Source of the DNA: Candidatus Omnitrophota bacterium
GTDB taxonomy: Bacteria; Omnitrophota; Gorgyraeia; Gorgyraeales; Gorgyraeaceae
Reading direction: 5' to 3'
Assembly: GCA_018902915.1 (NCBI GenBank)
Contig: JAHIPS010000081.1
Coordinates: 1 to 58,357, forward strand
Length of the DNA: 58,357 nt
In this document: piece by piece, positions 1 through 58,357 of the stretch
Layout of the letters: the number at the start of each line of letters is the position of its first letter
How positions within the stretch are numbered: position 1 is the stretch's first letter
Notes under the pieces: model-generated
Seen by the model: the letters and a program-made list of their open reading frames with translations, nothing else
Database searches by the model: none
Told to the model about the DNA's origin: nothing
Made by a program: the position numbers and the translations under genes

Positions 1-159
1 GATGATGATATGAATACGTCGAAAAAAAGTATATTTGCCTGCGGTGATTGTAAAAAGAAGTTATTGCGTCAGGTAGTGACTGCCTGTGGCGACGGCGCTA
101 CGGCAGCATTCAACGCACAGCAATATGTGGAAAAATTAAAAGGTGCAGCTTATGAATAA
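1..159 (+). CDS. thioredoxin-disulfide reductase family protein, C-terminal fragment (5' part outside window)
   Basis: Frame 1 is open from the window edge to TAA 157-159. The translation ...SIFACGDCKKKLLRQVVTACGDGATAAFNAQQYVEKL matches the C-terminal FAD (GD) region of TrxB-type reductases. Confidence 0.6.
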   Translation, partial: DDDMNTSKKSIFACGDCKKKLLRQVVTACGDGATAAFNAQQYVEKLKGAAYE

Positions 160-273
160 AGAGGCTGCAACATGCCCAAGCTGTCGCAGTTTCTTTGGCC
201 AATATAATTTTTTAAAAAATGACAATCCTATCTTAATAATACTAAAATAGTATCATTAAGAAAGGAGGCTTAT

Positions 274-786
274 ATGATAAGCAAAAAGATGTCGGCTAGT
301 TTAAATGAGCAGATCAACAAGGAGATCTATTCAGGCTATCTTTATCTTTCAATGGCTGCCTATGCTACTTCCATTGGCCTGAATGGTTTTGCCAACTGGT
401 TTAAGGTACAGATGCAGGAAGAGATGGCTCATGCCCAGAAATTTTATGATTATGTGAACCAACAAGGAGGAAGGATAGTCCTGAAGGCCATTGATGAACC
501 GCCTAAAGACTTCGCAAGCCCAAGGGATTTATTTTCAAAGACACTGGAGCACGAGAAGATGGTGACAAAAAGGATCAATGACCTGGTAAAGCTGGCAAAA
601 AAGGAAAATGACAATGCAACAGAGACGACGTTGCAGTGGTTTGTCACAGAACAGGTCGAAGAAGAGGCAAATCCTACAGAGATGTTACAGAAACTTGATA
701 TCGTAGGAAAGGATGGAAACGGAATATTGACAATAGACAACCAGCTTGCGACAAGGGTCTTTGTCCCTCCGCAGCCTCAGGGGTGA
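274..786 (+). CDS. ferritin (non-haem, bacterial type)
   Basis: 170 aa. EIYSGYLYLSMAAY...QMQEEMAHAQKFYDY shows the ferroxidase-centre Glu/His pattern. A GGAGG RBS lies about 6 nt upstream. Confidence 0.9.
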   Translation: MISKKMSASLNEQINKEIYSGYLYLSMAAYATSIGLNGFANWFKVQMQEEMAHAQKFYDYVNQQGGRIVLKAIDEPPKDFASPRDLFSKTLEHEKMVTKRINDLVKLAKKENDNATETTLQWFVTEQVEEEANPTEMLQKLDIVGKDGNGILTIDNQLATRVFVPPQPQG

Positions 787-789
787 TCG

Positions 790-1215
790 ATGAAGGAAAA
801 GAAAGAATTCGTCTGTTATGATTGTTTTAAGCTCAGGACATGCAAGGAATCACTGGCGTCCTGGATATTTTTCTTTATCGCGCTCGTGGCTGTGATATCT
901 CTAAGGGCAATGAGCATATTTGCAAATTCCAGCCCTATGTTTGCTAAGATGCTGTGGTATGTAGGCGTTGGTGGGTTTTTAATATTCTTTATTTATAAGT
1001 TCAGGTATGATCAAATATTGCAGAGGGAGCTTGAGAAGACAGACCTAAAAGATAAGTTACTCAGTAAAAAAGAGCTTACAGAGCACGATAAAGAGGTCTT
1101 GGGAACTATTGTCTGTAAATTGAGTTCGAAAAAGGACAAGATAAATTATTTCTTTATCTTTGTAAGTTCTGGTCTAGCTTTGGCAATAGCTATATGGGTG
1201 GACTTTGTAAAGTAA
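790..1215 (+). CDS. hypothetical membrane protein with N-terminal CxxC...C
   Basis: 141 aa, starting 4 nt after the ferritin stop. It has an N-terminal VCYDCFKLRTC and then several hydrophobic helices. No family recognised. Confidence 0.5.
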   Translation: MKEKKEFVCYDCFKLRTCKESLASWIFFFIALVAVISLRAMSIFANSSPMFAKMLWYVGVGGFLIFFIYKFRYDQILQRELEKTDLKDKLLSKKELTEHDKEVLGTIVCKLSSKKDKINYFFIFVSSGLALAIAIWVDFVK

Positions 1216-1219
1216 GATT

Positions 1220-1280
1220 CCCCGTCCGCCTACGGCGGACTCGGGATAAATTCGCAATTATTATCCGCCGCGGCGGATAA
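1220..1280. repeat. two adjacent hairpins: CCCC-GTCCGCC-tac-GGCGGAC-t-CGGG (1220-1245) and the perfect 20-nt palindrome TTATCCGCCGCGGCGGATAA (1261-1280)
   Basis: Read directly. The flank GGGATAAATTCGCA (1243-1256) recurs as GGGATAATTCGCA at 20446-20458. The TCCGCC...GGCGGA stem recurs at 20307-20321 and, in a shorter form, at 28632-28648. Confidence 0.8.
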
Positions 1281-1310
1281 TGTGCTCATTTAAAAATGAG
1301 GAGGTGTAAT

Positions 1311-1703
1311 ATGCCAGAAGCAAAATATGTTTGTTCAGATGATATACTTTGCGGAGTAAATCTTCCAAAGGATGCAAAAAATCTTGCTGATCTTGAAAAA
1401 AAGCATATCCCTGTCATAGACGCGCCTAGCAATGTTAAAAAAGACGAAGTCTTTGAAGTCAATATCAAAGTCGGCGGCACAGATGGAGTCGAGCATCCTA
1501 ACGAGGCAGGTCATTTTATTGAATGGTTAGAACTTTACTGCGGCGACACATTTCTTGGCCGGGCTGGTTTTTGCGGCGGAACGAGTTACGGCGTAGCCAG
1601 GTTTAAAGTAAAGCTGTCTCATGCCCATGGTCCATTAAAGGCATGGGCAAGGTGCAATCTCCATGGACTCTGGGAAGGCACAAAAGAAATCGCGATAAGT
1701 TAA
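1311..1703 (+). CDS. superoxide reductase (1Fe / neelaredoxin-like; no desulforedoxin CxxC...CC motif)
   Basis: EKKHIPVI, HPNEAGHFIEW and CNLHGLW match the His4Cys centre II signature. GGAGG at 1299-1303 favours ATG 1311 over the ORF-track ATG 1296. Confidence 0.85.
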   Translation: MPEAKYVCSDDILCGVNLPKDAKNLADLEKKHIPVIDAPSNVKKDEVFEVNIKVGGTDGVEHPNEAGHFIEWLELYCGDTFLGRAGFCGGTSYGVARFKVKLSHAHGPLKAWARCNLHGLWEGTKEIAIS

Positions 1704-2177
1704 ATGCCCAAAAAATTAACCGAAGGCATAATCAGATTTTTCCACCACCAGCCTTATACCATAGTAACTACTGTGGATAGGGACGGGTGTCCGCATAATT
1801 CCTGTAAAGGTATAGTGGATATAGAAGAAGACGGAAAGGTATATCTCTTGGACCTTTACAAGGCAAAGACGTATGAAAACCTCAAGCAAAATCCCCACAT
1901 AAATATTACAGCAGTTGATGAGCATAAGTTTATAGGTTTTACCTTAAAGGGCAAGGCAAAGATAGCCAATAAAAATAAATTAAAGTCTCATATAGTCAAG
2001 GCATGGGAGACCAAGATCACAAAGAGGATATCACAGCGCTTACTCAAAAATCTTAAGGGAGAAAAAGGCCACCCTCTTCATCCAGAAGCGAGCTTGCCAA
2101 AGCCAGAATATCTAATAGAAGTCGATGTGAACGAAGTAATTGATCTCACGCCGCACCACATTAAATCCACCGCATAG
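1704..2177 (+). CDS. pyridoxamine 5'-phosphate oxidase family (FMN-binding split-barrel) protein
   Basis: 157 aa with a PNPOx-like pattern (TIVTTVDRDGCPHNS...VYLLDLYKAKTYENLKQNPHINI). It starts immediately after the SOR stop. Confidence 0.6.
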   Translation: MPKKLTEGIIRFFHHQPYTIVTTVDRDGCPHNSCKGIVDIEEDGKVYLLDLYKAKTYENLKQNPHINITAVDEHKFIGFTLKGKAKIANKNKLKSHIVKAWETKITKRISQRLLKNLKGEKGHPLHPEASLPKPEYLIEVDVNEVIDLTPHHIKSTA

Positions 2178-2203
2178 GTGCGCATCGCGCACCTATGCGG
2201 TGG
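2167..2203 (+). terminator. perfect 17-bp stem / 3-nt loop hairpin overlapping the stop codon of the upstream gene
   Basis: CCACCGCATAGGTGCGC-atc-GCGCACCTATGCGGTGG. No T-tract follows, so it could be a REP-like element rather than a classic terminator. Confidence 0.5.
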
Positions 2204-2217
2204 AATAGGTAAATAAT

Positions 2218-3120
2218 ATGTTAGATCTGATCATTATTGGCGCAGGCCCAGCCGGCATAACTGCTGCAGTCTATGCTGCGCGGAAGAAGATGGACCTATT
2301 GGTGATAAGTAAAGATATCGGCGGCCAGACTGCATGGAGCGGTGATATTGAAAATTATACAGGGTATCAATTTGTAACAGGGCCTGAGCTTGTGGCTAAA
2401 TTCGAAGAGCACATGAAAAAGAACAACATTGCCTTAAAAGAAAATGAAGACGTTATAGGAATCGAAAAGAAAAAAGACAAGGTTTTTGTTAAAACTGACA
2501 AGGGAGAATATGAGGCAAAGACAGTTATAATCGCATCTGGTAAACGCTCAATGGAATTAGGCGTCCCCGGGGAAGAGGAGTTTAAGAACAAGGGCCTTAC
2601 ATATTGCGCGACATGTGACGGGCCGCTTTTTTCAGAAAAAGATGTGGCAGTTATCGGCGGAGGCAATTCTGCGCTGGACGCAGCGCTTCAGTTAATCAAG
2701 ATAGCCAATCATGTATATATAATAAATATTGTTAAAGAACTGACAGGAGACCCCGTCGAGCAGGACAAGCTAAAGAACAGCAAGAATGTGACCATAATGA
2801 ACGAAGCCCAGGTGACGGCTGTCTTAGGTGATAAGTTTGTCAACGCCATTAAGATCAAGACTAAAGACAGTGAGAAAGAAATACCTGTCCAGGGTGTTTT
2901 TGTTGAAATAGGACTTATCCCTAATTCAGGTTTTGCAAAAGGAATAGACAAAAACGAAAAGCAGGAGATAAAGGTAGATAGCTATAACCACACCAATATC
3001 CCCGGCGTCTTTGCCGCAGGTGATGTTACTGACGTACCTGAGAAGCAGATTATTATAGCAGCCGGCGAAGGCGCAAAGGCCACACTGGGTGTATTTAGAT
3101 ACTTGTCTCGCCTTAAGTAA
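2218..3120 (+). CDS. AhpF-type (N-terminally short) FAD-dependent disulfide reductase / thioredoxin reductase-like
   Basis: Contains GAGPAG, the redox motif CATCDG and GGGNSA. The C-terminal half resembles the AhpF reductase module (GVFVEIGLIPNS...GVFAAGDVTDVPEKQIIIAAGEGAKA). No HRRxxxR NADPH motif. Confidence 0.8.
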   Translation: MLDLIIIGAGPAGITAAVYAARKKMDLLVISKDIGGQTAWSGDIENYTGYQFVTGPELVAKFEEHMKKNNIALKENEDVIGIEKKKDKVFVKTDKGEYEAKTVIIASGKRSMELGVPGEEEFKNKGLTYCATCDGPLFSEKDVAVIGGGNSALDAALQLIKIANHVYIINIVKELTGDPVEQDKLKNSKNVTIMNEAQVTAVLGDKFVNAIKIKTKDSEKEIPVQGVFVEIGLIPNSGFAKGIDKNEKQEIKVDSYNHTNIPGVFAAGDVTDVPEKQIIIAAGEGAKATLGVFRYLSRLK

Positions 3121-3124
3121 GATT

Positions 3125-3162
3125 AACCGCGTAGGTTGCCAAAATTGGCAACCTACGCGGTT
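3125..3162. repeat. perfect 16-bp palindromic hairpin containing GTAGG (REP-like)
   Basis: AACCGCGTAGGTTGCC-aaaatt-GGCAACCTACGCGGTT, located between the reductase gene and nth. Confidence 0.8.
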
Positions 3163-3170
3163 GACAAGGT

Positions 3171-3809
3171 ATGAAACCAGCAGAAGAAAGAGTAATAAAG
3201 ATAGTAAGGATACTACGTAAGTCCTATCCAGGACACAAAACCGTGCTTTACTATAAAACACCTTTTCAGATCATGGTAGCGACTATACTTTCTGCCCAGT
3301 GCACGGATGAGAGGGTGAATAAGATCACGCCTGGTCTTTTCAAGAAATATAAGACTGTTAATGATTTTGCAAAGGCAAGGCAGTCTGTGTTGGAGAAGGA
3401 GATCCATTCAGCTGGTTTTTATAGAAATAAGGCAAAGAATATAATAGCAGCGTCTAAAAAGATAATAAAGGAATTTAAAGGAAAAGTGCCTGATAATATG
3501 GAGGGACTTATTTCTTTGGCAGGGGTGGCTCGTAAAACCGCAAATATAGTCCTATCAAGCGGGTTTAAAAAGGCAGAAGGCATAGCTGTTGATACGCATG
3601 TTAAAAGACTTTCAGGAAGATTGGCCTTGAGTAACGAAAGAGATCCTAATAAGATAGAGCAGGATCTTCTAAAGATCGTGCCTAAGAAGGACTGGCTCGA
3701 TCTTAACTATATGCTCGTGGACCATGGCAGGGCGATATGTAATGCAAGAAAGCCGCTGTGTGGCGAGTGCGTGGTAAGTAAACTGTGCCCGTCAGCAAAC
3801 AAGGTATGA
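3171..3809 (+). CDS. nth: endonuclease III
   Basis: HhH-GPD pattern (LISLAGVARKTANIVL, VDTHV) and a C-terminal CX6CX2CX5C Fe-S loop (CNARKPLCGECVVSKLC). Confidence 0.9.
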   Translation: MKPAEERVIKIVRILRKSYPGHKTVLYYKTPFQIMVATILSAQCTDERVNKITPGLFKKYKTVNDFAKARQSVLEKEIHSAGFYRNKAKNIIAASKKIIKEFKGKVPDNMEGLISLAGVARKTANIVLSSGFKKAEGIAVDTHVKRLSGRLALSNERDPNKIEQDLLKIVPKKDWLDLNYMLVDHGRAICNARKPLCGECVVSKLCPSANKV

Positions 3810-3818
3810 TTTAACCGT

Positions 3819-3873
3819 CCCAGAGTGGGTAGATGCGTAGGCTACCCACTCTGGGTAGCCTACGCATCTACCC
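3819..3873. repeat. interleaved inverted repeats (A-B-A'-B' arrangement)
   Basis: 3819-3832 pairs with 3842-3855 (14 bp). 3827-3844 pairs with 3856-3873 (18 bp). The two perfect stems share nucleotides. Confidence 0.8.
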
Positions 3874-3882
3874 ATAGGTTAT

Positions 3883-4764
3883 ATGATAAAACAAGCAATG
3901 CTTTACGACAAACTGGACAATGGCAGGGTGAAGTGTAATCTCTGTGCGCATTGCTGCAAAATTAGCCCTGATAGCTCTGGGATCTGCGGCGTAAGAAAAA
4001 ATAAAGATGGTGAATTGTATACACTTGTCTATGGTGATGTTATTGCTTCACATGTGGATCCAATTGAGAAAAAACCCCTCTACCATTTCCTACCTGGCTC
4101 GTATTCTTATTCAATAGCGACAATAGGGTGTAATTTCAAATGCAGTTTTTGTCAGAACTGGGAGATATCCCAGGCATCAAAAAGGCAAGACGCCCTTTCA
4201 GGGTATGAACTCATGCCTGAAGAAGTCGTGCGAGAGGCAAAGAAGAATAACTGTAAGAGCATTTCGTATACTTACACTGAACCAACAATATTTTTTGAGT
4301 ATGCATATGATACTGCAAGACTTGCTAAGAAAGAGGGGCTTTATAATGTCTTTGTAACAAATGGTTACATGACAAAAGAAACGCTTAATGTTATAAAGCC
4401 GTATCTTGATGCTGCAAATGTCGATCTTAAATCTTTTCGAGAAGATTTCTATAGAGAGATGTGTGGCGCTCATCTAAAGCCTGTCCTTGATACTATAGAA
4501 CTAATGAAAAAACTTGGCATATGGGTAGAGATCACAACCCTGGTTGTAACTGGCAAAAATGATTCAGATAATGAATTTAAAGATATTGCAGAATTTATTG
4601 CAAACCTCGACCCTGGTATCCCCTGGCATATATCTCGCTTCCACCCTGATTTTAAATATCTGGAGGGAAAACCAACGCCCATTGATACTCTAAAAAGGGC
4701 GAGAGATGTAGGAAAGAAAGCAGGTCTTAGAAATATACATTTAGGTAATGTAATAGAAGTCTAA
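3883..4764 (+). CDS. AmmeMemoRadiSam-system-type radical SAM enzyme (PflA-like activase family)
   Basis: Radical SAM CX3CX2C in IGCNFKCSFCQNWEIS, plus an N-terminal Cys-rich segment (CNLCAHCC...GICG). Confidence 0.75.
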   Translation: MIKQAMLYDKLDNGRVKCNLCAHCCKISPDSSGICGVRKNKDGELYTLVYGDVIASHVDPIEKKPLYHFLPGSYSYSIATIGCNFKCSFCQNWEISQASKRQDALSGYELMPEEVVREAKKNNCKSISYTYTEPTIFFEYAYDTARLAKKEGLYNVFVTNGYMTKETLNVIKPYLDAANVDLKSFREDFYREMCGAHLKPVLDTIELMKKLGIWVEITTLVVTGKNDSDNEFKDIAEFIANLDPGIPWHISRFHPDFKYLEGKPTPIDTLKRARDVGKKAGLRNIHLGNVIEV

Positions 4765-4852
4765 AATAGATTTATAAAACCCTTTCCAAGATTCTATTGT
4801 TACCTTGTTAAATTAGGTAGTATAATAGTATTCGGACATTAAAGGAGAATAT

Positions 4853-5452
4853 ATGGATATATTGTCTAATTTAGGTGCGCTTTTAGGATGTTCGTGGGCA
4901 TCGGGTGTAAATCTTTATCTTACGATCGCAGTTCTGGGGATCCTGGATAAGATGAACATATTAAGCCTGCCGGGTGATCTAGAGGCCATATCCAATCCAT
5001 TTATAATCGGAATAGCAATAGCAATGTATCTGGTGGAATTTTTTGCAGACAAGATCCCGCTTGTGGATTCTGCCTGGGACTCTATACATACCTTTATAAG
5101 GCCAATAGGAGGCGCAGCGCTTTCATATATGGCAATGGCTGATATGGGCCCAGTGGCGCAGATACCAGCGGCCCTTTTAAGCGGCACTATTGCCATGGAT
5201 TCGCATCTTACAAAGGCCACCGCGCGCGCTGCAATAAATACTTCGCCCGAGCCATTTACCAATTCTATTGCCAGCGTCTCAGAAGATGCAATGGTAGTAG
5301 GTGTGATATGGATGATAGTGAAGCACCCGATAATAGCCGGGATAGCTGTAATACTCTTTGTGCTTTTTTCAATATGGTTTTTAAAGATGATGTTCAGGTT
5401 TGTCAAAAAGATATTTGGCCGGGGGAAGAAAGATGAGACTGATAAGAAATAA
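4853..5452 (+). CDS. DUF4126-like integral membrane protein
   Basis: 199 aa with multiple TM helices. The N-terminal pattern SWASGVNLYLTIAVLG and EFFADKIPLVDSAWDSIHTFIRP resemble DUF4126. Confidence 0.55.
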   Translation: MDILSNLGALLGCSWASGVNLYLTIAVLGILDKMNILSLPGDLEAISNPFIIGIAIAMYLVEFFADKIPLVDSAWDSIHTFIRPIGGAALSYMAMADMGPVAQIPAALLSGTIAMDSHLTKATARAAINTSPEPFTNSIASVSEDAMVVGVIWMIVKHPIIAGIAVILFVLFSIWFLKMMFRFVKKIFGRGKKDETDKK

Positions 5453-5552
5453 AATTTGCAGGCGCAGATTCAAAATACAGTTTAGAGTAAGAAAATGGTT
5501 ATTTGGCGGAAAAAAGAAAAGCCCAAAACCCATACTGACAAAGAAATCATAA

Positions 5553-5580
5553 TTGACAGGTTTTTTATTTCTGCTATAAT
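5553..5580 (+). promoter_or_regulatory. sigma70-type promoter of fur-feoAB (TTGACA-16 nt-TATAAT)
   Basis: TTGACA at 5553-5558 and TATAAT at 5575-5580, both exact consensus hexamers. Confidence 0.6.
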
Positions 5581-5606
5581 TGATATTGAAGTTCAATTTC
5601 AATTAT
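5576..5606. promoter_or_regulatory. 31-nt near-perfect palindrome overlapping the -10 element; candidate Fur box
   Basis: ATAATTGATATTGAAGTTCAATTTCAATTAT has 14 of 15 arm positions complementary. It is AT-rich with ATAAT/ATTAT hexamers, like Fur operators. Confidence 0.55.
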
Positions 5607-5620
5607 AGGGGGGGCGCGAT

Positions 5621-6046
5621 ATGGCGAGCGCATTACAGGTCTTTGTCGACTACCTCAGAAAAAAACATCTTAAATTAACAGACCAGCGAAACGCGATCTT
5701 GAATGTCTTTTTGAAGACAGAGCGCCACTTGAGCGTTGATGACCTTTATGATATTGTGAGAAAAAAGGATTCAAGTATTGGCCATGCAACTGTATTCAGG
5801 GCATTAAAGCTTTTATCTGAGGCAGGTATTGCCAAAGAGGTAAATCTCGGAGATGGCAAGACCAGGTATGAGCATAAATATGGGCATGAGCATCATGATC
5901 ATCTTGTCTGTCTTGAATGCGGCAGATTTATCGAGGCAGTGGATTCAAAGATAGAGAGACTTCAGGAAGAATTGTGTAAGAGGCATGGATTTGTAGCACA
6001 GCAACACAAAATGGAGATATTCGGGATCTGCAAGAAGTGTAGATAG
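5621..6046 (+). CDS. fur: Fur family metal-uptake regulator
   Basis: 141 aa. Winged-helix N-terminus, HEHHDHLVCLECG...CKKC metal sites, and feoAB immediately downstream. Confidence 0.85.
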   Translation: MASALQVFVDYLRKKHLKLTDQRNAILNVFLKTERHLSVDDLYDIVRKKDSSIGHATVFRALKLLSEAGIAKEVNLGDGKTRYEHKYGHEHHDHLVCLECGRFIEAVDSKIERLQEELCKRHGFVAQQHKMEIFGICKKCR

Positions 6047-6054
6047 GGGGAAGA

Positions 6055-6291
6055 ATGGTAGTGGATTTGACTCAGATGAAGCCAGATGAGACTGGTATTA
6101 TAAAGGAGCTATGCGGAGGGTGTGATTTTACAAAAAGAGTCCAGGGCATAGGTGTAAGGCCTGGCAAAAGGATAAGAAAGGTAAGTTCTCATTTCTGGCG
6201 CGGGCCGCAGACTGTCGAGGTAGACAATATGCGCGTAGCTATTGGATGGGGCATGGCCAAGAAGATTTTTATAGAGGTAGAGAGAGAATGA
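6055..6291 (+). CDS. feoA: ferrous iron transport protein A
   Basis: 78-aa SH3-like FeoA pattern (LTQMKPDETGIIKEL...GIGVRPGKRI). Its stop overlaps the feoB start (ATGA). Confidence 0.85.
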   Translation: MVVDLTQMKPDETGIIKELCGGCDFTKRVQGIGVRPGKRIRKVSSHFWRGPQTVEVDNMRVAIGWGMAKKIFIEVERE

Positions 6292-7997
6292 AAAAGATTT
6301 TATTAATGGGCAATCCCAATGTTGGAAAAAGCGCTATTTTTTCTCGACTTACAGGCGCTAGGATCATAGTCTCTAACTATCCAGGCACTACCGTTGAATT
6401 TACTCAAGGCCAGATGAAGATAGGCGAAGAAAGGCCCCTAGTAATAGATGTGCCAGGGACTTATACATTAGAGCCGACTTCAAAGGCAGAAGAAGTTGCA
6501 GTACGCATGCTAAAGGAAGGTGACTTAGTAATAAATATTGTCAATGCTACAAATCTTGAAAGAAATCTTTATTTAACCCTGGAGCTTTTAGAGAAGGACG
6601 TTCCTCTTGTAATCGCCCTCAACATGTGGGATGAAACTAAACACCAGGGAATTAATATTGATATAGAAAAATTAGAAAAAGAATTGGGTGTTCCTGTAAT
6701 TCCCACCTGTGGCTTGACAGGTGAAGGCATAAAAGAATTGATTACTCGTTTTAAAGAGGTAAAGAATTTAAAAACTAAACCTAGTTCTGACAGCGATAAA
6801 TGGGAAAGGATCGGCGAGATCGTAGAGCGCGTACAAAAATTAACGCACCACCACCATACATTTTTACAGCGCCTGGAAGAGTTAAGCATAAAACCCTTAT
6901 CAGGGCTTCCTATTGCAGCAGGTGTTATCTATGTGTCTTTCTGGGCAATACGTCTGATCGGCGAGGGGCTTATTACCTATATATTGGAGCCATTGTTTGA
7001 CAAGGCATGGACGCCTTTGATGCTCAAGTTCGGCGCCTTGCTGGGCGAGGAGACATTTTTACACGATGTCTTAATTGGGAAACTTATAGATGGCTCGATT
7101 GATTTTAAGATGTCTTTTGGAGTTCTGACAACAGGGATTTTTGTGCCAATTGCAATGGTATTGCCTTATATAATCAGCTTTTACCTGATACTGGGGATTC
7201 TGGAAGATTTTGGATATCTTCCGAGACTGGCAGTTTTAGTAGACAATTTTATGCATCACATCGGGCTTCATGGTTTTGCAATAGTCCCGATGATGCTGGG
7301 CCTGGGGTGTAATGTGCCAGGCGCGCTTGCGCTCAGGCTTTTAGAAGGTAGGCGCGAAAAATTTATCGCAGCAACACTAATGGCTATATCTATTCCTTGC
7401 ATGGCTCAGATTGCAATGATTGTAGGACTGGTAGGGCAGAGAGGCGGTCAATATCTTGGGATTATCTTTGGCACGCTTTTTATACTTTTGATAGTAAAGG
7501 GACTTATTATGAACAAGGTCATAAAGGGCGCAAGCCCTGAGATGCTTATTGAGATCCCGCCGTATAGACTTCCTCAGTTTCGGGCAGTTATTAAAAAGCT
7601 CTTCATGCGGGTATCTGGATTTTTAAAAGAAGCAGTGCCATATGTGCTTTTAGGTGTATTTTTTGTCAATATCTTGTATGCGCTGAATATAATACAATAT
7701 TTTTCAGGCCTATTCGCGCCTGTCTTAACAGGACTATGGGGCCTGCCAAAAGAAGCCATCTCTGCATTGATCATAGGTTTTTTAAGAAAGGATGTTGCTA
7801 TAGGCATGCTCGGCCCGCTGAACCTTACGACCAAGCAGCTCATAATCGGATGCACTGTGCTCGCAATTTACTTTCCCTGCATTGCTACCTTTGTAATGCT
7901 GGTCAAAGAACTCGGCATAAAAGACATGCTCAAGGCGGCTGTAATCATGATGTTCGTAGCACTCATAGTAGGCACACTTCTCAATATAATCCTATAA
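6288..7997 (+). CDS. feoB: ferrous iron transporter FeoB (short form)
   Basis: G-domain MGNPNVGKS...DVPGTY...NMWD followed by a polytopic permease. ATG 6288 is chosen because the conserved N-terminus MKKILLMGNPNVGKS begins there (the ORF track starts at 6246). Confidence 0.9.
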   Translation: MKKILLMGNPNVGKSAIFSRLTGARIIVSNYPGTTVEFTQGQMKIGEERPLVIDVPGTYTLEPTSKAEEVAVRMLKEGDLVINIVNATNLERNLYLTLELLEKDVPLVIALNMWDETKHQGINIDIEKLEKELGVPVIPTCGLTGEGIKELITRFKEVKNLKTKPSSDSDKWERIGEIVERVQKLTHHHHTFLQRLEELSIKPLSGLPIAAGVIYVSFWAIRLIGEGLITYILEPLFDKAWTPLMLKFGALLGEETFLHDVLIGKLIDGSIDFKMSFGVLTTGIFVPIAMVLPYIISFYLILGILEDFGYLPRLAVLVDNFMHHIGLHGFAIVPMMLGLGCNVPGALALRLLEGRREKFIAATLMAISIPCMAQIAMIVGLVGQRGGQYLGIIFGTLFILLIVKGLIMNKVIKGASPEMLIEIPPYRLPQFRAVIKKLFMRVSGFLKEAVPYVLLGVFFVNILYALNIIQYFSGLFAPVLTGLWGLPKEAISALIIGFLRKDVAIGMLGPLNLTTKQLIIGCTVLAIYFPCIATFVMLVKELGIKDMLKAAVIMMFVALIVGTLLNIIL

Positions 7998-8017
7998 ACA
8001 TTTTTTTAATTTTTCCC

Positions 8018-8045
8018 TTGACATCCCTAGGTTATATGTTATACT
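8018..8045 (+). promoter_or_regulatory. candidate promoter TTGACA-16 nt-TATACT upstream of the sulfur operon; a second candidate TTGACA-16 nt-TAATAT lies at 8087-8114
   Basis: Hexamers read directly. A 16-nt imperfect inverted repeat (8046-8061 / 8070-8085, core CTACTAAT / ATTAGTAG) lies between the two. Confidence 0.45.
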
Positions 8046-8126
8046 TCTAATTACTACTAATATGATTAGATTAGTAGAGATTAAAGTTGACAAGCATGAT
8101 TGGAATAGTAATATAAAGGGGAAAGC

Positions 8127-8347
8127 ATGGAACATCCAAAGAGATCACTTGCAAAGACAGTAACCTGGCGCGTAATAGCTTTTGTGGTAACTATAGTCGC
8201 TGTTTATATCTATAGCAAGGATATAAAGGAGTCTCTTGTTGTTGGGATAAGCGCAAATGTCGTAAAGATTTTTTGTATTATGCACATGAACGAGTCTGGA
8301 ACAGGGTGAAATTCGGTAGAATTAAAGCCCCAGACTACCAGATATAA
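8127..8347 (+). pseudogene. DUF2061 membrane protein, frame-shifted at a T6 run (8269-8274)
   Basis: Frame 0 gives RSLAKTVTWRVIAFVVT... then terminates. After the T6 run, the shifted frame reads LYYAHERVWNRVKFG, the canonical DUF2061 C-terminus, ending at TAA 8345-8347. One extra T would restore the frame. Confidence 0.6.
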
Positions 8348-8362
8348 TCAGAAGGGGGAGTT

Positions 8363-9088
8363 ATGAGTTTATTAGAGCCACAGGAAGACTTAAAGGTATT
8401 AGTAGAGACATTGAACTTCAAACAAAAGGTCGATCGTTCACTACAGCTTATAAAGGAAGGCTATGATAAATACGGAGACGGTTTTGTAGTAGCCAATAGC
8501 CTTGGCAAGGATTCTGTTGCAGTTTGGCATCTTGCAAAACGCGTAGATCCGAAAATACGAGGGTTTATCGTAACTACCAGGTTTAAACCCAAAGAGACGG
8601 TCAAGTTTATGAATGAAGAGGTGAGAAAATATCCTGAGCTTAAGGTTTATAAAAACGATGCGAAGATACCAGATAAGCTATATGAGACAGATCCGAACAA
8701 ATGCTGCGATATATTAAAGGTCGAGCCTGTTAAGCACGCAGTTGAAGAGATGGGAGTTACGTGCTGGGTAACAGGCCTTCGCTGCACAGAGGGTCGCACC
8801 AGGACAGATTTTAAAGAGGTCGAAGAGCGCGATAAAGGATTAATAAAATTAAACCCTATTCTCATATGGAAAGAACGCGAGGTCTGGCAATATCTGGCCT
8901 TATATGGTGTAAAGGTTAATCCTCTATATACTGAAGGTTACCGCTCTCTTGGATGCGCGCCTTGCACTAAGATCACCAATGAGGATAATGAACGTGCAGG
9001 ACGATGGATAGGCACGAGTAAATGTGGAGGCGAATGCGGTATTCATACACGGCCTTTGAAGGTAAACGTTAACGGAGACGGCATCTAA
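8363..9088 (+). CDS. cysH: phosphoadenosine/adenosine phosphosulfate reductase (Fe-S, APS-type features)
   Basis: PAPS-reductase fold (NSLGKDS, TGLRCTEGRTR), cluster cysteines KCCDILK and LGCAPCT, and a C-terminal ECGIH. Confidence 0.85.
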   Translation: MSLLEPQEDLKVLVETLNFKQKVDRSLQLIKEGYDKYGDGFVVANSLGKDSVAVWHLAKRVDPKIRGFIVTTRFKPKETVKFMNEEVRKYPELKVYKNDAKIPDKLYETDPNKCCDILKVEPVKHAVEEMGVTCWVTGLRCTEGRTRTDFKEVEERDKGLIKLNPILIWKEREVWQYLALYGVKVNPLYTEGYRSLGCAPCTKITNEDNERAGRWIGTSKCGGECGIHTRPLKVNVNGDGI

Positions 9089-10054
9089 GTGGTTATTACG
9101 CTGGTATTAATCATAGTCTCTGTTTTTGTGGCATTAAATATGGGGGCGAGCGGTTTTTCAGTTTCTTTTACTCCCTCATATGGCAGCCGTTTGCTGAAAA
9201 AGTCCAGGGCAGTTGTTCTTTATGGACTTTGTGTTTTTGCCGGTGGGTTGCTCATAGGGCCGAGGGTTGTAAGTACCCTGGTCAATAAGATCTCGCTAGC
9301 GCAGCTTAACCCATATTCCGGTCTTTTGATCTTGTTTTCGGCAGGGGCCATGATGTTTTTAAGTAACATGCTGAAAATTCCGCAGTCCACGAGTTTTGTA
9401 ACTGTGGCGAGTTTTCTGGGGGCGGGCTTATATTACGGAAAGGTAAACTGGCATACGGTTTCAAAGATTATAATCGTAGCAGCTGTTTTTTCAGCCCTTT
9501 CGTTTATAATCACGTATCTTATTAAAAGAAAGATCTACCCGCCGCACAGGGGCAACCTGCATCTTTATGAGAAGTTTCATATTCACAGGAATAAATTTAA
9601 AAATTTTATAATCTGGACTGATATGTATTCGGCCTTTGGGATAGGCACGAATAATGTCGCAAATGTTGTGGCTCCCCTGGTAGGTTCATTGGGCATAAGC
9701 CCGTTTTTAGCCCTTGGATTGTCTGCTCCTCTTTTTGGGTTGGGGGCATATTTCTTTGGAGAGAGGGTCTTGAAGACAGTGTCCAGGGACATAGTGCCGA
9801 TCGGTGAAATGTCAGCGGCCATTGTTTCATCGATCACAGCGACCTTTGTCATTATCGCGTCGTTATTAGGATTACCTGCGCCTTATGTCCAGTTTACTAC
9901 TTTTTCAGTACTTGCGATAAGTTCTGTCAAAGACGGCACAAGGCATACAGCAGGAAAATCTGTTTTTAAAAGGATAATATCCGCATGGATATGCGTGCCC
10001 GTAGCCACAGTTTTTTTGAGTTTTTTATTACACTTATTTTTTATTAAAAGGTAA
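9089..10054 (+). CDS. PiT/PHO4-family anion permease (sulfate uptake inferred from context)
   Basis: 321 aa, polytopic, with PiT-like repeats (NMGASG..., GTNNVANVVAPL). GTG start abuts the cysH stop. Confidence 0.75.
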   Translation: MVITLVLIIVSVFVALNMGASGFSVSFTPSYGSRLLKKSRAVVLYGLCVFAGGLLIGPRVVSTLVNKISLAQLNPYSGLLILFSAGAMMFLSNMLKIPQSTSFVTVASFLGAGLYYGKVNWHTVSKIIIVAAVFSALSFIITYLIKRKIYPPHRGNLHLYEKFHIHRNKFKNFIIWTDMYSAFGIGTNNVANVVAPLVGSLGISPFLALGLSAPLFGLGAYFFGERVLKTVSRDIVPIGEMSAAIVSSITATFVIIASLLGLPAPYVQFTTFSVLAISSVKDGTRHTAGKSVFKRIISAWICVPVATVFLSFLLHLFFIKR

Positions 10055-10055
10055 C

Positions 10056-10454
10056 ATGATTTATATAAATAGAGATCTTAGAAAGGTGCTTATAGAACAC
10101 TCTAAGGATGAATTTCCGAATGAGGCGTGCGGTCTTTTGGCTGGAAAAGATAACAGAGTCGAGAGGATTTATGGAATGAGAAATACCGATAAGAGCGCAA
10201 CGTCATTTTTTATGGACCCGCAGGAACAGCTGAAGGTCATGAAAGAGATGCGCGCTTCTGGCCTTGATTTTATAGGCGTATATCACTCTCATCCTGAGAC
10301 AAAGGCATATCCTTCAGCTCACGATGTTGAGCTTGCATTTTATCCTGAAGTTTCGTATGTAATTGTCTCATTAAAGGATGGAGATAATCCAGATATATGT
10401 TCATTTAAGATTGTAGAAGGGAAGATCACAAAAGAGGAAGTGAGAGTCGAATGA
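10056..10454 (+). CDS. JAMM/MPN+ metalloprotease (Mec/HcyD/QbsD-like)
   Basis: NEACG plus HSHPETKAYPSAHD, which is E...HxH-x7-S-x2-D. Confidence 0.85.
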   Translation: MIYINRDLRKVLIEHSKDEFPNEACGLLAGKDNRVERIYGMRNTDKSATSFFMDPQEQLKVMKEMRASGLDFIGVYHSHPETKAYPSAHDVELAFYPEVSYVIVSLKDGDNPDICSFKIVEGKITKEEVRVE

Positions 10455-11485
10455 GTTTTGTAGTAGTTGGCACAAATCACAGATATAGCCATATTGAGCT
10501 AAGAGAGGAAATATCTTTCTCAAAGAGAGGGCTCCAGGATGCCTTTAATTTCTTGAGAGAGACAGGTGTCTTGAAGTCCAGCGTTATCCTTTCTACCTGC
10601 AACAGGGTAGAGATATATGCTTCTACAGGTACGGCTGAGTCTGGAATACACCAGATAAAGGATTTTCTCTCTAGATTTTACGAGATCAATGGCAAAGACC
10701 TCTGGCCTTACCTTTATATATATAGGGATGAAGACGCCTTAAGGCATTTATTCAGGGTCGCATCAGGCTTGGATTCCCTGATCTTGGGTGAATCGCAGAT
10801 CTTGGGTCAGGTGAACTCTGCATTTCATGAGTCAGGAAAGAATGGCTTTGTAGATCCTTCTTTAGGAGAGATTTTTAATTCTGCGATCTCATCAGCAGGA
10901 AAGGTACATTTACAAACCAGCATATCTGAAGGGAAGGTGTCTATAGGGAGCGTGGCTGTAGATTTTATAAAGGAAAGAATAGGAAGTTTTTTAAGTAAAA
11001 ATATCTTAATTATAGGCGTTGGCAAGGTTACAGAATTGGTTTTGAAGTATCTGGAGAAAGAAGGCAAAAACGTAGTTTTTATTTCTAATAGGACTTTTGA
11101 ACGGGCTCAGTCTCTGGCTCGTCAGATTGGCGCAAAGGCGGTTAAATTTGACAATTTAAAGGAGTATTTAAGTAAAGCAGATGTAGTCATCACAGCAACA
11201 AAGAGCCCGCATTTTATTATTAATAAACAGATTATAGAAGAAGCTGTCAGTCAAAAACGCTTACTAATTGTAGATCTGGCTCTGCCAAGAGATGTCGATC
11301 CTCGGATAAAAGAGATAGATAGGATAGAATTATTCGATATAGAGGACTTAACGAAAGTTATTCAGAGGAATAGAGATAAGAAGAAACATGAGGCTCTTAA
11401 GGCCGAGCAGATTATAGAAGACGAGGTACAGAGATTATGCCAGGAACTGTCAGGGTTGGGACAAGAAAGAGCCCTCTTGCGCTGA
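10451..11485 (+). CDS. hemA: glutamyl-tRNA reductase (short C-terminus)
   Basis: VVGTNHR, active-site TCNRVEIY and the GVGKV Rossmann motif. It ends 49 nt inside the next gene. Confidence 0.85.
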   Translation: MSFVVVGTNHRYSHIELREEISFSKRGLQDAFNFLRETGVLKSSVILSTCNRVEIYASTGTAESGIHQIKDFLSRFYEINGKDLWPYLYIYRDEDALRHLFRVASGLDSLILGESQILGQVNSAFHESGKNGFVDPSLGEIFNSAISSAGKVHLQTSISEGKVSIGSVAVDFIKERIGSFLSKNILIIGVGKVTELVLKYLEKEGKNVVFISNRTFERAQSLARQIGAKAVKFDNLKEYLSKADVVITATKSPHFIINKQIIEEAVSQKRLLIVDLALPRDVDPRIKEIDRIELFDIEDLTKVIQRNRDKKKHEALKAEQIIEDEVQRLCQELSGLGQERALLR

Positions 11486-13509
11486 AACAAGTGGAAGAAG
11501 TTCTAGTTGGGCTAAAAAAATTTCATCCTGATGTAGGATTTGATATTGTTACCATAGATACATATGGAGATATGGATAAAAAAACACCTATATCAAATAT
11601 AGAAGGAACGGATTTTTTTACAAGAGAAATAGACCATGCGCTTTTAAGAGACGAGATTGATATTGCTGTTCACAGCGCTAAGGATTTACCTGACAACTTA
11701 AAAGAGGGGATCAAGATAGCGCTTATTACTGAATCAATCGATCCATACGACTGTTTAGTTTCAAAATCCGGGTTAAAACTTAGCGAACTTCCTCCAGGGG
11801 CAAAGATAGGGACGAGCAGTTCGCGCCGCAAGACACAATTGAAGAAATACAGGAGTGATTTTCAGATCGTAGATATACGAGGAAATATTGAAGAACGTTT
11901 AAGATTACTTGATGATCGCGAGCGACGAGTGACGAACGACGAGCGACGAATAGATGCCATTGTTATTGCAGCTTGTGCGCTGTTGAGATTAGGTTTAAAA
12001 CAACGCATAACCGAAAGATTGCCTTTTGAGATTCTAAGGCCACATCCTTTACAGGGTTCGTTGGCAGTAGTAACAAGAAAGGACAAGGTTGATTTGATAA
12101 ATCTCGTAAAGACAAAGAAGGTCTATATTGTTGGTGCAGGGCCAGGAAGGCCGGATTTAATAAGTGTGAGAGGATTGCGCATTCTTAAAGAGGCCGATGT
12201 AGTCATATATGATTATCTTGTCGATAAGGCCCTTTTGGATGAGACTAAGCCAGAATCTGAGCTCATATCTTGCGGCAAGCTTGGCAAGAATAGATTTTCA
12301 GGAAAGTCTATCGAGGCACAGGCAAGGATAAGTGAGCTAATTGTTGAGAAGGCTAAAGAGGGAAGGCGTGTTGTAAGACTTAAGAATGGTGATGCAACTA
12401 TTTTTAGCCGCCTAAGAGAAGAGCTCGAGGCATTAACTAGAAATAAGATAGAATTTGAAATAGTGCCTGGCGTTACAGCTGCAAGCGCAGCAGCAGGTTT
12501 TAGCGGCATACCACTTACAGATAGGCATGATTCATCCAGCGTTATTTTTTTAACAGGACACGAATCTGATGATAAGAGAAAAACTAGTATAGATTGGAAT
12601 AGAGTGGCTGATTTTGAATCCTTGGTTATATACATGGGTGTTGATAGTATCTCAAAAATAGTCTCAGAGTTAATAAAATCAGGAAAATCCGGCAACACTC
12701 CAGCAGCCGTAGTATCAAAGGCAACAGACATAAACCAGAAAACAGTCAGGGGCAAGTTGAAAAATATTGCTGAAAAGGTAAGGACAGGAGATATTGAGCC
12801 GCCAGCGATATTTATTATTGGAAAAACCGCAGAGCTGGAAAAGGATTTTAACTGGTTCAGGAAGAATAAAAGGGTTTTATTTACAGGTCTGTCTAAGGAG
12901 AGATTCTTTACAGACGGGACCTATTACCACCTGCCTTTGATTGACATAGGGCCACTCGATGACTATAAGGAATTTGACAGCCATTTGAAGAAAATCAGAC
13001 AATTTGACTGGATAGTATTTGCAAGCCGCTATGGCGTGGAGTATTTCTTCGGAAGACTTAAAAAAATTGGGCATGACTCGAGAATACTTAACAACATAAA
13101 AATCGCAGGTGTAGGAAATTCTACAAAGGCAAGGCTTCTTGATTTTGGCATTTCAGCGGATCTGGTGCCGCAAAAGGAATCTTCAGAAGGGTTGATCGAG
13201 GAGTTTGAGAAGATAGATATCAGAGGGAAGAACATATTTTTGCCCCGCTCTGATATATCTGATAAAGGCTTGGAAAAGGCCTTTCAGAAACTCGGAGCAA
13301 TAATAGCCACTTCGTCCGCATATAGAAATAGAATTTCCAGAGATTTGCCTGATTTGGACCTGACCAGCTTTGATGAGGTCATGTTTACGAGCCCTTCTAC
13401 AGTAAGGAATTTTAGAAAAAGATATGGAAGATTGCCCGAGCATGTCAAGGCAAAGTGCATAGGGGATGTGACTTTGAGGGAGGCAAAGAGATGCCGGTTA
13501 ATAGATTAA
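11437..13509 (+). CDS. trifunctional fusion: porphobilinogen deaminase domains 1-2 (no domain 3), uroporphyrinogen-III C-methyltransferase and uroporphyrinogen-III synthase
   Basis: aa 1-about 220: RVGTRKSPLALKQ...HSAKDLP...GTSSSRRKTQL...QGSLAVV (HemC). aa about 225-470: VYIVGAGPGRPDL...VRLKNGDATIF...VPGVTAASAAA (CobA/SUMT). aa about 475-690: HemD-like. Confidence 0.8.
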   Translation: MPGTVRVGTRKSPLALKQVEEVLVGLKKFHPDVGFDIVTIDTYGDMDKKTPISNIEGTDFFTREIDHALLRDEIDIAVHSAKDLPDNLKEGIKIALITESIDPYDCLVSKSGLKLSELPPGAKIGTSSSRRKTQLKKYRSDFQIVDIRGNIEERLRLLDDRERRVTNDERRIDAIVIAACALLRLGLKQRITERLPFEILRPHPLQGSLAVVTRKDKVDLINLVKTKKVYIVGAGPGRPDLISVRGLRILKEADVVIYDYLVDKALLDETKPESELISCGKLGKNRFSGKSIEAQARISELIVEKAKEGRRVVRLKNGDATIFSRLREELEALTRNKIEFEIVPGVTAASAAAGFSGIPLTDRHDSSSVIFLTGHESDDKRKTSIDWNRVADFESLVIYMGVDSISKIVSELIKSGKSGNTPAAVVSKATDINQKTVRGKLKNIAEKVRTGDIEPPAIFIIGKTAELEKDFNWFRKNKRVLFTGLSKERFFTDGTYYHLPLIDIGPLDDYKEFDSHLKKIRQFDWIVFASRYGVEYFFGRLKKIGHDSRILNNIKIAGVGNSTKARLLDFGISADLVPQKESSEGLIEEFEKIDIRGKNIFLPRSDISDKGLEKAFQKLGAIIATSSAYRNRISRDLPDLDLTSFDEVMFTSPSTVRNFRKRYGRLPEHVKAKCIGDVTLREAKRCRLID
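11921..11948 (+). repeat. heptanucleotide tandem repeat AGCGACG|AGTGACG|AACGACG|AGCGACG inside hemC
   Basis: Four consecutive 7-mers read directly. They encode part of the insertion ...DDRERRVTNDERR... in the conserved RGNI..RL...DAIV segment. Confidence 0.85.
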
Positions 13510-14507
13510 GAAGACTCAGGAGGAACAGTGCTATAAGAGACTGGGTCAGCGAGACTGTGCTAAGACCCAAGGATCTCATTTTGCCTTATTTTGTCATCGA
13601 TGGAAAGGGTGTTGATAGACCTATTAAATCTCTGCCGGAAGTTAGTCATCTATCGATTGACAAATTGCTCAAAGAAATAGCTAAGGTGGAAAAAAGAGGG
13701 ATAAGGTCTATTCTTTTGTTTGGAGTACCTAAGAAAAAGGACAAAATAGGATCTGAGGCGTATAATAAGGACGGCATTGTTCAAAGAGCGACAAAAGCAA
13801 TAAAGAAAGAATTCGAAGATTTGGTCGTAATAACAGATGTGTGTCTGTGTAGTTATACGTCTCACGGACATTGTGGTATCATTAAGGGACAAGGGACCCC
13901 ATACCACAAGGGTACGGAGCAGGCAAGTGACAAGAGACAAGGGTATATTATAGATAATGACAAGACTTTAAAGATTTTGGCGAAGATCGCTCTATCTCAT
14001 GCTGAAGCTGGTGCTGATCTAGTGGCGCCTTCAGCAATGATGGACGGACAGGTAATGTCAATAAGAGAAGGCTTAGACAAAAATGGATTTAAGGATATAG
14101 GGATAATGGCCTATGCAGCTAAATATGCGTCGAATTTTTATGGCCCTTTTAGAGAGGCATTAGATTCTGGTCCACACTTCGGAGACAGAAAGACCTATCA
14201 GATGGATTTTAGAAATTCAGACCAGGCCCTGAGAGAGATAGGCCATGATATTGAAGAGGGCGCTGATATTGTAATGGTAAAACCAGCCCTTTCATATCTG
14301 GATATTATTTATCGGGCAAAAGAGAAGTTTAATGTACCTGTAGCCGCGTATAATGTAAGCGGTGAATATGCGATGGTGAAGGCATATTCTCAGGGACAGG
14401 GGATTGAAAAAGAGTTGGCTCTGGAGATTTTGACGAGCATAAAGCGTGCTGGGGCGGATTTTATAATTACATACTGGGCAAAAGAGGCAGCGGGATGGTT
14501 AAACTGA
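13491..14507 (+). CDS. hemB: porphobilinogen synthase (Zn-type)
   Basis: DVCLCSYTSHGHCG Zn site and IVMVKPAL. ATG 13491 has GGGAGG 8 nt upstream (the ORF track starts at 13455). Confidence 0.9.
   Translation: MPVNRLRRLRRNSAIRDWVSETVLRPKDLILPYFVIDGKGVDRPIKSLPEVSHLSIDKLLKEIAKVEKRGIRSILLFGVPKKKDKIGSEAYNKDGIVQRATKAIKKEFEDLVVITDVCLCSYTSHGHCGIIKGQGTPYHKGTEQASDKRQGYIIDNDKTLKILAKIALSHAEAGADLVAPSAMMDGQVMSIREGLDKNGFKDIGIMAYAAKYASNFYGPFREALDSGPHFGDRKTYQMDFRNSDQALREIGHDIEEGADIVMVKPALSYLDIIYRAKEKFNVPVAAYNVSGEYAMVKAYSQGQGIEKELALEILTSIKRAGADFIITYWAKEAAGWLN
13926..13939 (+). repeat. two degenerate heptamers AGTGACA|AGAGACA within an approximately 15-aa insertion in hemB
   Basis: The insertion KGQGTPYHKGTEQASDKRQG lies between GHCGII and IDNDKT. 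The DNA also carries ACAAGGG three times (13880-13945). Confidence 0.7.
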
Positions 14508-15745
14508 GCGACAAGCGACAAGCGACAAGCGACAAGGAGCTTTTTAGCGAAGCCAGACGATTTATTCCTGGGGGCGTAAATAGTCCGGTGAGATCTTTTA
14601 AGGCTGTTGGGGGAAGTCCTGTCTTTATAAAGAAGGCCTACGGGGATAAGATTTATAGTGAATGCGGCGAAGAGTTTATTGATTACTGTCTTTCCTGGGG
14701 CGCTTTGATCTTAGGGCATACTCACAGGGAAGTAATCAAGGCTATAGAGAGCTCATTAAAGAACGGAACAAGTTTTGGCGCAGCTACAAGATTGGAGACA
14801 GAATTGGCAATGCTTATTGCAGAGGCTGTTCCTTCAATCGAACAGATTAGATTAACAAATTCAGGCACTGAGGCAGTTATGGGCGCGGTCAGACTTGCAA
14901 GGGCATACACTGGGAAAAATAAGATTATAAAATTTCAAGGCTCGTATCATGGGCACGCAGATTATCTTTTGGATTGCACAGGCGTGCCAGAGGACTTTAA
15001 GAGACATACAATTGTAGTTCCGTATAACGATATAGGCGCTGTTTTAGAAGCAGCTGAGCTGCACAGGGAAGATTTAGCTGCGATAATAGTTGAGCCAGTT
15101 TCCGGGAATTGCGGAGTGGTATTGTCAGACATTGGTTTTTTGCAGGGTTTGAGAAAGATCGCTGATAAATACAACACAGTTCTTATTTTCGATGAAGTTA
15201 TTACTGGATTCAGGGTTTCATACAGCGGCGCGCAGGGAATTTTTGGAATAAAAGCAGATATTACCTGCTTAGGTAAGGTTATAGGCGGGGGATTGCCGGT
15301 AGGCGCCTTTGGAGGAAGAAGGGAAATTATGGATCTTTTAGCGCCCGAAGGAGACGTCTATCAGGCAGGGACATTGTCAGGTAATCCAGTCGCGGTCACA
15401 GCCGGGATCACGACCTTGAAAATACTGAAAGAAATAAATCCATACCCAGATCTGGAAACCAAAACAAAGAAACTATGTGAAGGGATTATGGCGAGCGCTA
15501 AAAAATATGATATAAAGCTGAGGGCTAATTATATTAGTTCTATGTTTAGCATATTTTTTGGAGAAAATGGACAGGATAAGGGATTATTTAAAAAGTTTTT
15601 CCACGGATTATTAAAAAGAGGTATTTATTTTTCACCATCTGGTTTTGAGGCAAATTTTTTGTCAACCGCGCATAGTAATGAAGATGTAAAGAAGACATTA
15701 GATGTGATCGATGAGACATTTGAAAGTTTAAGGAGGTCAGAATGA
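14495..15745 (+). CDS. hemL: glutamate-1-semialdehyde 2,1-aminomutase
   Basis: [10 protein letters not shown] and PLP-Lys region CLGKVIGGG. It overlaps the hemB stop by 13 nt. Confidence 0.9.
14507..14534 (+). repeat. perfect heptanucleotide tandem repeat (AGCGACA)x4 between the hemL start codon and its conserved N-terminus
   Basis: Read directly. It begins at the last base of the hemB stop codon and encodes [10 protein letters not shown]. Confidence 0.9.
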
Positions 15746-16875
15746 ATATTCTAATCAATGGTAAAAAAGAAGAGTTAAAAGATGTTGTTACAGTGGCTAA
15801 GCTTTTAGAGCAGAAAAAGATCAGACCTGAGGTCGTGACTGTAGAATTGAACGATAAGATCATAGAAAAGAGCAAATATAATGAAATCCAGCTCAAGGAC
15901 AATGACAGAGTGGAGTTTGTCTATTACATGGGAGGCGGATCCGGAAATAATTCCAAGCTGATGGAAAATGTCCTGGAGTCGATAGGCAATACGCCCATGG
16001 TGAAACTTAATAAGATTGTAACCGAAGATATGGCCCGCATATTCGCAAAACTCGAGTTTTTTAACCCAGGCAGCAGCGTCAAAGACAGGATATGCCTTTC
16101 TATGATCGAGGATGCTGAAAACAAGGGGCTTCTTTCCAAGGGTTCCACCATAATCGAGCCCACAAGCGGAAATACCGGGATAGGTCTTGCAATGATTTGT
16201 GCTGTCAAAGGCTATAAATGCATAATCACTATGCCCGAGACAATGAGTCTCGAGAGAATCTATATACTCAGGTCTTTCGGCGCCGAGGTCATTCTTACTT
16301 CGGGCGCAGAAGGCATGAAGGGCTCTATTAAAAAAGCTGAAGAGTTACTAAAGAAGACACCAGTGAGTTTTATGCCCCAGCAGTTCAAGAATAAGGCAAA
16401 TCCTGCTATTCATAGAGAGACAACGGCCAAAGAGATATTGGATAGCACTGATGGCAAAGTGGATGCGTTTGTTGCCGGCATAGGAACAGGGGGGACTATA
16501 ACAGGCGTAGGAGAAGTTTTAAAGAAACATAACCCTGATGTTAAGATAATAGGGGTCGAACCAGCATCGAGTGCTGTGTTGTCTGGAAAAGGACCTGGGC
16601 CGCATAAGATTCAGGGAATCGGCGCGGGATTTGTACCGGATGTTTTAAATCGTCAGGTAATCGATGAGATAATTCAGGTTAAGGACAGTGATGCTTTTAA
16701 AACCTCAAGGAGATTAGCCAGGGAAGAAGGATTGTTTGTCGGTATATCAGCAGGCGCAGCAGCATGGGCAGCTATAAAGGTGGCAAAAAATCTTGACAAA
16801 GAAAAAAGGGTGGTCGTGATTTTTCCTGATACTGGTGAGAGATATTTTTCAATGCAGCAGTATTTCGAGGCATAG
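15742..16875 (+). CDS. ThiS-like sulfur-carrier domain fused to cysteine synthase (CysK/CysM family)
   Basis: aa 1-66 form a ThiS-like domain ending [10 protein letters not shown]. The linker is SGNNSKL. A CysK-type domain follows ([12 protein letters not shown] Lys in [21 protein letters not shown]). There is no stop between the domains. Confidence 0.8.
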
Positions 16876-16886
16876 GGAGCAATTAT

Positions 16887-17744
16887 ATGACTGAATATAA
16901 TATAAAAGAACTCAAGAGTGGTGGGTTGATGAAGCAGAAAGAAAAGGATATATTTTCTCTTCGTCTGCGTATAGTTGGAGGTTTTGTCAAATCCGAACAG
17001 CTGATCAAGCTTTCGGAGATAGCCGATAGATTTGGTAAAGGATATATACATTTGACCACAAGACAAGGCATTGAGATCCCGAACGTAAACATCAAAGACT
17101 TTGAGAAAGTTAAAAAGGAATTAAACGAAGCTGAGCTTCAGATGGGCGCATGTGGCCAGAGGGTAAGGACAGTAACTGCATGCCAGGGAAAGGAATGCAG
17201 TCATGGCTTAATAGATTGTCTAATGCTCGCAAGAGAGATCGATCATAAATATTTTGGCATAGGCGGCCACCCTCATAAATTTAAGATAGGGATTACTGGC
17301 TGTCCAAATGCATGTATTAAACCTCATGAAAATGACTTGGGCATATTAGGCAGATTAAAGAAAAGGTTCGTAAGAGAAAAGTGTAACTATTGCGGGCTCT
17401 GCGCAGAGATCTGTCCAGTAGGCGCAATAGAGGTGGATAAGGACGATGAGAAGATAGTATTTAATGCAGAGAAATGCATTGGATGCGGAGATTGTGTGTA
17501 TTCCTGCCCGACTGATGCGTGGCAAAAAAGGCAGGAGGGCTATACTATTTTTGTCGGTGGCAAGATGGGAAAATTCCCGAAGCTCGGCATAAAGGCCTTT
17601 GACTTTATTGAGACAAAAGAAAAGGTCTTTGAGGTCATAGAAAAGACATTAGAGTTTTATAAAAAGTTCGGCAATAAAGGCGAGAGATTCAGGGAGACAT
17701 TGGACAGAGTAGGAGTGGAGAAATACAAGGAGACGGTTTCATGA
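16887..17744 (+). CDS. small assimilatory-type sulfite reductase (siroheme/4Fe-4S with inserted ferredoxin domain)
   Basis: TTRQGIEIPNV, TACQGKECSHG...TGCPNACIKPHENDLG, and ferredoxin motifs CNYCGLCAEICP and CIGCGDCVYSCP. Confidence 0.75.
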   Translation: MTEYNIKELKSGGLMKQKEKDIFSLRLRIVGGFVKSEQLIKLSEIADRFGKGYIHLTTRQGIEIPNVNIKDFEKVKKELNEAELQMGACGQRVRTVTACQGKECSHGLIDCLMLAREIDHKYFGIGGHPHKFKIGITGCPNACIKPHENDLGILGRLKKRFVREKCNYCGLCAEICPVGAIEVDKDDEKIVFNAEKCIGCGDCVYSCPTDAWQKRQEGYTIFVGGKMGKFPKLGIKAFDFIETKEKVFEVIEKTLEFYKKFGNKGERFRETLDRVGVEKYKETVS

Positions 17745-17977
17745 GTGATGCAGTGCCAAACGAAGTCTTGAACTTGGAGAATATAGCGTGTCCGAATAAT
17801 TTTGTCAGGACAAAATTGAAACTTGAGGAGATGGAAACTGGTCAGACACTGGAGGTAATTTTGGATGATGGCGAGCCCATCAGAAATGTGCCTCGAGCCG
17901 TAAAGGAAGAAGGCCACGAGATTCTAAAGGCAGAAAAGATAGATAATAAATGGAAGATATTGATTAAAAAAATATGA
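17741..17977 (+). CDS. TusA/SirA-family sulfurtransferase
   Basis: 78 aa with the conserved Cys-Pro (NIACPNNFVRTKLKLEEM) and ...LEVILDDGEP. Its ATGA overlaps the sulfite reductase stop. Confidence 0.8.
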   Translation: MSDAVPNEVLNLENIACPNNFVRTKLKLEEMETGQTLEVILDDGEPIRNVPRAVKEEGHEILKAEKIDNKWKILIKKI

Positions 17978-17987
17978 GGTGATTACA

Positions 17988-19214
17988 ATGAGTTATGTAA
18001 AAGGATTAAAGTGCAGAGAATGCGGCAGGGAGTTTCCTAAAGAGGCCCTCTATGTATGCGAATATTGCTTTGGGCCATTAGAGGTAGACTATGATTATGA
18101 GAATATAAAGAAAAAGCTGACCAGGCAGGTTATAGAATCCCGACCCAAGAATCTCTGGCGCTACAGAGAGCTCCTGCCTATTGATGGAGAGCCTACTGAC
18201 GGCTTGAAATCAGGGTTTACTCCTTTGATAAGGGCAAGGAATCTGGAAAAGGTGCTCGGTGTAAAAGAGCTTTACTTAAAGGACGACTCTGTAAATCATC
18301 CCACGCTTTCCTTTAAGGATAGAGTGGTTGCAGTCGCCCTTTCAAAGGCGAAGGAGTTCGGCTTTAAGACTGTTGCATGCGCCTCAACAGGAAACCTTGC
18401 AAATTCTGTAGCAGCCCAGTCTGCTGTAGCTGGCCTGGAAAGATTTATATTTATACCAGCTGACCTTGAATCAGGCAAGGTTATAGGCACATTGATTTAT
18501 AATCCTACTCTTATAGCAGTAGAGGGGAATTATGACCAGGTAAACAGGCTCTGTTCAGAGGTTGCAACAAAATATAAGTGGGCATTTGTGAATATAAATA
18601 TAAGGCCTTATTATGCAGAGGGTTCAAAGACATATGGTTATGAGATTGCAGAGCAGTTAGGCTGGAGGACTCCTAAGCATATAATTGTCCCTTGCGCAGG
18701 AGGTTCTCTTATTACAAAGATCTGGAAGGGACTAAAGGAATTTAAAAATTTAGGACTGATAAATAAGGTTGATACTAAGATTTATGCAGCCCAGGCAACT
18801 GGCTGTGCGCCAATTGTTACAGCGATAAAGGAGAATTCTGAGATCATAAAGCCTATCAAGCCCAATACCATTGCCAAATCACTCGCAATAGGAAATCCTG
18901 CTGATGGCATGTATGCTGCTGCGACTGTAAAAGACTCTGGAGGCACTGCCGAAGATGTTACAGATGATGAAATCGTAGAGGCAATAAAGCTTTTGGCAGT
19001 TACAGAAGGTGTATTTACTGAGACAGCAGGAGGCGTGACACTCGGAGTTACAAAGAAACTCATCGAACAGGGAAAGATCCCCAAAGACGAAGCAATAGTC
19101 GTGTGCATAACAGGAAATGGCTTAAAGACACAGGAAGCAGTGGCTAAAAAAATAGGAAGACCTATAAAGATAAAACCAAATATTGCTTCATTTGAAGAAC
19201 ATGTGAAGCTATAA
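17988..19214 (+). CDS. threonine synthase-like PLP enzyme with N-terminal zinc ribbon
   Basis: CRECG...CEYC ribbon and PLP-Lys motif [19 protein letters not shown] lies before ATG 17988. Confidence 0.8.
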
Positions 19215-19224
19215 AGGAGGTAAT

Positions 19225-19506
19225 ATGTCAGTTAAGGTAAGGATACCAACGCCTTTACAGAAACACACGAATAATCAAGGAGAGGTCAGTGCGGATGCCA
19301 CGAATATAAGGAATCTCATCGAGACCCTTGAGAAGAATTTTCCAGGCATTAAAGAGAGGATCTGCGATGAGAGTGGCAATATCCGCAGATTTATCAATAT
19401 CTATGTCAATGAAGAGGATGTGCGGTTTTTGCAAAAAGACGAAACCCCTCTTAAGGATGGCGATGAGGTCTCAATAATTCCAGCAATAGCAGGAGGCAGT
19501 CAATGA
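19225..19506 (+). CDS. CysO/MoaD-like sulfur-carrier protein with C-terminal GG followed by Ser-Gln
   Basis: 93 aa. [11 protein letters not shown]...[14 protein letters not shown]...[15 protein letters not shown] closely parallels what I recall of mycobacterial CysO. Confidence 0.85.
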
Positions 19507-20333
19507 AACTTACAGATGCGCAGATAGAGCGCTATTCAAGACAATTGATATTGCCTAACATAGGCGGCAAGGGCCAGGAAAAGATTTTAAACGCAAAGGT
19601 CCTGGTGATCGGCGCAGGAGGACTTGGTTCGCCTGCGTCGTTATATCTTGCGTCAGCTGGCGTGGGAAAGATCGGCATTGTGGATTCTGACAAGGTCGAG
19701 GTAAACAATCTCCAGAGACAGATAGTGCATTCCACAAGTACTGTTGGGAAGCCAAAGGTAGATTCTGCAAAAGAAAGACTCAATGCAATAAATCCCGAGA
19801 TAGAGATAGTGCCTTTCAATCTACGGCTAACCTCTGCCAATATCATGGACATCATAAAGGACTATGATATTGTCGTGGATGGCTCTGATAATTTTCCGAC
19901 GAGGTTTCTTGTAAATGACGCATGTGTTCTGGCTAAGAAGCCTCTTTCGCACGGCGGCATATTCAGGTTTGACGGCCAGGCAATTACAATCTTGCCAGGT
20001 GAAAGTGCATGCTACAGGTGTCTTTTTCCTGAGCCGCCTCCGCCAGGCCTTGTTCCGAGCTGTCAGGAGGCAGGCATATTAGGTGTAGTTGCTGGGATAA
20101 TAGGGACTATCCAGGCAAACGAGGTATTGAAATATATACTGAAAACAGGGGATCTTTTGACAGGAAGATTATTGGTGTTTAACGCGCTGGATTCGAGCTT
20201 CAGGCAGGTCAAGGTCCCTAAGGATCCGAATTGTCCGGTATGCGGCAAGAATCCGACTGTTACAGAATTGATAGATTATGAACAATTCTGTCAAGTGAAA
20301 CCCAGGTCCGCCGCAGGCGGATCTGATGGCTGA
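19503..20333 (+). CDS. MoeB/ThiF/HesA-family adenylyltransferase (E1-like), no rhodanese domain
   Basis: [12 protein letters not shown] and a CxxC...CPVC Zn site. The C-terminal tail [11 protein letters not shown] is encoded by a hairpin repeat. Confidence 0.85.
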
Positions 20334-20339
20334 ACTTGT

Positions 20340-20448
20340 CCCCCCTGTTTTCTTTGTTTTCATCCCTAGAAATCGCGAATGCGATTTCAGGGATTAAATC
20401 CCGGAAATTCTCCGAATTTCACGGGACAAAGAAAACAAAGAAGGGGGG
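20340..20448. repeat. C6...G6 nested-hairpin element, copy A (outer stem plus two internal hairpins)
   Basis: C6 at 20340-20345 and G6 at 20443-20448. The outer stem TGTTTTCTTTGT/ACAAAGAAAACA is 12 bp. The inner hairpins are at 20364-20392 and 20400-20425. Confidence 0.85.
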
Positions 20449-20545
20449 ATAATTCGCACCTTCATAGAAGTTAACCAGAGAAGATGTAGTTACGAAAATC
20501 AAAGATTTTCATAACTACAGTGCTCATTAAAAAAAGGAGGAGGAC

Positions 20546-20785
20546 ATGCCAAAACTCATTGTACATCTAATATATCCACAGAAATTAATCAAAGAACCTG
20601 TAATCTACACCATGGCTAAAAAATATGATGTAATCCCGAATATCAGAAGGGCCAAGGTCACAGAGGAAATAGGCGAGATGACACTGGAACTCAACGGCAC
20701 AAAGGAAAACCTTGAGGCCGGCAGAAAGTATTTAGAAAAGACAGGAGTCAAAGTCGAACCAGTCGTAGGAGATATTGTTGAATAA
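20546..20785 (+). CDS. NIL-domain protein
   Basis: 79 aa resembling the MetN C-terminal NIL domain (IVHLIYPQKLIKEPVIY...ANIRRAKV-like pattern). Strong AGGAGGAGG RBS. Confidence 0.65.
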   Translation: MPKLIVHLIYPQKLIKEPVIYTMAKKYDVIPNIRRAKVTEEIGEMTLELNGTKENLEAGRKYLEKTGVKVEPVVGDIVE

Positions 20786-21707
20786 GAGAAAATTGTTGTT
20801 AGGTTGTTTTATTTTTTTAGCGGGAATCTCTTTTGTCGGTTGCAACCGCATGGAAAGCCTGGAGAAGATAGATCTAAGCGATACGGTAGAGTTAGAAGAG
20901 ATAAAATCCCTTCAAAGGCCTGAGATTAATATATGCGTAGGCTCTATGATTACGCCAGAAGAAGGCTACGCATATTACAAGAGACTGCTGGATTATATCG
21001 GGCAGAAACTGCACCTGAAAATAAATTTTGTTGAAAAAAGGACTTATAGAGAAGTGAACTCTTCTTTAAAAAATGGCAATATTGATGTGGCATTTGTATG
21101 TGGCGGGCCGTATGTAATGGGTCATGATGAGTTTGGCTTGGAACTTTTAACTGCTCCAGTGGTAAATGGCAAGCCATTATATTACTCTTATGTTATTGTT
21201 GGAAAGGACAGTAAGATTAATGACCTTCATGGATTAAAGGGAAAGACATTTGCCTTTGTGGACCCGATATCCAATACAGGCAAATTGATCCCTACCTATA
21301 TGTTATATGAATTAGGAGAGACCCCTCAGAGTTTTTTCAAGGAATACTCGTATACCTATGGCCATGACAGATCAATCAAGGCCGTGGCTCAGGGCATAGT
21401 TAATGGGGCAGCTGTTGACAGTCTTATATGGGACTATATGGATAAAAATGGCAGCATCTATACCCAAAAGACAAGTATAATCAAGGTTTCCGAGCCCTAT
21501 GGTATTCCTCCGGTAGTGGTGCGGCCAGGGCTGGATGAGGGCCTAAAAGCAAAAATAAAAGATATTCTGTTGAATATGCATAATAACGAAGAAGGAAAAG
21601 AGATACTTAAGGGCATGTTCATTGATAGATTCATCGAGATAGACGATTCCAGCTATGATACAATAAGACACGTCAGGGAGAGTGTTATAAAAAGAGATCC
21701 TGATTAG
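20775..21707 (+). CDS. PhnD-like (phosphate/phosphonate-type) periplasmic binding lipoprotein
   Basis: TTG start, lipobox FVGC, and PhnD-like GNIDVAFVCGGPYV and FAFVDPISNTG. Confidence 0.7.
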   Translation: MLNKRKLLLGCFIFLAGISFVGCNRMESLEKIDLSDTVELEEIKSLQRPEINICVGSMITPEEGYAYYKRLLDYIGQKLHLKINFVEKRTYREVNSSLKNGNIDVAFVCGGPYVMGHDEFGLELLTAPVVNGKPLYYSYVIVGKDSKINDLHGLKGKTFAFVDPISNTGKLIPTYMLYELGETPQSFFKEYSYTYGHDRSIKAVAQGIVNGAAVDSLIWDYMDKNGSIYTQKTSIIKVSEPYGIPPVVVRPGLDEGLKAKIKDILLNMHNNEEGKEILKGMFIDRFIEIDDSSYDTIRHVRESVIKRDPD

Positions 21708-21716
21708 AGGTAACTT

Positions 21717-23072
21717 GTGAAGAGCATACGGTCAAAACTTATTTTCTGGGTCGCGGTATTGTTTATATTTATAGGCCTGTCTATATATCTGCCTCTTTCG
21801 ATCATACTGCCGGAGAAAATTACGTCCCAGGTCATTAAAAGGGATGTGGATATTGCGAAATTCCTCTCCAATGAAACGAAGAGTCTTTTGCTACTCGACG
21901 ACAAAATTGCACTTTCAATACTCCTGCATGATAATCTGGATAGATTAGAGGATGTGCAGTATTTATTTGTTCGCGGTCCTGAGGAAAAAATAATATCCCA
22001 TACATTTAATAAAGGATTTCCAAAAGGACTTTTGTCATTTAATCCAGGTTCATATCCGCATAGCGTGAAAGGGTTTTTAAGCAATAACAGGCGTCTTTAC
22101 GACATAGCTATACCGATATTAGAAGGAGAGCTGGGAACCCTTCATATGGGCATTTCTTTAGAGTCTGGCAAAAAGGATATCGCGGAGATTGCAAAGATAA
22201 ATTATTATGTAGCGATTGTTATTCTTATAGGTCTAGGCATAGGCATCGTTGTATTTTTAATCATAGGGATTTTATTTTCAAACCAGATCATAAGATTGAA
22301 AAACTTCGCTTCCAGGATCGGAGGCGGGGATTTAGAGGCAAAGATCGACATAAAATCAAAGGACGAGATAGGGGAATTGACAACGGCATTTAATGAAATG
22401 GTCGGGCACTTAAAGGAGAACATACAGGAAATCAAGAGACTAAATACAGTGGAAGAACGTAACAGGATCGCCCTTGACCTGCACGATGGTTGCGCGCAGG
22501 ACCTGGCCAATATTATAAAAAGGATCGAGCTCAGCGAGAGACTTTATAAGATCGACCCTGCGAAGGCTATCGAGGAGCTGGCGTTATTAAGAGAAAGCAC
22601 AAAGGACCTTTTAAACAGGACGCGTCAGGTGATATTTGATCTCAAGTCGCCAGAAGAGACAGATTTTAATATAGTGGATAATTTAAATAGTTATCTCATA
22701 GAGTATAAGAAAAGTAACAACATAGATGTTAATCTAAATATCTCCGGCTCAATAGATGGTATCGTGAACAAAAAATCAGTTTTTTATATCATTCGAGAGG
22801 CGCTTGCCAATGTAAAGAAGCATAGCATGGCAAGAAAAGTGGACCTGAGTTTAGTGGCAAATAATGGCAGCAACCTAAAGATATTTATCAAGGATGACGG
22901 AAAGGGTTTTAATGTAAATCGCACAGAACTATCTGGTTCAAGTTCTGGCAAGTGGGGCCTTGCAGGTATGCGCCAGAGGGCAAGTTCTTTAGGCGGGACA
23001 TTTGTTATTGAGTCTGTACCCGAACAAGGTACAATGGTTTCTATAGATATCCCTCTTAAGGAGAGGAGTTAG
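21717..23072 (+). CDS. sensor histidine kinase (periplasmic domain-TM-HAMP-HisKA_3-HATPase)
   Basis: GTG start. H-box LDLHDGCAQDL, N-box REALANVKKHS, DDGKGF, and GLAGMRQRASSLGG. Confidence 0.85.
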   Translation: MKSIRSKLIFWVAVLFIFIGLSIYLPLSIILPEKITSQVIKRDVDIAKFLSNETKSLLLLDDKIALSILLHDNLDRLEDVQYLFVRGPEEKIISHTFNKGFPKGLLSFNPGSYPHSVKGFLSNNRRLYDIAIPILEGELGTLHMGISLESGKKDIAEIAKINYYVAIVILIGLGIGIVVFLIIGILFSNQIIRLKNFASRIGGGDLEAKIDIKSKDEIGELTTAFNEMVGHLKENIQEIKRLNTVEERNRIALDLHDGCAQDLANIIKRIELSERLYKIDPAKAIEELALLRESTKDLLNRTRQVIFDLKSPEETDFNIVDNLNSYLIEYKKSNNIDVNLNISGSIDGIVNKKSVFYIIREALANVKKHSMARKVDLSLVANNGSNLKIFIKDDGKGFNVNRTELSGSSSGKWGLAGMRQRASSLGGTFVIESVPEQGTMVSIDIPLKERS

Positions 23073-23074
23073 AT

Positions 23075-23728
23075 ATGTCAGATACTATAAGAGTATTTTT
23101 GTGCGATGATCATACGTTGTTTCGGCAGGGCATAAGGAAACTATTAACATTAGAAAATGATATCAAGGTAGTAGGCGAAGCAGATAATGGTCTGGATATG
23201 ATCCCGATGCTGAAGAAAAAAGGGCCTGATGTGATACTGCTGGATATTGGCATGCCTAAAATGGATGGGGTTACTGCTACCTATAAGGTTAAAAAACTCA
23301 TGCCGCATTTGGAAATCATCATCCTCACGGTGTATGAAGACGAGCCGCACATCTTTGAGGCAATTAAGGCAGGCGCAAAGGGATATTTATTAAAGGACGT
23401 TTCCATAGATGACCTTTTAAAGGCGATCCGCAGGGTCTATAAAGGCGAGGCCTTGATTCAGCCTGTAATAGCAGCCAAGGTCTTAAAAGAGTTTGCCATG
23501 CTTGATAAGAGGAAGATAAAAGAAGGCGACAGGTTTTATAACGAGCTGACAGAAAGAGAAAAAGAGATCCTGCGCTTGATCGCACTGGGAGGAGCCAATA
23601 AAGAAATAGCCAAAAAACTCGGAATCGTAGAAAAGACTGTAAAAAACCATATTTCTAATATCTTTCAAACCCTCCATGTCAATAACCGCACCAAGGCCGC
23701 CCTGTACGTCATAGACAAGAAGCTATAG
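23075..23728 (+). CDS. NarL/FixJ-family response regulator
   Basis: Receiver domain (LCDDH...DIGMPKMDG) plus LuxR HTH (LTEREKEILRLIALGGANKEIAKKLGIVEKTVKNHISNIF). Confidence 0.9.
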   Translation: MSDTIRVFLCDDHTLFRQGIRKLLTLENDIKVVGEADNGLDMIPMLKKKGPDVILLDIGMPKMDGVTATYKVKKLMPHLEIIILTVYEDEPHIFEAIKAGAKGYLLKDVSIDDLLKAIRRVYKGEALIQPVIAAKVLKEFAMLDKRKIKEGDRFYNELTEREKEILRLIALGGANKEIAKKLGIVEKTVKNHISNIFQTLHVNNRTKAALYVIDKKL

Positions 23729-23857
23729 GACTAAAGTCCCAGAGGAAGCTAGGTCTTTATATTTTGGCTAAATGGGACCTTTGCCTCTTGTTGGTATTCT
23801 TTATATATATACAATATAGCTAATATTCCTATTTTATATTAGGGAGAGTAGTGTTTC

Positions 23858-24511
23858 ATGAAGTGGTTTATCTCACATAATACAATACGATCATCTTTTC
23901 AACTAACACTTGAGAAAGAGTGTGGCGAGAAAGTCAGCCACTGTTATCAGTGCGGCAAGTGCTCTGCAGGATGTCCTATTGCTTTCCAGATGGATTATCT
24001 CCCAAACCAGATTATACGAATGACCCAGCTCGGCATGGAACAACAGGTACTGTCCAGCAGGACCATATGGCTTTGTGCATCATGTCTTACCTGCACTGTC
24101 AGATGCCCTCGCGAGATAGATATAGCAGAGATAATGGATTATCTAAGGCGGCAGGCGTATAAAAAAGGCATTATCCCTGTGGAAGAGACCGAGATACCTC
24201 TTTTCAATAAGATTTTTTTGAGAAATATCGAACTTTTTGGGAGACTTTATGAGATGGGCCTGATAGGCATGTTTAATATGTTGAGCGGGGAGTTTTTTAA
24301 AGACGTGTTTCTGGCCCCAAAGATGTTTCTTAAACAAAAGATCAGTATCTTCCCTCCAAGGGTTAAAAACATAAAAGAGACAAGGGCTATTTTTAAAAGA
24401 TCAGGAAAATTAGGCAAGGCGCACAGAGACAAGCTTCTTAATCCAAGGCTTTTATTTTTGAATCTATCCAGAAAGATCATAGGAAAGATAGCTAAGCGAG
24501 ATAATTCATGA
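23858..24511 (+). CDS. hdrC: heterodisulfide reductase subunit C-like
   Basis: CYQCGKCSAGCP and CASCLTCTVRCP. Confidence 0.8.
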   Translation: MKWFISHNTIRSSFQLTLEKECGEKVSHCYQCGKCSAGCPIAFQMDYLPNQIIRMTQLGMEQQVLSSRTIWLCASCLTCTVRCPREIDIAEIMDYLRRQAYKKGIIPVEETEIPLFNKIFLRNIELFGRLYEMGLIGMFNMLSGEFFKDVFLAPKMFLKQKISIFPPRVKNIKETRAIFKRSGKLGKAHRDKLLNPRLLFLNLSRKIIGKIAKRDNS

Positions 24512-25389
24512 AATACGCGTATTTTCCAGGATGTTCACTTCATTCAACCGCAAAAGAGTACGACCTGTCTACTAAAGAAGTAGCCAGGGCCCTTGGTATC
24601 GAGCTTATAGAAATCCCTGATTGGATATGCTGTGGCGCCACACCTGCCCATATCACAATGCACCTTTTATCATTGGCCCTTCCGGTAAAAAATCTCCTTA
24701 AGGCAAAAGAGATGGATTCATTTGAGGTAGTCACTTGCTGCGCCGCCTGTTTTAGCCGCCTTAAAATAGCCAATCACTTTATGCAAAATGATAACAAGCA
24801 TAGAAAAAATGTCGAAGAGATAGTAGGCGAGCCTTATAAGGGTGAGGTCAAGGTAAGGCATTTCTTGGATGTTTTGATAAATGTTTTTGGATTAAAAAAC
24901 CTGACCGAGAGGGTGACTAATAAATTGAGCGGCCTAAAGGTGGCGTGTTATTATGGATGCCTTTTAACCAGGCCCCCGGAGATTACACAGCTTGATGATC
25001 TTGAAGAGCCGCATCTCATGGACGATTTAATGAAGGTATTAGATGCCGAGCCAGTAAAGTGGCCGTATAAGACAGAATGCTGCGGCGCGAGTTTCTCACT
25101 TACAAAGACAGATATAGTGCTTAAATTATCCGGGGACATACTGCAGATGGCCCATGATGAAGGCGCACAGGCAATAGTAGTGGCTTGTCCTTTGTGCCAG
25201 TCAAATCTGGATTTAAGACAGGCAGCAATAAAGAAAAAATACAAGAAAGATTTTAATATACCGATTCTTTATTTTACACAACTTGTGGGGCTGAGTTTAG
25301 GTATTGAGCCGAAAAAATTAGGACTAGATAAGCATATCGTCAACCCTCTTCCATTGCTGAAGGAGAGAAAGGTCTTGGTCGATAAATAG
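24508..25389 (+). CDS. hdrB: heterodisulfide reductase subunit B-like (two CCG domains)
   Basis: YFPGCS, WICCGAT, TCCAACF, ECCGASF and ACPLCQSNLD. Confidence 0.85.
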   Translation: MKYAYFPGCSLHSTAKEYDLSTKEVARALGIELIEIPDWICCGATPAHITMHLLSLALPVKNLLKAKEMDSFEVVTCCAACFSRLKIANHFMQNDNKHRKNVEEIVGEPYKGEVKVRHFLDVLINVFGLKNLTERVTNKLSGLKVACYYGCLLTRPPEITQLDDLEEPHLMDDLMKVLDAEPVKWPYKTECCGASFSLTKTDIVLKLSGDILQMAHDEGAQAIVVACPLCQSNLDLRQAAIKKKYKKDFNIPILYFTQLVGLSLGIEPKKLGLDKHIVNPLPLLKERKVLVDK

Positions 25390-25391
25390 CC

Positions 25392-27356
25392 ATGAAAATA
25401 GGAGTATTTGTCTGCCATTGCGGAACTAATATTGCCGGCACTGTTGATGTAGAGCGCGTTAGCCAAGCTGCCTCTAAGTTTCCAAAGGTCAAGCACTCTG
25501 CTTCGTATAAATACATGTGTTCCAACCCTGGCCAGAATCTGGTAAAGGACGCTATTAAGAAACATAAATTAGACAGGATCGTCATTGCCTCTTGTAGTCC
25601 CAGCCTTCACGAAAAGACCTTTAGAAAGTGTGTAGAAGCAGCCGGGATAAATCCATATTTGATAGAGATGGCCAATATCAGGGAGCATTGTTCATGGGTC
25701 CACAAGGATAGAGAAAAGGCTACTCAGAAGGCGATAGAGCTTACAAGGCTCGCAGTTTCCAAGGTTTCACGAAACAAGCCGTTAGAAAAGACTTATACCA
25801 CGATAGAAAAAAAGGTTTTGATTATAGGAGGAGGTATTTCCGGGATTCAGGCGGCAATAGATATCGCGTTTGCAAATTATCCGGCTGTCATAGTAGAAAG
25901 AGAGCCTTCTATCGGCGGCAGGATGGCGCGTTTTGATAAGACCTTCCCGACGCTTGACTGCGCTGCCTGTATTTTAACTCCAAAGATGGTAACTGTTTCT
26001 CAGAGCGAACATGTCACCATGCACACCTATTCTGAAATAGAAGAAGTCTCAGGCTTCGTAGGAAATTTTACCGTAAAGATCAGGAAAAAGGCGCGGTCAG
26101 TCGATATTAATAAATGCACTGGCTGCGGCGCCTGTTACAATAAGTGTCCTGTCAAGGTCCCCTCAGAATTTGACATGGGACTTGGTAAGAGAAAGGCTAT
26201 TTACACCCCTTTTCCCCAGGCTGTTCCCAATGTACCTGTTATAGACCGTGAGAATTGTTTGTATTTCAAGACAAAAAAATGCGGCATCTGTAAAAAGATC
26301 TGTACGGTCGGCGCGATAGATTATGATATGAAAGACGAGGTTATAGAAGAGAAATTCGGCGCGATTATTGTAGCAACTGGCTTTAACCAGTTTGACCATT
26401 CAGTTTATGGTGAATACGGCTATGGTAAACATAAGGATATGATAACAGGACTGCATTTTGAGCGCATGGTAAATTCCTCTGGACCAACAGGCGGCAAGAT
26501 CATCAGGCCTTCTGACGGAAAGGAAGTGCGCGACGTTGTTTTTATTCAATGCGTTGGCTCGCGCGATGAACAGAAGGGCCTTCCTTATTGTTCAAGGCTA
26601 TGCTGTATGTACACGGCAAAACACGCGCTTCTTTTAAGAGAGCATAATAAGGATAGCCAGGCCTATGTCTTTTATATCGACATAAGGGCAGCAGGCAAAA
26701 ATTATGAGGAATTTGTAAAAAAGGTCCAGGACGAGTATGGCGCGATATATTTAAGAGGAAGGGTCTCGCGCATATTTGAGAAGGGCGGAAAGCTTATTGT
26801 AAGGGGAGCTGACACATTAAGCGGCGCGCAGATCGAGATAAAGGCGGATTTAGTGGTTCTGGCAACAGGATTGGTTGCGCAAAAGGATGCACCAAGCTTA
26901 GCGCAGATGCTGCATATACCGTATGATAAGAATAATTTGTTCACAGAGGCGCATCCAAAGCTTGCGCCTGTCGAGACAATAACAAGCGGGATATTTTTGA
27001 CAGGGGCGTGCCAGTCGCCAAAAGATATTCCAGATACAGTGGCTACTGCGTCAGCTGCGTCAGTCAAGGCCCTGGGTCTAATGGTGCAGGATAAGCTGGC
27101 AAGAGAGCCCTTGATCGCCAGTGTCAATCAGGATCTATGCTCTGGGTGCCTGGCTTGTCTAAAGGCATGCCCATTTAGCGCAATAGAAGAAGACGAGATC
27201 GAGGATCGCAAGCTCAGGAGAAAAAGAACAGTTGCAAAGGTGCGTGAAGCTGTTTGCACAGGCTGCGGCAACTGTACAGCTGTTTGCAGGATGGCTGCTA
27301 TAGATCTAGAGGGATTTACTAACACTCAGATTATGGAAGAGGTAGAAACATTATGA
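25392..27356 (+). CDS. hdrA: heterodisulfide reductase subunit A-like flavoprotein
   Basis: GGGISGIQAA FAD motif, FIQCVGSRD, several CxxCxxCxxxCP clusters and the N-terminal VCHCGTNI. Confidence 0.9.
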   Translation: MKIGVFVCHCGTNIAGTVDVERVSQAASKFPKVKHSASYKYMCSNPGQNLVKDAIKKHKLDRIVIASCSPSLHEKTFRKCVEAAGINPYLIEMANIREHCSWVHKDREKATQKAIELTRLAVSKVSRNKPLEKTYTTIEKKVLIIGGGISGIQAAIDIAFANYPAVIVEREPSIGGRMARFDKTFPTLDCAACILTPKMVTVSQSEHVTMHTYSEIEEVSGFVGNFTVKIRKKARSVDINKCTGCGACYNKCPVKVPSEFDMGLGKRKAIYTPFPQAVPNVPVIDRENCLYFKTKKCGICKKICTVGAIDYDMKDEVIEEKFGAIIVATGFNQFDHSVYGEYGYGKHKDMITGLHFERMVNSSGPTGGKIIRPSDGKEVRDVVFIQCVGSRDEQKGLPYCSRLCCMYTAKHALLLREHNKDSQAYVFYIDIRAAGKNYEEFVKKVQDEYGAIYLRGRVSRIFEKGGKLIVRGADTLSGAQIEIKADLVVLATGLVAQKDAPSLAQMLHIPYDKNNLFTEAHPKLAPVETITSGIFLTGACQSPKDIPDTVATASAASVKALGLMVQDKLAREPLIASVNQDLCSGCLACLKACPFSAIEEDEIEDRKLRRKRTVAKVREAVCTGCGNCTAVCRMAAIDLEGFTNTQIMEEVETL

Positions 27357-27775
27357 GTGAGTGGGAACCGAAGATAGTAGGCTTTCTCTGTAATTGGTGT
27401 AGCTATGCTGGAGCGGATTTAGCCGGGACCTCCAGGCTTGAATATCCGCCTAATATAAGGATTATCAGGCTCCCCTGTTCAGGCAGGGTCAACCCTTTAT
27501 TTATCTTAAAGTGTCTTTCCAATGGCGCTGACGGGGTATTGATATCCGGCTGTCATATTGGTGACTGTCACTATTCAGAGGGAAATTTTTACGCGCGCAG
27601 GAGATTTGCAGTCTTAAAGAAACTTTTGGAATATCTGGGCATAGACCCGAGGAGATTCCAGATGTCATGGGTATCTGCTTCTGAAGGCGACAAATGGGCA
27701 AGACTCGTGACAGAATTAGTAGAAGAGATCAAACAGGCCGGGCCAAACAAGGATTTCGTTAGGAAAAATGATTGA
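27353..27775 (+). CDS. mvhD: MvhD/FlxD-type [2Fe-2S] subunit
   Basis: FLCNWCSYAGADLAG, RLPCSGRV and SGCHIGDCHY. Confidence 0.85.
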   Translation: MSEWEPKIVGFLCNWCSYAGADLAGTSRLEYPPNIRIIRLPCSGRVNPLFILKCLSNGADGVLISGCHIGDCHYSEGNFYARRRFAVLKKLLEYLGIDPRRFQMSWVSASEGDKWARLVTELVEEIKQAGPNKDFVRKND

Positions 27776-28631
27776 CCAGATAAAAACTAAGGCAAAAGAG
27801 TTATTAAAGACGAAAAAAGTAGACATAGTTATTGGTTATAAGAAGGCCAGTGACAGGATAGGCGCTATACCTGCTTTTATTGATAAGGAAGGGGATATTG
27901 ATAAATTAATATGGGATGGGTATTGCGTCTATAATCTTAGCAATTATCTAAAAGACTTTCCAGGCAAAAAAATAGGAATAGTGACAAAGGGTTGCGACGC
28001 AAAGTCAATGACAGTGTTATTGCAGGAAAATCAATTGAAGAGGGAGGACATATTTATAATCGGCATCGAGTGTTCAGGCATAGTTGATGAAAAGAGGAAA
28101 GGCGGGGATATAGCCTATGATGAAAGATGCAAGGGATGTAAGCCCGCGACGCCGCCCATTTACGATGTTTTGATAAAAGAGGAAGAAAAGAAACAGGCCC
28201 CAAGATTGGAACAGGATCCTTATGAGAGCGTGCGTAAATTAGAGACAAAATCTATCGAAGAAAAGTTTAAGTTCTGGCAGGATGAATTTTCAAGATGTAT
28301 CCGTTGTTATGCCTGTAGACAGATCTGTCCCTTATGTTATTGCCCGAGATGCGTGGCTGAGCAGACGCAGCCTGCCTGGTTTTCAAAGGCGGTTTCTGTA
28401 GAGGGCAATTTCAGCTGGAACGTGAACCGCGCGATGCATCTGGCTGGAAGATGTATTGACTGCGGAGAATGCGAAAGGGCCTGCCCTGTGGGGATCCCCT
28501 TAAGAGATATAAATAAAAAGATAGAAAAGGATGTAAAAGAGCTTTTTAGTTATGAGGCAGGAGTAGACACTGAACAGAAACCTTTATTCAGCTCGTTTGA
28601 CAAAAACGACCCAGAGGATTTTATCAAGTAA
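27768..28631 (+). CDS. Fe-S subunit (FlxC-like)
   Basis: C-terminal CIRCYACRQICPLCYCPRC and CIDCGECERACP. Its position follows mvhD. Confidence 0.6.
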   Translation: MIDQIKTKAKELLKTKKVDIVIGYKKASDRIGAIPAFIDKEGDIDKLIWDGYCVYNLSNYLKDFPGKKIGIVTKGCDAKSMTVLLQENQLKREDIFIIGIECSGIVDEKRKGGDIAYDERCKGCKPATPPIYDVLIKEEEKKQAPRLEQDPYESVRKLETKSIEEKFKFWQDEFSRCIRCYACRQICPLCYCPRCVAEQTQPAWFSKAVSVEGNFSWNVNRAMHLAGRCIDCGECERACPVGIPLRDINKKIEKDVKELFSYEAGVDTEQKPLFSSFDKNDPEDFIK

Positions 28632-28694
28632 GTCCGCTTACAGCGGACTTACTTGATCCCCCCTGTTTAGTTTTGTGAAGCAAAACTAGGGGGG
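28623..28694. repeat. two hairpins: a perfect 15-bp stem spanning the stop codon (28623-28657) and C6...G6 element copy E (28658-28694)
   Basis: ATCAAGTAAGTCCGC-ttaca-GCGGACTTACTTGAT, followed by CCCCCCTGTTTAGTTTTG-tgaag-CAAAACTAGGGGGG. Confidence 0.85.
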
Positions 28695-28710
28695 ATTAAT
28701 TTAATATATT

Positions 28711-29682
28711 ATGCAAAGACTTATTACTAAACAAGATTTGGTTAACAAGTTAACAGAGCTCTTGAAAGACTTCGAGGTCGTAGGGCCAAAAGAGCTCTCT
28801 AATAAAGGTATATTCTATCAGGTCATAGAGGATGCAAAGGAGTTATATCTGGGGCAAGATTTTGCAATAGAGCCGATAAAGAAATTCTTTTTAGAGCCGT
28901 CTTCCTGGATCCTAAGACACGCTAAGGACGATGTAAGCTTAGAAAGTTTTCCCCAGTCAGATAAAAAGAGAATAGTTATTGGAGCCCGGCCGTGCGAGGC
29001 AAAAGGGTTGGCATTATTGGATAAGCTGTTCGATTCCGAATACAAGGACGATTTTTATATAAATAACCGCAAGAGGACTATTGTTGTGGGCCTTGCCTGC
29101 GCTAAACCTGACATGAGCTGTTTTTGCACATCAATGCAGGGGTCGCCAGCAGAAACCTCTGGGATGGATGCGTTGATCTTTGAATCAGGCGATGGATTTA
29201 TCATAGAGCTGGTTACTGATAAGGCAAAGCATATTCTCGGCTCTATAGGAGAGGATATTAAAGAAGATCAGAAATTAAATAAAGACAAAATGAAAGCCCT
29301 GGTCAAGAAAGTGATAAAGACACCTGAAAGCCTGGACAAGGTCTTTGAGAGCGATTATTGGGACGAGGTCTCCAGGCCGTGTATAAGTTGCGGCGTGTGC
29401 ACATTTTTATGCCCGACCTGTCATTGCTTTGATCTGGTGGATGAAGAGAAAAAGAGGATGAGGTGTTATGACGGATGCAGCTTTCCGGATTTTACGCTCG
29501 AGGCGTCTGGCGTGAATCCCAGGCCTACAAAAAAGGAACGCTACAGGCAGAGGGTATTTCACAAATTCGATTATTTTAAGAAAAATTTTGGGGAAAATCT
29601 CTGTGTAGGCTGTGGGAGATGCATCAGGCATTGTCCGGTGAAAATCGATATAGCAGATATTGTGGATAAAGCGCCTATTTAA
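28711..29682 (+). CDS. Fe-S subunit (FlxB / AsrA / sulfhydrogenase-beta-like)
   Basis: CISCGVCTFLCPTCHC and CVGCGRCIRHCP. Paired with the following FAD/NAD subunit. Confidence 0.65.
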   Translation: MQRLITKQDLVNKLTELLKDFEVVGPKELSNKGIFYQVIEDAKELYLGQDFAIEPIKKFFLEPSSWILRHAKDDVSLESFPQSDKKRIVIGARPCEAKGLALLDKLFDSEYKDDFYINNRKRTIVVGLACAKPDMSCFCTSMQGSPAETSGMDALIFESGDGFIIELVTDKAKHILGSIGEDIKEDQKLNKDKMKALVKKVIKTPESLDKVFESDYWDEVSRPCISCGVCTFLCPTCHCFDLVDEEKKRMRCYDGCSFPDFTLEASGVNPRPTKKERYRQRVFHKFDYFKKNFGENLCVGCGRCIRHCPVKIDIADIVDKAPI

Positions 29683-29685
29683 AAG

Positions 29686-30510
29686 ATGAAAAATATTTAT
29701 TTACCTCATATAGCTGAAATAGTCGACGTAAAGCAGGAGACATCTGATATAAAGACGTTCACGCTCAGGTTCAAGGATAAGGCAGTTGGGAAGGCCTTTA
29801 CCTATAAACCAGGCCAGTTTGTGGAGTTCTCGATATTTGGCGAGGGTGAATCGCCTTTCTGCATCTCGAATTCGCCCACGAGAGATTCCATAGAATGCAG
29901 TGTCAAGAAAATGGGCAAGGTCACCCAGGTCTTGCATGAGATGGATATAGGCGATGAGGTAGGCATAAGAGGGCCTTACGGCAATGGCTTTCCCCTTGAT
30001 GAATTAAAAGGCAAGAATCTTTTATTTGTTGCCGGCGGAATAGGGCTCGCGCCCTTACGCTCCTTAATAAATTATTGTTTTGATAATAGAAAAGACTATA
30101 AGACTATTACTATCGTGAATGGCGCGCGCACGTCAAAAGACCTTGTCTATAAGGATGAATATAAGACATGGGAAAAGGCAAAGGATGCGCACCTACATTT
30201 AACTGTTGACTGCCAGGAGGATAACTGGACATGCATGGTAGGCGTGGTGCCAAAGATCCTGGAAGAGATAAAACCAACCTGTAAGGACAGCATAGCTATT
30301 GTCTGCGGCCCGCCAATAATGATAAAGTTCACGCTGCCTGTTCTTATGAGATTGGGTTTTTGCCCCGAGTCTATTCTTACTACGTTAGAGATGAAGATGA
30401 AATGCGGCCTGGGTAAATGCGGCAGATGTAATATCGGAAATCTATATATTTGCAAGGATGGACCTGTTTTTAGTTATGCTCAATTAAATGGTATGAACTA
30501 TGATCATTAA
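29686..30510 (+). CDS. FAD/NAD(P)H-binding [2Fe-2S] oxidoreductase subunit (FlxA / AsrB / PyrK-like)
   Basis: FNR-like fold (YKPGQFVEF, LLFVAGGIGLAPL) and C-terminal CGLGKCGRCNIG. Confidence 0.75.
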   Translation: MKNIYLPHIAEIVDVKQETSDIKTFTLRFKDKAVGKAFTYKPGQFVEFSIFGEGESPFCISNSPTRDSIECSVKKMGKVTQVLHEMDIGDEVGIRGPYGNGFPLDELKGKNLLFVAGGIGLAPLRSLINYCFDNRKDYKTITIVNGARTSKDLVYKDEYKTWEKAKDAHLHLTVDCQEDNWTCMVGVVPKILEEIKPTCKDSIAIVCGPPIMIKFTLPVLMRLGFCPESILTTLEMKMKCGLGKCGRCNIGNLYICKDGPVFSYAQLNGMNYDH

Positions 30511-31416
30511 GATTTGGTTAAAAGCCATAAGGGCGCCATTTTTTACCGCGACCATAATCCCGGTTACTCTGGGCTCAGTGATTGCCTGGCATGATACCAA
30601 TGATTTTATGTGGCTGAGATTCTGGCTTACGATGCTTGGTGTGCTGTTTGTGCACACAGGGACAAATCTAGCCAATGATTATTTTGACCATGTCTCTGGA
30701 TGCGATGAGGCAAATTCTACGCCTACGCCTTTTAGCGGAGGAAGCAGGGTGATCCAGAATGGACTTATTGCTCCCAGGAAGATTTTATATGTCTCCCTGG
30801 TCTCATTTATTATTGGCAGCGCAATCGGCCTTTATCTAAATCATTTGTGTAAAGGGAATATAATCCTCGTCTTAGGTATGATCGGTGTATCTTTAGGATT
30901 TTTTATAGCGTCAAGTCATTCCGTATAGGATACGGGGGCTTCGGAGAGATGGCAGTAGGGATTGGCTTTGGTCCGCTGATAGTATTGGGCTCATATTATG
31001 TACAAGCGCAGATTTTACCTTTCAGGATATTCCTGATATCAATCCCTGTCGGCATTTTAATTGCCCTGGTAGTATTCATAAACGAATTTCCAGATTACCT
31101 TGCTGATAAGTCAGCAGGGAAAAGGACTATCGTGGTCAGGCTGGGGAAGAAAAACGCCATGGTTTTATATCATATTCTGTTAGTTAGTGTATATGCGGCC
31201 ATAGTATTTTTAGTAATATTTAAATTTTTACCAGTAGCGTCTTTGATCGTTTTTTTAAGCCTTCCTTTAACTATAAAGGCATTCACAGTGTCCAGGAAAA
31301 ATTTTGACAAGGTTTACGAATTATTACCAGCAAATGCCTCGACTATAGGGCTGCATATGGCAATAGGTGCACTATTATCCATAGGCATAGCGTTAGACAG
31401 GATCTTATGCGCTTAA
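30500..31416 (+). pseudogene. menA: 1,4-dihydroxy-2-naphthoate polyprenyltransferase (UbiA family), split by a frameshift at a T6 run (30899-30904)
   Basis: ORF 30500-30928 gives WLKAIRAPFFTA...NLANDYFD. After the T6 run, the other frame reads YSVKSFRIGYGGFGEMAVGIGFGPL and continues into ORF 30949-31416. One extra T restores a single ORF. Confidence 0.75.
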
Positions 31417-32384
31417 AAGATATCTATAAACCGATCGAGAAAGAACTGATGGGCGTGGAAGACCTATTGAGAGACTCTCTTAATAGCACCACGAATAAAT
31501 CCATATCCCGGGTCTGCAATTATTTATTGGATGCGAAAGGCAAAAGACTCAGGCCGGCCCTGGTTCTGCTGTCAGGTAAGGCCACTAGCGACGCTGCTGT
31601 CGCGACCCCGATACTTATAAAGATCGCCTGCGGCATAGAGCTGATCCATGCTGCTTCTTTGGTCCATGATGATGTAATCGACCATTCCAATCTCCGTCAC
31701 AATAAACCCACGATTAATTTTAAATGGGGCCAGGATCTTTCTATTGCCCTTGGAGACTACCTTTATTCTGTGGCGTATGAATTGATCTCCCAGTGCAACA
31801 ATATAGATATCCTCCAGTGTATAAGTTCTGCCACAAAGGCAATGTGCGAGGGCGAGCTTGTTCAGGTCTCAGAAAGGGATAATCTGGACCTATTAAAGAG
31901 GAGGTACATCGTTATTGTAAAAAAGAAGACAGCCAGCCTTTTTGCCGCGAGCTGCCAGTCAGGCAGCCTGGTTTCTAAAAGCAAAAGATCTTTACAGGTT
32001 GCCATGAAGGCGTATGGCTTGAATTTTGGCATCGGGTTTCAGATAACAGATGATTATCTGGATATCGTGAGCGAGGAAAAGAGATTGGGCAAAAAACCAG
32101 GACAGGATATAAGCGTGGGAGAGATGACCTTACCCTTATTAAATCTATTAAAATCAGTACCGGCACATGAAAAAGAGAAATTTAAGACATTGGTTTCCAA
32201 GGGATCTTTGAATGCGGTGAAGACGAGGCTTATTCATTCCGGGGCAGCAGAAAAGACAAGACAAGAGGTTTCCTCATATATGGGGCTTGCGAAGAAGAGC
32301 TTGGATACTCTACCAGAAACAGTCTTTAAAAGAAGCCTGGTTAATTTAACAGATTTTATAATAGAGAGAAATTTTAACCTGTAA
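31407..32384 (+). CDS. long-chain polyprenyl diphosphate synthase
   Basis: LVHDDVIDHS and FQITDDYLD (two DDxxD motifs). Confidence 0.85.
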   Translation: MRLKDIYKPIEKELMGVEDLLRDSLNSTTNKSISRVCNYLLDAKGKRLRPALVLLSGKATSDAAVATPILIKIACGIELIHAASLVHDDVIDHSNLRHNKPTINFKWGQDLSIALGDYLYSVAYELISQCNNIDILQCISSATKAMCEGELVQVSERDNLDLLKRRYIVIVKKKTASLFAASCQSGSLVSKSKRSLQVAMKAYGLNFGIGFQITDDYLDIVSEEKRLGKKPGQDISVGEMTLPLLNLLKSVPAHEKEKFKTLVSKGSLNAVKTRLIHSGAAEKTRQEVSSYMGLAKKSLDTLPETVFKRSLVNLTDFIIERNFNL

Positions 32385-32405
32385 AAAAAAGGGGGGGGTG
32401 GAAAC

Positions 32406-32804
32406 ATGAAGCTAGATTTGAAGTTAGCTGGCGTAGTTGTTTTGCTTGCCTTGGTTTTCAATGTTTGGACAAGCGAGGCATACGCTAGTTGTGGAGGATG
32501 TGGCGCAGGAGGAGAATCGGTAGATGCAGTGACAGAGGCCTTGCCTGTAAGTTTTAAGGCCGAGGTTATTTGTTTGGGTTGTGCTTTGAAAAAAGGGCAG
32601 GGTGCAAAGACGCAGTGTTCTCTGTACGGACATGTAAATGCACTTAAGAGTGAAGACGGCAGGATCTGGACGATATTGGAGAACGATGCATCTACAGGAC
32701 TTATTAATTCACATGAGTACGCGGGAAAACAGGTTGAGATCACAGGAAAAAAATTCGGCGGCACTCAGATAATAGAAATAGAAAATTTTAAACTTGTAGA
32801 ATAA
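32406..32804 (+). CDS. secreted Cys-rich small protein of unknown function
   Basis: Signal peptide ...WTSEAYA followed by SCGGCGAGG, CLGCALKKGQGAKTQCSLYGH, and a beta-rich C-terminal half. No family recognised. Confidence 0.6.
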   Translation: MKLDLKLAGVVVLLALVFNVWTSEAYASCGGCGAGGESVDAVTEALPVSFKAEVICLGCALKKGQGAKTQCSLYGHVNALKSEDGRIWTILENDASTGLINSHEYAGKQVEITGKKFGGTQIIEIENFKLVE

Positions 32805-32821
32805 CAGAAAGGAGGACGTAA

Positions 32822-34138
32822 ATGCGGTTTTTAAGAGTATGTTTGATTTTAATATTCAGTGCAGGAATTATTTTTACATCAGTGCCTGGTTTATATGCTG
32901 ATGAGACAAGCGAGATTATTTTAAAACTTCTTGTGAAAAAAGGCATAATCACCCAGGAAGACGTAGACGAGATAAAAAGCCAGGTGGTGAAAGAAAAATC
33001 ATTGGTACCTCAAGGAATAGAAGAGAGAGTAACATTACTTGAGGAGAAGTCAGAAGAAACAGGATTTCTTTCAGCGAAAGGTTATAAGATTGACGTAAAA
33101 GGCGGGGCAGAGATCGAATTTGTAAACATACAGGATGATGATGCGGGGGTAGCGCTAGATACTACAAGTAGCCCAGATGACTCTGAAAATCCTAGACTCC
33201 AGGTAGATAAAGTTACAATGAGATTTACTGTAACAGGGGAAGATGAGACAGTCGGATTTTCTACTGAGCTGGAAATGGATGAGGGAGATAAGGCCTTTTT
33301 TGACGATGCCTATATTTTTGTAAAAGATTTAGAATGGCTTCAGGCTGCTCACTCGTTTACAGTGGGTTTACAGAATAGGTTTATAGTGCCAAAGCAGATT
33401 TTCGAAAGCTATCCCTTGAATGGATTTGCTTGGTATGAGGACGAAGAATACATGGCACTCTATAAAGGTGAGCATGATGACTGGTTATACTGGTATGGCG
33501 AACTTGCCCGCGCAAATGAAATAGATGACAAGGCGCCAACAGAAAATGGTCAGTTTGAAATGATCCATGACAACAGGCGTACCAGTAATTCTGCAGAGAT
33601 AGGAAATAAATTTGCTGCTGGTGGTGGTCTTGGGCTCAAGCTTAAATTAAAAGATCTTGGGAAGGTTAATATCCTTGGATTTGGCCGTAGTGGAACATTA
33701 ACTGATGATGATGTTTCATTTATGCAGGGTTTAACTGGTTACTCTTCCTCAGAAACAAGCACTGATTATTTGAGGACAGGTGTAAATTTAGATTATAAGC
33801 ATAAAAATTGTGGGTTAAGAGGTCAGTTTATGTATGCAGAGGATGGAACTTTAGACAGAAAGGGTTGGTATATAGAGCCTTACTACAATATTCATGTTGG
33901 TTGGAGGTATTTGGATAGCATAACTCCAGCGGTACAGTTAAGCTGGTTGGATGTTGATCTTGCAAATACGACAGCTGATGCCAGAACTTGGGATCGCGAA
34001 AAGTACACACTTGGAGCAGTATTCAAGATTAACAAGAATCTTCAGTGGAAAAACGAGTACTCAATTAATGAAGAGGATACTGGCGGAGCAGAAGTTGATA
34101 ACAATGAATTTATTAGTCAGTTGAAATTTAGTTTCTAA
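32822..34138 (+). CDS. outer-membrane porin-like beta-barrel protein (phosphate-selective porin O/P-like)
   Basis: Signal peptide, an N-terminal helical segment (ILKLLVKKGIITQEDVDEIKSQV), alternating beta-strand pattern and the C-terminal motif ...QLKFSF. Confidence 0.6.
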   Translation: MRFLRVCLILIFSAGIIFTSVPGLYADETSEIILKLLVKKGIITQEDVDEIKSQVVKEKSLVPQGIEERVTLLEEKSEETGFLSAKGYKIDVKGGAEIEFVNIQDDDAGVALDTTSSPDDSENPRLQVDKVTMRFTVTGEDETVGFSTELEMDEGDKAFFDDAYIFVKDLEWLQAAHSFTVGLQNRFIVPKQIFESYPLNGFAWYEDEEYMALYKGEHDDWLYWYGELARANEIDDKAPTENGQFEMIHDNRRTSNSAEIGNKFAAGGGLGLKLKLKDLGKVNILGFGRSGTLTDDDVSFMQGLTGYSSSETSTDYLRTGVNLDYKHKNCGLRGQFMYAEDGTLDRKGWYIEPYYNIHVGWRYLDSITPAVQLSWLDVDLANTTADARTWDREKYTLGAVFKINKNLQWKNEYSINEEDTGGAEVDNNEFISQLKFSF

Positions 34139-34165
34139 GAGGTAATGGAAAAAAAGTTAAATGTA

Positions 34166-34200
34166 TCAAGGTAGGCAAGGCTTGGCCTTGCCTACCTTGA
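34166..34200. repeat. perfect 16-bp stem / 3-nt loop hairpin containing GTAGG
   Basis: TCAAGGTAGGCAAGGC-ttg-GCCTTGCCTACCTTGA, between the porin gene and the NrfD-type gene. Confidence 0.8.
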
Positions 34201-34269
34201 AGAGAAGGATGAGTTAAAAAATAGACTCGACTTGTAAAATGGTGGTAAATAAGAAAGGGGGCGGGTACA

Positions 34270-35118
34270 TTGACTGAATATAAAATTTTTACACATCTTT
34301 CATATGACTGGATGATTGTCAGCTATTTTTTTCTTGGTGGTTTAGCTGCTGGCGCGTACTTTTTTTCAGTAGCGGCAAATTATTGGATAAAGGAGTTTAA
34401 GTCACTGGCAAAGACAGCAGCGATTTTGACTCCTATAGCGCTTGCCATTGGACTGGCATTTCTCCTGCTTGATCTAGGACAGCCATTTAGGTCCTGGCGA
34501 ATTTTCCTGCATTTCAATCCTACCTCGGCTATTTCATATGGCATCTGGTTTTTAAATATTTTCTTCATCCTGAGTTTGGTCTATGCGTGGTTTACCTCAA
34601 GAGGTGAAAACGAGAAGGCAAAAAAGTTTGCCTATCTTGGCTTGCCTTTTGGTTTATTAGTAGCTATATATACAGGCGTACTTTTGGCTCAGGCGCCGGG
34701 CAAGGCATTGTGGCATTCTGCGCTTTTGCCAGTACTATTTCTTATAGGAGGAGTAATTTCCGGCATTGCATTGGTGATGCTGGTTTCTTCAGGCGCAGCA
34801 GAAAAAGCAGTTTCGGTTAAAGTCGGTAGACTTCTCGTCGGGCTTCTTTTAGTTGAATTAGGACTGATTTTAACGGAACTTATTATTCTTGCTAATGGAG
34901 ACGCTGAGGCCATAATGACAGTCAAAGTGATTTTGACAGGCCAGTATAGTTTTTTGTTCTGGATAGTAGAGATCCTCCTTGGAGCCATAATACCGATATT
35001 TATTCTTTTTAAGACTGAGGTATCCTCCAGGGCTCAAGCAGTGGCTGCAATGCTTATTTTAGTGGGGATATTTGCGATGCGTTTTATTATAGTAGTCGGT
35101 GGGCAGATTGTTAGTTAA
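34270..35118 (+). CDS. NrfD/PsrC-type quinol-interacting membrane subunit
   Basis: 282 aa with about 8 TM helices. N-terminal W..VSYFFLGGLAAGAYF is typical of NrfD family. TTG start. Confidence 0.8.
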   Translation: MTEYKIFTHLSYDWMIVSYFFLGGLAAGAYFFSVAANYWIKEFKSLAKTAAILTPIALAIGLAFLLLDLGQPFRSWRIFLHFNPTSAISYGIWFLNIFFILSLVYAWFTSRGENEKAKKFAYLGLPFGLLVAIYTGVLLAQAPGKALWHSALLPVLFLIGGVISGIALVMLVSSGAAEKAVSVKVGRLLVGLLLVELGLILTELIILANGDAEAIMTVKVILTGQYSFLFWIVEILLGAIIPIFILFKTEVSSRAQAVAAMLILVGIFAMRFIIVVGGQIVS

Positions 35119-35136
35119 AAAGTGAGAGGTGAACCA

Positions 35137-36018
35137 ATGGCAAAGGCTCATAATGATAAGAAGACGTTAGTTGTAGAGAAAGGGATTACCCGCCGGCAGT
35201 TTTTTAAGTTGGGGGGAGCTGGCGTAGCAGCTGCGGCTGTTAGTATGATTGCCGGTGAAGTCTCTGCTTCAGAAAGTTCGTTAAAGGGTAAAAGGCTCGC
35301 TATGGTGATCGACCTTCAGGGGTGCACTGGATGTGGTGGATGCATGATATCCTGTAAGAACGAGAACAATGTACAGGAAGGCGTTGCCTGGTCCTATAAA
35401 AAAAGCAGCACTACTGGTACATTTCCTAACGTAAGATATGAATATATTCCTACGTTGTGTAATCATTGTGAGAAGGCGCCGTGCGTTAGGGCTTGTCCTA
35501 CAGGGGCTATGCAAAAGATAGATGGCGACATAACCATGCATGATCCAGAGAAATGCATAGGTTGCAAGACTTGTATTGCCATGTGCCCGTATGGAGTGAT
35601 CTCCCGTAACTCAAAAAGGACTCACGGGTTCTGGAGAAAAGACAAGGCCTTGATAAAGGGTTGCACTGAATCGCCTAAAGAGGTCGTGAAAAAGGTCAAA
35701 GGAACAGTCGTTCCTTATTATAATCCGGATAGAGAAAAAAATATTAAGGGATCAGGTTTAAGATATAAAGGTATTGTGGAGAAGTGCACTTTCTGTGACC
35801 ACAGGGTAAAAAGAGGAAAATTGCCATACTGTGTCTTGAGGTGCCCGGCGCAGGCGAGGATATTCGGAGACCTGAATGATACTAAGAGTAAGGTGAATGA
35901 GATCCTTGGAAAGTACAAGCCGATGAGACTCAAGGAACATCTTGGAACAGAACCCAAAGTGTTTTATGTAAGAGACTATAATCCCGGTAATTATAAAAGA
36001 AGTTATGGAAGTATCTAG
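35137..36018 (+). CDS. 4x[4Fe-4S] electron-transfer subunit with its own twin-arginine signal
   Basis: ITRRQFFKLGGAGVAAAA; CTGCGGCMISC, CNHCEKAPCVRACP, CIGCKTCIAMCP and CTFCDHR...CVLRCP. Confidence 0.85.
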   Translation: MAKAHNDKKTLVVEKGITRRQFFKLGGAGVAAAAVSMIAGEVSASESSLKGKRLAMVIDLQGCTGCGGCMISCKNENNVQEGVAWSYKKSSTTGTFPNVRYEYIPTLCNHCEKAPCVRACPTGAMQKIDGDITMHDPEKCIGCKTCIAMCPYGVISRNSKRTHGFWRKDKALIKGCTESPKEVVKKVKGTVVPYYNPDREKNIKGSGLRYKGIVEKCTFCDHRVKRGKLPYCVLRCPAQARIFGDLNDTKSKVNEILGKYKPMRLKEHLGTEPKVFYVRDYNPGNYKRSYGSI

Positions 36019-36038
36019 GTAAAAAAGGAGGACGAGAG

Positions 36039-38630
36039 ATGGACACGAAGAATAGTAAAATGACCCGTAGAGATTTCGTAAAAAGCGCTGTGCTTACAGG
36101 CGCAGCTGTCGCAGTCGGCTCTAATCTTAAACCGGCATTAAGGGCTTTTGCGGCAACAGCTGAGCCCCCATTTACTGAATCCGGGAAATGGAAACCAACT
36201 ACATGTCAGGGGTGTACTTCCTGGTGTTCTGTGCAGGCGTATGTAGTGGATGGAAGGGCTATAAAGGTAAGAGGCAACCCGAATTCCAAGGTAAATGGAA
36301 AGGCTGGTTGTCCCCGCTCGCATATGTCTCTCCAGCAGGTCTATGACCCTGACAGGATCAAGGTCCCGATGAAGAGGACCAATCCTAAAAAAGGTAAAAA
36401 TGAGGATCCTGGATTTGTCCCTATATCATGGGATGAGGCGCTTAATACGATTGCTGACAAGATAATGGAGCTCAGGAACGCCGACGAGACATATAAATAT
36501 ATGCTTATGAGAGGCAGATATTCATATATGCGGGACATACTCTATGATCGCATGACCAAGATCATAGGTTCTCCCAATAATATCTCCCACAGCGCAATCT
36601 GCGCCGAGGCAGAAAAATTTGGACCTTATTATACAGAAGGATTATGGGATTATAGGCAATACGATATTAAAAACACCAGATATGTAATTTTGTGGGGAGC
36701 TGATCCTATTTCAGCCAACAGGCAGGTTTCCTATTATCTGAGTGAATGGGGCGATATGCTTGACAGGGCGCAGGTAGCTGTCATAGATCCGAGATTGTCT
36801 GCTACTGCTACTAAGGCGGATGAATGGTTGCCTATTAAGCCTGGTCAAGACGGGGCATTGGCTTCTGCAATGGCTCATGTAATTCTGACTGAGGGCCTGT
36901 GGTACAAGGACTTTGTCGGAGATTTTGATGTAAACTCTCCTGTAAAAAAGTTTGAGAAGGACAAGACAATACCAGAAGAATTTGCTTCTACCCAGTCTGA
37001 CGGCAGCACGTTAAATTCACAAACTTTCAAGGAAAAATACACGCATGGCCTTATTAAGTGGTGGAATATAGAGCTTTATGATAAAACACCGGAGTGGGCA
37101 GAAAAGAGGACTGGCATAACGGCTGATCAAATAAGAAGAGTAGCGATAGGATACGGAAAAGCAGCGCCGCATGCTATTTGCTGGGTCGGTGGCGGTCCGG
37201 TTATGCAGGTCAGAGGCGGGTATACTAGCATGGCTGCGCATGCCTTAAATGGACTTGTTGGTTCAGTGGATAATGTAGGCGGGACACTCCAGGCCAATAA
37301 AGAGTATACGAAAGCATTTCCAAAACCAGATGACTTCATGGATGATATAGCAAAGGAAGGCAAAAAGCATAAGAAGATAGACCATAGAGGGAGAAAGGAA
37401 TTCCCGAGCCTTAAGAAAGGAAAACCAGGTTCAGCGGTTGTTACCAACAGGGCAGCGGATGGGATATTGAACGAAGACCCTAGTGAAATAAAGGTTGCGA
37501 TAGGCTACATGAATAACTTTGCATTTTCATGTCCTGGCTCAGAAAGATGGGAAAAGGCCTTGAGTAAGATCCCTTTTCTCGTCCATATTACCACGCATGC
37601 AGCAGAATTTACGTGGTTTTCTGATATAGCGCTGCCTTCCACTCATCATATGTTCGAGAAATGGGGATGGGTGAAGTCACACGGTAATGGATATCGCCAC
37701 GTTACTCTGCTACAGCCAGTGAATGATAGAGTGTGGGATGTGAAGACAGACGAAACCGAGATACCATGGCTTATAGCTGAAAAGCTTGCGCAAAGAGGAT
37801 TTGATAACTTATTGCGCCACTACAAGGAATACAAGGATCCGGAAACTGGTAAGGCGCCTACCAATGAAAAAGAGTTTGCCCTTTACGCGCTTAAATATGC
37901 CACTGAGAAACTCTGGGATCCTTCTAAATATGAAGGCGGAGATAAGTTAAGCGGCTGGCAGGAACTTGTAGAAAAGGGCGTTTGGAATTCAGACCCTTAC
38001 CCCTATAAAAAGAGATGGGGAAAGATGAAGACCAAGACCGAGAAGTTCGAGTTTTATAGCGAGACACTAAAAGAGGCCCTGACCGCGCACGCAGAAAAAC
38101 ATAATACCAGCACAGATGATATACTTTCTACTTGTAACTACCAGGCCAGGGGTGAGAAGGCATTTGTTCCACACTACGAGGAGCCGGTTACGTGGGGCAG
38201 CAAAAAAGAATATCCGTTTGTTCTGGTTGATTACAAGTCCAGGCTTAACAGGGAAGGCAGGTCTGCTAATTGTTCGTGGTATCAGGAATTTAAGGATATT
38301 GACCCTGGGGATGAGGCATGGAATGACGTGGCCAAGATAAATCCTGTGGATGCAAAGGCATTAGGGATAAGGGATGGCGCCAGGATCAAGTTGACATCCA
38401 AGATAGGAGAGATCGAGTGCACCGCGAAGTTATGGGAAGGTGCGCGCCCCGGAACCATTGCAAAGTGTTATGGACAGGGGCACTGGGCTTATGGTAAGCT
38501 GGCAGCTAAGAGGTTTGGTAAAGTGCCCAGAGGAGGAAACAATAATCAAATAATCCCTGCTGATTACGATCGCCTGAGCGGTTCCACAGCGTTTTATGGA
38601 TTGGCAAGGATTAAGGTCAGTAGGGCATAG
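36039..38630 (+). CDS. Tat-exported Mo-bisPGD catalytic subunit, ArrA/ArxA-like by motif spacing (Psr/Phs/Ttr superfamily)
   Basis: MTRRDFVKSAVLTGAAVAVG; C56-x2-C59-x3-C63-x27-C91; RGRY at 158-161; H184-S185-x2-C188-x4-K193. 863 aa. The Mo-bisPGD family assignment is high confidence; the Arr/Arx subtype is moderate. Confidence 0.7.
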   Translation: MDTKNSKMTRRDFVKSAVLTGAAVAVGSNLKPALRAFAATAEPPFTESGKWKPTTCQGCTSWCSVQAYVVDGRAIKVRGNPNSKVNGKAGCPRSHMSLQQVYDPDRIKVPMKRTNPKKGKNEDPGFVPISWDEALNTIADKIMELRNADETYKYMLMRGRYSYMRDILYDRMTKIIGSPNNISHSAICAEAEKFGPYYTEGLWDYRQYDIKNTRYVILWGADPISANRQVSYYLSEWGDMLDRAQVAVIDPRLSATATKADEWLPIKPGQDGALASAMAHVILTEGLWYKDFVGDFDVNSPVKKFEKDKTIPEEFASTQSDGSTLNSQTFKEKYTHGLIKWWNIELYDKTPEWAEKRTGITADQIRRVAIGYGKAAPHAICWVGGGPVMQVRGGYTSMAAHALNGLVGSVDNVGGTLQANKEYTKAFPKPDDFMDDIAKEGKKHKKIDHRGRKEFPSLKKGKPGSAVVTNRAADGILNEDPSEIKVAIGYMNNFAFSCPGSERWEKALSKIPFLVHITTHAAEFTWFSDIALPSTHHMFEKWGWVKSHGNGYRHVTLLQPVNDRVWDVKTDETEIPWLIAEKLAQRGFDNLLRHYKEYKDPETGKAPTNEKEFALYALKYATEKLWDPSKYEGGDKLSGWQELVEKGVWNSDPYPYKKRWGKMKTKTEKFEFYSETLKEALTAHAEKHNTSTDDILSTCNYQARGEKAFVPHYEEPVTWGSKKEYPFVLVDYKSRLNREGRSANCSWYQEFKDIDPGDEAWNDVAKINPVDAKALGIRDGARIKLTSKIGEIECTAKLWEGARPGTIAKCYGQGHWAYGKLAAKRFGKVPRGGNNNQIIPADYDRLSGSTAFYGLARIKVSRA

Positions 38631-38643
38631 AGACGGGAGCTAG

Positions 38644-39240
38644 TTGAAAACAGAAGAAACTTTACTACATGAAAATGCTCGCGCTGAGCAGTACAAGTTT
38701 CTATCGGAATGTTATCATGCACCTGATGAGAAACTGATAGAGATGCTGTGCTCAAGGAAGGATTCTGTTCAGGACTTGCTTAAAAACATTCCGACTATTG
38801 ATGATCTCGAGCAATTAAAAATTGAATACTCAAGGCTTTTTCTTGGGCCATTTAAAGTCCTTGTGCCACCCTATGGTTCTGTGTATCTTGAACATGAGAG
38901 AAGGGTCATGGGTGAATCAACCATAGATGTGAAGAGGTGGTATGAGAAGGAAAAGCTCGATATATTGATTAGAGAGGTCCCGGATCACATAGCCATAGAA
39001 TTGGAGTTTATGTATCTCCTTGTTTTTAAGCAAATAGAGGCAACCAAAGACTCTGATTCTGTCGGTGCCTGGAATTATCAGAAAAAACAGGCTTCTTTTT
39101 TGAATACCCATCTGGGAAAGTGGGCCCCTGAATTTTCTGAAAAGTTGGAGGCAAGCGCCAGAAACGGGTTTTACAAAAATTTAGCCCGGTACACGAGATT
39201 ATTTGTCGAAGAAGACGCAAAAGGCCTATCGACCTTATAG
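38644..39240 (+). CDS. TorD/DmsD-family molybdoenzyme chaperone
   Basis: TTG start. YSRLFLGPFKVLVPPYGSVYLE and PDHIAIELEFMYLL are typical of TorD-like proteins. Confidence 0.75.
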   Translation: MKTEETLLHENARAEQYKFLSECYHAPDEKLIEMLCSRKDSVQDLLKNIPTIDDLEQLKIEYSRLFLGPFKVLVPPYGSVYLEHERRVMGESTIDVKRWYEKEKLDILIREVPDHIAIELEFMYLLVFKQIEATKDSDSVGAWNYQKKQASFLNTHLGKWAPEFSEKLEASARNGFYKNLARYTRLFVEEDAKGLSTL

Positions 39241-39267
39241 TGCTGATTGAAGAAGGGGGTGGATCGA

Positions 39268-39666
39268 ATGAGCAATAAGTCAAAGATCCTGATTATCGAC
39301 GACGATCCGGATATTTCAGAGGCGATGAAGGTAGTTCTGGAGAGTAAGCAATATCAGGTCGCTACTGCCAAGACCGGGGAACAGGGCCTGAAAAAAGTAA
39401 AACAGGAAAAGCCGGATCTTGTCATACTGGACGTCATGATGGAAACACAGGGCAAGGGTTTTGACGTCGCAAGGGCTATTAAAGGAGACGAAGATACCAA
39501 AGACACTCCTATCCTTATGCTCACAGCTGTCAAAGAAAAGACAGGATTGGATTTCAAGAAAGAGGCAGGCGATGATGCCTGGCTTCCAGTTGACGCTTAT
39601 CTTGACAAACCGCTCAAACCCGAAGAATTGATTTCAAAGGTCGGACTGCTTTTAGGAAAGAGTTAG
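39268..39666 (+). CDS. single-domain (CheY-like) response regulator
   Basis: KILIIDDDPD...DLVILDVMM...PILMLTA...K. ATG 39268 has an upstream GGGGGTGG RBS. Confidence 0.85.
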   Translation: MSNKSKILIIDDDPDISEAMKVVLESKQYQVATAKTGEQGLKKVKQEKPDLVILDVMMETQGKGFDVARAIKGDEDTKDTPILMLTAVKEKTGLDFKKEAGDDAWLPVDAYLDKPLKPEELISKVGLLLGKS

Positions 39667-39679
39667 AATATAAGATGTT

Positions 39680-40993
39680 ATGGAGAGCTTGAATTCGCGT
39701 GAGGGTCTCTTTGAAAGGATCCATTGGCTCATTAAGCTGCGATGGATAGCTGTTACAGGGGTCTTTCTGTCTGTATTCATAGCAGTTAATGTACTCAAGA
39801 TTCCTGTTCCAGATATACCTTTATATGCTATAGCGCTTATACTCGGGATATATAATCTCACATCCCTTGTCTATGTAAACAGGTCAAGGGCGAATTTTCC
39901 CGCACTAGCCAACAGGATCGCCAATACGCAGATAGCCATTGATCTTTTTATCCTTGCCAGCCTCGTGCATTTTTCCGGAGGCATAGAGAATCCTTTTATA
40001 TTTTATTTTATCTTTCATATGATCATCGCGAGCATACTTCTTTCGCGGCGCGCATCTTTCCTACAGGCCACGTTCGCGGTCATATTGTTTTCCATGATGG
40101 TGGCCTTAGAGTATCTTGGGATCTTGCCACATTATTGTTTAGTTGGGTTTGTTTCCTCTGATCTCCACAACAATGCTATTCACATTAGCGGCATAGCCTT
40201 TGTTTTTGTTTCTACCTTGTATATAGCAGTGTATATGGCCACGTCTATTTCAAGGAGATTAAGAGAACGCGAGGCAAGTTTAAAAGAGGCAAACGCACTT
40301 TTAAAGCAGAAGGACAGAATAAAAAGCGAGTATGTCTTAAGAGTTACACATGATATAAAGGAACACCTGGCAGCGATCCAGAGCTGTATCGAGCCGGTAA
40401 CAGGCGGCATAGTGGGTTCACTCAATGAAAAACAAATGAACCTGCTCCAGAGGGCTGATGAACGCGCGGGAAAACTCATGTTTTTTGTAAAGGCACTATT
40501 AGAGGTCACGAGCATAAAATTGAGTAAAGAGATCCGCATGGGACATTTTGATTTTAGCGACATGCTGAAAGACGCCATCCATACTATTGCGCGCAAGGCA
40601 GGAAACAAAAACATATTCCTCAGCTCCACTGTGGAACCTGGCATACAGAAGATACGTGGGGCCAGGGAATATATACAGGAACTTATCTCAAACCTTTTGG
40701 CAAATTCCGTGAAATACACGCCCCGCAATGGAAAGGTAGATATCGATGTTATTGATAAAGGCAATTCTATTCTTATACAGATTAAGGACACCGGCATAGG
40801 AATACCTGGGGAGGAGCTATCAAAGGTATTTGACGAGTTTTACAGGGCATCCAATGCCAGGGAAATCGAAAAAGACGGCACAGGTCTGGGGCTTTCAATA
40901 GCAAAGCAGGTGGTGGCTAGGCACAATGGAAAGATCTGGGTAGAGTCAGTCCAGGGCAAAGGCACCACGTTCTTTATAATGTTACCTAAATAG
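39680..40993 (+). CDS. polytopic sensor histidine kinase
   Basis: About 6 N-terminal TM helices, H-box [11 protein letters not shown]-box [17 protein letters not shown] and GTGLGLSIA. Confidence 0.85.
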
Positions 40994-41009
40994 AAACAAG
41001 GAGGGTGAG

Positions 41010-41186
41010 ATGTTTAAGTTTGGAATGGGTGAGCTTGTTGTAATTTTATTGATCGTGCTTCTTTTATTTGGCGCGTCAAGGCTGCCTGAGATAGCACGTT
41101 CATTGGCTAAATCAGTCAAGGAATTCAAAAAGGCGGGGAAAGAGCTAAAGGGCGACATAGAAGACGTTACAAAAGACGAAACATGA
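41010..41186 (+). CDS. tatA: twin-arginine translocase TatA/E
   Basis: 58 aa (below the ORF-track cutoff). [42 protein letters not shown] is the canonical TatA pattern. GGAGGG RBS. Confidence 0.85.
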
Positions 41187-41187
41187 T

Positions 41188-41883
41188 ATGGATGAACGGC
41201 TCACACTAGTAGAACATCTGGACGAGGTCAGGACAAGACTCCTGAAGTCAGTCGTGTTCGTGATCATTATATCGTGTGTGCTTTATAGCATCATAGACGT
41301 GCTTATCCCTATGCTTGCCAGGCCTGTTAAGCGGCTCATATTCATAGCGCCGCAAGAGGCATTCGTAGTAAATATTAAAATAGCTTTTATGGGAGGACTT
41401 TTTTTTTCTTCGCCGTATCTTCTATACCATATCTGGGAATTTGTCTCAGTGGGCCTGGAGAAAAAGGAAAGGAGATACGTCCTCATATTCGGACTATTGT
41501 CTTTTGTGCTTTTTATATCGGGGTGTGGCTTCGGGTATTTCGTAATCTTACCTATTGCCATAAAGTTTCTCCTGGGGTTTGCGACGGATGTCATAAGCCC
41601 CATGATAACAGTGAGCAACTACGTCTCTTTTGTCGGGACTATAATCTTTGCCTTTAGTCTCGTGTTCCAGCTGCCTCTAATAATGCTTTTTCTCACAAAG
41701 ATCAATATAGTTACGCCTGTGTTTCTGTCAAAGAAAAGAAGACATGCAATAGTCGCCATGTTTGTAGTGGCAGCGATTCTAACGCCGCCAGACGTAATCA
41801 CCCAGCTTTTAATGGCAGGACCGCTACTGATTTTATACGAAATCGGTATTATGTTTTCCAAATGGGCATATAGGCCAGCATGA
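41188..41883 (+). CDS. tatC: twin-arginine translocase TatC
   Basis: LTLVEHLDEVRTRL..., 6 TM helices, and ...LTPPDVITQ. Confidence 0.9.
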   Translation: MDERLTLVEHLDEVRTRLLKSVVFVIIISCVLYSIIDVLIPMLARPVKRLIFIAPQEAFVVNIKIAFMGGLFFSSPYLLYHIWEFVSVGLEKKERRYVLIFGLLSFVLFISGCGFGYFVILPIAIKFLLGFATDVISPMITVSNYVSFVGTIIFAFSLVFQLPLIMLFLTKINIVTPVFLSKKRRHAIVAMFVVAAILTPPDVITQLLMAGPLLILYEIGIMFSKWAYRPA

Positions 41884-43115
41884 TAAAAGTCAAAGATGCA
41901 CTGAAGATAATATTGAGTAGTATAAAACCGCTAGGAAACGAGAAGGTCAGGCTCCTGGATGGCCTGGATAGGGTGTTGGCTGATGATATTCATGCAAACT
42001 GCAATTTGCCGCCATTTGATAATTCTGCAATGGACGGGTATGCAGTTAGGGCAAAGGATACTAAAGGCGCCTCTGGAATCCGTCCAAAGATCTTAAAGGT
42101 AATAGAGGATGTAGCCGCAGGTTATACAGCAAAAAACAAGGTTTGTGATAATCAGGCCATAAGAATAATGACAGGCGCGCCAGTTCCAAATGGGGCTGAC
42201 AGCGTGATTATGGTGGAGTTTACAAAAAAAGATAAAAATCTAGTCGAGATATTTAAGCAGACTAAAAAAGGGGAGAATATTCGTAGAGCTGGTGAGGATG
42301 TAAAGAAAAAGCAAAAGGTTTTATCCAAAGGCACTATCTTGAGGCCGCAGGAAATAGGCATGCTCGCTTCACTCGGCATAGCCAGGATAAATGTGGCAAA
42401 AAGGCCAAGGGTTGGGATACTGGCTACAGGAGATGAGCTGGTGGGGGTGGAAGAGAGATTAACAAAAGGTAAGATCAGGAATAGTAATACCTATATAGTC
42501 CATGGCCAGATACTAAAGTGTGGGGCCACACCAGTTGATTTAGGCATTGCAAGGGACTACAGGACAAAGGTAAGGAAAAAAATCGAGGCAGGTTTCGCCA
42601 AACGTCTGGATATGCTCCTGGTCATAGGAGGGATTTCTGTTGGCGATTATGATTTAGTAAAGGATGTCTTATTGGACATGGGAATGAAGATGAAATTTTG
42701 GAAGGTTTGCCAGAGGCCGGGAAAACCCCTGGCATTTGGGATTATAAGAGGTATCCCTGTGTTTGGCCTGCCAGGTAATCCCGTATCCTCCACAATAAGC
42801 TTTGAGGAATTTGTCAGGCCCTCGCTACTAAAGATGCAGGGTTCAAAGAATCTGTTCAGGCCAGGCGTTTGGGCGATCCTGACTCAGGATTTTCAGAAGA
42901 AAAAAGACCTCAGGTATTTTATCCGTGCGAGGCTTAAAAATATAGATGGAAAGTTTTACGCCTCGATTACCGGGCCGCAGGGTTCAGGTATTATAAATTC
43001 GCTTGTTTTAGCTGACGGCATAATAGTGGCACCTGAAGAAAAGACGTTTCTTAAAAAAGGACATAAGGTATATGTCCAGCTTTTAAGGCATGGATTTGAC
43101 GGAGGCGCGATTTGA
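41880..43115 (+). CDS. moeA: molybdopterin molybdenumtransferase
   Basis: PPFDNSAMDGYAV, IMTGAPVP, TGDEL and LPGNPVSS. Confidence 0.9.
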   Translation: MIKVKDALKIILSSIKPLGNEKVRLLDGLDRVLADDIHANCNLPPFDNSAMDGYAVRAKDTKGASGIRPKILKVIEDVAAGYTAKNKVCDNQAIRIMTGAPVPNGADSVIMVEFTKKDKNLVEIFKQTKKGENIRRAGEDVKKKQKVLSKGTILRPQEIGMLASLGIARINVAKRPRVGILATGDELVGVEERLTKGKIRNSNTYIVHGQILKCGATPVDLGIARDYRTKVRKKIEAGFAKRLDMLLVIGGISVGDYDLVKDVLLDMGMKMKFWKVCQRPGKPLAFGIIRGIPVFGLPGNPVSSTISFEEFVRPSLLKMQGSKNLFRPGVWAILTQDFQKKKDLRYFIRARLKNIDGKFYASITGPQGSGIINSLVLADGIIVAPEEKTFLKKGHKVYVQLLRHGFDGGAI

Positions 43116-43690
43116 ATCCGGCTACTGGAATAATATTGGCAGGCGGCAAAAGCACTCGCATGAAAACTGACAAGGCGTTTTTAAAACTCGGCCCAAAGAC
43201 AATGATCGAAGAACTTGTTTCAAAGTTGGAGAAAAAATTTTCAAAACTCATGATTATCGCCAATGATAAAGAAAGATACTCGAGGTTTGACATGCAGGTC
43301 ATAGAGGATATTATACCTGATAAAGGGCCGTTAGGCGGCATATACACTGGTCTCGTTAAATCAGATAGCTTTTATAATTTCATCTTTAGCTGCGACGCGC
43401 CTTTTGTAAATCCTGATTTAATAGATTATATGATCAGTAAAGCAAAAGACTTTGATATAGTAGTGCCTAAATGGCAAGATCGATTCGAACCACTTCATGC
43501 TATTTATTCGAAGGACTGCATAGAAGCAATTGAGAGCCAGCTAGGAAAGAATGAATTGAAAGTAACGAATTGCCTCCAATATGTTAAAGTCAGGGTGATA
43601 AACGAGAAAGAGATCTCTCGATTTGTCTCCAGCCAGCCTTTCTTCGCTAATATAAATACACCTCAGGATCTTTATATGTTGTCACAGTAG
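43112..43690 (+). CDS. mobA: molybdenum cofactor guanylyltransferase
   Basis: GIILAGGKSTRM, GPLGGIYTG and FSCDAPF. TTG start overlaps the moeA stop. Confidence 0.85.
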   Translation: MNPATGIILAGGKSTRMKTDKAFLKLGPKTMIEELVSKLEKKFSKLMIIANDKERYSRFDMQVIEDIIPDKGPLGGIYTGLVKSDSFYNFIFSCDAPFVNPDLIDYMISKAKDFDIVVPKWQDRFEPLHAIYSKDCIEAIESQLGKNELKVTNCLQYVKVRVINEKEISRFVSSQPFFANINTPQDLYMLSQ

Positions 43691-43771
43691 CTTAGCCTTG
43701 AATAGAGTTTAGTCAATGACAAAATGCCAAAGTTATTGTAAACTAATACTAATGGCAAAGCAGGAGTTATT

Positions 43772-44215
43772 ATGGGGAATTTTTTAAGCGCTATTTTATC
43801 ATCCTATGAGGGAAAAGAGGATGAATTAATACCTATTTTACAGCAGGTTCAGGAGAAACTTGGTTATCTCCCTGAAGAGGCCATGCTTGAGATAGCCAAA
43901 TTTACTGGTGTATCGGAAAGTAAGATATATGGCGTGGCGTCGTTTTATGCGCAGTTTCGCTTTACACCGGTAGGCAAGAACAAAGTCACGGTATGTCGTG
44001 GGACTGCCTGCTATGTTCGTGGTGCGCCACGGATCCTGGAAGAAGTAGAAAGACGTTTAGGTATCCGGGATGGAGAGACTACAAAAGACCTGGAATACAC
44101 CATCGATACTGTGGCGTGTATTGGTTGCTGCGCACTATCTCCTTGCATGATGATCAATAAAGAGGTACATATCAAGTTAACCCCACCGAAGATAGACAAG
44201 ATCTTCTCCAAATAA
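43772..44215 (+). CDS. NuoE-like [2Fe-2S] subunit
   Basis: VCRGTAC...CIGCCALSP thioredoxin-like ferredoxin motif. Confidence 0.85.
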   Translation: MGNFLSAILSSYEGKEDELIPILQQVQEKLGYLPEEAMLEIAKFTGVSESKIYGVASFYAQFRFTPVGKNKVTVCRGTACYVRGAPRILEEVERRLGIRDGETTKDLEYTIDTVACIGCCALSPCMMINKEVHIKLTPPKIDKIFSK

Positions 44216-44226
44216 GGTAATAGCTT

Positions 44227-46215
44227 ATGTTGTTTAAGGAACTACAAGAGCGCGCAAAAAAAGAGTGGGAAGGGATAAAACAAAGTGAACCCCTGGTGAT
44301 CTCAGTGGGTGCTGCTACTTGCGGTAGGTCTGCGGGCGCGCTATCTGTGCTTCAAGCCTTCAAAGATGAATTAAATACTCGTCGTATTCGTGCCCGCATC
44401 GTTGAGGTAGGATGTATCGGCCTATGTTACAGAGAGCCCATTGTTACTATTACTAAATCCGGACATCCTGGCATATGTTATGGCAATATAACGCCTCCAA
44501 AGGTTATAGAACTCATCGAAGGTCATATTATCAATGACAAGGTCTTAGAAGATTATGCGCTGGGTACTATCGGAGAGGGCAGCATTGACAAAGTCCCTAG
44601 CCTCTTTCAGATCCCAGTGCTTAAGCCGCAAGTGAGACGTATCATGAATAATTTCGGGTTCATTGACCCTACAAATATAAATCATTATATTGCTAATGGC
44701 GGCTATAGTGGCCTGGCAAAGGCCCAAAAGATGAAACCAGGACAAATAATTAATGAACTAAAGAAATCCGGCTTGAGAGGCAGGGGTGGCGCTGGTTTTC
44801 CTACCTGGCAAAAATGGCAGTTTTGCTTAAATGCAAAAGGTAGACATAGATATATTATCTGCAATGCTGACGAGGGCGACCCAGGCGCTTTTATGAACAG
44901 GTCTCTTCTTGAAAGCGACCCGCATTCTGTATTGGAGGGACTACTTATAGCTGGTTATGCTATTGGAGCAGAAAAAGGCTATATCTACTGTCGCGCAGAA
45001 TATCCCTTAGCATTGGATAGACTAAAAATAGCTCTTAAAGAGATGGAAAAAAACATGTTTTCAGGAAACAATTGTGATTCCGGGTTTAATTTTCATATAG
45101 AGATAAAGCAGGGCGCAGGCGCTTTTGTTTGCGGCGAGGAGACCGCTCTTATTGCCTCTATCGAAGGCAAACGTGGCATGCCTAACCCCCGGCCACCTTT
45201 TCCTGCAATATCCGGGCTATGGGGAGAGCCTACTATTATCAATAACGTGGAGACCCTGGCGTCTGTAGCTTCTATATTTAAGAATAATGCTGATTGGTTT
45301 GGCCAATATGGTACGCAAAAAAGCAAGGGTACTAAGACTTTTGCGTTAGCAGGCAAGATAAGGCGCACTGGTCTTATTGAAGTGCCGTTAGGTGTTACGC
45401 TAAGAGAGGTAATATACGAGATAGGCGGCGGGATTCAGAACGATAAAAAATTCAAGGCAGTTCAGACAGGCGGCCCCTCAGGCGGATGCTTACCCGCTTC
45501 TCTTTTAGATGAACCTATTGATTACGAGTCACTCGCTCAAGCCGGCTCAATTATGGGTTCCGGCGGCATGGTGGTAATGGACGAAGATACCTGCATGGTG
45601 GATATTGCCCGCTATTTTCTTGATTTTACGCAAAAAGAATCCTGCGGAAAATGTGTTCCCTGCAGGCTCGGCACAAAACAGATGCTTGATATTCTTAATG
45701 ATATAACTCAAGGAAAAAGTAGATCTGAAGATATTGATCTTCTTCTCGAATTAGCTGAAGGGATAAAGGCAGGTTCACTCTGTGGTCTCGGCCAGACAGC
45801 GCCAAATACAGTACTTACTACTATTCGTTATTTTCGGGATGAGTACGAGGCGCATATAAAACATAGGAAATGTCCGGCAGGTGTTTGTAAAGCACTGATC
45901 CGCTATTCTATTGACGAAGCTAAGTGTACTGGATGCGGTGTTTGTAAAAAAGAGTGTCCAGGGGACGCCATCTCGCGGTATAGGAAAGTATATCCCCCCT
46001 TGTTTCCTTCCCCGCAGATTTGCTGGTGCAAATCTAATCGCGGGGACAGGTCGGAAACAAAACAGGGGGGACGGCGAAAATCGCTTAAAAATTATCGCCG
46101 CAAGGCGATTTTCTTGGGAGAAAAGAAAAAACCTCATAAGATAGATCAGGCAACCTGTATTAAATGCGGGGTCTGTAAAGAGGTCTGCAGATTTGAGGCT
46201 GTGAAGATAGAATAA
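44227..46215 (+). CDS. NuoF-like NAD(H)/FMN subunit with C-terminal 2x[4Fe-4S] domain, carrying a 141-nt in-frame repeat insertion
   Basis: GLRGRGGAGFPT, NADEGDPGAF, ESCGKCVPCRLG, CTGCGVCKKECP and CIKCGVCKEVC. Confidence 0.85.
   Translation: MLFKELQERAKKEWEGIKQSEPLVISVGAATCGRSAGALSVLQAFKDELNTRRIRARIVEVGCIGLCYREPIVTITKSGHPGICYGNITPPKVIELIEGHIINDKVLEDYALGTIGEGSIDKVPSLFQIPVLKPQVRRIMNNFGFIDPTNINHYIANGGYSGLAKAQKMKPGQIINELKKSGLRGRGGAGFPTWQKWQFCLNAKGRHRYIICNADEGDPGAFMNRSLLESDPHSVLEGLLIAGYAIGAEKGYIYCRAEYPLALDRLKIALKEMEKNMFSGNNCDSGFNFHIEIKQGAGAFVCGEETALIASIEGKRGMPNPRPPFPAISGLWGEPTIINNVETLASVASIFKNNADWFGQYGTQKSKGTKTFALAGKIRRTGLIEVPLGVTLREVIYEIGGGIQNDKKFKAVQTGGPSGGCLPASLLDEPIDYESLAQAGSIMGSGGMVVMDEDTCMVDIARYFLDFTQKESCGKCVPCRLGTKQMLDILNDITQGKSRSEDIDLLLELAEGIKAGSLCGLGQTAPNTVLTTIRYFRDEYEAHIKHRKCPAGVCKALIRYSIDEAKCTGCGVCKKECPGDAISRYRKVYPPLFPSPQICWCKSNRGDRSETKQGGRRKSLKNYRRKAIFLGEKKKPHKIDQATCIKCGVCKEVCRFEAVKIE
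45976..46116. repeat. C6...G6 modular element copy C, inserted in frame in the NuoF-like CDS
   Basis: Left flank ATAGGAAAGTATAT (45980-45993), C6 at 45994-45999, inner hairpin CCCCGCAGATTTGC-tggt-GCAAATCTaatcGCGGGG, G6 at 46065-46070, and right module ACGGCGAAAATCGC...GCGATTTTCTTG (46071-46116). Confidence 0.85.
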
Positions 46216-46219
46216 AATA

Positions 46220-46245
46220 GTAGGCCAGGTTTAAACCTGGCCTAC
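46220..46245. repeat. perfect 26-nt palindrome GTAGGCCAGGTTTAAACCTGGCCTAC
   Basis: Read directly. It lies between the NuoF-like stop and the fdhA start. Confidence 0.85.
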
Positions 46246-46249
46246 GGTG

Positions 46250-48964
46250 ATGATTATGATAAAGATAACCATTGATAATATACAAGTAAAAGCTAAAGCA
46301 GGGACGACAATATTAGAAACAGCGCTTGAAAATGATATTTACATCCCGCATCTTTGCTATTACCCTGATCTGAAACCAGTTGGCGCGTGCCGATTGTGTA
46401 TGGTAGAGATCCCTGGAAGAGGGTTAACGATTTCATGCAAGACCTTGGTAGAAAAAGGAATGGTTGTAAGGACAGAAAGCCCCCAGACCAGTAAGGTGCG
46501 GAGAACTGCTGTAGAGCTGCTTATTGTAAATCACCATGCGGATTGTCTTTCCTCCACCAAAGATACTCAGTGTAAATTAAAGGAGATAGCTACTTATGTT
46601 GGCATTGAGGAAGAGCGGTTAAAGCGATTGAGGGCCACGACTAAAACTACTCCTATTGACAGATCCAATCCTTTTTTTGACCGCGAACCTGATAGGTGCG
46701 TACTTTGTGGTATTTGCGTAAGAACCTGTGAAGAGATACAAGGCGCGAGTGCTATAGATTTTGCGTTTAGAAGCTATGACACTACTATTAGTACTTTTGG
46801 AAACAAACCTATCCTGGAATCCAGATGCGAGTCCTGTGGCGAGTGCGTAGTGAGATGTCCTGTAGGCGCATTAAGGCCTAAGGATTACCAAAAGCCTTCC
46901 CGTGAGGTAAAGAGCGTGTGTACCTATTGCGGCGTTGGCTGCGGGATCTACCTGGGCGTCAGGGATAACTCTATTGTTAGTGTACGGGGCAATACTGATA
47001 GCCCTGCAAATGAAGGCAGGCTTTGCGTCAAGGGGCGATTTGGCTATAATTTTGTTAATCACCCTGACCGGTTGACTACGCCCCTTATCAAGAAAAATGG
47101 CAAATTTGTTGAAGCTACATGGACAGAGGCGCTGGAACTTATTGCAAAAAAATTCTCTCTTTATAAAAAGGAGCAGTTTGCTGCTATTGCTTCAGCCAGG
47201 TGCACTAACGAAGAAAACTATCTTGTTCAAAAATTTACCAGGGCGGTAATGGGAACAAATAATGTTGACCACTGCGCGCGGCTTTGCCACGCGCCTACTG
47301 TTGCAGGCCTGGCTCAATCCTTAGGTAGCGGCGCGATGACCAATACCATCAGCGAGATCGGCCTTACCGCATGTATCTTAGCCATAGGCACCAATACCAC
47401 ATCCGCCCACCCTGTAATCGGGCTGCAGGTAAGAAAAGCAGCTAAGCACTCTGCAAAGCTTATCGTGGCCAATCCTAAAGAGATCGACCTTTGTCGCTTC
47501 GCTGATGTATTCATACGACACCGGCCCGGTACTGATATAGCCCTCTTGATGGGTATGATGCGAGTTATTCTCGATGAAGGGCTATATGACTTACCCTTTA
47601 TTGAAAAACGTACCGAGGGTTTCGAGGCCTTTAAGAAGACGCTTTCTAATTTTGACATGGATTTTGTAGAGAAGACAACAGGCGTAGACCGAAAGACGAT
47701 TATTAAAGCAGCCAGGATCTATGCTACCTCTAAACCCAGCACTATTCTATATGCTATGGGTATCTGCCAGCATTCTCATGGCACTGATAATGTACTGGCT
47801 ATCAGTAATCTATCGCTCATCACGGGGAACATCGGCAAGCCCTCATCAGGGGTCAACCCGTTACGGGGGCAGAACAATGTTCAGGGCGCCTGTGATATGG
47901 GATCTTTGCCTAATGTCTATCCCGGTTACCAGAAAGTGGATGACCCTGAGGTAAAAAAGAAATTTGAATCAGCCTGGGGTGTTCCTTTAGATCCATCGCG
48001 CGGGTTGACTCATTTTGAGATATCTGATGCCGCGTATGACAAGAAAATAAAAGCCCTTTATCTTGTCGGTGAAAATCCGATCTTAAGCGAAGCAAATGCC
48101 AGTCATGTCGAAGACGCTATAAAAAGATTGGAATTTTTTGTGGTCCAGGATATATTCCTTACAGAAACCGCTGAATTGGCTGATGTAGTCTTGCCTGCAG
48201 CAAGCTTTGCTGAGAAGGACGGGACTTTCACGAACAGCGAGCGACGCGTTCAGAGGATACATAAGGCAATAGAGCCTGTTGGAAATGCAAAGCCTGACTG
48301 GTGGATCACATGCCAGATCGGTAAAAAACTGGGAGGTAAAGGATTTGATTTTTCAGATCCTGGAGAGATCATGGATGAGATCGCTTCTTTAGTCCCGAAT
48401 TATAAAGGCATATCCTATGATCGGCTGGAAAAAGGGGGACTCCAGTGGCCCTGTCTTGATTATAAACATAAAGGGACACAGATCCTTCACACCGAACGCT
48501 TCGCTACAAAAAGCGGCAAGGCTAAATTTATATCACTTGAATATAGGCCATCACAAGAAATCCCTGATAGCGAGTATCCGCTCGTCCTCACTACTGAGAG
48601 CAGTCTTTACCACTATACCTCAGGCGCTATGACGCGAAGAGTGGATGGCCTTAATATATTAAGGAAGCAGGAACTGGTAGAGATCAACCCGGAAGATGCG
48701 AATAGGCTTGGGATCAGTGATGGCCAGACAGTGCGTATAACTTCCCGGCGGGGCGAGGTGCAGGCTAAAGCAAAGGTAACAGATGTTCCGTTGCCAGGCG
48801 TGATCTCTATGAGCATTCATTTTGCCGAAACAAAGACCAATCTAGTTACCAATGCTGCTTTGGATCCTATATCAAAGACACCTGAGACAAAGGTATGCGC
48901 GGTGAAAGTCTGCCCTGTTAAAAGCTTTAACCACAGAGAACACAGAGGAAAAGATATAGTTTAA
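46250..48964 (+). CDS. fdhA: formate dehydrogenase alpha subunit (NuoG-like N-terminus plus Mo/W-bisPGD), cysteine type
   Basis: 2Fe-2S CYYPDL...CRLC...SC, CVLCGICVRTC, CESCGECVVRCP, CTYCGVGC and active site HCARLCHAPT (Cys at the Sec position). The start could be GTG 46247, ATG 46250 or ATG 46256. Confidence 0.85.
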   Translation: MIMIKITIDNIQVKAKAGTTILETALENDIYIPHLCYYPDLKPVGACRLCMVEIPGRGLTISCKTLVEKGMVVRTESPQTSKVRRTAVELLIVNHHADCLSSTKDTQCKLKEIATYVGIEEERLKRLRATTKTTPIDRSNPFFDREPDRCVLCGICVRTCEEIQGASAIDFAFRSYDTTISTFGNKPILESRCESCGECVVRCPVGALRPKDYQKPSREVKSVCTYCGVGCGIYLGVRDNSIVSVRGNTDSPANEGRLCVKGRFGYNFVNHPDRLTTPLIKKNGKFVEATWTEALELIAKKFSLYKKEQFAAIASARCTNEENYLVQKFTRAVMGTNNVDHCARLCHAPTVAGLAQSLGSGAMTNTISEIGLTACILAIGTNTTSAHPVIGLQVRKAAKHSAKLIVANPKEIDLCRFADVFIRHRPGTDIALLMGMMRVILDEGLYDLPFIEKRTEGFEAFKKTLSNFDMDFVEKTTGVDRKTIIKAARIYATSKPSTILYAMGICQHSHGTDNVLAISNLSLITGNIGKPSSGVNPLRGQNNVQGACDMGSLPNVYPGYQKVDDPEVKKKFESAWGVPLDPSRGLTHFEISDAAYDKKIKALYLVGENPILSEANASHVEDAIKRLEFFVVQDIFLTETAELADVVLPAASFAEKDGTFTNSERRVQRIHKAIEPVGNAKPDWWITCQIGKKLGGKGFDFSDPGEIMDEIASLVPNYKGISYDRLEKGGLQWPCLDYKHKGTQILHTERFATKSGKAKFISLEYRPSQEIPDSEYPLVLTTESSLYHYTSGAMTRRVDGLNILRKQELVEINPEDANRLGISDGQTVRITSRRGEVQAKAKVTDVPLPGVISMSIHFAETKTNLVTNAALDPISKTPETKVCAVKVCPVKSFNHREHRGKDIV

Positions 48965-48968
48965 TATA

Positions 48969-49072
48969 GTAGGAAAGTATATCCCCCTAGATTTACTCCT
49001 TATAGTCGTAAATCTAAGCAGGGGGGACTGCGAAAATTGCAGAAAGTTATTGCCGAGGGCAATTTTCTTGTG
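48969..49072. repeat. C6...G6 modular element copy D
   Basis: Left flank GTAGGAAAGTATAT, then CCCCCTAGATTTAC-loop-GTAAATCTAagcaGGGGGG, and right module ACTGCGAAAATTGC...GGCAATTTTCTTG. Confidence 0.85.
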
Positions 49073-49546
49073 AAGACGATAGTGATATCAGGTAGTCATA
49101 GCAATATTGGCAAGACCTCCGTGGCTGAGGTTATGCTCAGCAGTTTAAATGGCTGGTCAGGGCTCAAGGTAACAACAGTAAAAGAGAAGTCTGGATGCGA
49201 GCGTGGTAGTAATTGTACGGTGTGTTCTGAATTAAAAGATGATTTTGATATTATTACGGATAAAAAGATAATCAACGAGAAAAATACAGACACTGCCCGA
49301 ATGAAAAGCTCAGGCGCGAAGAAAGTAGTTTGGCTCAAGGCGAATACGAGTGGTCTGAAGCAGGGTTTAAAAAAGGCGCTTTACTGTTTGCGGGGTTCGA
49401 AAGGCGTGGTAATCGAAGGGACAAGTGTTTTAAAATATATAAATCCGGATCTGGCAATATATCTAAAGGATGGCGCAACGCGACCGAAACCAAGCGCTAA
49501 ACAGACAGAGAAAAAGGCAGATATAGTTTATGACATTAATAGATAA
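49070..49546 (+). CDS. P-loop NTPase, MobB-like by context (atypical)
   Basis: VISGSHSNIGKTSVAE P-loop, a CERGSNCTVC motif, and location among Moco genes. GTG 49070 is preferred because 49037-49069 is repeat sequence. Both the start and the function are uncertain. Confidence 0.4.
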   Translation: MKTIVISGSHSNIGKTSVAEVMLSSLNGWSGLKVTTVKEKSGCERGSNCTVCSELKDDFDIITDKKIINEKNTDTARMKSSGAKKVVWLKANTSGLKQGLKKALYCLRGSKGVVIEGTSVLKYINPDLAIYLKDGATRPKPSAKQTEKKADIVYDINR

Positions 49547-50516
49547 TTTCAATCGCAGGATAGATTATTTGCGCATCTCAGTCACAGACAGGTGTAACTT
49601 GAGGTGTAAATATTGTATGCCTGCATGTGGTATTGCGAATAAACTTCACAGCGATCTTCTATCATTTGAAGAGATTGCAAAGATTGTGAGGATAGGAGTT
49701 TCTTTAGGTGTAGATAAGGTCCGTCTTACAGGTGGCGAGCCATTAGTGAGGAAGGATATTGTAGGACTTGTGAAGATCTTAGCTAATATAGAAGGCCTAA
49801 AGGATATTTCCATGACAACTAATGGCATTCTCTTAAAGAATTATGCGTCACAACTTAAAAAAGCCGGACTCAAAAGACTAAATATAAGTTTAGACACATT
49901 GCAAGAAGAGAAATATAGAGATATAACAAGGGGAGGAGAATTAAAAGAGGTAAAAGAGGCGATCAAACTTTCTCTAGAAGCAGGATTTCATCCATTAAAG
50001 ATAAACATGCTTCTTTTGGCCGGCATAAATGAGGACGAGATCATTGATTTTTTAAGATTGACGATAAACCTGCCTATACACGTCAGGTTCCTGGAGTTTA
50101 TGCCGACCAAGAATAATGAGTTCTGGCATTCCAGGGAGGATTTTATATCGTATAAAGAGGTAGTGGGTATCTCTAAAGGGTTAGGGCACGTGGAAGACAT
50201 CGATGTTCATGGCAATGGACCGGCAAAAAACTTCAGGATCAAACACGCAAGAGGCACATTTGGATTTATTGCTCCTTTGAGCGAAAGTTTTTGTTCAAGC
50301 TGTAACAGGCTCAGACTTACATCAGATGGATTCTTAAAGGCATGTCTGCATTCAGACCTTAAGATCAATCTAAAAGATCCTATAAGGCGGGGCATGGATG
50401 AAAAAAGTCTTATCCAGCTCATAAACCTGGCAGTAAATACAAAACTAAAAGAACACATTCTTAGCGAGAATCCGATTTCATCATCAGAATATCTGATGTG
50501 TCAGATAGGGGGATAA
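49530..50516 (+). CDS. moaA: GTP 3',8-cyclase
   Basis: RISVTDRCNLRCKYC radical SAM motif and C-terminal CSSCNRLRLTSDG. Confidence 0.9.
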   Translation: MTLIDNFNRRIDYLRISVTDRCNLRCKYCMPACGIANKLHSDLLSFEEIAKIVRIGVSLGVDKVRLTGGEPLVRKDIVGLVKILANIEGLKDISMTTNGILLKNYASQLKKAGLKRLNISLDTLQEEKYRDITRGGELKEVKEAIKLSLEAGFHPLKINMLLLAGINEDEIIDFLRLTINLPIHVRFLEFMPTKNNEFWHSREDFISYKEVVGISKGLGHVEDIDVHGNGPAKNFRIKHARGTFGFIAPLSESFCSSCNRLRLTSDGFLKACLHSDLKINLKDPIRRGMDEKSLIQLINLAVNTKLKEHILSENPISSSEYLMCQIGG

Positions 50517-50520
50517 AGCA

Positions 50521-50979
50521 GTGGACAGTGGCGATATAAGAATGGCGGATATAAGTGAAAAGTCACAGACTAAGAGGATGGCTATTGCGCAGGCAAAGGT
50601 TTTTATGAAAAGGGATACTTTGTCAAAGCTGATCAAGGGTAAGATTCCCAAGGGTAATGTCCTTGCTTGCGCAAATATAGCAGGTATTATGGCTGCTAAG
50701 AAGACGAGTGAGCTTCTTCCCCTGTGCCATCCTTTAGAGATCACTGATGTAAAATTGGAGTTTGATATCGATGAGAAAAAGGCCTGTATATTAGTAAAGG
50801 CAATAGTTTCTGTTCTTGGTAGGACTGGCGTTGAAATGGAGGCATTGACTGCAGCCTCTATTGCATCTCTAACTATCTATGATATGTGTAAGCCGGTGGA
50901 TAAAGATATAGTGATTTCGGATATCATGCTTTTAGAAAAAAGCGGGGGAAAGAGTGGCGCCTATAAAAGGCAGGGTTAA
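50521..50979 (+). CDS. moaC: cyclic pyranopterin monophosphate synthase
   Basis: MADISEKSQTKRMAIA..., KGNVLACANIAGIMAAKKTSELLPLCHPL and TGVEMEALTAAS. GTG start. Confidence 0.85.
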   Translation: MDSGDIRMADISEKSQTKRMAIAQAKVFMKRDTLSKLIKGKIPKGNVLACANIAGIMAAKKTSELLPLCHPLEITDVKLEFDIDEKKACILVKAIVSVLGRTGVEMEALTAASIASLTIYDMCKPVDKDIVISDIMLLEKSGGKSGAYKRQG

Positions 50980-51418
50980 GTCTATCTCCACATCCTCAAA
51001 AAAAGGCTGCAAGAAAAAGAACACGCAGATCGCTGTATTAAAAGAGGATTTTGGTATTGTGGGCGACGCGCATGGAGGAGGCGAGAGACAGGTGAGTTTG
51101 CTCGCAATCGAGTCTATTGAAAAGATGCGAAAAAAAGGCGTGGATGTAACTTCAGGTGATTTTGCAGAAAATATTACAACCTCTGGCATGGACTTGATGA
51201 GCTTAAAACTTGGCTCTCATTTAAAGATAGGTAAATCTGCCTTGTTAGAGATCACGCATATCGGCAAGGTGTGTCATGATAGATGCGAGATCTTTCGTCA
51301 GGTAGGAGACTGTGTCATGCCAAGAGAAGGAATATTCGCAAAGGTCTTAAAAGGAGGCGTTATTAAACCAAGAGATAGAATGGAGGTAGTGAAGCAATGG
51401 AAAAGCCATACACTGTAG
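50954..51418 (+). CDS. MOSC domain protein
   Basis: GIVGDAH...RQVSLL...GDFAENITT...IGKVCH pattern. Confidence 0.7.
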   Translation: MAPIKGRVKSISTSSKKGCKKKNTQIAVLKEDFGIVGDAHGGGERQVSLLAIESIEKMRKKGVDVTSGDFAENITTSGMDLMSLKLGSHLKIGKSALLEITHIGKVCHDRCEIFRQVGDCVMPREGIFAKVLKGGVIKPRDRMEVVKQWKSHTL

Positions 51419-51882
51419 CGGTATTAACGATAAGTGATAAATGTTCTAAAGGTCAGCGTGAGGACGAGAGCGGAAAGATCACCCAGGACCTTATTAAGAA
51501 GCTTCCTGGTGATGTCGTGAAATACGAGATCATCCCTGACGAATCTGAGATGATCAAGGAGCGTATTAAAAATTATTGTGATGAATTGAAGGTAGACCTG
51601 GTCCTTACAAATGGCGGCACTGGGTTTACTACAAGGGATGTTACCCCTGAGGCCACAAAAGAGGTTATTGAGAAAGAGATCCCTGGCATTCCTGAAGCGA
51701 TGCGCACGCTTTGTCTCGGCCTCACCAAAAGGGCAATGCTTTCAAGAGGCATCTCGGGCATTAGAGGAAAGACATTGATACTTAATTTACCAGGCAGCAC
51801 CAGGGGCGCTAAAGAATCCTTGGAAGCTATACTTGATGGCCTGGCTCATGGCCTGGATATGGTTATCGGAAGGGAACACTAA
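51397..51882 (+). CDS. moaB: MoaB/MogA-family molybdopterin adenylyltransferase-like protein
   Basis: VAVLTISDK, LVLTNGGTGFTTRDVTPEAT and NLPGSTRGA. Confidence 0.8.
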   Translation: MEKPYTVAVLTISDKCSKGQREDESGKITQDLIKKLPGDVVKYEIIPDESEMIKERIKNYCDELKVDLVLTNGGTGFTTRDVTPEATKEVIEKEIPGIPEAMRTLCLGLTKRAMLSRGISGIRGKTLILNLPGSTRGAKESLEAILDGLAHGLDMVIGREH

Positions 51883-52404
51883 GTGATTCTACTAAATCTT
51901 TTCCTTTCATTCCTTAGAATAGGATTATTCGCAATAGGCGGGGCGTATTCGTTCCTGCCCCTCATTGAAAAAGAAGTTGTTGTGAAGTATGAGTGGCTGA
52001 CAAAGAGTGAGTTTCTGGATGTGTTGGGGATGGTGAAGATATTGCCAGGTGCTATATCAATCAAGTTTGCCACCTATACTGGTTTTAAGATCGCAGGCAT
52101 CCCCGGCGCTATTATAGCGAACCTCGGCAACATCCTTGGCCCAGCCAGCCTGATTATCATTGCGTCCAGCATATACGCTAAATACAAGGACGTCCCCAGT
52201 GTCCAGGGCGCGTTCAACGTGATCCAACTCGTGATTTTTGCCATGATCCTCGCCGTAGCTTTCCAGCTAGTAAGCTCATCCCAACTCCTGTCACTGCGAA
52301 ACATACTGATTATCGTTGTCTCGTTCCTGCTCTTTTCCTTTACCAAGATTCACCCCGCTATCATAATCATCGCCGCCGCTCTTCTCGGCGCTTTTTTGAA
52401 ATAA
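51883..52404 (+). CDS. short-chain chromate-transporter (CHR) family protein
   Basis: FLRIGLFAIGGAYSFLPLIEKEVV...LPGAISIKFATYTG. GTG start abuts the moaB stop. Confidence 0.7.
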   Translation: MILLNLFLSFLRIGLFAIGGAYSFLPLIEKEVVVKYEWLTKSEFLDVLGMVKILPGAISIKFATYTGFKIAGIPGAIIANLGNILGPASLIIIASSIYAKYKDVPSVQGAFNVIQLVIFAMILAVAFQLVSSSQLLSLRNILIIVVSFLLFSFTKIHPAIIIIAAALLGAFLK

Positions 52405-52520
52405 TATAAACCTGGCGGCCCAGGGTATTCATTCCAAGAAAAAATCAAAAACTTCCCTTGACCCGCCAAAGAGCTGGAGAGGTCTACACAAAATGTTCAA
52501 AGAACATTTTGCTTGATAGC

Positions 52521-52788
52521 ATAGGAAATTATATGCCCCCCTGTTTTGTTTCGCTTCACCCCTAGAAATTGCAAAGCAATTTCAGGGACTTTAGTCCTGG
52601 GAATTCTTCGAATTCCTCAGGGCTCAACAAAACAAAGCAGGCCTGTCCCCCCTGCTTTGTTTTTGACCTGTCCCCGCGATTAGATTTGCGCCAGCAAATC
52701 TGCGGGGAAAAAACAAGGGGGGAGGGGACTGCGAAAAATCTCTTTGAGTCACCGAGCTCGCTGAAAGGCGGGCGAGATTTTTCTTGAG
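52521..52788. repeat. composite C6...G6 modular element (copies B1 and B2 plus right module) in a 430-bp gene-free interval
   Basis: Left flank ATAGGAAATTATATG. B1 has C6 at 52536-52541 and inner hairpins at 52560-52587 and 52596-52621. B2 has C6 at 52647-52652 and G6 at 52717-52722. The right module is ACTGCGAAAAATCTC...GAGATTTTTCTTGAG, ending at 52788. Confidence 0.85.
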
Positions 52789-52833
52789 TTTGTTGTTTTT
52801 AGGAGTATAATACAGAAAAAGAAAGGGGGATGT

Positions 52834-53283
52834 ATGTGGAAAAGGTTAATTGTTTTACTGCTCGTGGTTTCTTTTGGTTTGATGGCGAGCTATGTTTATG
52901 CAGGAGGGTGTGAAAAAGGAAAAAGCGACAAGCATAATATGGAGGACAAGGTATTTCACAAGGCCATGATGCTGATTAAAAATCAGGAAGAATTAGGTCT
53001 TACAGACGAACAAATAAAGAAGGTAAAGGATCTGAAGATTGCTACTAAGAAGGACGTGATAAAGAAAAAGGCTGATATTGAGATACTTGGTCTGGATATA
53101 AAGGCAGCCTTGTGGGATGATGTAGTAGATTTAAACGCACTAAATGCATTGATTGACACGAAGTATGAGCTTAAAAAAGAAAAGACAAAGTCTTTGGTAG
53201 CTGCATATGTGGAGCTCAAAGGCGTTTTGACAGAAGAACAAAAGACAAAACTCAAAGATCTTTGCAAAAAAGATAAAAAGTAA
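52834..53283 (+). CDS. periplasmic CpxP/Spy/ZraP-like (LTxxQ) protein
   Basis: Signal peptide, LGLTDEQIKKVKDL and LTEEQKTKLKDL, otherwise helical and Lys/Glu-rich. Confidence 0.7.
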   Translation: MWKRLIVLLLVVSFGLMASYVYAGGCEKGKSDKHNMEDKVFHKAMMLIKNQEELGLTDEQIKKVKDLKIATKKDVIKKKADIEILGLDIKAALWDDVVDLNALNALIDTKYELKKEKTKSLVAAYVELKGVLTEEQKTKLKDLCKKDKK

Positions 53284-53289
53284 AACTTA

Positions 53290-53325
53290 GTAACAGAGGA
53301 AGGTTTAAAAACCTTCCTCTGTTAC
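53290..53325 (+). terminator. 17-bp-stem hairpin after the CpxP-like gene
   Basis: GTAACAGAGGAAGGTTT-aa-AAACCTTCCTCTGTTAC. No clear T-tract follows. Confidence 0.5.
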
Positions 53326-53421
53326 TGTAAATAATCCTGCCTGACTTAACTATTCTGATCTATCTGAAAATCTAAAATTTTTTCTATATTCTTATCGACA
53401 GTTTCTTGACGCCGGTATATA

Positions 53422-53437
53422 ATGCACATATGTGCAT
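53422..53437. promoter_or_regulatory. perfect 16-nt palindrome ATGCACATATGTGCAT overlapping a TATAAT (53418-53423); candidate operator
   Basis: Read directly. A -35-like TCGACA lies 17 nt upstream of the TATAAT. Confidence 0.5.
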
Positions 53438-53452
53438 AACTACGAGGACGAT

Positions 53453-53758
53453 ATGAGACCGAAAAAGACACGGTGGGTTAAATGCGAGCCTGGCGAAAGG
53501 TGTTTTAGGCCGCAGTGTAAGCCACTGAATAAATTAGAAGGTGTTAATTTGACTATTGATGAATTTGAGGCAATACGACTTTCAGACCTGGAAGGATTAA
53601 CACAGCATGAAGTGGCCAGGAAGATGAAAGTGCATCGCTCAACAATATCAAGGGTTCTTGCATCAGGCCATAAAAAGGTAGCAGACGCATTGGTAAATAT
53701 AAAAGCTATAAAGATTGAAGGCGGATGCTGCAAGATCATAATGAAAGAGAAAAGATAA
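53453..53758 (+). CDS. DUF134/UPF0251 DNA-binding protein
   Basis: MRPKKTRWV...FRP...LTIDEFEAIRLSDLEGLTQHEVARKMKVHRSTISRVLASGHKKVADALV...IKIEGG. Confidence 0.8.
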   Translation: MRPKKTRWVKCEPGERCFRPQCKPLNKLEGVNLTIDEFEAIRLSDLEGLTQHEVARKMKVHRSTISRVLASGHKKVADALVNIKAIKIEGGCCKIIMKEKR

Positions 53759-53780
53759 AAGGACAGGTAAGGGTGTCAGG

Positions 53781-54215
53781 ATGAGAGGTTTTATATTTTT
53801 ATTTTTCTTATTTTTTATTTTAGCGCCTAATCTTATAGCTGAAGAAAATGTTTCAGATAATATGGACTATCTCGGTGTGTATTATTTTCGCAGTAATTTC
53901 CGCTGTAGCAACTGCTATAAGATAGAAGAATACACGAAAGAATCTGTAGAAGGATTCTTCGAAAAAGAACTGTCTTCGGGTGAACTGGTTTACAAAGTTA
54001 TAAATATTGATGAAAAAGAAAATAGTCATTTTATTGAGGGTTATCAGCTTTACACAAAATCAGTGGTGCTTTCTAGGGTAGTAAGCGGGGAAGAAACAGA
54101 GTACAAGAATCTTCAAAAGATCTGGGAATACCTTGATGATAAAGACAAATTTCGTAACTACATAAAAGAAGAAATAAATAGTTTCTTGCATAAGAAAAAA
54201 GAAGAGGAAATATGA
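53781..54215 (+). CDS. secreted thioredoxin-like CxxC protein
   Basis: Signal peptide, then FRCSNCYKIEEY. Translationally coupled to the CcdA-like gene. Confidence 0.5.
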   Translation: MRGFIFLFFLFFILAPNLIAEENVSDNMDYLGVYYFRSNFRCSNCYKIEEYTKESVEGFFEKELSSGELVYKVINIDEKENSHFIEGYQLYTKSVVLSRVVSGEETEYKNLQKIWEYLDDKDKFRNYIKEEINSFLHKKKEEEI

Positions 54216-54889
54216 TATTTATTTCTGCATTGTGGTTAGGAATACTTGCTTCAATAAGCCCATGCCCTCTTGCTAGTAACATTGAAGCTGTCTCATTTTT
54301 ATCCAAAAAGATCACGCGTCCAAAGATTGTGTTGTCGACAGGTATGGCTTACACGCTTGGTCGCATGATTAGTTATGCACTAGTAGGCTCTATTATTGTA
54401 ATGTCGCTTGTAAGCGTGCCGATTGTGGCTAATTTTCTTCAGAAATATATGAATAGAATAATGGGACCTATTCTTCTCATTGTAGGGTTTTTTCTCCTGG
54501 ATATTATAAGGTTTAATATACCGAGAATTTCTTGTTCCCAGAGAACAAAGGAAAGTATGGCGAATTCTGGAGCCAAGGGAGCGTTCACACTCGGTGTAAT
54601 ATTCGCGCTTTCATTTTGTCCTATATCCGCGGCACTATTCTTTGGCAGTTTAATTCCCATGGCTTTAAATAACAGTTGCGGTATTGCGCTGCCTTTTATT
54701 TATGGTCTAGGCACAGGTCTTCCGGTTGTTGTTTTTTCTTTAGGTATAGCCCTGGGAGTGAAGTCTTTTTCATATTGGTTTTCTAAAGTGAAGCAATTCG
54801 AGCCGTATGCAAGGAAGGTTACAGGAGGAATATTTATTCTTGTCGGCCTGTATTACATATGGGCATATATTCTTGTTGGAATGTTTTAG
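54212..54889 (+). CDS. CcdA/DsbD-family transmembrane thiol:disulfide electron transporter
   Basis: 225 aa, 6 TM helices. Conserved Cys-Pro motifs ASISPCPLASN and LSFCPISAALF. Confidence 0.7.
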   Translation: MIFISALWLGILASISPCPLASNIEAVSFLSKKITRPKIVLSTGMAYTLGRMISYALVGSIIVMSLVSVPIVANFLQKYMNRIMGPILLIVGFFLLDIIRFNIPRISCSQRTKESMANSGAKGAFTLGVIFALSFCPISAALFFGSLIPMALNNSCGIALPFIYGLGTGLPVVVFSLGIALGVKSFSYWFSKVKQFEPYARKVTGGIFILVGLYYIWAYILVGMF

Positions 54890-54898
54890 GGGGCATCA

Positions 54899-55975
54899 GT
54901 GGAAACAGTTGTTCACGAAGAGCGTGGGTTAAGTTTTTTTGAGAAATATCTCACTATATGGGTGATCGCCTGTATTGGTATAGGGATTTTGCTTGGGAAA
55001 TTATTTCCACAGGTCGCTGTCAAACTGGACAGTATCTCGATTTATCAGGTATCAATACCCATAGCAATATGTCTTTTTTTCATGATGTATCCTATCATGG
55101 TGAAGATCGATTTTAGAGAGGTTATTAAGGCAGGTAAGGCGCCCAAGCCAGTTCTTCTTACATTATTTGTCAACTGGTGCATCAAGCCGTTCACCATGCT
55201 TTTTATAGCCAGTTTATTTTTAGGCGTATTTTTTAAGAAAATGCTTCCTGGTTTTGAGATAGTTAGGGGAGGACAGGAGGTAGAATTATACCGGTCTTAT
55301 ATTTCAGGGTGTATATTACTGGGTATTGCGCCGTGCACAGCCATGGTGCTTATCTGGGGACATCTATCTAAAGGTAATGACGGCCACACCCTGGTCATGG
55401 TGGCAATAAATTCCCTGACCATGCTTTTTCTTTATGCGCCTTTAGGCGGCTGGCTTTTGGGCGTGAACAAGATGCCTATTCCATGGCAGACGATCGTACT
55501 TTCGGTCGTGATGTATGTGGGTGTGCCGCTTTTTCTGGGCTATCATACGCGAAAATGGATTATTGCCAGGAAAGGCCTTAAGTGGTTTCAAGAGAAATTC
55601 ATTCGTTATCTAACTCCGGTCTCAATCACTGCATTACTTTTTACGCTCATTCTTTTATTTTCATTTAAAGGAGAGCTGATTATCAATCAACCCCAGACAA
55701 TAGTCTTAATCGCGATCCCGCTTTTTATCCAGACCTGTCTAATATTTGGCCTGACCTATGCACTGGCAAGGTGGCTCAAGCTTCCATACATGGATGCTGC
55801 GCCATCTGCATTGATAGGAGCGAGCAATCATTTTGAAGTAGCTATTGCCACTTCCACAGTGCTCTTTGGCCTTTCTTCAGGCGCATCCCTGGCAACAGTA
55901 GTAGGGGTATTAATAGAGGTACCAGTCATGCTGATGTTGGTGAAGGTATGTTTACGGACTCGACATCTATTTTAG
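54899..55975 (+). CDS. acr3: ACR3-family arsenite efflux permease
   Basis: [23 protein letters not shown] and the conserved Cys in GIAPCTAMV. 10 TM helices. GTG start. Confidence 0.85.
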
Positions 55976-55999
55976 AAAGGTATTATTTTTTTATTCCCC

Positions 56000-56029
56000 T
56001 TGACATAGGGTAGGGGGGCAGGGTATACT
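56000..56029 (+). promoter_or_regulatory. promoter TTGACA-18 nt-TATACT whose spacer carries GGGTA-G6-CAGGGTA; candidate CsoR operator
   Basis: TTGACA at 56000-56005, G6 at 56013-56018, TATACT at 56024-56029. Confidence 0.5.
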
Positions 56030-56049
56030 TGTAATGGGAGGATAATGAT

Positions 56050-56334
56050 ATGAGACAAAAGACCGTACATCAGGAACAAGTGCCAGCGCTAAAAAGGATC
56101 GAGGGGCAGGTCAAGGGAATACAGAGGATGATAGAGGAAAAAAGATATTGCGTGGATATCATTACTCAGATACACTCTATTATAGGTGCACTTTATACGG
56201 TGGAGAGCAATGTATTCCACAAGCATATTGATGGTTGCGTTGTACATGCCTTGAAAGGAAAATCCGAGGCTGAAAAACAAAAGAAGATAGATGAGATTAT
56301 TAGCTTGATTCAGAGATTCAGAAGGAGTCCTTGA
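56050..56334 (+). CDS. csoR: CsoR-family Cu(I)-sensing repressor
   Basis: RIEGQVKGIQRMIEEKRYCVDII...HKHIDGC, which is the x-C-H-C ligand fingerprint (H-x3-C). Confidence 0.8.
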   Translation: MRQKTVHQEQVPALKRIEGQVKGIQRMIEEKRYCVDIITQIHSIIGALYTVESNVFHKHIDGCVVHALKGKSEAEKQKKIDEIISLIQRFRRSP

Positions 56335-56335
56335 A

Positions 56336-57589
56336 ATGAGAATTCCACACTTTATTTTCGTAATAGCTATATTGGCCATTAGCGCAGGATATGCTTATTC
56401 TGAAGAAGCAGTAACGCTTGATTTATTGATTGAAGAGGCATTGAGTAATAATCCAAATATACAATCTGCCTATAGCGATTGGAAGGCTCAGGAATATAAG
56501 GCAAGATATGTAAGAGGGCTTCCTGATCCGCAAGCAAGCTATGGATATTTTGGCGAGAGCGTTGAGACAAGGGTCGGGCCTCAGGAGCAAAAGTACGGTG
56601 TTTCCCAGAAGATCCCGTTTCCGGGAAAGTTAAACCTTAAAGGTAAGGCGCAGGCCAAGCTTGCCAGCATATTGGAAGAAAAGTACGAAGCTGCAAAGCG
56701 CGAGATCATAAAGGAAATAAAGTTTTTATATTATGACATTTATTGGGTGGATAAGGCGATTAAAATAACAGAGGAAGAAAAGGCAATAATAGAGGGCCTG
56801 GAAAAGGTAGCGCAGCGCAAGTATGAATCAAATCTTACGCCCCAGCAGGATGTCATCAAGGCGCAGGTGGAGCTTTCAAAATTGATCGATAAGTTATTCC
56901 TTTTAAGGCAGAATAGAAAGAGCTTGGAGGCGAAGGCGAATAGGCTCCTTAACAGGCCAAGGGGCAAAGAATTAGGTAAGACCAGTGACGTTGAACCAGT
57001 AGAATTTATCTATGAACTTGACGAGCTTCACAGGATATCAGACGCGTCCAGTCAGCAGCTACTCGCTTCTAAGTTGGATATAGAAAGAGCTGAGTACGAA
57101 AGGTCTCTGGCAAGATTGGATTATCTTCCAGATTTTACATTTGGTATTGACTACACCGAGATAGGAAGCGGCAGCACCACTCAGCCAAATGATGGTGACG
57201 ATACGTGGATGGGCAAGATCTCTGTAAATGTTCCAATATGGTTTGGTAAATTAAACGCCCAGGTCAAGGAGAAAAAGGCGCTTTTAGAGTCAAGTAAGAA
57301 AAACCACGAAGACACGGAAAATGTCGTGGATTATGAGGTTGAGGATTTATATTTTAAAATCACGACCTATAAAGATATAATCTCGCTTTATAAGACAGCG
57401 CTGGTGCCGCAGGCAGAGCAGGCCTATGATGCAGCAAGGACCAGCTATGAAACAGGTAAAGTAGATTTTCTAAACTGGCTTGATGCCGAGAGGGTACTTT
57501 TACAGACAAGGCTTGCGCATTACAAGGCGATCGTAGATTATGAGAAGTCGATTGCGTATTTAGAGCGTGTCGTAGGGAGAGATTTGTAA
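56336..57589 (+). CDS. TolC/CusC-type outer-membrane efflux protein
   Basis: 417 aa. Signal peptide and two OEP repeats (LTLDLLIEEALSNNPNIQSA...; ...AERVLLQTRLAHYKAIVDYEKSIAYLERVVG). Confidence 0.8.
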   Translation: MRIPHFIFVIAILAISAGYAYSEEAVTLDLLIEEALSNNPNIQSAYSDWKAQEYKARYVRGLPDPQASYGYFGESVETRVGPQEQKYGVSQKIPFPGKLNLKGKAQAKLASILEEKYEAAKREIIKEIKFLYYDIYWVDKAIKITEEEKAIIEGLEKVAQRKYESNLTPQQDVIKAQVELSKLIDKLFLLRQNRKSLEAKANRLLNRPRGKELGKTSDVEPVEFIYELDELHRISDASSQQLLASKLDIERAEYERSLARLDYLPDFTFGIDYTEIGSGSTTQPNDGDDTWMGKISVNVPIWFGKLNAQVKEKKALLESSKKNHEDTENVVDYEVEDLYFKITTYKDIISLYKTALVPQAEQAYDAARTSYETGKVDFLNWLDAERVLLQTRLAHYKAIVDYEKSIAYLERVVGRDL

Positions 57590-57597
57590 CTGGTTCT

Positions 57598-57669
57598 GTC
57601 ATTGCGAGGCGCGAAGCGCCGAAGCAATCTCAAAAAGAGATTGCTTCGCTTCGCTTCGCTCGCAATGAC
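57598..57669. repeat. 72-nt hairpin (11 + 11 bp perfect segments, A5 loop) containing (GCTTC)x3
   Basis: GTCATTGCGAG...GAAGCAATCTC-aaaaa-GAGATTGCTTC...CTCGCAATGAC. It lies between the cusC-like stop and the cusB-like start. Confidence 0.85.
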
Positions 57670-57683
57670 AAAAAGGAGTAACC

Positions 57684-58357
57684 ATGAAAAATATTCTTAT
57701 AATAGTATTTATTTCTACCTTGATTCTCGCGGGTTGCAGCCAAAGCAAAACAGACGAAATACGGAATACGGATGACGGAATACGATATTATACCTGTGGC
57801 ATGCATCCGAGTGTAAAGGTCTCTGTGGAAGAGTATAATAAAGGTAACAAGAGTTGCCCGATCTGCAATATGAATCTAACTCCGGTCTATAAAGAAACAA
57901 AAGAATCTAAAGAGAGAAAAATACTTTTCTATCGCAATCCAATGAATCCCAGTATAACATCAGATGTGCCGACCAAGGATGAGATGGGTATGGACTATAT
58001 CCCGGTGTATGAATCAGAAGGAGCCGATGACGCTTATTATGGCTGTGGGATGGAAGGCGTGGAGCATGTGTTTTTGATAAAAGAAATTCCAGGCATGAAG
58101 TTTTGCCCTATATGCGGTATGCCCCTTAAGAAATTATCAAAAGATGAGGCGGATAAATTAAAAGGAGTAGTGAGCACGGTTAAGATAAAGGGTAATGAAA
58201 TAAGGCTGGCAGGCGTTCAGACTGAATCTCTAAAAAAACTCCATCTCTATAAAGAAATCCGCACAGTAGGCAGGGTTGCCTATGACCCAGAACTCGCGAT
58301 TGCCCAGGAGGAATTTATCGCGGCCCTGGAGGTCTCTGATAAGATCCAGCAAGGGAA
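57684..58357 (+). CDS. CusB-like efflux adaptor lipoprotein with N-terminal heavy-metal-binding domains (3' end outside window)
   Basis: Lipobox LILAGC, YYTCGMHPSV...CPICNMNL and a second degenerate copy YYGCGMEG...CPICGMPL. The frame is open to the window edge. Confidence 0.75.
   Translation, partial: MKNILIIVFISTLILAGCSQSKTDEIRNTDDGIRYYTCGMHPSVKVSVEEYNKGNKSCPICNMNLTPVYKETKESKERKILFYRNPMNPSITSDVPTKDEMGMDYIPVYESEGADDAYYGCGMEGVEHVFLIKEIPGMKFCPICGMPLKKLSKDEADKLKGVVSTVKIKGNEIRLAGVQTESLKKLHLYKEIRTVGRVAYDPELAIAQEEFIAALEVSDKIQQG

Follow-up and report, generated by a model that had tools for sequence, protein, structure and literature searches.

Overview of the cluster

A cluster of 15 genes, all on the + strand, at positions 8127-20785 of the window (the whole 58,357-nt stretch of Candidatus Omnitrophota contig JAHIPS010000081.1 analysed here) appears to convert sulfate into cysteine and homocysteine by way of two small ubiquitin-like sulfur-carrier proteins, and the same operon appears to carry siroheme precursor genes for its own sulfite reductase. 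We estimate a probability of about 0.68 for the proposal as a whole, i.e., a conserved Omnitrophota-type operon that takes oxidised sulfur to cysteine and homocysteine via protein thiocarboxylates and has its own siroheme-precursor supply. The component parts are already known; their combination is new.

What is said below about domains, motifs, gene order and conservation was observed directly. Pfam and NCBIfam scans matched exactly the + strand gene order, DUF2061 to NIL, that the first-pass annotation had given, and they supported its union of APS and sulfite reduction, a tetrapyrrole trunk to precorrin-2 and two modules that each pair a carrier with a PLP enzyme. The close packing it described also held, as all but one of the 14 junctions overlap or span at most 20 nt (in order: 20 after frameshift correction, 0, 1, -4, -49, -55, -13, -4, 11, -4, 1, 10, -4 and 212 nt), and the ATGA overlaps reported at 15742 and 17741 were confirmed, with further ones at 10451 and 19503. 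Since the whole window lies on one strand with a median gap of 10 nt outside the cluster, close spacing on the same strand does not set the cluster apart; what speaks for a functional unit is that independent genomes conserve the arrangement.

Tetrapyrrole genes and their conservation in sulfur operons

The tetrapyrrole (hem) block comprises HemA (10451-11485; GlutR_N and Shikimate_DH), a 690-aa ORF that fuses HemC, CobA and HemD (11437-13509; Porphobil_deam, TP_methylase and HEM4), the porphobilinogen synthase HemB (13455-14507; PF00490, 473.8 bits) and the glutamate-1-semialdehyde aminomutase HemL (14495-15745; PF00202), whose placement between hemB and ThiS-CysK is conserved in relatives. 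A 4-nt ATGA overlap lies at each of the two borders of the block. Although the genes of the "complete C5 pathway" claimed earlier are present, HemA is short, missing the C-terminal dimerisation domain (its match to the 416-position model TIGR01035 covers positions 2-336), and HemC is truncated. Within the fusion, HemC domains 1-2 span ~11437-12111, CobA/SUMT ~12118-12864 and HemD ~12916-13494. Since HemC, whose alignment with the enzyme 4mlq (312 aa) spans residues 6-218 of the latter, has neither domain 3 nor a conserved cysteine, its activity is uncertain. The fusion junction is in frame in the window, whereas in the related locus L001 it is interrupted by a stop codon and a spacer of 16 nt; proteins of 640-690 aa with an N-terminal HemC match are common among the library representatives, consistent with the same HemC fusion. 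From the L001 gene model, HemB likely starts at the ATG at 13491.

HemA, HemL, HemB, HemC, HemD and CobA would lead to precorrin-2, and siroheme precursor synthesis would thereby be switched on with its consumer, the precorrin-2 dehydrogenase and ferrochelatase presumably being encoded elsewhere in the organism. Since precorrin-2 also feeds other tetrapyrroles, on the anaerobic route to cobalamin and the siroheme-dependent route to haem, dedication of the block to siroheme is at most plausible.

Tetrapyrrole genes occur upstream of (ThiS-)CysK in 11 of the 13 informative loci, i.e., those with sequence upstream of that gene, mostly from the uncultured phylum Omnitrophota. They are immediately 5' of (ThiS-)CysK in the window, L001, L003, L004, L005, L006, L010, L035, L084, L085 and L086, and in most relatives they lie between JAMM and ThiS-CysK. 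Upstream of (ThiS-)CysK in L007 and L015 there are no hem genes, and JAMM-ThiS-CysK are adjacent, which is the mec-cysO-cysM order. In L009, hemA-hemC and cobA/hemD-hemB-hemL are interleaved around a ThiS-MetY-E1-JAMM-Sir::TusA core. A short precorrin-2 dehydrogenase (SirC) is found in the same operon at two loci, L006 (JAMM-sirC-hemB-hemL) and L011 (CysK-sirC-hemA-hemC-cobA). Comparative synteny in relatives strongly supports a functional link between hem and sulfur genes, since the nesting is conserved and two relatives include sirC. The embedding of hem genes in a sulfur operon, termed unusual in the first-pass annotation, is so against model organisms but is no peculiarity, being a conserved lineage trait.

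An unlikely but still credible alternative is that the hem genes are the organism's ordinary and only tetrapyrrole trunk operon, nested by chance in a compact one-strand genome, working for haem, cobalamin or other end products no less than for siroheme, perhaps under a promoter of their own. The order hemA-hemC-hemD-hemB-hemL is that of the standard hem operon, and the co-directional window with its short median gap would favour such chance nesting; however, nesting between JAMM and ThiS-CysK in 11 of the 13 informative loci, with variable hem content, ATGA overlaps at both borders, and the grouping of hem genes with sulfite reductase even in the differently interleaved L009 all argue against it. 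The L086 operon retains just cobA/hemD-hemB-hemL and that of L007 none, which implies that hem genes can live elsewhere and are not extra siroheme-only copies, whereas the L006 and L011 operons include sirC. Likewise, the hem block of L084 contains a corrinoid/pterin-type gene (MtrA/DUF4346) and some Omnitrophota have haem and cobalamin pathways (Seymour et al., PMC10066038), but among the compared loci CobA is always present and protoporphyrin-branch or cbi genes never are. We favour a hem block that supplies the sulfite reductase of its own operon.

Two proposed sulfur-carrier modules

From the gene content we infer the activities throughout the cluster, the cleavage events and the roles of TusA and NIL. 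The E1 protein (19503-20333), an adenylyltransferase of the MoeB/ThiF/UbaA type, is 276 aa long, has ThiF (PF00899) as its only Pfam domain, lacks a rhodanese domain and scores above the cutoff of NF004281 (MoeB). An E1 without rhodanese together with TusA (17741-17977; PF01206; cysteine in IACPNN) corresponds exactly to what Iyer et al. 2006 (PMC1779556) called "type 4e". Fusions also join proposed partners, Sir to TusA in L009, L035 and L086 and ThiS2 to NIL in L015. E1 would adenylate the C-terminal glycine of the two carriers and sulfide would attack the acyl-adenylate to give carrier-COSH, with TusA probably relaying sulfur in place of the missing rhodanese domain. The JAMM/JAB metalloprotease (10056-10454; Prok-JAB, PF14464) is Mec/HcyD-like, with the E...HxH-x7-S-x2-D motif intact as read from the sequence, an NCBIfam desampylase match below cutoff and PDB relatives 2kks and PfJAMM1 5lda. 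Our reading is that this one JAMM would mature and recycle both carriers; as a precedent for such cutting, MoaX (fused MoaD-MoaE) works only once cut after Gly-Gly (PMC4326299).

For homocysteine, the module would consist of a ThrC-like PLP enzyme (17979-19214; PF00291) and ThiS2 (19225-19506; PF02597, TIGR01687 above cutoff), a MoaD/CysO/MetO-like carrier that ends AGG-SQ; in the four relatives with a visible stop codon, 1-2 residues likewise follow a terminal AGG. The same JAMM would trim the SQ tail, and the ThrC-like enzyme would use ThiS2-COSH on O-phosphohomoserine to form homocysteine. The succession of ThrC homologue and MoaD-like carrier fits the Streptomyces MetM/MetO O-phosphohomoserine route better than Wolinella MetY, and since MetY is absent the second route is not of the Wolinella type. 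Thus, the parallel drawn earlier, in which the cluster combines the M. tuberculosis and Wolinella systems, stands for the presence of two modules of a carrier and a PLP enzyme, but its Wolinella half (HcyS/HcyD/HcyF/MetY) is replaced by a match to MetM/MetO; a MetY-type system is found in the relative L009. By gene order and published description, rather than by MetM sequence, we liken the ThrC-like protein to a putative MetM-like homocysteine synthase. The MetM/MetO/Mec/MoeZ pathway has been described, and its MetM, which is homologous to ThrC, is commonly mistaken for threonine synthase in annotations.

The 79-aa NIL-domain protein (20546-20785; PF09383) contains no cysteine. NIL follows E1 in every complete Omnitrophota locus, in L015 ThiS2 runs on into the NIL domain (a ThiS2::NIL fusion), and in the Chloroflexi loci L041 and L049 NIL is directly 3' of the ThrC-like gene. 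The cysteine-free NIL protein may partner the ThrC-like module by binding a ligand, or may regulate it, acting on its homocysteine-forming step.

It is quite unlikely that the ThrC-like gene encodes a plain threonine synthase with ThiS2, E1 and NIL as unrelated neighbours. The protein does pass the threonine-synthase models TIGR00260 (304.9 bits, cutoff 167.1) and NF006050 (305.3, cutoff 303), but MetM, itself a ThrC homologue, is known for the same misannotation; and solved threonine synthases reach E values of about 1e-57, but align only from residue about 55 and lack the N-terminal CxxC...CxxC zinc ribbon. Furthermore, the gene is always in the sulfur operon and directly before the MoaD-like carrier, in eight loci (L001, L003, L006, L007, L015, L035, L084 and L086) as well as the window, and it is paired with NIL even in Chloroflexi.

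The ThiS1-CysK fusion (15742-16875; PF02597 and PF00291) begins with a ThiS1 domain of aa 1-66 (15742-15939) that fills the TIGR01683 thiS model end to end and ends MGGG, followed by an 11-aa linker to the conserved LESIGNTP motif of CysK, an O-acetylserine sulfhydrylase of the CysK type that scores above the TIGR01139 cutoff. All 120 homologue clusters listed (Pfam ThiS plus PALP) have ThiS1 and CysK as one covalent fusion, with a variable linker after GGG. Of these 120, all 44 with a displayed junction, including four outside the pattern match (P0018, P0025, P0092 and P0109), have GGG at it (VYYMGGG, with minor substitutions before GGG); a ThiS1 encoded by an ORF of its own also runs 1 to about 20 residues past GGG. 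We read ThiS1 as serving cysteine synthesis: JAMM would cut ThiS1-CysK after GGG to free ThiS1, ThiS1-COSH would attack the aminoacrylate intermediate on CysK and, following an S-to-N acyl shift, JAMM would release cysteine, a scheme modelled on M. tuberculosis Mec/CysO/CysM. The likeness to that system noted in the first-pass annotation applies to the carrier and JAMM, but the cysteine enzyme is of the CysK type; CysM is the thiocarboxylate user shown experimentally, whereas the PLP domain fused to ThiS1 here is a standard CysK.

Alternatively, the carriers and E1 could be the cell's ThiS, MoaD and MoeB, serving thiamine, molybdenum cofactor or tRNA thiolation, with PLP enzymes that use free sulfide and carriers placed near cysteine synthesis only since cysteine is the sulfur source. 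This we judge very unlikely. ThiS1 passes the thiS (thiamine) equivalog, ThiS2 moaD_arch and E1 the MoeB model; however, the ThiS1-CysK fusion in every listed cluster and the GGG at every displayed junction argue against this reading. Thi4, ThiM and ThiE do follow NIL in L084 and L086, but Thi4-type thiazole synthesis is not known to use ThiS. The window encodes MoaA, MoaC, MogA, MoeA and MobA without a MoaD or MoaE match, but neither ThiG nor MoaE is nearby. Iyer et al. proposed the same logic for thiamine/cysteine gene associations, yet carrier C-terminal extensions with a dedicated JAMM belong to amino-acid systems and are absent in thiamine and Moco operons (PMC1779556). One E1 for several carriers fits carrier-dependent cysteine and homocysteine synthesis too, and in mycobacteria MoeZR is reported to be such a shared E1 (PMC3227635).

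Proposed sulfate uptake and reduction

The permease (PiT/PHO4; 9089-10054; PF01384) resembles the B. subtilis CysP sulfate permease of the PiT family, its sole NCBIfam match being NF053884 SulfPermCysPBac at 193.8 bits, under the cutoff of 400. CysH (8363-9088; PF01507, NF002537) has CC, CxxC and ECGIH motifs, the iron-sulfur APS reductase pattern CC...CxxC, and among solved structures it is closest to 7lhr and to 2goy, the APS reductase of P. aeruginosa, in alignments that match the CC and CapC cysteines; we read it as an iron-sulfur-type APS reductase that works in assimilation. Since CysH bears this motif, APS kinase is not expected. The sulfite reductase (16887-17744; NIR_SIR_ferr, NIR_SIR and Fer4) has an inserted 2x[4Fe-4S] ferredoxin domain and resembles the C-terminal half of Fsr, its best solved relative (7np8, residues 342-611, E 9e-48), with the cluster cysteines and GCPNxC motif aligned. 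Sulfate would thus enter via the CysP-like permease, ATP sulfurylase encoded elsewhere would form APS, CysH would reduce APS to sulfite with APS kinase unneeded, and the small siroheme-requiring, Fsr-C-like enzyme would reduce sulfite to sulfide.

The earlier report that ATP sulfurylase, APS kinase and precorrin-2 dehydrogenase/ferrochelatase are missing was correct within the 58-kb window: domain scans of ORFs of at least 100 aa and five shorter ORFs found no ATP sulfurylase, APS kinase, SirC/SirB/CbiX or CysE domains, and tblastn with SirC proteins from relatives gave no match there. Nor does the window contain a homoserine kinase. Since ATP sulfurylase, SirC/ferrochelatase, CysE and homoserine kinase are absent from it, the pathway cannot be closed from the window.

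A role of the sulfite reductase in energy metabolism or sulfite detoxification, modelled on Fsr in methanogens or on the "DsrA, COG2221" proteins listed as putative dissimilatory in 23 Omnitrophota genomes (Seymour et al., PMC10066038), is highly improbable, since, although Fsr is the closest solved relative and the window carries Hdr-like and Psr/Ttr-like genes further downstream, the gene sits between CysK and TusA in an operon shared with assimilatory CysH, no DsrB, DsrC or DsrMK partners are nearby, and relatives fill the same slot in a constant context with non-orthologous sulfite reductases, including Sir::TusA fusions (L009, L035 and L086).

Predicted transcription unit and its boundaries

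A promoter-like site (8018-8045, + strand; TTGACA-16 nt-TATACT with a TG upstream, 11 of 12 consensus positions) precedes the cluster, and L001 has the same arrangement (TTGACA...TATAAT) 5' of DUF2061, though with a different gene upstream. Directly 3' of the -10 box is an operator-like palindrome (8052-8077; CTACTAAT-ATGATTAG-ATTAGTAG) that occurs once in the window, is not expected by chance and is conserved in L001. Since L086, L011, L009 and L015 have Rrf2 genes flanking the operon, the palindrome may be bound by a repressor, which could be an Rrf2 protein; transcription would start at the promoter and probably be repressed through the palindrome. The first-pass annotation had noted that internal promoters or terminators could split the cluster; promoter-like and terminator-like sites within it are no commoner than in shuffled sequence, and both the regulation and a single transcript are our predictions.

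The first gene, for a DUF2061 small membrane protein (8127-8342, + strand; frame 0 to 8309; PF09834), is present as had been reported but not intact, being frameshifted in a T-run near 8268-8273 with its true end at 8342 in another frame; the two frames joined match the 73-aa protein of L001. Because the NIL stop overlaps the next ORF, the co-transcribed stretch may reach 23728, through a PhnD-like binding protein, a HAMP-HisKA_3 kinase and a LuxR-type response regulator identified by domain scan (20775-23728, + strand; gaps -11, 9 and 2 nt), which may be co-transcribed with the cluster, yet probably have a separate function. In L001, NIL is followed only by a 64-aa remnant of the binding protein.

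In the window genome a structured gap of 212 nt separates NIL from E1 and counts against the unity of the operon. It holds an inserted palindromic repeat of the REP/MITE type (20340-20449), with a C6...G6 outer stem, three inner hairpins and a folding energy of -89.7 kcal/mol (z -10.6). L001 lacks the element between E1 and NIL, which are 3 nt apart there, and a second copy in the window, 71% identical and differing in both arms of the inner hairpins, lies at 52536-52621.

Gene Content and Packing of the Operon

Domain annotation with Pfam and NCBIfam covered all ORFs of at least 100 aa and five shorter ORFs across the whole 58-kb window. For the plus-strand ORFs at 8127-20785, it exactly reproduced the gene list and order that a first-pass annotation had proposed as one operon. 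The first eight of these ORFs encode DUF2061, CysH, a PiT/PHO4 permease, a Prok-JAB protease (hereafter JAMM), HemA, HemC+CobA+HemD (one 690-aa ORF), HemB and HemL; the other seven encode a ThiS+PALP fusion (ThiS-CysK), NIR_SIR with a ferredoxin insert (Sir), TusA, a ThrC-like PALP, a ThiS/MoaD-family protein, a ThiF-family E1 and NIL. The ATGA start/stop overlaps described at 15742 and 17741 were seen, and further ones occur at 10451 and 19503. Junctions are tight, with genes overlapping or separated by no more than 20 nt everywhere, the sole exception being E1-NIL (212 nt). The median intergenic gap is -2 nt inside the cluster versus 10 nt outside it, and all genes of the window lie on the plus strand. 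Since tight packing on one strand is ordinary for this window, the case for a single unit rests on comparative evidence.

ATP sulfurylase, APS kinase and precorrin-2 dehydrogenase, which had been reported as missing, were indeed not encoded by any annotated ORF of the window, nor were sirohydrochlorin chelatase and serine acetyltransferase. A tblastn search with the SirC proteins of relatives found no match in the window either. HemA does carry a NAD_binding_7 match (32.5 bits) that might be taken for a hidden SirC, but it is overlaid by a much stronger Shikimate_DH match (130.6 bits) and is therefore read as Rossmann-fold cross-similarity. DUF2061 (8127-8342) contains a frameshift in a T-run near 8268-8273; reading across it puts the end of the gene at 8342, which leaves a gap of 20 nt to CysH, and the two frames joined match a 73-aa protein of the related locus L001. 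The frameshift is either a homopolymer sequencing error or the mark of a pseudogene. A UbiA-family prenyltransferase elsewhere in the window is also split, with one ORF (30500-30928) matching the N-terminal half of its Pfam model and another (30949-31416) the C-terminal half, through a frameshift, a stop codon or a sequencing error. Together, the frameshifted DUF2061 and the split UbiA indicate that sequence errors exist in the window.

Conservation among Relatives

The ThiS-CysK protein (15742-16875) has thousands of relatives and no exact match in the assembly collection. Both ThiS and PALP domains were present in all of the best 120 clusters of relatives (73-80% identity), the named organisms among them were mostly Candidatus Omnitrophota/Omnitrophica, and a scan of one genome per species left this picture unchanged. 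Window proteins were mapped on 86 related loci (L001-L086), and called genes were read on six long contigs. Apart from small insertions, the window's order is shared by L001/L002, L003, L084 and L085, and reads CysH-(PiT)-JAMM-hemA-hemC-cobA/hemD-hemB-hemL-ThiS-CysK-Sir-TusA-ThrC-like-ThiS2-E1-NIL, where ThiS2 is the separate carrier at 19225-19506. In L085, a sulfate-type ABC transporter stands at the start of the operon and CysH is replaced.

Other relatives vary in their tetrapyrrole genes. The operon of L086 has cobA/hemD-hemB-hemL as its only hem content, L006 and L010 read JAMM-(sirC)-hemB-hemL-ThiS-CysK, and L011 reads CysH-PiT-CysK-sirC-hemA-hemC-cobA, while three partial loci (L004, L005 and L035) have hem genes directly upstream of ThiS-CysK. 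The two sets of genes are interleaved in L009 (hemA-hemC-ThiS-MetY-E1-JAMM-Sir::TusA-cobA/hemD-hemB-hemL-CysK-Rrf2), and in L007 and L015 the sulfur genes occur without any hem genes, with JAMM, ThiS and CysK adjacent. Tetrapyrrole genes thus lie upstream of (ThiS-)CysK in 11 of the 13 loci showing that region, mostly Omnitrophota, and the link between hem and sulfur genes, for which the first-pass annotation had proposed a comparison of synteny, is borne out. The tetrapyrrole genes always comprise CobA and never a gene of the protoporphyrin or cobalamin branch; a short SirC (NAD_binding_7 + Sirohm_synth_M) is part of the same operon at two loci, L006 and L011.

Sequence identity along these loci is uneven. 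In L001, CysH, Sir, ThrC-like, E1 and NIL are 88-92% identical to those of the window and the hem genes, JAMM and ThiS-CysK merely 69-78%; for Sir, TusA and PiT of L003, the identities are 41-51%. Such mosaic identity suggests non-orthologous replacement of cassettes within a fixed gene order. Unrelated genes are also found within the hem block: L003 has an inositol-1-phosphate synthase and a CDP-alcohol transferase inserted there (3708-6150), and in L084 (7106-8703) the insertion comprises a protein of the MtrA/DUF4346 pterin-binding type and an ORF of 153 aa.

Predicted Steps from Sulfate to Sulfide

CysH contains the CC and CxxC cysteines and an ECGIH motif, and its best alignments were to 7lhr and to the APS reductase of P. 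aeruginosa (2goy), with the CC/CxxC cysteines matched. It is read as a predicted APS reductase, which would make an APS kinase unnecessary, and the gene for ATP sulfurylase must lie outside the window. The only NCBIfam match of the PiT protein was to the B. subtilis-type sulfate permease CysP, below cutoff. Sir (16887-17744, 285 aa) has its nearest solved relative in the C-terminal half of Fsr, an F420-dependent sulfite reductase (7np8, residues 342-611, E 9e-48), and is missing the N-terminal F420H2-dehydrogenase half. Its siroheme-[4Fe-4S] cysteines are conserved (ACQGKEC vs ACPGGGNC and GCPNAC vs GCPNGC in 7np8), and both CxxCxxCxxxC motifs of an inserted two-cluster ferredoxin domain are kept. 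At three loci, TusA forms the C-terminus of a large sulfite reductase of 772-782 aa (L009, 3993-6326; L035, 2333-4681; L086, 11230-13548), indicating that sulfite reductase and TusA are functionally tied. The E1 (19503-20333, 276 aa) has ThiF (PF00899) as its sole domain, without rhodanese, and TusA (PF01206) is present in the cluster.

Carrier Proteins and the JAMM Protease

The carrier domain of ThiS-CysK (ThiS1, aa 1-66) matched the thiS model end to end and finishes in MGGG, followed by a linker and the CysK domain. The latter passed the cysK model TIGR01139 (468.1 bits; cutoff 350.95) and fell below both cysM models (305.3 bits against a cutoff of 394.2 for TIGR01138, and 294 against 413). 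Junction sequences were compared for 44 of the 120 closest clusters (40 that fitted a search pattern and 4 of the 80 that did not); in all 44 the junction is conserved up to GGG, mostly as VYYMGGG with substitutions before GGG, and a variable linker follows. Where ThiS1 is a separate ORF (L007, L009, L010, L015 and L027), it extends from 1 to about 20 residues beyond GGG. The second carrier, ThiS2, is MoaD/CysO-like. Its C-terminus reads AGG-SQ in the window, and 1-2 residues come after AGG in the four relatives with a visible stop codon; in L015 (14175-14717), ThiS2 is fused to NIL in a protein of 180 aa.

Since adenylation of a carrier requires a free C-terminal glycine, all of these ThiS1 and ThiS2 forms need cleavage. 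The JAMM protease (10056-10454; PF14464), whose catalytic motif is intact, is the obvious candidate for this predicted step. A direct precedent for the proposed cleavage is MoaX, the fused MoaD-MoaE of M. tuberculosis, which must be cut after Gly-Gly to be active (PMC4326299). The JAMM-ThiS-CysK order in L007 and L015 is that of mec-cysO-cysM, and in the window's lineage the hem block (10451-15745) is inserted between the protease and carrier genes.

The ThrC-like Module and the NIL Protein

The ThrC-like PLP enzyme (411 aa) passes the NCBI threonine-synthase models, one of them barely (305.3 bits; cutoff 303), and has an N-terminal CxxC...CxxC ribbon that is not found in solved threonine synthases. 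In the window, as in 8 relatives, ThiS2 is the next gene. The ThrC homologue MetM of Streptomyces albulus is reported to convert O-phosphohomoserine to homocysteine with a thiocarboxylated MoaD-like carrier, MetO, which is matured by Mec and for which MoeZ is the ligase, and MetM is described as routinely misannotated as threonine synthase (Hasebe et al. 2024, as summarised in GapMind 2026 and PMC12172450). By analogy, the ThrC-like enzyme and ThiS2 would form a putative MetM/MetO-type route, which fits better than the MetY route of Wolinella. The window has no Cys_Met_Meta_PP protein and no tblastn match to the MetY of L009, the relative in which MetY is present. The ThrC-like protein had no MetM-specific NCBIfam match, and no SAM riboswitch of the kind reported in front of S. 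albulus metM was found, the window having no Rfam match at the gathering threshold. In L085 (12253-12938), from the MAG of 'bacterium Unc6', the ThrC-like gene is without residues 39-232 and has a short perfect palindrome in their place; it is either a pseudogene or an assembly artefact.

The NIL protein contains no cysteine. All complete Omnitrophota loci have its gene after that of E1, and in two Chloroflexi loci the ThrC-like gene is immediately followed by NIL, without an intervening carrier gene. In the methionine importer MetN, the NIL domain binds methionine. NIL-ferredoxin proteins are required by another homocysteine pathway (PMC5764234). Because of this placement, the fusion to ThiS2, the NIL-ferredoxin pathway and the ligand of MetN, we propose with low confidence that NIL may be a ligand-binding partner or have a feedback role. 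Immediately upstream of the operon in L084 (1-935) are NIL-ferredoxin and ApbE-like proteins, which are components of the DUF39 homocysteine pathway, suggesting that this genome has two homocysteine routes.

The Tetrapyrrole Block

The first-pass annotation described a complete C5 pathway to precorrin-2. HemA, HemL, HemB, HemC, HemD and CobA, which together lead to precorrin-2, are all encoded, but HemA and HemC are non-canonical forms. HemA (10451-11485, 344 aa) matched TIGR01035 at positions 2-336 of 416, so the C-terminal dimerisation domain is missing; its relatives are alike, at 343-350 aa. The alignment of HemC (11437-12111) to the 312-aa enzyme 4mlq was limited to residues 6-218, and there was no Porphobil_deamC match, so that domain 3 is missing and only domains 1-2 are present. 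In canonical HemC, the dipyrromethane cofactor is attached to a cysteine of domain 3. No conserved cysteine occurs anywhere among the 7 short HemCs compared (those of the window, L001 at 5770-6432, L003, L009, L011, L084 and L085).

Short HemC is widespread. Among the best 150 representatives from a library of 1.8 billion proteins, it came in three kinds, each with many members: stand-alone forms (212-240 aa), longer proteins that begin with HemC (640-690 aa), and proteins in which HemC is at the very C-terminal end (560-740 aa). A literature search on truncated bacterial HemC gave nothing relevant. The HemC-CobA-HemD fusion of the window is in frame, whereas in L001 a stop codon and 16 nt of spacer lie at this point; an assembly artefact was rejected as the source of the fusion, given the clean in-frame junction and the many representatives of 640-690 aa with an N-terminal HemC.

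As for the proposal that the hem genes serve siroheme, the precursor pathway does share the operon with a siroheme enzyme, and the presence of sirC in L006 and L011 suggests that siroheme is the intended product. Anaerobic cobalamin synthesis and siroheme-dependent haem synthesis also start from precorrin-2. Since L086 and L007 show that hem genes can reside elsewhere in the genome, the block is probably the cell's only trunk pathway, and a duplicate dedicated to siroheme is improbable.

Boundaries and Regulation

A near-consensus promoter-like site lies at 8018-8045. Right after its -10 box is a palindrome (8052-8077), CTACTAAT-ATGATTAG-ATTAGTAG (8-8-8), which is unique in the window. Promoter and palindrome are kept before DUF2061 in L001 (palindrome at about 3250-3280), where the upstream gene is different. 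Genes for Rrf2-family regulators flank the operon in L086, L011, L009 and L015 and are not found in the window; we infer that the palindrome is a putative site for an Rrf2 repressor. Across the 5000-24600 region, neither promoter-like sites (52 found vs 45.5 ± 6.8 in shuffled sequence) nor terminator-like sites (9 vs 13.5 ± 4.2) were in excess. Riboswitch or T-box control was rejected, as no Rfam family reached the gathering threshold in the window; the two matches at E <=1 within 7900-21000, to an lncRNA model and an miRNA model, are at chance level.

The 212-nt gap between E1 and NIL holds a 110-nt palindromic element (20340-20449; -89.7 kcal/mol, z -10.6) that is REP/MITE-like, with C6...G6 ends, and is not followed by a T-run terminator on the plus strand. 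A second, diverged copy (52536-52621) shares 71% identity and differs in both arms of the inner hairpins, and a separate inverted pair of related palindromic elements lies at 52645-52722 and 45993-46072; the family has no match in Rfam. Since the E1-NIL junction of L001 is only 3 nt and the element is absent there, the gap is an insertion and not an ancestral boundary. The alternatives that it is a regulatory RNA or the end of the operon were rejected on the same grounds, the element being a repeated one. Before NIL, a hairpin is followed by GCTCATTAAAAAAAGGAGG (20486-20540), a motif that occurs once in the window. The cysH leaders in L011 (about 1040-1100) and L001 (about 3570-3635) are very similar, with a hairpin and GCTCATT(T)AAA...GGAGG.

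Comparison with Known Systems and Proposed Function

The first-pass annotation had drawn a parallel to the M. tuberculosis and Wolinella systems. The carrier, JAMM and E1 parts are indeed shared, but the PLP enzyme is CysK-type and MetY is missing. The broader family to which the Wolinella system belongs was surveyed by Iyer, Burroughs and Aravind (2006) as the 'type 4e' Ubl/E1/JAB sulfur-assimilation neighbourhoods, in which an E1 without rhodanese occurs with TusA (SirA), proposed to replace rhodanese (PMC1779556); HcyS/HcyD/HcyF/MetY/Sir of Wolinella succinogenes is the example studied experimentally. Like these, the window combines in one cluster an extended ThiS/MoaD-like carrier, JAB, a rhodanese-less E1, TusA, sulfite reductase and (P)APS reductase. 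It differs in having a ThrC homologue where MetY would be, in the absence of ATP sulfurylase and APS kinase, and in a second carrier fused to CysK, the NIL protein and the embedded tetrapyrrole genes. Neither tetrapyrrole genes nor 'siroheme' are mentioned in the type 4e survey (PMC1779556).

The protease-carrier-PLP order of M. tuberculosis Mec-CysO-CysM is direct in L007 and L015 and interrupted by hem genes in the window. By analogy with that system, the carrier thiocarboxylate would be the sulfur donor and JAMM would be expected to release cysteine. In contrast to M. tuberculosis, the PLP enzyme is CysK-type rather than CysM-type, the 66-aa carrier is of the ThiS type and translated as a fusion, and the E1 is without the rhodanese domain of MoeZR, with TusA there instead. 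As in MetM/MetO, a ThrC homologue is followed by a MoaD/ThiS-family carrier, and genes for a Mec-type protease and E1 are present; the window differs in having no SAM riboswitch, which S. albulus has, a rhodanese-less E1 and a conserved NIL partner.

The cysH operon of B. subtilis is cysH-cysP-sat-cysC-sumT-sirB-sirC. The window resembles it in the PiT-family cysP after cysH and in a uroporphyrinogen-III methyltransferase inside a sulfate-assimilation operon. Unlike in B. subtilis, the operon holds the whole trunk from glutamyl-tRNA, sirB, sirC, sat and cysC are missing, and sulfide would be passed to protein carriers. Sir is like Fsr (7np8, 7npa) and the small Dsr-like COG2221 proteins in its C-terminal-half match, siroheme-[4Fe-4S] cysteines and ferredoxin insert; it differs from Fsr in being without the F420H2-dehydrogenase half and in its assimilatory gene context. 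Like MoaX, ThiS-CysK is a carrier translated as a fusion to its partner enzyme with an internal Gly-Gly, but the partner is CysK instead of MoaE, the operon itself encodes a dedicated JAMM, and cleavage is a prediction.

Each module is known: type 4e, Mec/CysO/CysM, MetM/MetO, B. subtilis cysH-cysP with its siroheme genes, the Fsr-like Sir and the cleavage of a fused MoaD. The novelty lies in two thiocarboxylate modules being present in one operon with a single E1 and a single JAMM, and in some of the forms, namely the fusion of a carrier to a CysK-type enzyme, NIL as a conserved partner and a whole C5 trunk nested in the operon. Our literature search found no paper in which thiocarboxylate, uroporphyrinogen and sulfite reductase are all mentioned. 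The main survey of Omnitrophota counts COG2221 reductases as putatively dissimilatory, and does not mention siroheme, sulfate assimilation or this operon (PMC10066038).

The proposed mechanism is well grounded by analogy with these systems. A more far-reaching reading is that sulfite sulfur stays on protein carriers throughout and that siroheme is the main or only tetrapyrrole, made by a minimal, sulfur-controlled pathway; we regard this reading as unlikely, with a probability of somewhat less than one in five. In it, sulfur would pass from the siroheme reductase to TusA, fused to the reductase in some relatives, and on to ubiquitin-like carriers activated by E1. The carriers would be born as precursor fusions (ThiS-CysK, or ThiS-NIL in L015), which a single JAMM would both mature and recycle, and the porphobilinogen deaminase would work with neither domain 3 nor the cysteine of the covalent cofactor.

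If this reading were true, the JAMM step would be a bacterial counterpart of ubiquitin-precursor processing used for amino-acid synthesis. The gene cluster is a clear case in which the entire precursor pathway of a cofactor shares an operon with the enzyme using it. The proposed mechanism provides a concrete, testable model for cysteine and methionine synthesis in a large uncultured phylum, to which it would extend the recently described MetM/MetO route with a conserved NIL partner added. It also implies that small 'DsrA/COG2221' reductases of Omnitrophota may be assimilatory and not respiratory. The questions raised are whether JAMM cuts the ThiS-CysK precursor, whether a standard CysK uses a protein thiocarboxylate and how HemC works without domain 3.

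Downstream of the operon, the stop codon of NIL overlaps the gene for a PhnD-like binding protein, which is followed by a HAMP histidine kinase and a LuxR-type regulator, to 23728. These genes may be co-transcribed with the operon and are not conserved with it. Further downstream, to 38630, are Hdr-like genes (CCG, HdrA-like, MvhD) and an NrfD/4Fe-4S/molybdopterin oxidoreductase set, so that 20775-38630 looks like a locus for respiration of sulfur compounds with its own sensor. Of the Moco genes, MoaA, MoaC, MogA, MoeA and MobA are in the window, and MoaD and MoaE were not seen. Near the start of the window, a perfect 23-nt inverted repeat with a 3-nt loop (3826-3874) lies between the endonuclease III and radical-SAM genes.

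Follow-up and report, generated by a model that had tools for sequence, protein, structure and literature searches.

Hydroxymethylbilane (HMB) synthase, HemC, is the textbook example of self-priming, in that it synthesises its primer and keeps it covalently attached to a conserved cysteine. In E. coli HemC this residue, C242, is carried by a loop of domain 3 and is the thioether anchor of the dipyrromethane cofactor; in current structural models this loop actively helps to advance the chain. The canonical enzyme has three domains and is represented by E. coli HemC (313 aa; 1PDA, 1AH5, 2YPN), the B. megaterium enzyme (4MLQ) and human HMBS (3ECR, 7CCX). Later in the pathway, two-enzyme fusions of CobA and HemD are known from Desulfovibrio and clostridia. 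In the accepted mechanism of HemC, the cysteine loop of domain 3 holds the cofactor and pulls it past the catalytic Asp (PMC8561815; PMC7242693). Another multifunctional protein, CysG of the siroheme pathway, consists of uroporphyrinogen-III C-methyltransferase (SUMT) fused to precorrin-2 dehydrogenase/ferrochelatase (PMC7242693).

The window analysed here, a stretch of 58,357 nucleotides that makes up contig JAHIPS010000081.1 of a Candidatus Omnitrophota bacterium (assembly GCA_018902915.1), contains a gene in which one polypeptide joins three consecutive tetrapyrrole enzymes (Table 1). The first-pass annotation had read this gene as HemC domains 1 and 2 followed by CobA and HemD, and both the ORF call and the Pfam domains bear this out. 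The CobA module passed the cut-offs of NF004790 (274.3 bits, cut-off 198) and TIGR01469 (266.3 bits, cut-off 185). The HemD module, which is the sole HEM4 match of the assembly in a search of its own genome, scored well above the PF02602 gathering threshold of 27.5 bits and far under the cut-offs of the NCBIfam HemD equivalogs (for example 88.2 bits versus 275); rapid divergence is a known trait of HemD sequences. An AlphaFold2 (AF2) model of the full-length protein had a mean pLDDT of 91.6 and a pTM of 0.75, and in its secondary structure the first strand of CobA (E228-233) begins three residues past the last helix of the HemC module, HemC' (H218-224). The identical 690-aa protein (P0001) is on record from two contigs. 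A stand-alone 467-aa CobA-HemD protein (P0003), encoded in a syntenic operon, shares 85% identity with residues 226-690, and in the nearest relative hemC and cobA are separate genes, with the hemC stop directly before the cobA ATG. By these sequence comparisons the joining of HemC' to CobA-HemD is a local and recent event. The tree shows at least two further, independent origins of this architecture, and short HemC proteins have repeatedly and independently been fused to enzymes of the pathway, namely HemD, CobA-HemD and HemA. The nine-residue insert encoded by the tandem repeat is specific to this genome, being missing in all aligned relatives, and it contains residues 162-168, the sole disordered segment of the AF2 models.

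Table 1. Coordinates of the features discussed, on the numbering of the window
Feature	Position	Strand	Details
hemA', glutamyl-tRNA reductase without the C-terminal dimerisation domain	10451..11485	+	344 aa; Pfam GlutR_N 6-156, Shikimate_DH 174-303
hemA/hemC overlap, 49 nt	11437..11485	+	GAGG 10 nt upstream of hemC ATG
Fusion ORF HemC'-CobA-HemD	11437..13509	+	690 aa
HemC' module, porphobilinogen deaminase domains 1 and 2 only	11437..12114	+	residues 1-226; PF01379 5-219
Heptanucleotide tandem repeat, ~4.4 copies	11919..11949	+	TRF and pattern search; encodes 9-residue insert in a domain 2 surface loop
CobA module (uroporphyrinogen-III C-methyltransferase, SUMT)	12112..12864	+	residues 226-476; PF00590 (SUMT) 228-444; NF004790, TIGR01469
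HemD module (uroporphyrinogen-III synthase)	12925..13494	+	residues 497-686; PF02602 (HemD) 497-686, 142.5 bits
hemB (ALAD)	13455..14507	+	GTG-started ORF; PF00490 match from residue 16
hemL (glutamate-1-semialdehyde aminomutase)	14495..15745	+	PF00202
Small siroheme-type sulfite/nitrite reductase-like protein	16887..17744	+	NIR_SIR_ferr, NIR_SIR and Fer4 domains

It had also been claimed that the fusion leaves no room for domain 3, and this claim stands: Pfam detects no PF03900 in the 690-aa protein, SUMT already begins at residue 228, and an explicit alignment of the HemC' module stops short of the E. coli Cys242 loop. The deaminases of the PDB match HemC' only across their residues ~5-218 of ~312. 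The companion statement that no alternative-frame remnant of domain 3 is evident agrees with a six-frame search of the whole genome, which found no PF03900 match at E<=10 in an assembly that is 86% complete, a level at which a missing gene is possible for the window genome taken alone. The suggested search for a stand-alone domain 3 or a second hemC was negative for the former and positive for the latter, as a second hemC is present on contig C82; this gene also encodes only two domains and is fused to hemA, in a cluster that holds a separate CysG_N-like gene and is adjoined by a second copy of the siroheme-type reductase gene. The negative six-frame search and the two-domain nature of the second PF01379 locus thus led us to reject a domain 3 that is concealed, out of frame or encoded on its own, as well as a second hemC of full length. 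Searches with Pfam and custom HMMs, which are blind to a domain 3 substitute of non-homologous origin, found no PF03900-like ORF in genomes G000 and G201-G203, in 43 Omnitrophota genomes or in 80 Chlamydiota genomes. No Cys is conserved among the short HemC modules, the best column having 43% Cys (66% within Omnitrophota), and nine of the 63 short modules as well as the C82 paralogue are free of Cys altogether. When 2337 ORFs from 109 loci were clustered, no neighbour family was common to the short hemC loci and missing at the full-length loci, the best reaching 11 of 63 loci. The earlier proposal that the Cys is supplied elsewhere thus finds no support either within the module or among the neighbouring genes, though a partner in trans that is encoded far away is conceivable.

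What is left of HemC in this protein closely resembles domains 1 and 2 of the known enzymes. The AF2 model of HemC' (pLDDT 92.3, pTM 0.87) has the two-lobe cleft fold, and Foldseek superimposed it on 1pda, 4mlq, 7ccy and 4htg with TM scores (query) of 0.81-0.90 and rmsd values of 1.3-1.8 A. The module scored 219.2 bits on PF01379 and 227.8 bits on TIGR00212 (cut-off 164), matching just positions 1-212 of the 293 in the latter model. It keeps the equivalents of E. coli R11, S13, Q19, D46, F62, K83, D84, S129, R132, R149, R155, R176 and Q198, and across 63 short and 47 full-length sequences the catalytic Asp and the cleft residues that hold the pyrroles are invariant. Other positions distinguish the short forms. 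The strongest clade-specific substitution is D59, which corresponds to G60 of E. coli, is Asp in 94% of the short forms and lies in the active-site lid beside the invariant F61. The lid signature D59-F60-F61-T62 is present in HemC' and has clade frequencies of 94%, 90%, 100% and 100%; the lid loop is more acidic in the short forms, with a median net charge of -2 versus 0 in the full-length enzymes. A Cys at position 180 of the window protein, one helical turn before the invariant R184, is found in 43% of the clade versus 9% of full-length sequences. R101 and T154, which are 100% conserved in the full-length enzymes, are relaxed in the two-domain clade, and the residues around Q198 are bulkier there; such changes would be consistent with adaptation to the absence of domain 3.

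The missing domain had been treated as a peculiarity of one gene, and it proved instead to be a family trait of a clade, with only the joining to CobA-HemD being local. In a tree of domains 1 and 2 from 31 sequences the forms without domain 3, including the window module, make up one clade (support 100/99), and in a tree of 111 sequences all 63 complete short forms, again with the window module, fall together (SH-aLRT 88, inner node 95). Multiple losses of domain 3 were ruled out by this single clade, the lone apparent exception, L107, being an ORF cut at a contig end. The module is present and PF03900 undetectable in ~43 of the 111 HemC-bearing Omnitrophota genomes sampled, many of which are 94-99% complete. 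Within a sample of 80 Chlamydiota genomes none has PF03900 and 65 have PF01379; HemE is present in exactly these 65, and the same 15 genomes have neither. Bacteroidota, Spirochaetota and others also contribute to the clade, and among the cultured organisms that carry the short form are Chlamydiaceae whose genomes are closed and an isolate of Prevotella (sp. DNF00663, locus L070). The majority of the members consist of HemC alone, with lengths of 209-262 aa. Many near-complete genomes have the short HemC as their sole HemC and retain the rest of the heme/siroheme pathway. HemC' is under purifying selection on a par with that on the neighbouring enzymes, the dN/dS values being 0.19 for HemC', 0.17 for CobA-HemD and 0.22 for HemA. 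A protein-atlas search returned, as leads only, clusters of ~220-aa proteins with PF01379 alone. No account of a HemC with two domains turned up in our full-text literature search, and the clade, large and conserved as it is, is apparently unstudied.

The genes on either side of the fusion belong to the same pathway. The upstream hemA' was correctly described in the first-pass annotation as short at its C-terminus and as overlapping the fusion gene by 49 nt, as the domain search and the coordinates confirm: GlutR_dimer (PF00745) is absent while the catalytic and NAD-binding domains are present, and TIGR01035 (357.7 bits, cut-off 209.55) is covered only at positions 2-336 of 416. The TGA stop of hemA falls within the two codons that, in the HemC frame, specify the L-K of LALKQ. 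The 49-nt overlap was seen again in 10 related loci, a second subclade has an overlap of 59 nt, and at four loci hemA' and hemC' are fused in frame. A programmed -1 frameshift yielding a HemA-HemC fusion was considered and rejected, as inspection of the 49-nt overlap, by eye only, revealed no X_XXY_YYZ slippery heptamer. The idea that short HemA is a specific partner of short HemC was also rejected. Short HemA is class-wide, PF00745 being above its cut-off in none of the 44 HemC-bearing genomes of the window's class, and it also accompanies three-domain HemC, so it has no specific link to the short form; in other classes a full HemA is paired with two-domain HemC. Downstream of the fusion, the true start of hemB is likely to be the ATG at 13491, which would make the gene overlap the fusion ORF by 19 nt, and the gene calls of locus L005 have the identical overlap. 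The reductase-like protein encoded beyond hemL is likely to be the consumer of the pathway product.

From the anatomy, conservation, single origin, genomic context and co-occurrence documented here, we infer both enzymatic activity and a non-covalent mechanism: residues 1-226 would be an active HMB synthase, belonging to a monophyletic two-domain clade, in which the chain is held non-covalently without an anchor of the Cys242 type. We assign this reading a probability of roughly 0.55. Of the three options raised in the first-pass annotation, a deaminase working without covalent attachment is the one we favour. Domain 3 and the anchor would have been lost once and that state then maintained in several phyla. 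Porphobilinogen units would be deaminated by D83, the conserved Asp that is D84 in E. coli, and joined in the cleft that separates domains 1 and 2, with its conserved Arg, Ser and Lys residues, while the elongating chain is retained non-covalently. The primer could be a dipyrromethane-like molecule that is tightly bound but unlinked, or it could be the first porphobilinogen itself, in which case the aminomethylbilane product would be deaminated at the end. That two-domain HemC has no covalent cofactor whatever, and is primed non-covalently by the first porphobilinogen or by free dipyrromethane, is a proposal that we hold tentatively, at slightly less than even odds. The charged aminomethyl head of such a primer is possibly held by the clade-specific acidic lid. 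In the window genome HemD and then CobA, both modules of the fusion protein, would process the product in turn, and the resulting precorrin-2 would lead through siroheme to the sulfite reductase of the same operon. The accepted role of the Cys loop counts against this model; a non-covalent chain would need other means of retention, of movement and of counting to four.

In principle, an active two-domain synthase could still attach its primer covalently to another nucleophile of domains 1 and 2, as an ester to D59 or to Cys180 where that residue is present. The rank of D59 among the clade-specific substitutions, its place in the lid and the enrichment of Cys180 next to R184 are in keeping with this idea; however, Cys180 is unconserved, Cys-free modules exist and we know of no precedent for an ester-linked dipyrromethane, so that we consider it unlikely. 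A Cys or a replacement lid could also come in trans from a protein non-homologous to domain 3, or from the fused CobA, HemD or HemA. The coupling of hemA' to hemC' is indeed unusually tight, as the overlaps and in-frame fusions attest, and CobA of the triple fusion begins three residues past the expected start of domain 3. Yet the majority of clade members stand alone, the fusion partners vary by lineage, short HemA occurs with full-length HemC as well, and neither a short-hemC-specific neighbour family nor a PF03900-like ORF was found in the sets of loci and genomes given above, all of which makes a partner in trans improbable.

The absence of a feature held to be essential could alternatively mean that the module is not an HMB synthase at all; it could be a remnant without activity, a domain with a regulatory or porphobilinogen-binding role, or an enzyme whose product has changed, and HMB would come from another source. 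This would be hard to reconcile with purifying selection equal to that on the neighbouring enzymes, with the invariance of the catalytic Asp and the pyrrole-binding residues, with near-complete genomes that keep the pathway without any other PF01379 or PF03900 gene, and with the fact that in Chlamydiota the module occurs, and is missing, in exactly the same genomes as HemE; we give this reading little credence. The related suspicion of an inactive or decaying copy, raised in the first-pass annotation, is likewise unlikely for a single-origin clade that spans phyla and often provides the sole HemC. An error in sequencing or assembly, for instance one that erased a stop or start codon at the hemC-cobA boundary, would explain the triple fusion only. 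Since the hemC stop abuts the cobA ATG in the closest relative, a one-base error could merge both genes, but the identical protein from two contigs, the clean read-through at the junction with a complete C-terminal HemC' helix and the independent recurrence of the architecture in at least two other branches make this very improbable, and the domain 3 question is independent of whether the triple fusion is real.

An active two-domain synthase would matter beyond this locus. The existence of a large and ancient clade without domain 3 implies either that the anchor is dispensable or that a replacement exists, and each would alter the accepted mechanism. If there is no covalent cofactor, HMB synthesis could do without the dipyrromethane-cysteine anchor that has been described as universal, and in the whole phylum Chlamydiota, which includes human pathogens, as in many uncultured lineages, HMB synthase would work by a distinct mechanism. 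The triple fusion would be a natural construct spanning the steps from porphobilinogen to precorrin-2.

Compared with canonical HemC, the window module shares the fold of domains 1 and 2, the catalytic Asp, the Arg/Ser/Lys/Gln side chains that bind the pyrroles, the position in a hem operon and a passing TIGR00212 score, and it differs in having no domain 3, Cys loop or conserved Cys, in the relaxation of R101 and T154 and in its more acidic lid. A close known family is NF002202/PRK01066 (a curated NCBIfam model of 241 positions, "hydroxymethylbilane synthase"), which is also a two-domain HemC and whose chlamydial members belong to the same clade as HemC'. The chlamydial proteins of the clade score best on this model (a Parachlamydia protein reaches 252.2 bits against a cut-off of 251), and the name that NCBI gives to this branch, hydroxymethylbilane synthase, is an annotation name for a predicted function. 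In contrast, the window module, from the Omnitrophota branch and fused to CobA-HemD, scores 203.7 bits; as this misses the cut-off, it is a relative within the clade and not the chlamydial equivalog. Like CysG, the fusion is built around SUMT, and its CobA part matches the C-terminal half of CysG (NF007922 216-449), but it lacks the N-terminal module of CysG. The CobA-HemD (SUMT/UroS) fusions of ~467 aa that are common in Omnitrophota match residues 226-690, whereas in the window hemC' lies upstream in the same reading frame and a three-enzyme polypeptide results.

The deaminase part of the fusion protein (HemC', residues 1-226 of the HemC'-CobA-HemD ORF) ends after domain 2. Pfam places deaminase domains 1-2 (PF01379) at residues 5-219, SUMT, the CobA domain (PF00590), at 228-444 and HemD (PF02602) at 497-686, with no match to the deaminase C-terminal domain 3 (PF03900) in the 690-aa ORF. 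The NCBIfam hemC model TIGR00212 is covered over positions 1-212 of 293 only, SUMT models in NCBIfam passed over residues 226-476, and solved deaminases align with HemC' over only their first ~218 of ~312 residues. Pfam, NCBIfam and the structure alignments thus agree with the first-pass annotation that domains 1-2 run into SUMT without a domain 3. A divergent domain 3 with its Cys hidden in the protein is contradicted by explicit alignment with E. coli HemC (MG1655 record), in which HemC' stops ahead of the loop carrying the cofactor anchor Cys242. Nor was a domain 3 remnant found in another frame, in line with the first-pass annotation: a six-frame search of the assembly (1.8 Mb, 128 contigs, 86% complete, 3.6% contamination; the window is its contig C61) with PF03900 gave no match even at E<=10. 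The genome search did find a second PF01379 copy, on contig C82, and this is not the full-length hemC that could have stood behind the window gene, as it belongs to an in-frame fusion with HemA that also ends directly after domain 2.

Features of the two hem loci (window coordinates except for the C82 cluster)
Feature	Position	Strand	Description
Sulfate-assimilation operon	8363-10454 and 15742-17977, flanking the hem genes		PAPS reductase, PiT-type transporter, JAB (JAB/MPN protease), hemA, fusion ORF, hemB, hemL, ThiS-PALP (CysO-CysM-like), small sulfite reductase; TusA-like ORF also present
hemA'	10451..11485	+	344 aa; catalytic and NADPH domains, dimerisation domain absent
hemA/hemC overlap	11437..11485	+	exactly 49 nt
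Fusion ORF HemC'-CobA-HemD	11437..13509	+	690 aa
Heptanucleotide tandem repeat in hemC'	11919-11949		encodes 9-residue insert; holds disordered residues 163-168
hemB start region	13455-13509		GTG 13455 is the listed start; ALAD match and relatives' gene calls point to ATG 13491
C82 hem cluster	L002:192-3608		CysG_N-like (157 aa), HemA'-HemC' (502 aa), CobA (240 aa), HemB, in that order

No HemD was found in the C82 stretch, the only HemD match in the whole assembly being the fusion ORF, and HemE was not found in the genome. A small siroheme-type NIR_SIR gene adjoins each of the two hem clusters, the one on C82 (C82:26717) lying ~3 kb downstream. Because HemE was not found, the sole HemD match lies in the fusion ORF and the hem genes keep company with NIR_SIR and a sulfate-assimilation operon, the pathway most likely serves siroheme synthesis; the sulfur-gene set suggests cysteine synthesis via a protein thiocarboxylate. 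With the ATG as start, hemB and the 3' end of the fusion gene share 19 nt, an overlap that is conserved. At the related locus L006 (7339-8936), two genes are inserted between hemB and hemL, one MtrA-like/DUF4346 (379 aa) and the other an ORF of 153 aa that has no Pfam match.

The full-length AF2 model of the fusion protein is confident (pLDDT 91.6, pTM 0.75), with residues 163-168 and 284-286 alone disordered. In this model the final HemC' helix (218-224) is followed three residues on by the first CobA strand (228-233), so that CobA is tethered where domain 3 would begin. Syntenic operons of relatives carry a stand-alone hemC (209-226 aa) and then a 467-aa cobA-hemD. In the closest relative, L005 (83-85% identity in both the HemC' and CobA-HemD parts), the cobA ATG comes directly after the hemC stop, and in L006 the end of hemC and the start of cobA share 4 nt, so that a small junction change suffices for fusion; the fusion of CobA-HemD to HemC' is recent in this genome. 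The 9-residue insert in HemC' is unique to this genome. Its repeat, (AGYGACR)n, recurs at 13926-13939 and 14507-14536 and is absent elsewhere in the window; all seven matches to the pattern in 58 kb are at these sites, versus 0.08 expected, and the repeat is in frame within hemC', hemB and the hemB/hemL junction. L005 carries it at the hemB/hemL junction only.

Sequence comparison indicates that the absence of domain 3 is a family trait rather than a local accident. The best 120 database homologues of HemC' are 208-262 aa long and carry PF01379 only, save three 391-aa proteins from some Omnitrophota (P0152, P0181 and P0232) with an HD domain (PF01966) at the N-terminus of a two-domain HemC. 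Of 201 Omnitrophota genomes sampled, 111 carry PF01379 but only 68 carry PF03900 above cut-off; ~43 genomes, many of them 94-99% complete and all five of the window's family among them, have the two-domain form without detectable domain 3. The architectures are stand-alone HemC' (209-262 aa), HemC'-CobA-HemD (674-748 aa), HemC'-HemD (452-561 aa), HemA'-HemC' (502-558 aa) and HD-HemC' (391 aa). A motif scan of species-representative genomes returned more than 599 matches, and among the 80 loci kept domain 3 follows in frame just downstream in 36 and is lacking in 44. Some public MAG labels look wrong (L044, L038, L053, L054, L060, L063, L096): sequences on 'Planctomycetia' contigs match Omnitrophota genomes exactly or almost exactly (L044 = L024), a contig of a 'Bordetella parapertussis' MAG differs only slightly from one of Actinomycetota (L096, L099), and the 'Chlamydia trachomatis' MAG L063, at 1.7 Mb, is too large for the species.

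All 20 domain-3-less modules in a 31-row maximum-likelihood tree of domains 1-2, with E. coli as outgroup, form one clade (support 100/99) above a long stem. The window HemC' is sister to the stand-alone L005 hemC, the two copies of this genome fall into different subclades, and the triple fusion occupies at least three separate places in the clade and so arose repeatedly. A 111-row tree likewise put 63 of 63 complete domain-3-less modules in one clade, with members from Omnitrophota, Chlamydiota, Bacteroidota (including the isolate Prevotella sp. DNF00663), Spirochaetota, Margulisiibacteriota, Kiritimatiellota and WS1; the sole outlier is an ORF truncated where its contig stops. Some stand-alone forms retain a short tail that can be aligned to helix 1 of E. 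coli domain 3, apparently what remains of the lost domain.

That hemA is short at its C-terminus and overlaps hemC by 49 nt was also borne out. A GAGG lies 10 nt 5' of the hemC ATG, and the hemA stop falls within the HemC codons of the conserved LALKQ motif. Across the loci compared (L005, L006, L021-L024, L034-L044, L093, L111), the 49-nt overlap, found also in 10 related loci, characterises the first subclade and a 59-nt overlap is fixed in the second, the subclade of the C82 copy; at most full-length hemC loci, hemA and hemC share 4 nt or are separated by a gap. Programmed frameshifting in the 49-nt overlap was considered and set aside, as inspection by eye showed no slippery heptamer there. 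In-frame HemA'-HemC' fusions occur at four loci, L002 (the C82 locus, with a very divergent HemA part), L015, L036 and L069 (Bacteroidales), and may be neutral since a single indel makes a fusion given such overlaps. The short HemA could be imagined as the specific counterpart of domain 3 loss. The dimerisation domain (PF00745) is above cut-off in none of the 44 HemC-bearing genomes of the window's class and present in most HemC-bearing genomes of other Omnitrophota classes in the sample, and the short HemA also accompanies three-domain HemC; being class-wide and so paired, it has no specific link to that loss. NCBIfam also includes a 338-position HemA model, PRK00676.

An inactive remnant is unlikely, and HemC' is predicted to be functional from its cleft, fold, selection, co-occurrence with HemE and occurrence in other genomes. 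R11, S13, Q19, D46, F62, H80, S81, K83, D84, S129, R132, R149, R155, R176 and Q198 (E. coli numbering), which comprise every domain 1-2 residue holding cofactor or substrate in solved enzymes, are invariant in 63 short and 47 full-length sequences. The confident AF2 model of residues 1-226 (pLDDT 92.3, pTM 0.87) superposes on the deaminases of E. coli, B. megaterium, human and Arabidopsis (TM 0.81-0.90; rmsd 1.3-1.8 A). Comparison with the closest orthologue gives HemC' a dN/dS of 0.19, close to the 0.17 of CobA-HemD and the 0.22 of HemA. Among 80 sampled Chlamydiota genomes, each at least 90% complete, none matched PF03900, 65 matched PF01379 and 65 had HemE, the 15 without PF01379 being exactly the 15 without HemE; many of the positive genomes are closed (1.0-1.2 Mb), their open frames being 235-262 aa long. 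A pangenome study counts porphobilinogen deaminase, HemE and HemY among the genes that C. abortus has in common with C. trachomatis (PMC3899948). PF03900 had no match at E<=1 in the whole genomes of a Parachlamydia MAG, Prevotella sp. DNF00663 and one further MAG.

The clade has no conserved Cys: the best column, window C180 (E. coli A172), holds Cys in 43% of sequences (66% in Omnitrophota), and nine of the 63 modules, as well as the HemC part of the C82 paralogue, contain no Cys at all. Nor did any gene family prove frequent next to short hemC yet lacking next to full-length hemC, the maximum being 11 of 63 loci, so that neighbouring genes give no support to a Cys supplied by another protein. 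In the accepted mechanism the Cys loop of domain 3 holds the cofactor and draws it past the catalytic Asp (PMC8561815, PMC7242693), and HemC' lacks this element. We therefore favour a primer held non-covalently, or a primer-free route. Clade-specific changes are few. In the lid they are G60 to Asp (94%) and L61 to Phe (E. coli numbering), and its median net charge is -2 versus 0 in full-length enzymes; we speculate that this acidic lid could hold the charged aminomethyl head of the chain. The canonical deaminase reportedly accepts aminomethylbilane (work of Battersby), which would make a route via a free aminomethyl-headed chain chemically plausible. R101 and T154, 100% conserved in full-length enzymes, are lost in the short clade, which has bulkier residues near the Q198-G199 loop; human R116, which we take to be the R101 equivalent and to contact domain 3, would explain the relaxation of R101. 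The first-pass annotation is thus confirmed as an observation and supported in part as an interpretation; of its three options, a deaminase working without covalent cofactor attachment is favoured over a Cys supplied elsewhere or inactivity.

No description or test of the short HemC was found in the literature, and no solved structure of it was found; the form is nevertheless already present and named in databases. Chlamydial short forms match best the NCBI curated model NF002202/PRK01066 (241 positions, 'hydroxymethylbilane synthase'), and one passes its cut-off, whereas the window HemC' does not. Compared with characterised deaminases, HemC' is the same by fold and cleft but lacks two defining features, domain 3 and the cofactor Cys. 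The two-domain HemC is a variant of a known enzyme kind, and the window gene is one member of it, distinguished by its recent fusion to CobA-HemD and accompanied in its genome by a two-domain paralogue.

Follow-up and report, generated by a model that had tools for sequence, protein, structure and literature searches.

How can a sulfur carrier act if its terminal glycines are buried within a longer polypeptide? This question is raised by an open reading frame of 377 aa at positions 15742–16875 (forward strand, as for all features below) of the window, i.e. the whole 58,357-nt stretch of Candidatus Omnitrophota DNA analysed here. A preliminary description had read this frame as an in-frame fusion of a ThiS-type sulfur carrier to a cysteine synthase, and the ORF is exactly as noted there. 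An AGGAGG lies 5 nt before its ATG, and this start codon and the stop codon of the preceding aminotransferase gene form a 4-nt overlap (ATGA). In a single frame, it encodes a ThiS-type carrier domain ending in YYMGGG (residues 1–66; 15742–15939), a 7-residue linker, SGNNSKL, delimited by homologue alignment and pLDDT (residues 67–73; 15940–15960), and a complete CysK-type synthase (residues 74–377 plus the stop codon; 15961–16875). The primary product thus has no free C-terminal Gly-Gly: its GGG (residues 64–66) is internal, with 311 residues following. Since an internal Gly-Gly cannot be adenylated, the fusion needs either cleavage or another role; this reasoning, already put forward in the preliminary description, holds. 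A free Gly-Gly C-terminus of the fused carrier would exist only after proteolysis.

The carrier domain was recognized by the NCBIfam thiS model TIGR01683 (69.4 bits; cutoff 37.45), with residues 3–66 covering positions 1–64 of the 64-position model, so that the carrier model stops exactly at G66. Pfam ThiS (PF02597) scored 47.1 bits (cutoff 22.5), and ThiS proteins in the PDB were matched at E=4e-11 (2k5p) and E=6e-9 (1tyg_B). AlphaFold modelled residues 1–60 with pLDDT >90, and the best PDB matches of the carrier domain in Foldseek were all ThiS (3cwi, 1tyg_B, 1zud and 1f0z; target-normalised TM 0.79–0.87). Residues 62–70 at the junction, with pLDDT <50, are predicted to be flexible.

The enzyme domain scored 468.1 bits with the NCBIfam cysK model TIGR01139 over residues 79–372 (cutoff 350.95) and stayed under the cutoffs of the cysM models (TIGR01138, 305 vs. 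394; NF008735, 294 vs. 413). Among solved cysteine synthases, 2egu and 2q3b matched it with 395 and 381 bits, respectively, and Mycobacterium tuberculosis CysM was absent among its 60 best PDB matches. Both the PLP lysine K114 in NPGSSVKDR (16081–16083) and the substrate loop TSGNTG (T141, S142, G143, N144, T145 and G146) are invariant in 59 aligned homologues and align to the same motifs in solved CysK structures. A beta-grasp domain of ThiS fold and a full CysK domain with its PLP lysine, as claimed beforehand, are therefore both present. No cysE was found within the 58-kb window.

The same architecture recurred in databases: every one of the 120 best homologues, from independent assemblies and with 73–81% identity, has both domains in frame. 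A representative search with residues 1–130 returned only six matches at E≤1e-30, a count that is a lower bound, as a genome scan found more divergent fusions. Restriction to a single narrow clade, as those six matches might imply, is ruled out by these divergent fusions (41–50% identity) in MAGs labelled as other phyla. In total, 22 of 82 related loci carry the fused form (20 species-representative genomes and two metagenome contigs). The MAG labels of the representative genomes span several phyla (Omnitrophota, Saganbacteria/Margulisiibacteriota, Elusimicrobia and others), and the split form occurs in Nitrospira. P0267 and P0140, which look like chimeric fragments, were left out.

At 29 loci, this carrier has a gene of its own, immediately 5′ of cysK. 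Because the carrier gene stands directly upstream of cysK in these genomes, the fusion merges a conserved thiS–cysK gene pair, one with a wide distribution in its split form. The carrier-linked CysKs form one clade in a neighbour-joining tree computed without support values, in which fused and split forms interleave, and the fusion seems to have arisen several times. A further 24 loci have the same carrier subfamily together with E1 and JAB genes and without an adjacent cysK. Other in-frame fusions of carriers to downstream partners comprise ThiS–TusA, ThiS–E1, CysO-type–E1 and CysO-type–NIL.

Does the fused domain still look like a carrier? None of the junction glycines G64, G65 and G66 varies among the 120 homologues or the 22 loci, and mean pairwise identity is 94% for the ten residues ending at GGG vs. 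26% for the linker; the LIGxTP motif follows GGG at a distance of 8–27 residues. When pairs of matched CysK divergence were compared, carrier identity in fused–fused, fused–split and split–split pairs was 0.463, 0.451 and 0.460 in one set and 0.564, 0.557 and 0.575 in another; the rate of carrier evolution is no higher in fused than in free forms. Given the invariant GGG, the conserved tail and the equal identity of fused and split forms, the fused domain looks to have retained its sulfur-carrier function, as far as sequences can tell. The free relatives point in the same direction. Twenty-eight of the 29 split carriers have at least one extra residue past GGG, nearly always one to four and with a variable first residue (some long-tailed cases among them may be frameshift errors), as do all 24 carriers adjoining E1. 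HcyS of Wolinella succinogenes, described by Krishnamoorthy and Begley in 2011, reportedly bears a single extra residue that is removed by HcyD. As nearly all free relatives have such C-terminal extensions, JAMM-type maturation is probably normal for this carrier subfamily.

The candidate maturase is encoded nearby. A JAMM/MPN+ metalloprotease gene at 10056–10454 (Prok-JAB, 93 bits), a candidate also for hydrolysing a carrier–cysteine adduct, contains the HSHPETKAYPSAHD motif and an upstream Glu, giving the full catalytic motif HSHx7SxxD, and is related to 2kks (106 bits) and PfJAMM1 (5lda; 55 bits). It is as real as the preliminary description had supposed; overlooked there, however, were an E1, a CysO-type carrier and a threonine-synthase-like partner in the same operon. 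The E1-like adenylyltransferase of the ThiF/MoeB family (19503–20333; ThiF, 292 bits) has 276 residues and a ThiF domain only, without a rhodanese domain, and possesses GAGGLG and two CxxC motifs. Directly before it lies the gene of a further sulfur carrier, free and of CysO/MoaD type, with the C-terminus AGG-SQ (19225–19506; ThiS family, 64.5 bits), which matches M. tuberculosis CysO (3dwg_C) over its full length at E=6e-22. This is preceded by a threonine-synthase-like PLP enzyme bearing a zinc ribbon at its N-terminus (17979–19214; PALP, 236 bits; thrC models) that scores at most about 199 bits against threonine synthases of known structure and is probably a MetM-like homocysteine synthase, partner of the CysO-type carrier. 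No MetY-type gene was found in the cluster, whose PLP enzymes are CysK and this ThrC-like protein.

Sulfur supply is encoded alongside. Between the fusion and the ThrC-like gene lie a small siroheme-type sulfite reductase with a ferredoxin insert (16887–17744; NIR_SIR, 113 bits; NIR_SIR_ferr, 77 bits; Fer4) and a TusA-family sulfurtransferase (17741–17977; TusA, 77 bits), and the cluster opens with an APS/PAPS reductase (8363–9088; PAPS_reduct, 140 bits) and a PHO4/CysP-type sulfate permease (9089–10054; PHO4, 125 bits), the latter scoring 194 bits with an NCBIfam sulfate permease model, under its cutoff of 400. Carrier, JAB, E1, TusA, sulfite reductase, PAPS reductase and sulfate transporter thus share one strand over 8363–20333, and the cluster is syntenic in two related loci (L001 and L002). 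Tetrapyrrole genes at 10451–15745, namely hemA, a single ORF for HemC–CobA–HemD, hemB and a class-III aminotransferase read as HemL (Pfam GlutR_N, Porphobil_deam+TP_methylase+HEM4, ALAD and Aminotran_3), presumably provide the siroheme cofactor of the sulfite reductase. A stand-alone NIL domain protein (20546–20785; NIL, 60 bits) is the conserved final member of the cluster, its gene recurring in 11 of the 22 loci with a fusion and in 15 of the 29 with split genes. Upstream of the operon, Rfam detected no riboswitch or other known RNA at gathering threshold, and promoter and terminator scans gave consensus-level matches only.

Across the fused loci, E1 is present in 16 of 22 and JAMM in 14 of 22 within the available flank; six of the eight exceptions for JAMM have <4.2 kb of upstream sequence, and in the remaining two (L024 and L039) no JAB was found within about 10 kb upstream. 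The presence of JAMM is, however, unspecific evidence: such an enzyme would be needed in any case for the free CysO-type carrier (AGG-SQ) and for turnover.

The explanation that we favour with some, albeit far from full, confidence is a precursor that is cut after Gly66, whose freed carrier is activated to a thiocarboxylate by E1 and whose CysK makes cysteine. The operon JAMM would hydrolyse Gly66–Ser67 (between nucleotides 15939 and 15940), yielding a carrier with a GGG carboxylate and a CysK with a short N-terminal tail. The released carrier would be adenylated by the E1 at 19503–20333 and converted to the thiocarboxylate by sulfide from the adjacent sulfite reductase or by a TusA persulfide. 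This thiocarboxylate could then attack the PLP-aminoacrylate intermediate of CysK, and after an S-to-N acyl shift cysteine would be cut off the carrier by the same JAMM, leaving the carrier for reuse. An advantage of the fusion may be equimolar and co-regulated synthesis of carrier and CysK. It would come without extra cost, since carriers of this subfamily rely in any case on a peptidase cleaving behind Gly-Gly. Overall, the carrier most likely serves the fused cysteine-making enzyme, and the operon-encoded protease probably separates the two. Acceptance of a protein thiocarboxylate is, to our knowledge, not on record for any enzyme of CysK type, and the CysK type of this enzyme, unlike the CysM used with CysO in M. 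tuberculosis, counts against the precursor explanation.

In the M. tuberculosis CysO–CysM–Mec+ system (with MoeZ), a ubiquitin-like (Ubl) carrier, an E1, a PLP-dependent beta-replacement enzyme and a JAMM hydrolase cooperate: the carrier thiocarboxylate attacks the aminoacrylate, an acyl shift follows and JAMM releases cysteine. Here, too, carrier, E1, PLP enzyme and JAMM are encoded together, and the chemistry that we propose is the same. In contrast to the mycobacterial system, the carrier paired with the synthase is ThiS-type instead of CysO-type, the synthase is CysK-type instead of CysM-type, the E1 lacks the rhodanese domain of MoeZ, carrier and enzyme form a single polypeptide, and the CysO-type carrier adjoins a threonine-synthase-like enzyme. 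Eukaryotic ubiquitin–ribosomal protein fusions and polyubiquitin likewise place a beta-grasp protein ending in Gly-Gly at the N-terminus of a translated fusion, from which it is freed by a GG-specific peptidase; unlike ThiS–CysK, they give rise to a protein modifier, are mostly processed by cysteine proteases and have no metabolic client enzyme.

Experimental precedents for cleavage come from molybdenum cofactor synthesis. The activity of M. tuberculosis MoaX requires cleavage at Gly82|Ser83 (PMC4326299), and the natural MoaD–MoaE fusion DR2607 of Deinococcus radiodurans is cut by DRJAMM; HvJAMM1 and PfJAMM1 cut linear Ubl fusions regardless of the attached partner (PMC8832034). As in MoaX and DR2607, the carrier studied here is N-terminal to its client enzyme with a Gly-Gly at the junction, whereas pathway (cysteine vs. 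molybdenum cofactor), carrier subfamily and client enzyme differ. Comparative sequence evidence and, by analogy, these published precedents favour cleavage of ThiS–CysK, for which we infer that it is processed and that its CysK uses the thiocarboxylate. The operon class itself has been recorded: row 4e of Table 1 in Iyer et al. 2006 (PMC1779556) combines a ThiS-like carrier with JAB, E1, SirA/TusA, sulfite reductase, PAPS reductase and a sulfate transporter. The thiocarboxylate pathway HcyS–HcyD–HcyF–MetY of W. succinogenes, cited in PMC5764234 and PMC8191291, and the row 4e operons share with our locus the ThiS-like carrier with a C-terminal extension and the sulfur-assimilation gene set. In Wolinella, however, the client is an O-acetylhomoserine sulfhydrylase (MetY) producing homocysteine; the present carrier is fused to CysK, and the probable source of homocysteine is the separate ThrC-like/CysO-type module. 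This second module (17979–19506), a neighbour of the fusion and not the fusion itself, resembles in its described features MetM–MetO–Mec–MoeZ of Streptomyces, in which a homologue of threonine synthase works with the thiocarboxylate of a carrier that is matured by a JAMM (Hasebe et al. 2024, 10.1101/2024.10.14.618325).

Could the polypeptide instead stay intact? Still attached to CysK, the ThiS domain might act not as a carrier but as an adaptor through which the enzyme binds E1, sulfite reductase or TusA, or it might regulate the enzyme; CysK would then use free sulfide, and the CysO-type protein would be the sole true carrier. We regard this as rather unlikely, even though the operon does encode that second, free carrier, model scores mark the enzyme as an ordinary CysK, no JAB lies near two of the fused loci, and Iyer et al. 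argue for non-carrier roles of some Ubl domains fused to ThiF (PMC1779556). Since the split-gene relatives also have both carriers, the fused domain is an ortholog of the free carrier and not an extra one; moreover, an adaptor would need neither the invariant GGG nor so conserved a tail nor an evolutionary rate matching that of free carriers, and the repeated interconversion of fused and split forms would be hard to reconcile with it. Along similar lines, and with a low probability in our estimate, an uncleaved ThiS domain with its internal, invariant GGG might play a part for which no free carboxylate is needed. It could, for instance, dock CysK with E1, TusA and sulfite reductase for sulfide channelling, or its tail could gate the CysK active site, and either would be a new use for the sulfur-carrier fold. 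Cleavage might also occur for the benefit of another client, such as the thiazole synthase Thi4 or another sulfur-inserting enzyme, with CysK relying on free sulfide and the fusion ensuring co-expression only. Thi4, ThiM and ThiE do lie downstream of the operon in L002, Thi4 clusters with ThiS, ThiF and CysK, including in an Omnitrophica MAG, and pilot genetic evidence suggests that Thi4 depends on ThiS (PMC13325395); the 24 loci without an adjacent cysK would fit as well. Yet Thi4 is near only 3 of 51 ThiS–CysK loci and absent from the 58-kb window, the adjacency or fusion of thiS and cysK is constant across those loci, and the linked CysKs are a clade by themselves, rendering this improbable. 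A thiamin role via ThiG was rejected for want of thiG, thiH and Thi4 in the window and, with Thi4 at so few loci, is a minor rival only.

Two further readings concern the frame itself. Initiation at Met74 (ATG at 15961), an in-frame codon at the domain boundary, would supply free CysK alongside the fusion from one ORF. As previously observed, this ATG has no nearby RBS: the only Shine-Dalgarno-like GGAGG lies 25 nt upstream, an unusable distance, within the GGG codons. A methionine occurs between GGG and the CysK core in only 37 of 119 homologues, and in the alignment columns around Met74 no residue reaches 50%; for lack of conservation, Met74 can be set aside as a very improbable start, which in any case would yield no carrier with a free Gly-Gly. 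A sequencing frameshift or lost stop codon joining two genes might be suspected, given that other genomes have the same gene pair in split form. This reading is rejected, its probability being close to nil, because 120 independently assembled homologues and 22 loci keep the frame across linkers differing in length and sequence.

The precursor explanation concerns a protein that our literature search, limited in coverage and no proof of novelty, did not find described: no paper on a ThiS–cysteine synthase fusion was retrieved, and the fusions named in the accessible part of Iyer et al. 2006 are ThiS–ThiG, ThiS–ThiF and sulfite reductase–ThiS, with no ThiS–cysteine synthase fusion (PMC1779556). 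Homologues of the fusion are named merely 'cysteine synthase A', which is why their carrier domain is hidden in databases. The ThiS–CysK fusion is a real, recurrent and unstudied variant of a known sulfur-transfer system. Because both carrier types are found joined in frame with whichever gene comes next (CysK, E1, TusA or NIL), JAMM-containing sulfur operons appear to tolerate, and repeatedly evolve, ubiquitin-style precursor proteins. Each such fusion is a 'Rosetta stone' link that predicts the client enzyme of its carrier. If the precursor explanation is true, thiocarboxylate-dependent cysteine synthesis would extend past mycobacterial CysO/CysM to CysK-type enzymes with ThiS-type carriers.

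Positions 15742-16875 on the + strand form an unbroken open reading frame (ORF) of 377 codons, whose ATG lies 5 nt behind an AGGAGG sequence and shares an ATGA overlap with the end of the aminotransferase gene before it; the gene is thus translationally coupled within its operon. The in-frame fusion of a ThiS-type carrier to a cysteine synthase, proposed in the preliminary description, is confirmed by this frame and by domain models: the NCBIfam thiS model TIGR01683 covers residues 3-66 over the model's entire length (69.4 bits, cutoff 37.45) and thus ends exactly at Gly66, the cysK equivalog TIGR01139 spans residues 79-372 (468 bits vs. a cutoff of 351), and Pfam places ThiS at 4-66 and PALP at 79-363. 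Both cysM models score below cutoff on the enzyme domain. The PLP lysine K114 (NPGSSVKDR) and the TSGNTG loop are without variation among homologues and align with solved cysteine synthases, e.g. 2egu (395 bits) and 2q3b (381 bits). Likewise, the isolated N-terminal domain matches solved ThiS proteins in sequence (2k5p, E=4e-11; 1tyg_B, E=6e-9). Where the preliminary description had allowed for a missing beta-grasp fold, AlphaFold models residues 1-60 with pLDDT >90, and the top Foldseek PDB matches of the domain are all ThiS structures (target-normalised TM-scores 0.79-0.87). Residues 62-70 (YMGGGSGNN) fall below pLDDT 50 in the full-length model, which suggests a flexible tail.

The same architecture, for which a database survey had been proposed, recurs in all 120 best matches from a 5.8-billion-protein collection and in 20 species-representative genomes. 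These 120 proteins stem from independent assemblies, for the most part named Candidatus Omnitrophica/Omnitrophota, and show 73-81% identity to the query and the same two Pfam domains; with the architecture kept in independent homologues and the ORF unbroken, no stop or frameshift separates two genes. Every one contains the motif (E/D)xVYYMGGG, followed by a linker of varying sequence, with 8-27 residues between GGG and the LIGxTP motif of CysK. When 1.84 billion cluster representatives were searched exhaustively with query residues 1-130, only six matches reached E<=1e-30, the close family thus collapsing to about one 50%-identity cluster. A sequence pattern run against a single genome from each species picked out at least 584 loci that encode this carrier subfamily. 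The best 80 of these include 20 in-frame ThiS-CysK fusions (41-72% identity), in MAGs whose taxonomy labels, to be read with caution, are Omnitrophota, Planctomycetia, Saganbacteria, WOR-1, Margulisiibacteriota, Elusimicrobia, Nitrospirae, Actinomycetota and Ignavibacteria.

Sorting 82 related loci (the best 80 plus two metagenome contigs) by what comes after GGG gave 22 with the carrier fused to CysK (302-317 residues, the CysK domain), 29 with a separate carrier gene directly upstream of cysK, 24 with the carrier gene adjoining that of a ThiF/MoeB-type adenylyltransferase (E1; 1-11 residues, a JAB-family protease gene in 23/24), one (L060) with ThiS fused to E1 (275 residues) and six others (0-47 residues). 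In the split thiS-cysK class, found mainly in Nitrospira/Nitrospiraceae and in some Omnitrophota, 'Planctomycetia', Desulfuromonadales and Elusimicrobiota, 28 of the 29 carriers extend at least one residue beyond GGG, commonly by a single residue and often by Arg. A neighbour-joining tree of CysK domains, rough and without support values, unites the carrier-linked enzymes in one clade apart from CysKs encoded kilobases from a carrier; inside it, fused and split forms interleave, suggesting that genes fused or separated independently several times. Judged by the split loci and this interleaving, the window's protein is the product of a conserved gene pair, thiS and cysK, that has merged into one.

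In an alignment of 59 fused homologues, the mean identity between pairs is 79% in CysK and 65% in the carrier, whose last ten residues stand at 94%, against 26% in the linker. G64, G65 and G66 show no variation in any alignment made. At matched CysK divergence, carrier identity is equal for fused and split pairs (fused-fused/fused-split/split-split: 0.463/0.451/0.460 in the 60-65% CysK bin, 0.564/0.557/0.575 in the 70-80% bin), with no sign in these two bins of relaxed constraint after fusion. By three measures, the fused ThiS domain still appears to behave like a carrier, and retained carrier function would imply proteolytic release, because adenylation is not possible at an internal peptide bond. 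Free relatives of the carrier nearly always bear short, unrelated extensions after GGG, so peptidase trimming after GG is probably a standing requirement of the subfamily; a downstream protein fused to the carrier would then probably be just a longer extension. The Wolinella carrier HcyS reportedly carries one extra residue.

The JAMM protease gene earlier noted in the operon is borne out, its product having a complete HSHx7SxxD motif with the upstream Glu and being related to 2kks (106 bits) and PfJAMM1, a structure solved with a Ubl substrate. The genes of the operon all lie on one strand (+) between 8363 and 20333, no more than ~12 nt apart, in an order shared with two long metagenome contigs. 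The operon encodes an APS/PAPS reductase (8363-9088), a PHO4/CysP-type sulfate permease (9089-10054), the JAMM protease (10056-10454) and tetrapyrrole enzymes (10451-15745: HemA, HemC-CobA-HemD as one ORF, HemB and a HemL-like aminotransferase) that by inference supply the siroheme of the sulfite reductase. Behind the fusion gene come genes for a small sulfite reductase (16887-17744), TusA (17741-17977), a threonine-synthase-like enzyme (17979-19214), a second, CysO-type carrier (19225-19506) and an E1 (19503-20333) in which Pfam detects no rhodanese domain; a NIL-domain gene (20546-20785, +) follows after a 212-nt gap. Of the 22 fused loci, 14 have a JAB gene. Upstream sequence is limited to <4.2 kb in six of the other eight, and the remaining two, L024 and L039, have no JAB gene within ~10 kb upstream.

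Several features of the region stand apart from the fusion. At 285 residues, and with a two-cluster ferredoxin insert, the sulfite reductase is unusually small; among NCBIfam models it comes closest to anaerobic sulfite reductase subunit C and DsrB, none of these matches reaching its cutoff. The 690-residue ORF at 11437-13509 joins porphobilinogen deaminase, uroporphyrinogen methyltransferase (TP_methylase) and uroporphyrinogen-III synthase; the deaminase has a gene of its own in the two syntenic metagenome contigs, L001 and L002. The region's best sigma-70-like promoter match (TTGACA-16-TATACT with TG, 8018-8045) lies ahead of an ORF for a DUF2061 membrane protein of 60 residues (8127-8309), which itself ends shortly before the APS/PAPS reductase gene. 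Across the whole window, Rfam models brought up neither a riboswitch nor any other family.

We propose that JAMM would cut the fusion at Gly66|Ser67 and that E1 would adenylate the freed carrier, which may receive its thiocarboxylate sulfur from sulfide made by the adjacent sulfite reductase or from a TusA persulfide. The thiocarboxylate would attack the aminoacrylate on CysK and, after an S-to-N shift as known from the mycobacterial system, JAMM would free cysteine and regenerate the carrier. The protease would thereby cut one bond type (carrier-Gly-Gly followed by any residue), once in maturation and once per turnover, and a single E1 and a single JAMM could serve both carriers. We consider cleavage of the fusion likely; the whole scheme, with CysK as client, is favoured with less assurance.

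An uncleaved fusion, with ThiS as an adaptor, would accord with a CysK of ordinary sequence and with a further carrier in the operon, but would leave unexplained the invariant GGG and strongly conserved tail, the unchanged evolutionary rate and the recurrent changes from fused to split form or back; we regard this reading as unlikely. No better placed is cleavage in favour of a different client such as Thi4, an idea raised by a 2026 paper that proposes ThiS-type carriers as possible sulfur donors for such enzymes, including one from an Omnitrophica MAG (PMC13325395). A Thi4-type thiazole synthase is encoded just downstream of the sulfur operon in L002 (15482-17738, with ThiM and ThiE) and in two related loci of other genomes, L034 (6687-7496) and L035 (7457-8251), but Thi4 is near only 3 of 51 ThiS-CysK loci and was not found in the window. 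Internal initiation inside the ORF is very improbable, and an artefact, against which stand the 120 of 120 best matches keeping both domains, has a still slighter chance; both are effectively excluded.

Carrier-first fusions are not limited to ThiS-CysK. ThiS is also joined to TusA in two proteins from other genomes (P0166 and P0168, Pfam-confirmed), and the CysO-type carrier (motif PAIAGG) is fused in frame to E1 in L030, L034 and L035 and to a NIL-domain protein in L018, L029, L037, L038, L041, L052 and L069. The window's own second carrier, with AGG-SQ as its C-terminus, can be aligned from end to end with M. tuberculosis CysO (3dwg_C, E=6e-22). It adjoins the threonine-synthase-like PLP enzyme, which has an N-terminal zinc-ribbon-like segment and passes the NCBIfam thrC cutoffs, and is thus likely to be annotated as threonine synthase. 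By analogy with MetM/MetO, this pair probably makes homocysteine from O-phosphohomoserine. Between the corresponding genes, L001 has an extra 324-residue PALP-family gene (13580-14554) that matches the CysK-domain query, so its operon holds both a fused and a free CysK-like enzyme.

Elsewhere in the window, a molybdenum-cofactor cluster (41880-51879) encodes MoeA, MobA, MoaA, MoaC, a MOSC-domain protein and a MoaB/Mog-like protein, with no moaD or moaE in the window; the sulfur operon's E1 and CysO-type carrier might also serve cofactor synthesis, or moaD and moaE might lie elsewhere. A heterodisulfide-reductase/MvhD-like set (23858-30510; CCG domains, a large FAD/4Fe-4S protein, FlpD) and a desulfoferrodoxin (1296-1703) speak for a strict anaerobe as host. 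Two adjacent ORFs, 30500-30928 and 30949-31416, divide a UbiA-family prenyltransferase between them (profile positions 2-95 and 120-236); the cause could be a frameshift, a stop within the gene or a misassembly.

Cleaved carrier fusions have precedents. M. tuberculosis MoaX, a MoaD-MoaE fusion, needs cleavage at Gly82/Ser83 for activity, and both glycines matter (PMC4326299). In Deinococcus radiodurans, DRJAMM cleaves a natural MoaD-MoaE fusion, exposing the C-terminal Gly, and the mutant piles up a pathway intermediate; HvJAMM1 cleaves linear SAMP fusions and PfJAMM1 recognises Ubl regardless of attachment (PMC8832034). These MoaD-MoaE proteins share the fusion architecture, whereas their pathway differs. 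JAMM-matured carriers also occur in the Streptomyces MetM/MetO/Mec pathway (10.1101/2024.10.14.618325) and, according to passages of PMC5764234 and PMC8191291, in the Wolinella HcyS pathway. The window's system would work like CysO/CysM/Mec+, but departs from three of that pathway's defining features: the carrier type, the synthase type and a rhodanese-bearing E1. The passages of Iyer et al. 2006 considered here (PMC1779556) describe this operon class (Table 1, row 4e) and ThiS-ThiG, Ubl-ThiF and sulfite reductase-ThiS fusions, with no mention of a ThiS-cysteine synthase fusion. Our literature search found no paper describing ThiS-CysK, and sources name such proteins only 'cysteine synthase A'. 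To a specialist the fusion is unsurprising in principle; what is useful, and easily tested, is the pairing of CysK with ThiS, its breadth and the recurrence of carrier-first fusions.

Follow-up and report, generated by a model that had tools for sequence, protein, structure and literature searches.

An exported OB-fold protein with a putative Cys3-His site encoded in an arsenate-respiration gene cluster of Candidatus Omnitrophota

Gene content of the locus

The window analyzed in this work is a 58,357-nt stretch of DNA from a Candidatus Omnitrophota bacterium. The gene of interest lies on its forward strand and corresponds to an open reading frame (ORF) of 132 amino acids (32406..32804, stop included), as described in the original prediction. 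Judging from the ORF list, the homologs, and the codon-position pattern, this coding sequence specifies an exported OB-fold protein with a putative Cys3-His site. A purine-rich stretch, aaaggggggggtgg (32388..32400, +), which reads as a ribosome-binding sequence, is located 5-17 nt before the ATG at 32406.

We found 19 close homologs of the protein, and a search against a library of 1.84 billion representatives returned 172 matches at E ≤ 1e-3, 39 at E ≤ 1e-10, and 4 at E ≤ 1e-30. The related clusters at 50% identity number at least 172. Changes relative to four orthologs are concentrated at third codon positions (e.g., 12/14/32 and 22/23/59 by position). Based on these homologs, the 172 library matches, and the third-position excess, the ORF represents a genuine gene rather than a chance reading frame. 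It occurs as a single copy in the source genome. Two antisense ORFs (32234..32764 and 32424..32633) overlap the gene; the forward strand was taken as coding because of the homologs and the codon-position pattern.

The gene is flanked on both sides by genes of the same orientation, in the placement that the original prediction had given. A polyprenyl diphosphate synthase gene (31407..32384, +; Pfam polyprenyl_synt, E 1.5e-66), which is also found in synteny at five loci of other genomes and metagenomes (L001-L003, L018, and L020), has its stop at 32384 and thus leaves a gap of 21 nt upstream. The next gene starts 17 nt downstream (32822..34138, +) and encodes an outer-membrane-type protein of 438 amino acids that ends in ...KFSF. 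This protein has no Pfam or NCBIfam match, and its N-terminal 78 amino acids are 65% identical to a Porin_5-type porin of G389, a genome of the same family as the source genome (G000). It is followed by arrC-arrB-arrA-arrD (34270..39240, +), which according to NCBIfam and Pfam profiles encode an NrfD-type anchor, an FeS subunit, the catalytic subunit, and a TorD-type chaperone.

For the catalytic subunit, the ArrA profile NF041714 gave 1265 bits (cut-off 1600) and the next family 242 bits; for the FeS subunit, the ArrB profile NF041715 gave 292 bits (cut-off 450). The window ArrA aligns end to end with the Shewanella ArrA (PDB 6cz7; 1098 bits) and contains RGRY and HSAICAEAEK, which we take to be ArrA-type motifs. 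Judged by its sequence, the adjacent enzyme is of the genuine ArrA type. The upstream part of the window contains HdrCBA-like genes, genes for sulfhydrogenase-like subunits, and menA ahead of the polyprenyl synthase gene. Further downstream are tatC, molybdenum-cofactor genes, a formate dehydrogenase gene, ArsF-like and ArsG-like (DsbD_2-type) genes, and a gene for an Acr3 arsenite pump. A neelaredoxin gene is also present within the window.

Scans for promoters and terminators did not differ from shuffled controls (29 vs 28.8 and 14 vs 11.6, respectively). No terminator was placed on the forward strand between 32018 and 34443 by the scan, which performed no better than those controls. Co-transcription with both neighbors is therefore plausible.

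Export signal and domain architecture

The first 27 residues (32406..32486, +) have the features of a Sec-type signal peptide, namely, a K-rich n-region, the hydrophobic segment LAGVVVLLALVF, and AYA|S; residues 5-22 are modeled as a helix. In the relatives, the A-x-A is kept, and the residue between it and the first Cys is S, G, N, or H. Cleavage probably occurs after AYA, and the export proposed in the original prediction is well matched by these features. A bacterial lipoprotein was ruled out, since the residue preceding Cys29 in the relatives (S, G, N, or H, with A-x-A before it) disfavors a lipobox of the form L-[AS]-[GA]-C. Tat-like signals were found in 5 of 164 relatives with a loose regular expression only.

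The predicted mature protein starts with a flexible tail (residues 28-44; 32487..32537, +) that contains C29-G-G-C32. The AlphaFold2 model has a pLDDT of 56-59 over residues 21-40 and treats residues 23-44 as a low-confidence linker. The SCGGCG start and the second motif, CLGCALKKGQGAKTQCSLYGH, are both present as originally noted, and the sequence contains no CxxCH, in agreement with the absence of a haem motif. A c-type cytochrome or other haem protein was ruled out because neither CGGCG nor CLGCA is followed by His. Tails of the CGGCG type occur in the clade of homologs linked to arr genes (see below) and at L004, L024, and L022, and are absent from L021, L023, and P0016-P0018. The similar tails at L004, L024, and L022 are of the HCGxCG or CGACSAC form, and all three loci have contexts other than arr. 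Across the sequences compared, the N-terminal pair is lineage-variable, being neither family-wide nor specific to the arr-linked clade.

The remainder of the protein (residues 45-132; 32538..32801, +) is confidently modeled as an OB fold of five strands with helical inserts, and VIA-align comparisons are consistent with this assignment. The AlphaFold2 model, built with an alignment of 148 sequences, has a mean pLDDT of 86.8, with 10-residue blocks from 51 to 130 at 96-98 and the last two residues at 91. The strands are modeled at residues 45-56, 78-82, 87-91, 109-117, and 122-130, and a helical insert (57-65 and 71-74) separates the first two. An "OB-like half" had been predicted at the end of the protein. 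The OB fold itself holds, but the domain spans residues 45-132 and contains the CxxC...C segment inside its β1-β2 insert.

This insert carries the motif C56-x2-C59-x11-C71-x4-H76 (32571..32633, +). Its conservation was counted with a profile of close homologs over 168 collected proteins, which yielded 170 domains in 166 proteins. C56, C59, and C71 are kept in 163, 160, and 163 of the 170 domains, respectively, and position 76 is His in 146 and Cys in 18 (164/170 together). An exchange between His and Cys at this position is expected of a metal ligand. Based on the motif and this exchange, the four residues may form one putative four-ligand thiolate site. Other well-kept positions are G85 (151/170), N93 (128/170), S96 (133/170), L99 (151/170), and G114 (158/170), while H103 is kept in only 44 of the 170 domains. 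The original description of a CxxC plus a lone Cys is borne out by the conservation of all three residues (160-163 of 170 domains), although that of a periplasmic "tri-thiol" must be amended, as the site is not a bare tri-thiol and also keeps His76. The cysteine conservation that was to be checked thus extends to C56, C59, and C71 but not to the N-terminal CGGCG pair.

Family placement and structural comparisons

Neither Pfam (2025 copy) nor NCBIfam (June 2026) has a family for the window protein. In Pfam at E ≤ 1, we found only noise plus DUF5818 (E 0.083), and a profile search of PDB sequences had no match at E ≤ 10. These searches agree with the earlier statement that no family could be recognized. 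In the literature, no description of the domain, DUF6370, DUF5818, or DUF4431 was found at the title and abstract level. The domain family is unnamed, with a wide spread among phyla but only a thin representation within each. The members carry at least seven phylum-level labels (Omnitrophota, Planctomycetota, Zixiibacteriota, Pseudomonadota, Myxococcota, Acidobacteriota, and Ignavibacteriota), and a member is present in 4 of 400 genomes of the phylum Omnitrophota and in 2 of 401 genomes of the class to which G400 belongs.

Structure searches with predicted models, one of the checks originally proposed, revealed similarity at the level of the OB fold. When two models were each compared with PDB by Foldseek, no row reached E ≤ 0.001; the best rows were CusF/SilF (PDB 2qcp, 1zeq, and 8bbz) at E 0.016-0.06, with those at E 0.028-0.06 having a target-normalized TM of 0.54-0.57. 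The top VIA-align match was the N-terminal domain of NigD-like/DUF1344 lipoproteins (Z 7.5-8.0, rmsd 1.9-2.8 over 64-69 residues), followed by SSB/PriB (Z 6.7-6.8), potempins, the NlpE C-terminal domain (6.1-6.2), the MCM/RPA OB domains (5.8-6.1), and the SilB C-terminal domain and YgiW (5.3-5.7). VIA-align itself cautions that Z values below 8 are common, and because all of these values are at or below that level, we read the matches only as "an OB fold."

Language-model comparison in the ESM Atlas gave leads at 0.84-0.89 only, namely, DUF6370 and DUF5818, with DUF5818 clusters being the nearest named neighbors (0.84-0.87). The DUF6370 profile had no match in the source genome at E ≤ 10. The score of the window protein against DUF5818 is 12.9 bits, below the curated cut-off of 27. 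Among 148 relatives, 16 match DUF5818 and 16 match DUF4431 at E ≤ 0.1 (best E 1.4e-4 and 1.4e-3, respectively). These matches are limited to the C-terminal strands (approximately residues 80-126), with the Cys3-His insert outside. DUF5818 and DUF4431 are themselves uncharacterized small β domains, and given this sub-threshold likeness, a distant kinship with the C-terminal strands of the window protein is possible. A thioredoxin-like oxidoreductase of the ResA/TlpA/DsbE type was ruled out because of the OB-fold model and the lack of any match to a thioredoxin-family profile. Proteins of this type are neighbors of the homologs rather than homologs.

The closest comparisons among characterized proteins differ from the window protein at the site. 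CusF and SilF, the Cu(I)/Ag(I) metallochaperones, are likewise small, Sec-exported, periplasmic OB-fold proteins, and theirs is a soft-metal-handling role. The metal site of CusF consists of His-Met2 plus Trp. This Met2-His (+Trp) site is not found in the window protein, which has no methionine in its mature part and has its candidate Cys3-His ligands in an insert that is absent from CusF. Moreover, CusF_Ec has no Pfam match to the window protein even at E ≤ 1 and no PDB sequence match at E ≤ 10, and the likeness to the small five-stranded OB barrel of these chaperones (Foldseek E 0.028, target-normalized TM 0.54; Z 5.7 to the CusF-like SilB C-terminal domain) is a generic similarity at the OB level. 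The NigD-like/DUF1344 lipoproteins of Bacteroidota (PDB 3k6o, 3k0y, and 4pqx), although the top fold match, share 7-13% identity and no Pfam match with the window protein. They lack the Cys3-His motif, are lipoproteins with a second domain, and are also of unknown function.

Sites of the Cys3-His or Cys4 kind with a His/Cys swap are typical of structural zinc. The exchange at position 76 fits such a role, in which the Cys3-His ligands would staple the β1-β2 insert while the function resides on the OB surface, e.g., in binding a peptide, a glycan, or an envelope partner. OB folds with zinc-binding inserts (MCM and RPA, Z 5.8-6.1) are among the structural matches, and the conserved positions outside the site (G85, N93, S96, L99, and G114) are consistent with a function elsewhere in the domain. 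Also in line with this explanation, the top fold matches include an ECF-regulon member of unknown function; one report places NigD1 and NigD2 in the ECF21 sigma regulon (PMC10927553). Nevertheless, we regard a purely structural zinc site as unlikely, since the fusions to metal-related modules, the Cys/His-rich tails, and the disulfide-reductase neighbors described below are more easily explained by functional, reduced thiols.

Association with arsenate-respiration genes

From its position and tri-thiol site, the protein had been proposed to carry a substrate or product of the adjacent molybdoenzyme. In a dedicated Arr accessory, the tri-thiol would bring arsenite, or a different substrate or product (e.g., polysulfide), to or from ArrAB or the porin. 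The gaps of 21 and 17 nt and the location on the same strand as arrCBAD favor this explanation. The three conserved cysteines would suit As(III), and S3 sites for As(III) are found in ArsR and ArsD. No sequence relation between the window protein and ArsR or ArsD was found in Pfam or NCBIfam.

To examine the linkage, we used the window's own neighbors in tblastn searches over 47 loci outside the window (16 from species genomes, 29 from metagenomes, and 2 from the phylum search). Six of these (L001, L002, L003, L018, L019, and L020) have retained at least one of two flanking features, namely, a polyprenyl synthase gene on the upstream side and the porin N-terminus on the downstream side. Only L003, which is the G389 contig, is long enough to include arrC and arrB, and both are present there, such that the order of polyprenyl synthase, this gene, and porin continues into arrC-arrB. 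These six loci are close kin, however, each with a protein at least 71% identical to that of the window. None of these neighbor genes was found at the other 41 loci, including L021-L024, where the identity is 50-65%.

In a maximum likelihood tree of 32 domain sequences, the six arr-linked rows form one clade (support 100/98). This clade adjoins L021/L023, which have a sigma-antisigma-domain-CcdA-ResA layout, and L022; the branching among them is unresolved in the tree. Six residues are invariant in the arr-linked clade and rare elsewhere (G33 in the N-terminal tail, P47, E83, R86, S102, and E104), and none of them is at the site. No radical residue change marks the clade, and its site residues are the same as those of its non-arr sisters, which argues against a dedicated Arr accessory.

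The distribution among genomes points in the same direction. Among 400 genomes of the phylum, including the source genome G000, a family member was found in four, namely, G000, G389, G150, and G162; the copies in G150 and G162 lack the cysteines. A close ArrA is present in three of the 400 (G000, G389, and G360), of which two (G000 and G389) have the gene. The ArrA of G360, a genome from a different family within the same class, is 79% identical to the window ArrA. In G360, the cluster has the order menA-polyprenyl synthase-octahaem cytochrome c-Porin_5 porin-arrB-arrA-arrD, in which an octahaem cytochrome gene occupies the slot of this gene between the same flanks. No family member was found in the G360 genome, and its arr cluster has no arrC. 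The octahaem cytochrome in G360 indicates that the slot of this gene is variable.

Among the other 41 loci, 9 were set aside, either for having the same ORF layout as another locus (L034 like L033, L037 like L036, L041-L044 like L012, and L045 like L015) or for being very short (L035 and L038). The remaining 32 were scanned with Pfam, and none (0/32) has a molybdopterin oxidoreductase gene. Likewise, no ArrA-grade match was found in any of eight family-bearing genomes outside the arr-linked clade (G400, G401, G402, G528, G150, G162, G803, and G804). The best score of the ArrA query among these eight was 235 bits (G803), whereas the positive control G000 gave 1265 bits.

At the family level, the homologs are widespread and unlinked to molybdoenzyme operons, an outcome that the proposal of a neighborhood survey for constant Arr/Psr-like linkage had named beforehand as evidence against the carrier role. 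With no molybdoenzyme at the 32 loci, no ArrA-grade match in the eight genomes, and an arr cluster in G360 without the gene, a carrier tied to the molybdoenzyme is very unlikely. The arr linkage is, as judged from synteny and the tree, one event in one narrow clade, and the protein is not a general or conserved Arr component. Of the original interpretation as a whole, export, the conserved cysteines, the OB fold, and the fit with a soft metal stand, but the molybdoenzyme-tied carrier is not supported.

Gene fusions and neighborhoods of relatives

A domain scan of 148 relatives (E ≤ 1e-4) revealed fusions to zf-HC2 anti-sigma domains in 14, HMBD in 7, YHS in 2, and HMA in 1. In the 14 zf-HC2 proteins, the zf-HC2 domain is N-terminal and the OB domain is their predicted C-terminal extracytoplasmic end. 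A C-terminal tail with at least three Cys/His residues, either of the WCDHCKGMDAC type or His-rich, was found in 55 of 164 relatives. A tandem pair of the domain is present in four relatives. The fusions with HMBD, YHS, and HMA, together with the Cys/His tails, are consistent with the originally suggested role in binding a soft metal or another thiophilic ligand.

Four of the 32 scanned loci (L007, L025, L026, and L029) have no annotated neighbor. Among the 28 that are left, thiol-redox genes (DsbD_TM, AhpC-TSA/Redoxin, Thioredox_DsbH of the DUF255 type, or a fused thioredoxin) occur at 18, an ECF sigma factor gene at 12, and either of the two at 23. These counts include kin loci (L005/6/27/28, L011/12/33/40, L013/16, and L021/23) and so overstate the independent support. 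The neighboring pairs of DsbD_TM and redoxin genes are of the DsbD-core (CcdA) and ResA/TlpA types, and the recurrent layouts are sigma-antisigma-domain-CcdA-ResA and domain-CcdA-ResA-sigma. At L021, the 257-aa gene before the homolog encodes an RsrA-like anti-sigma factor, and a permease encoded 3.3 kb upstream resembles the SO_0444 Cu/Zn efflux transporters. At L004 and L024, a gene for a Fur-family regulator is adjacent or one gene away. The surroundings of L004 include genes for desulfoferrodoxin, a peroxiredoxin, a flavodiiron protein, and cation efflux, and those of L022 include thiol peroxidase and rubrerythrin genes.

Such contexts may suggest that the domain is a thiol-disulfide redox sentinel, or a Zn-thiolate switch, that reports to anti-sigma factors by analogy with NlpE, with the window protein being a stand-alone remnant. 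The NlpE C-terminal OB domain, part of the Cpx sensor (PDB 2z4h), has a redox-sensing role. It resembles the family in being a Cys-bearing periplasmic OB domain linked to envelope stress, and the likeness extends to the fold (Z 6.1-6.2). However, NlpE has no sequence relation to the family and is a lipoprotein that feeds a two-component system, whereas the family is fused to or located beside ECF anti-sigma factors. The anti-sigma C-terminal domains in 14 of 148 relatives, the ECF sigma genes at 12 of 28 loci, and the Fur-family, peroxiredoxin, desulfoferrodoxin, thiol peroxidase, and rubrerythrin neighbors at L004, L024, and L022 are all in accordance with a sentinel. On the other hand, an odd number of conserved cysteines with His or Cys at the fourth position is easier to reconcile with metal ligation than with a disulfide, and the window, which comes from a groundwater bacterium of the anaerobe type, carries Hdr, Arr, and neelaredoxin genes. 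Furthermore, no cognate anti-sigma factor was found near the gene: the window copy is not accompanied by a gene for an ECF sigma factor, an anti-sigma factor, CcdA, or ResA, and one query with the L021-type anti-sigma partner found no match in the source genome, which is 86% complete. Taken as a redox sentinel of this kind, the window protein would be a quite improbable case.

Periplasmic metal sensing for ECF sigma factors is known from CnrX with CnrY/CnrH and from the cysteines of NrsF in Caulobacter. What these systems have in common with the family is the logic of placing a sensor for metals or thiols in the periplasm, either next to an anti-sigma factor or as part of it; the 14 fusions among 148 relatives and the layouts sigma-antisigma-domain-CcdA-ResA and domain-CcdA-ResA-sigma may be compared with this arrangement. 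Those systems are unrelated to this family in fold and sequence, and the window copy has no sigma/anti-sigma pair.

Possible function and evolution

Our preferred but still tentative explanation, to which we give a little less than an even chance, is that the protein is a periplasmic module whose thiolates bind or sense soft metal(loid)s or thiol stress and that it was captured once into the arr island, with arsenite as a plausible ligand. The protein would be exported by the Sec pathway to the periplasm, where about 105 mature residues provide a tail with Cys-x2-Cys and one OB domain. Elsewhere in the family, the domain appears either as the periplasmic end of zf-HC2 anti-sigma factors or as a stand-alone protein, the latter being encoded beside ECF sigma/anti-sigma genes, CcdA (DsbD-core)/ResA-TlpA pairs, DUF255 thioredoxins, and Fur-linked oxidative-stress genes. 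The anti-sigma end, the metal-module extensions, the disulfide-reductase neighbors, and the Cys3-His/Cys site together suggest a reduced thiolate site. Its cysteines may serve as ligands for a thiophilic metal(loid) ion or as reactive groups under thiol-directed stress, which would make the domain a buffer or sentinel of the periplasm.

In the lineage studied here, one copy appears to have been captured once into the arsenate-respiration island. Because the enzyme next door is of the genuine ArrA type, arsenite would be made in the same compartment. With arsenite release by ArrAB and an Acr3 pump encoded in the window, an arsenite buffer or sentinel is chemically reasonable, and arsenite buffering or sensing may be the local role of this protein. 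Metal binding as such, the choice of ligand, and a connection with arsenite are all inferred from these contexts, and an arsenite-related role in the arr-linked clade is possible. Arsenite binds via three thiolates; sites of the S3N or S4 kind are not those preferred by As(III). The conserved fourth ligand, His or Cys, suggests a tetrahedral ion such as zinc, which could be purely structural. Also weighing against the thiolate-module explanation are the lack of sigma, anti-sigma, CcdA, and ResA genes next to the window copy, the lack of a radical residue change in the arr-linked clade, the kinship among many of the neighborhood loci, and the generic nature of the best fold matches (Z ≤ 8).

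A more specific version of the thiolate-module explanation is that the window protein is the stand-alone form of a periplasmic Cys3-His OB domain, not described before, that senses and binds thiophilic metal(loid)s, gates ECF sigma factors via zf-HC2 anti-sigma factors when these are present, and depends on CcdA/ResA as its own reducing pathway, with the copy in the arr island being an arsenite-binding derivative for buffering or reporting the periplasmic product of arsenate respiration. We consider this version speculative and rather doubtful.

Our searches found no earlier description of the domain, and the new elements are the Cys3-His ligand set and the recurrent anti-sigma and disulfide-reductase context. 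For annotation, naming the gene an Arr subunit from its position alone is unwarranted. Most of what is known about the handling of thiophilic ions in the periplasm comes from Met/His chaperones such as CusF, along with a few sensors. If the thiolate-module explanation is true, the family would represent an unnamed envelope-stress or metal-sensing module that recurs on anti-sigma factors and beside disulfide-reductase pairs. For arsenic biology, it would bear on whether certain arsenate respirers shield their periplasm from the product they themselves form, or monitor it for that product.

Aberrant relatives of the domain

Degenerate relatives of the OB-fold domain of the exported Cys3-His protein were found in two Omnitrophota genomes, at 5298-5780 of locus L056 (genome G150) and 5369-5854 of locus L057 (genome G162). 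Both lack the CxxC and the third cysteine, and in both loci a TonB_C gene follows. Two giant proteins, of 2100 aa (P0094) and 2747 aa (P0156), contain eight and six matches, respectively, to the C-terminal strands of the domain, with the matches covering query residues ~81-122. Therefore, the beta3-beta5 unit of this domain also occurs as a repeat.

Gene neighborhood and arsenic-related gene clusters

Upstream of the gene under study, menA (encoding 1,4-dihydroxy-2-naphthoate prenyltransferase; window 30500-31416) consists of two ORFs with a break near 30899-30905. The gene is split because a T run is one base shorter than in the syntenic locus L003 (T6 vs. T7), which represents either a frameshift or a homopolymer assembly error. 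An unbroken menA (312 aa) is present in L003, in another syntenic locus, L002, and in G360, a genome of another family in the same class.

The porin genes are located at 32822-34138 in the window, downstream of the gene under study, 2116-3348 of locus L054, and 8814-10088 of the G360 locus L053. Those of G360 and G389, a genome of the same family as the window, are Porin_5-type and share 62% identity with each other; the window porin resembles them only in the N-terminal 78 residues (65% identity). The barrel of the window porin was apparently swapped, while its periplasmic N-terminal helix seems to have been retained. In G389, an extra OMP-like gene (228 aa) precedes arrC.

The arr cluster in the window ends with a pair of genes (39247-40993) for a receiver-only response regulator and for a histidine kinase that has a PilS-like six-helix membrane domain, and this pair is kept in G389 (84% and 78% identity). 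Directly upstream of hdrCBA, the gene for a periplasmic binding protein (PhnD-like) precedes those for a histidine kinase (NarQ-like) and a response regulator (NarL-type); this trio (20775-23725) presumably resembles the three-component oxyanion sensors AioXSR/ArxXSR. Additionally, consecutive genes for an ArsF-family protein, an ArsG-family permease (DsbD_2-like, 4e-16), the arsenite pump Acr3, and a TolC-type protein (53781-57586) constitute a second arsenic module of the window.

In the G360 arr cluster, a gene for an octahaem c-type cytochrome (L053 10279-11697, minus strand; Multi-haem_cyto, 3e-30) is placed between the polyprenyl synthase and porin genes, and arrC is absent. These patterns suggest that the electron input to the G360 Arr is cytochrome-based, rather than NrfD-based.
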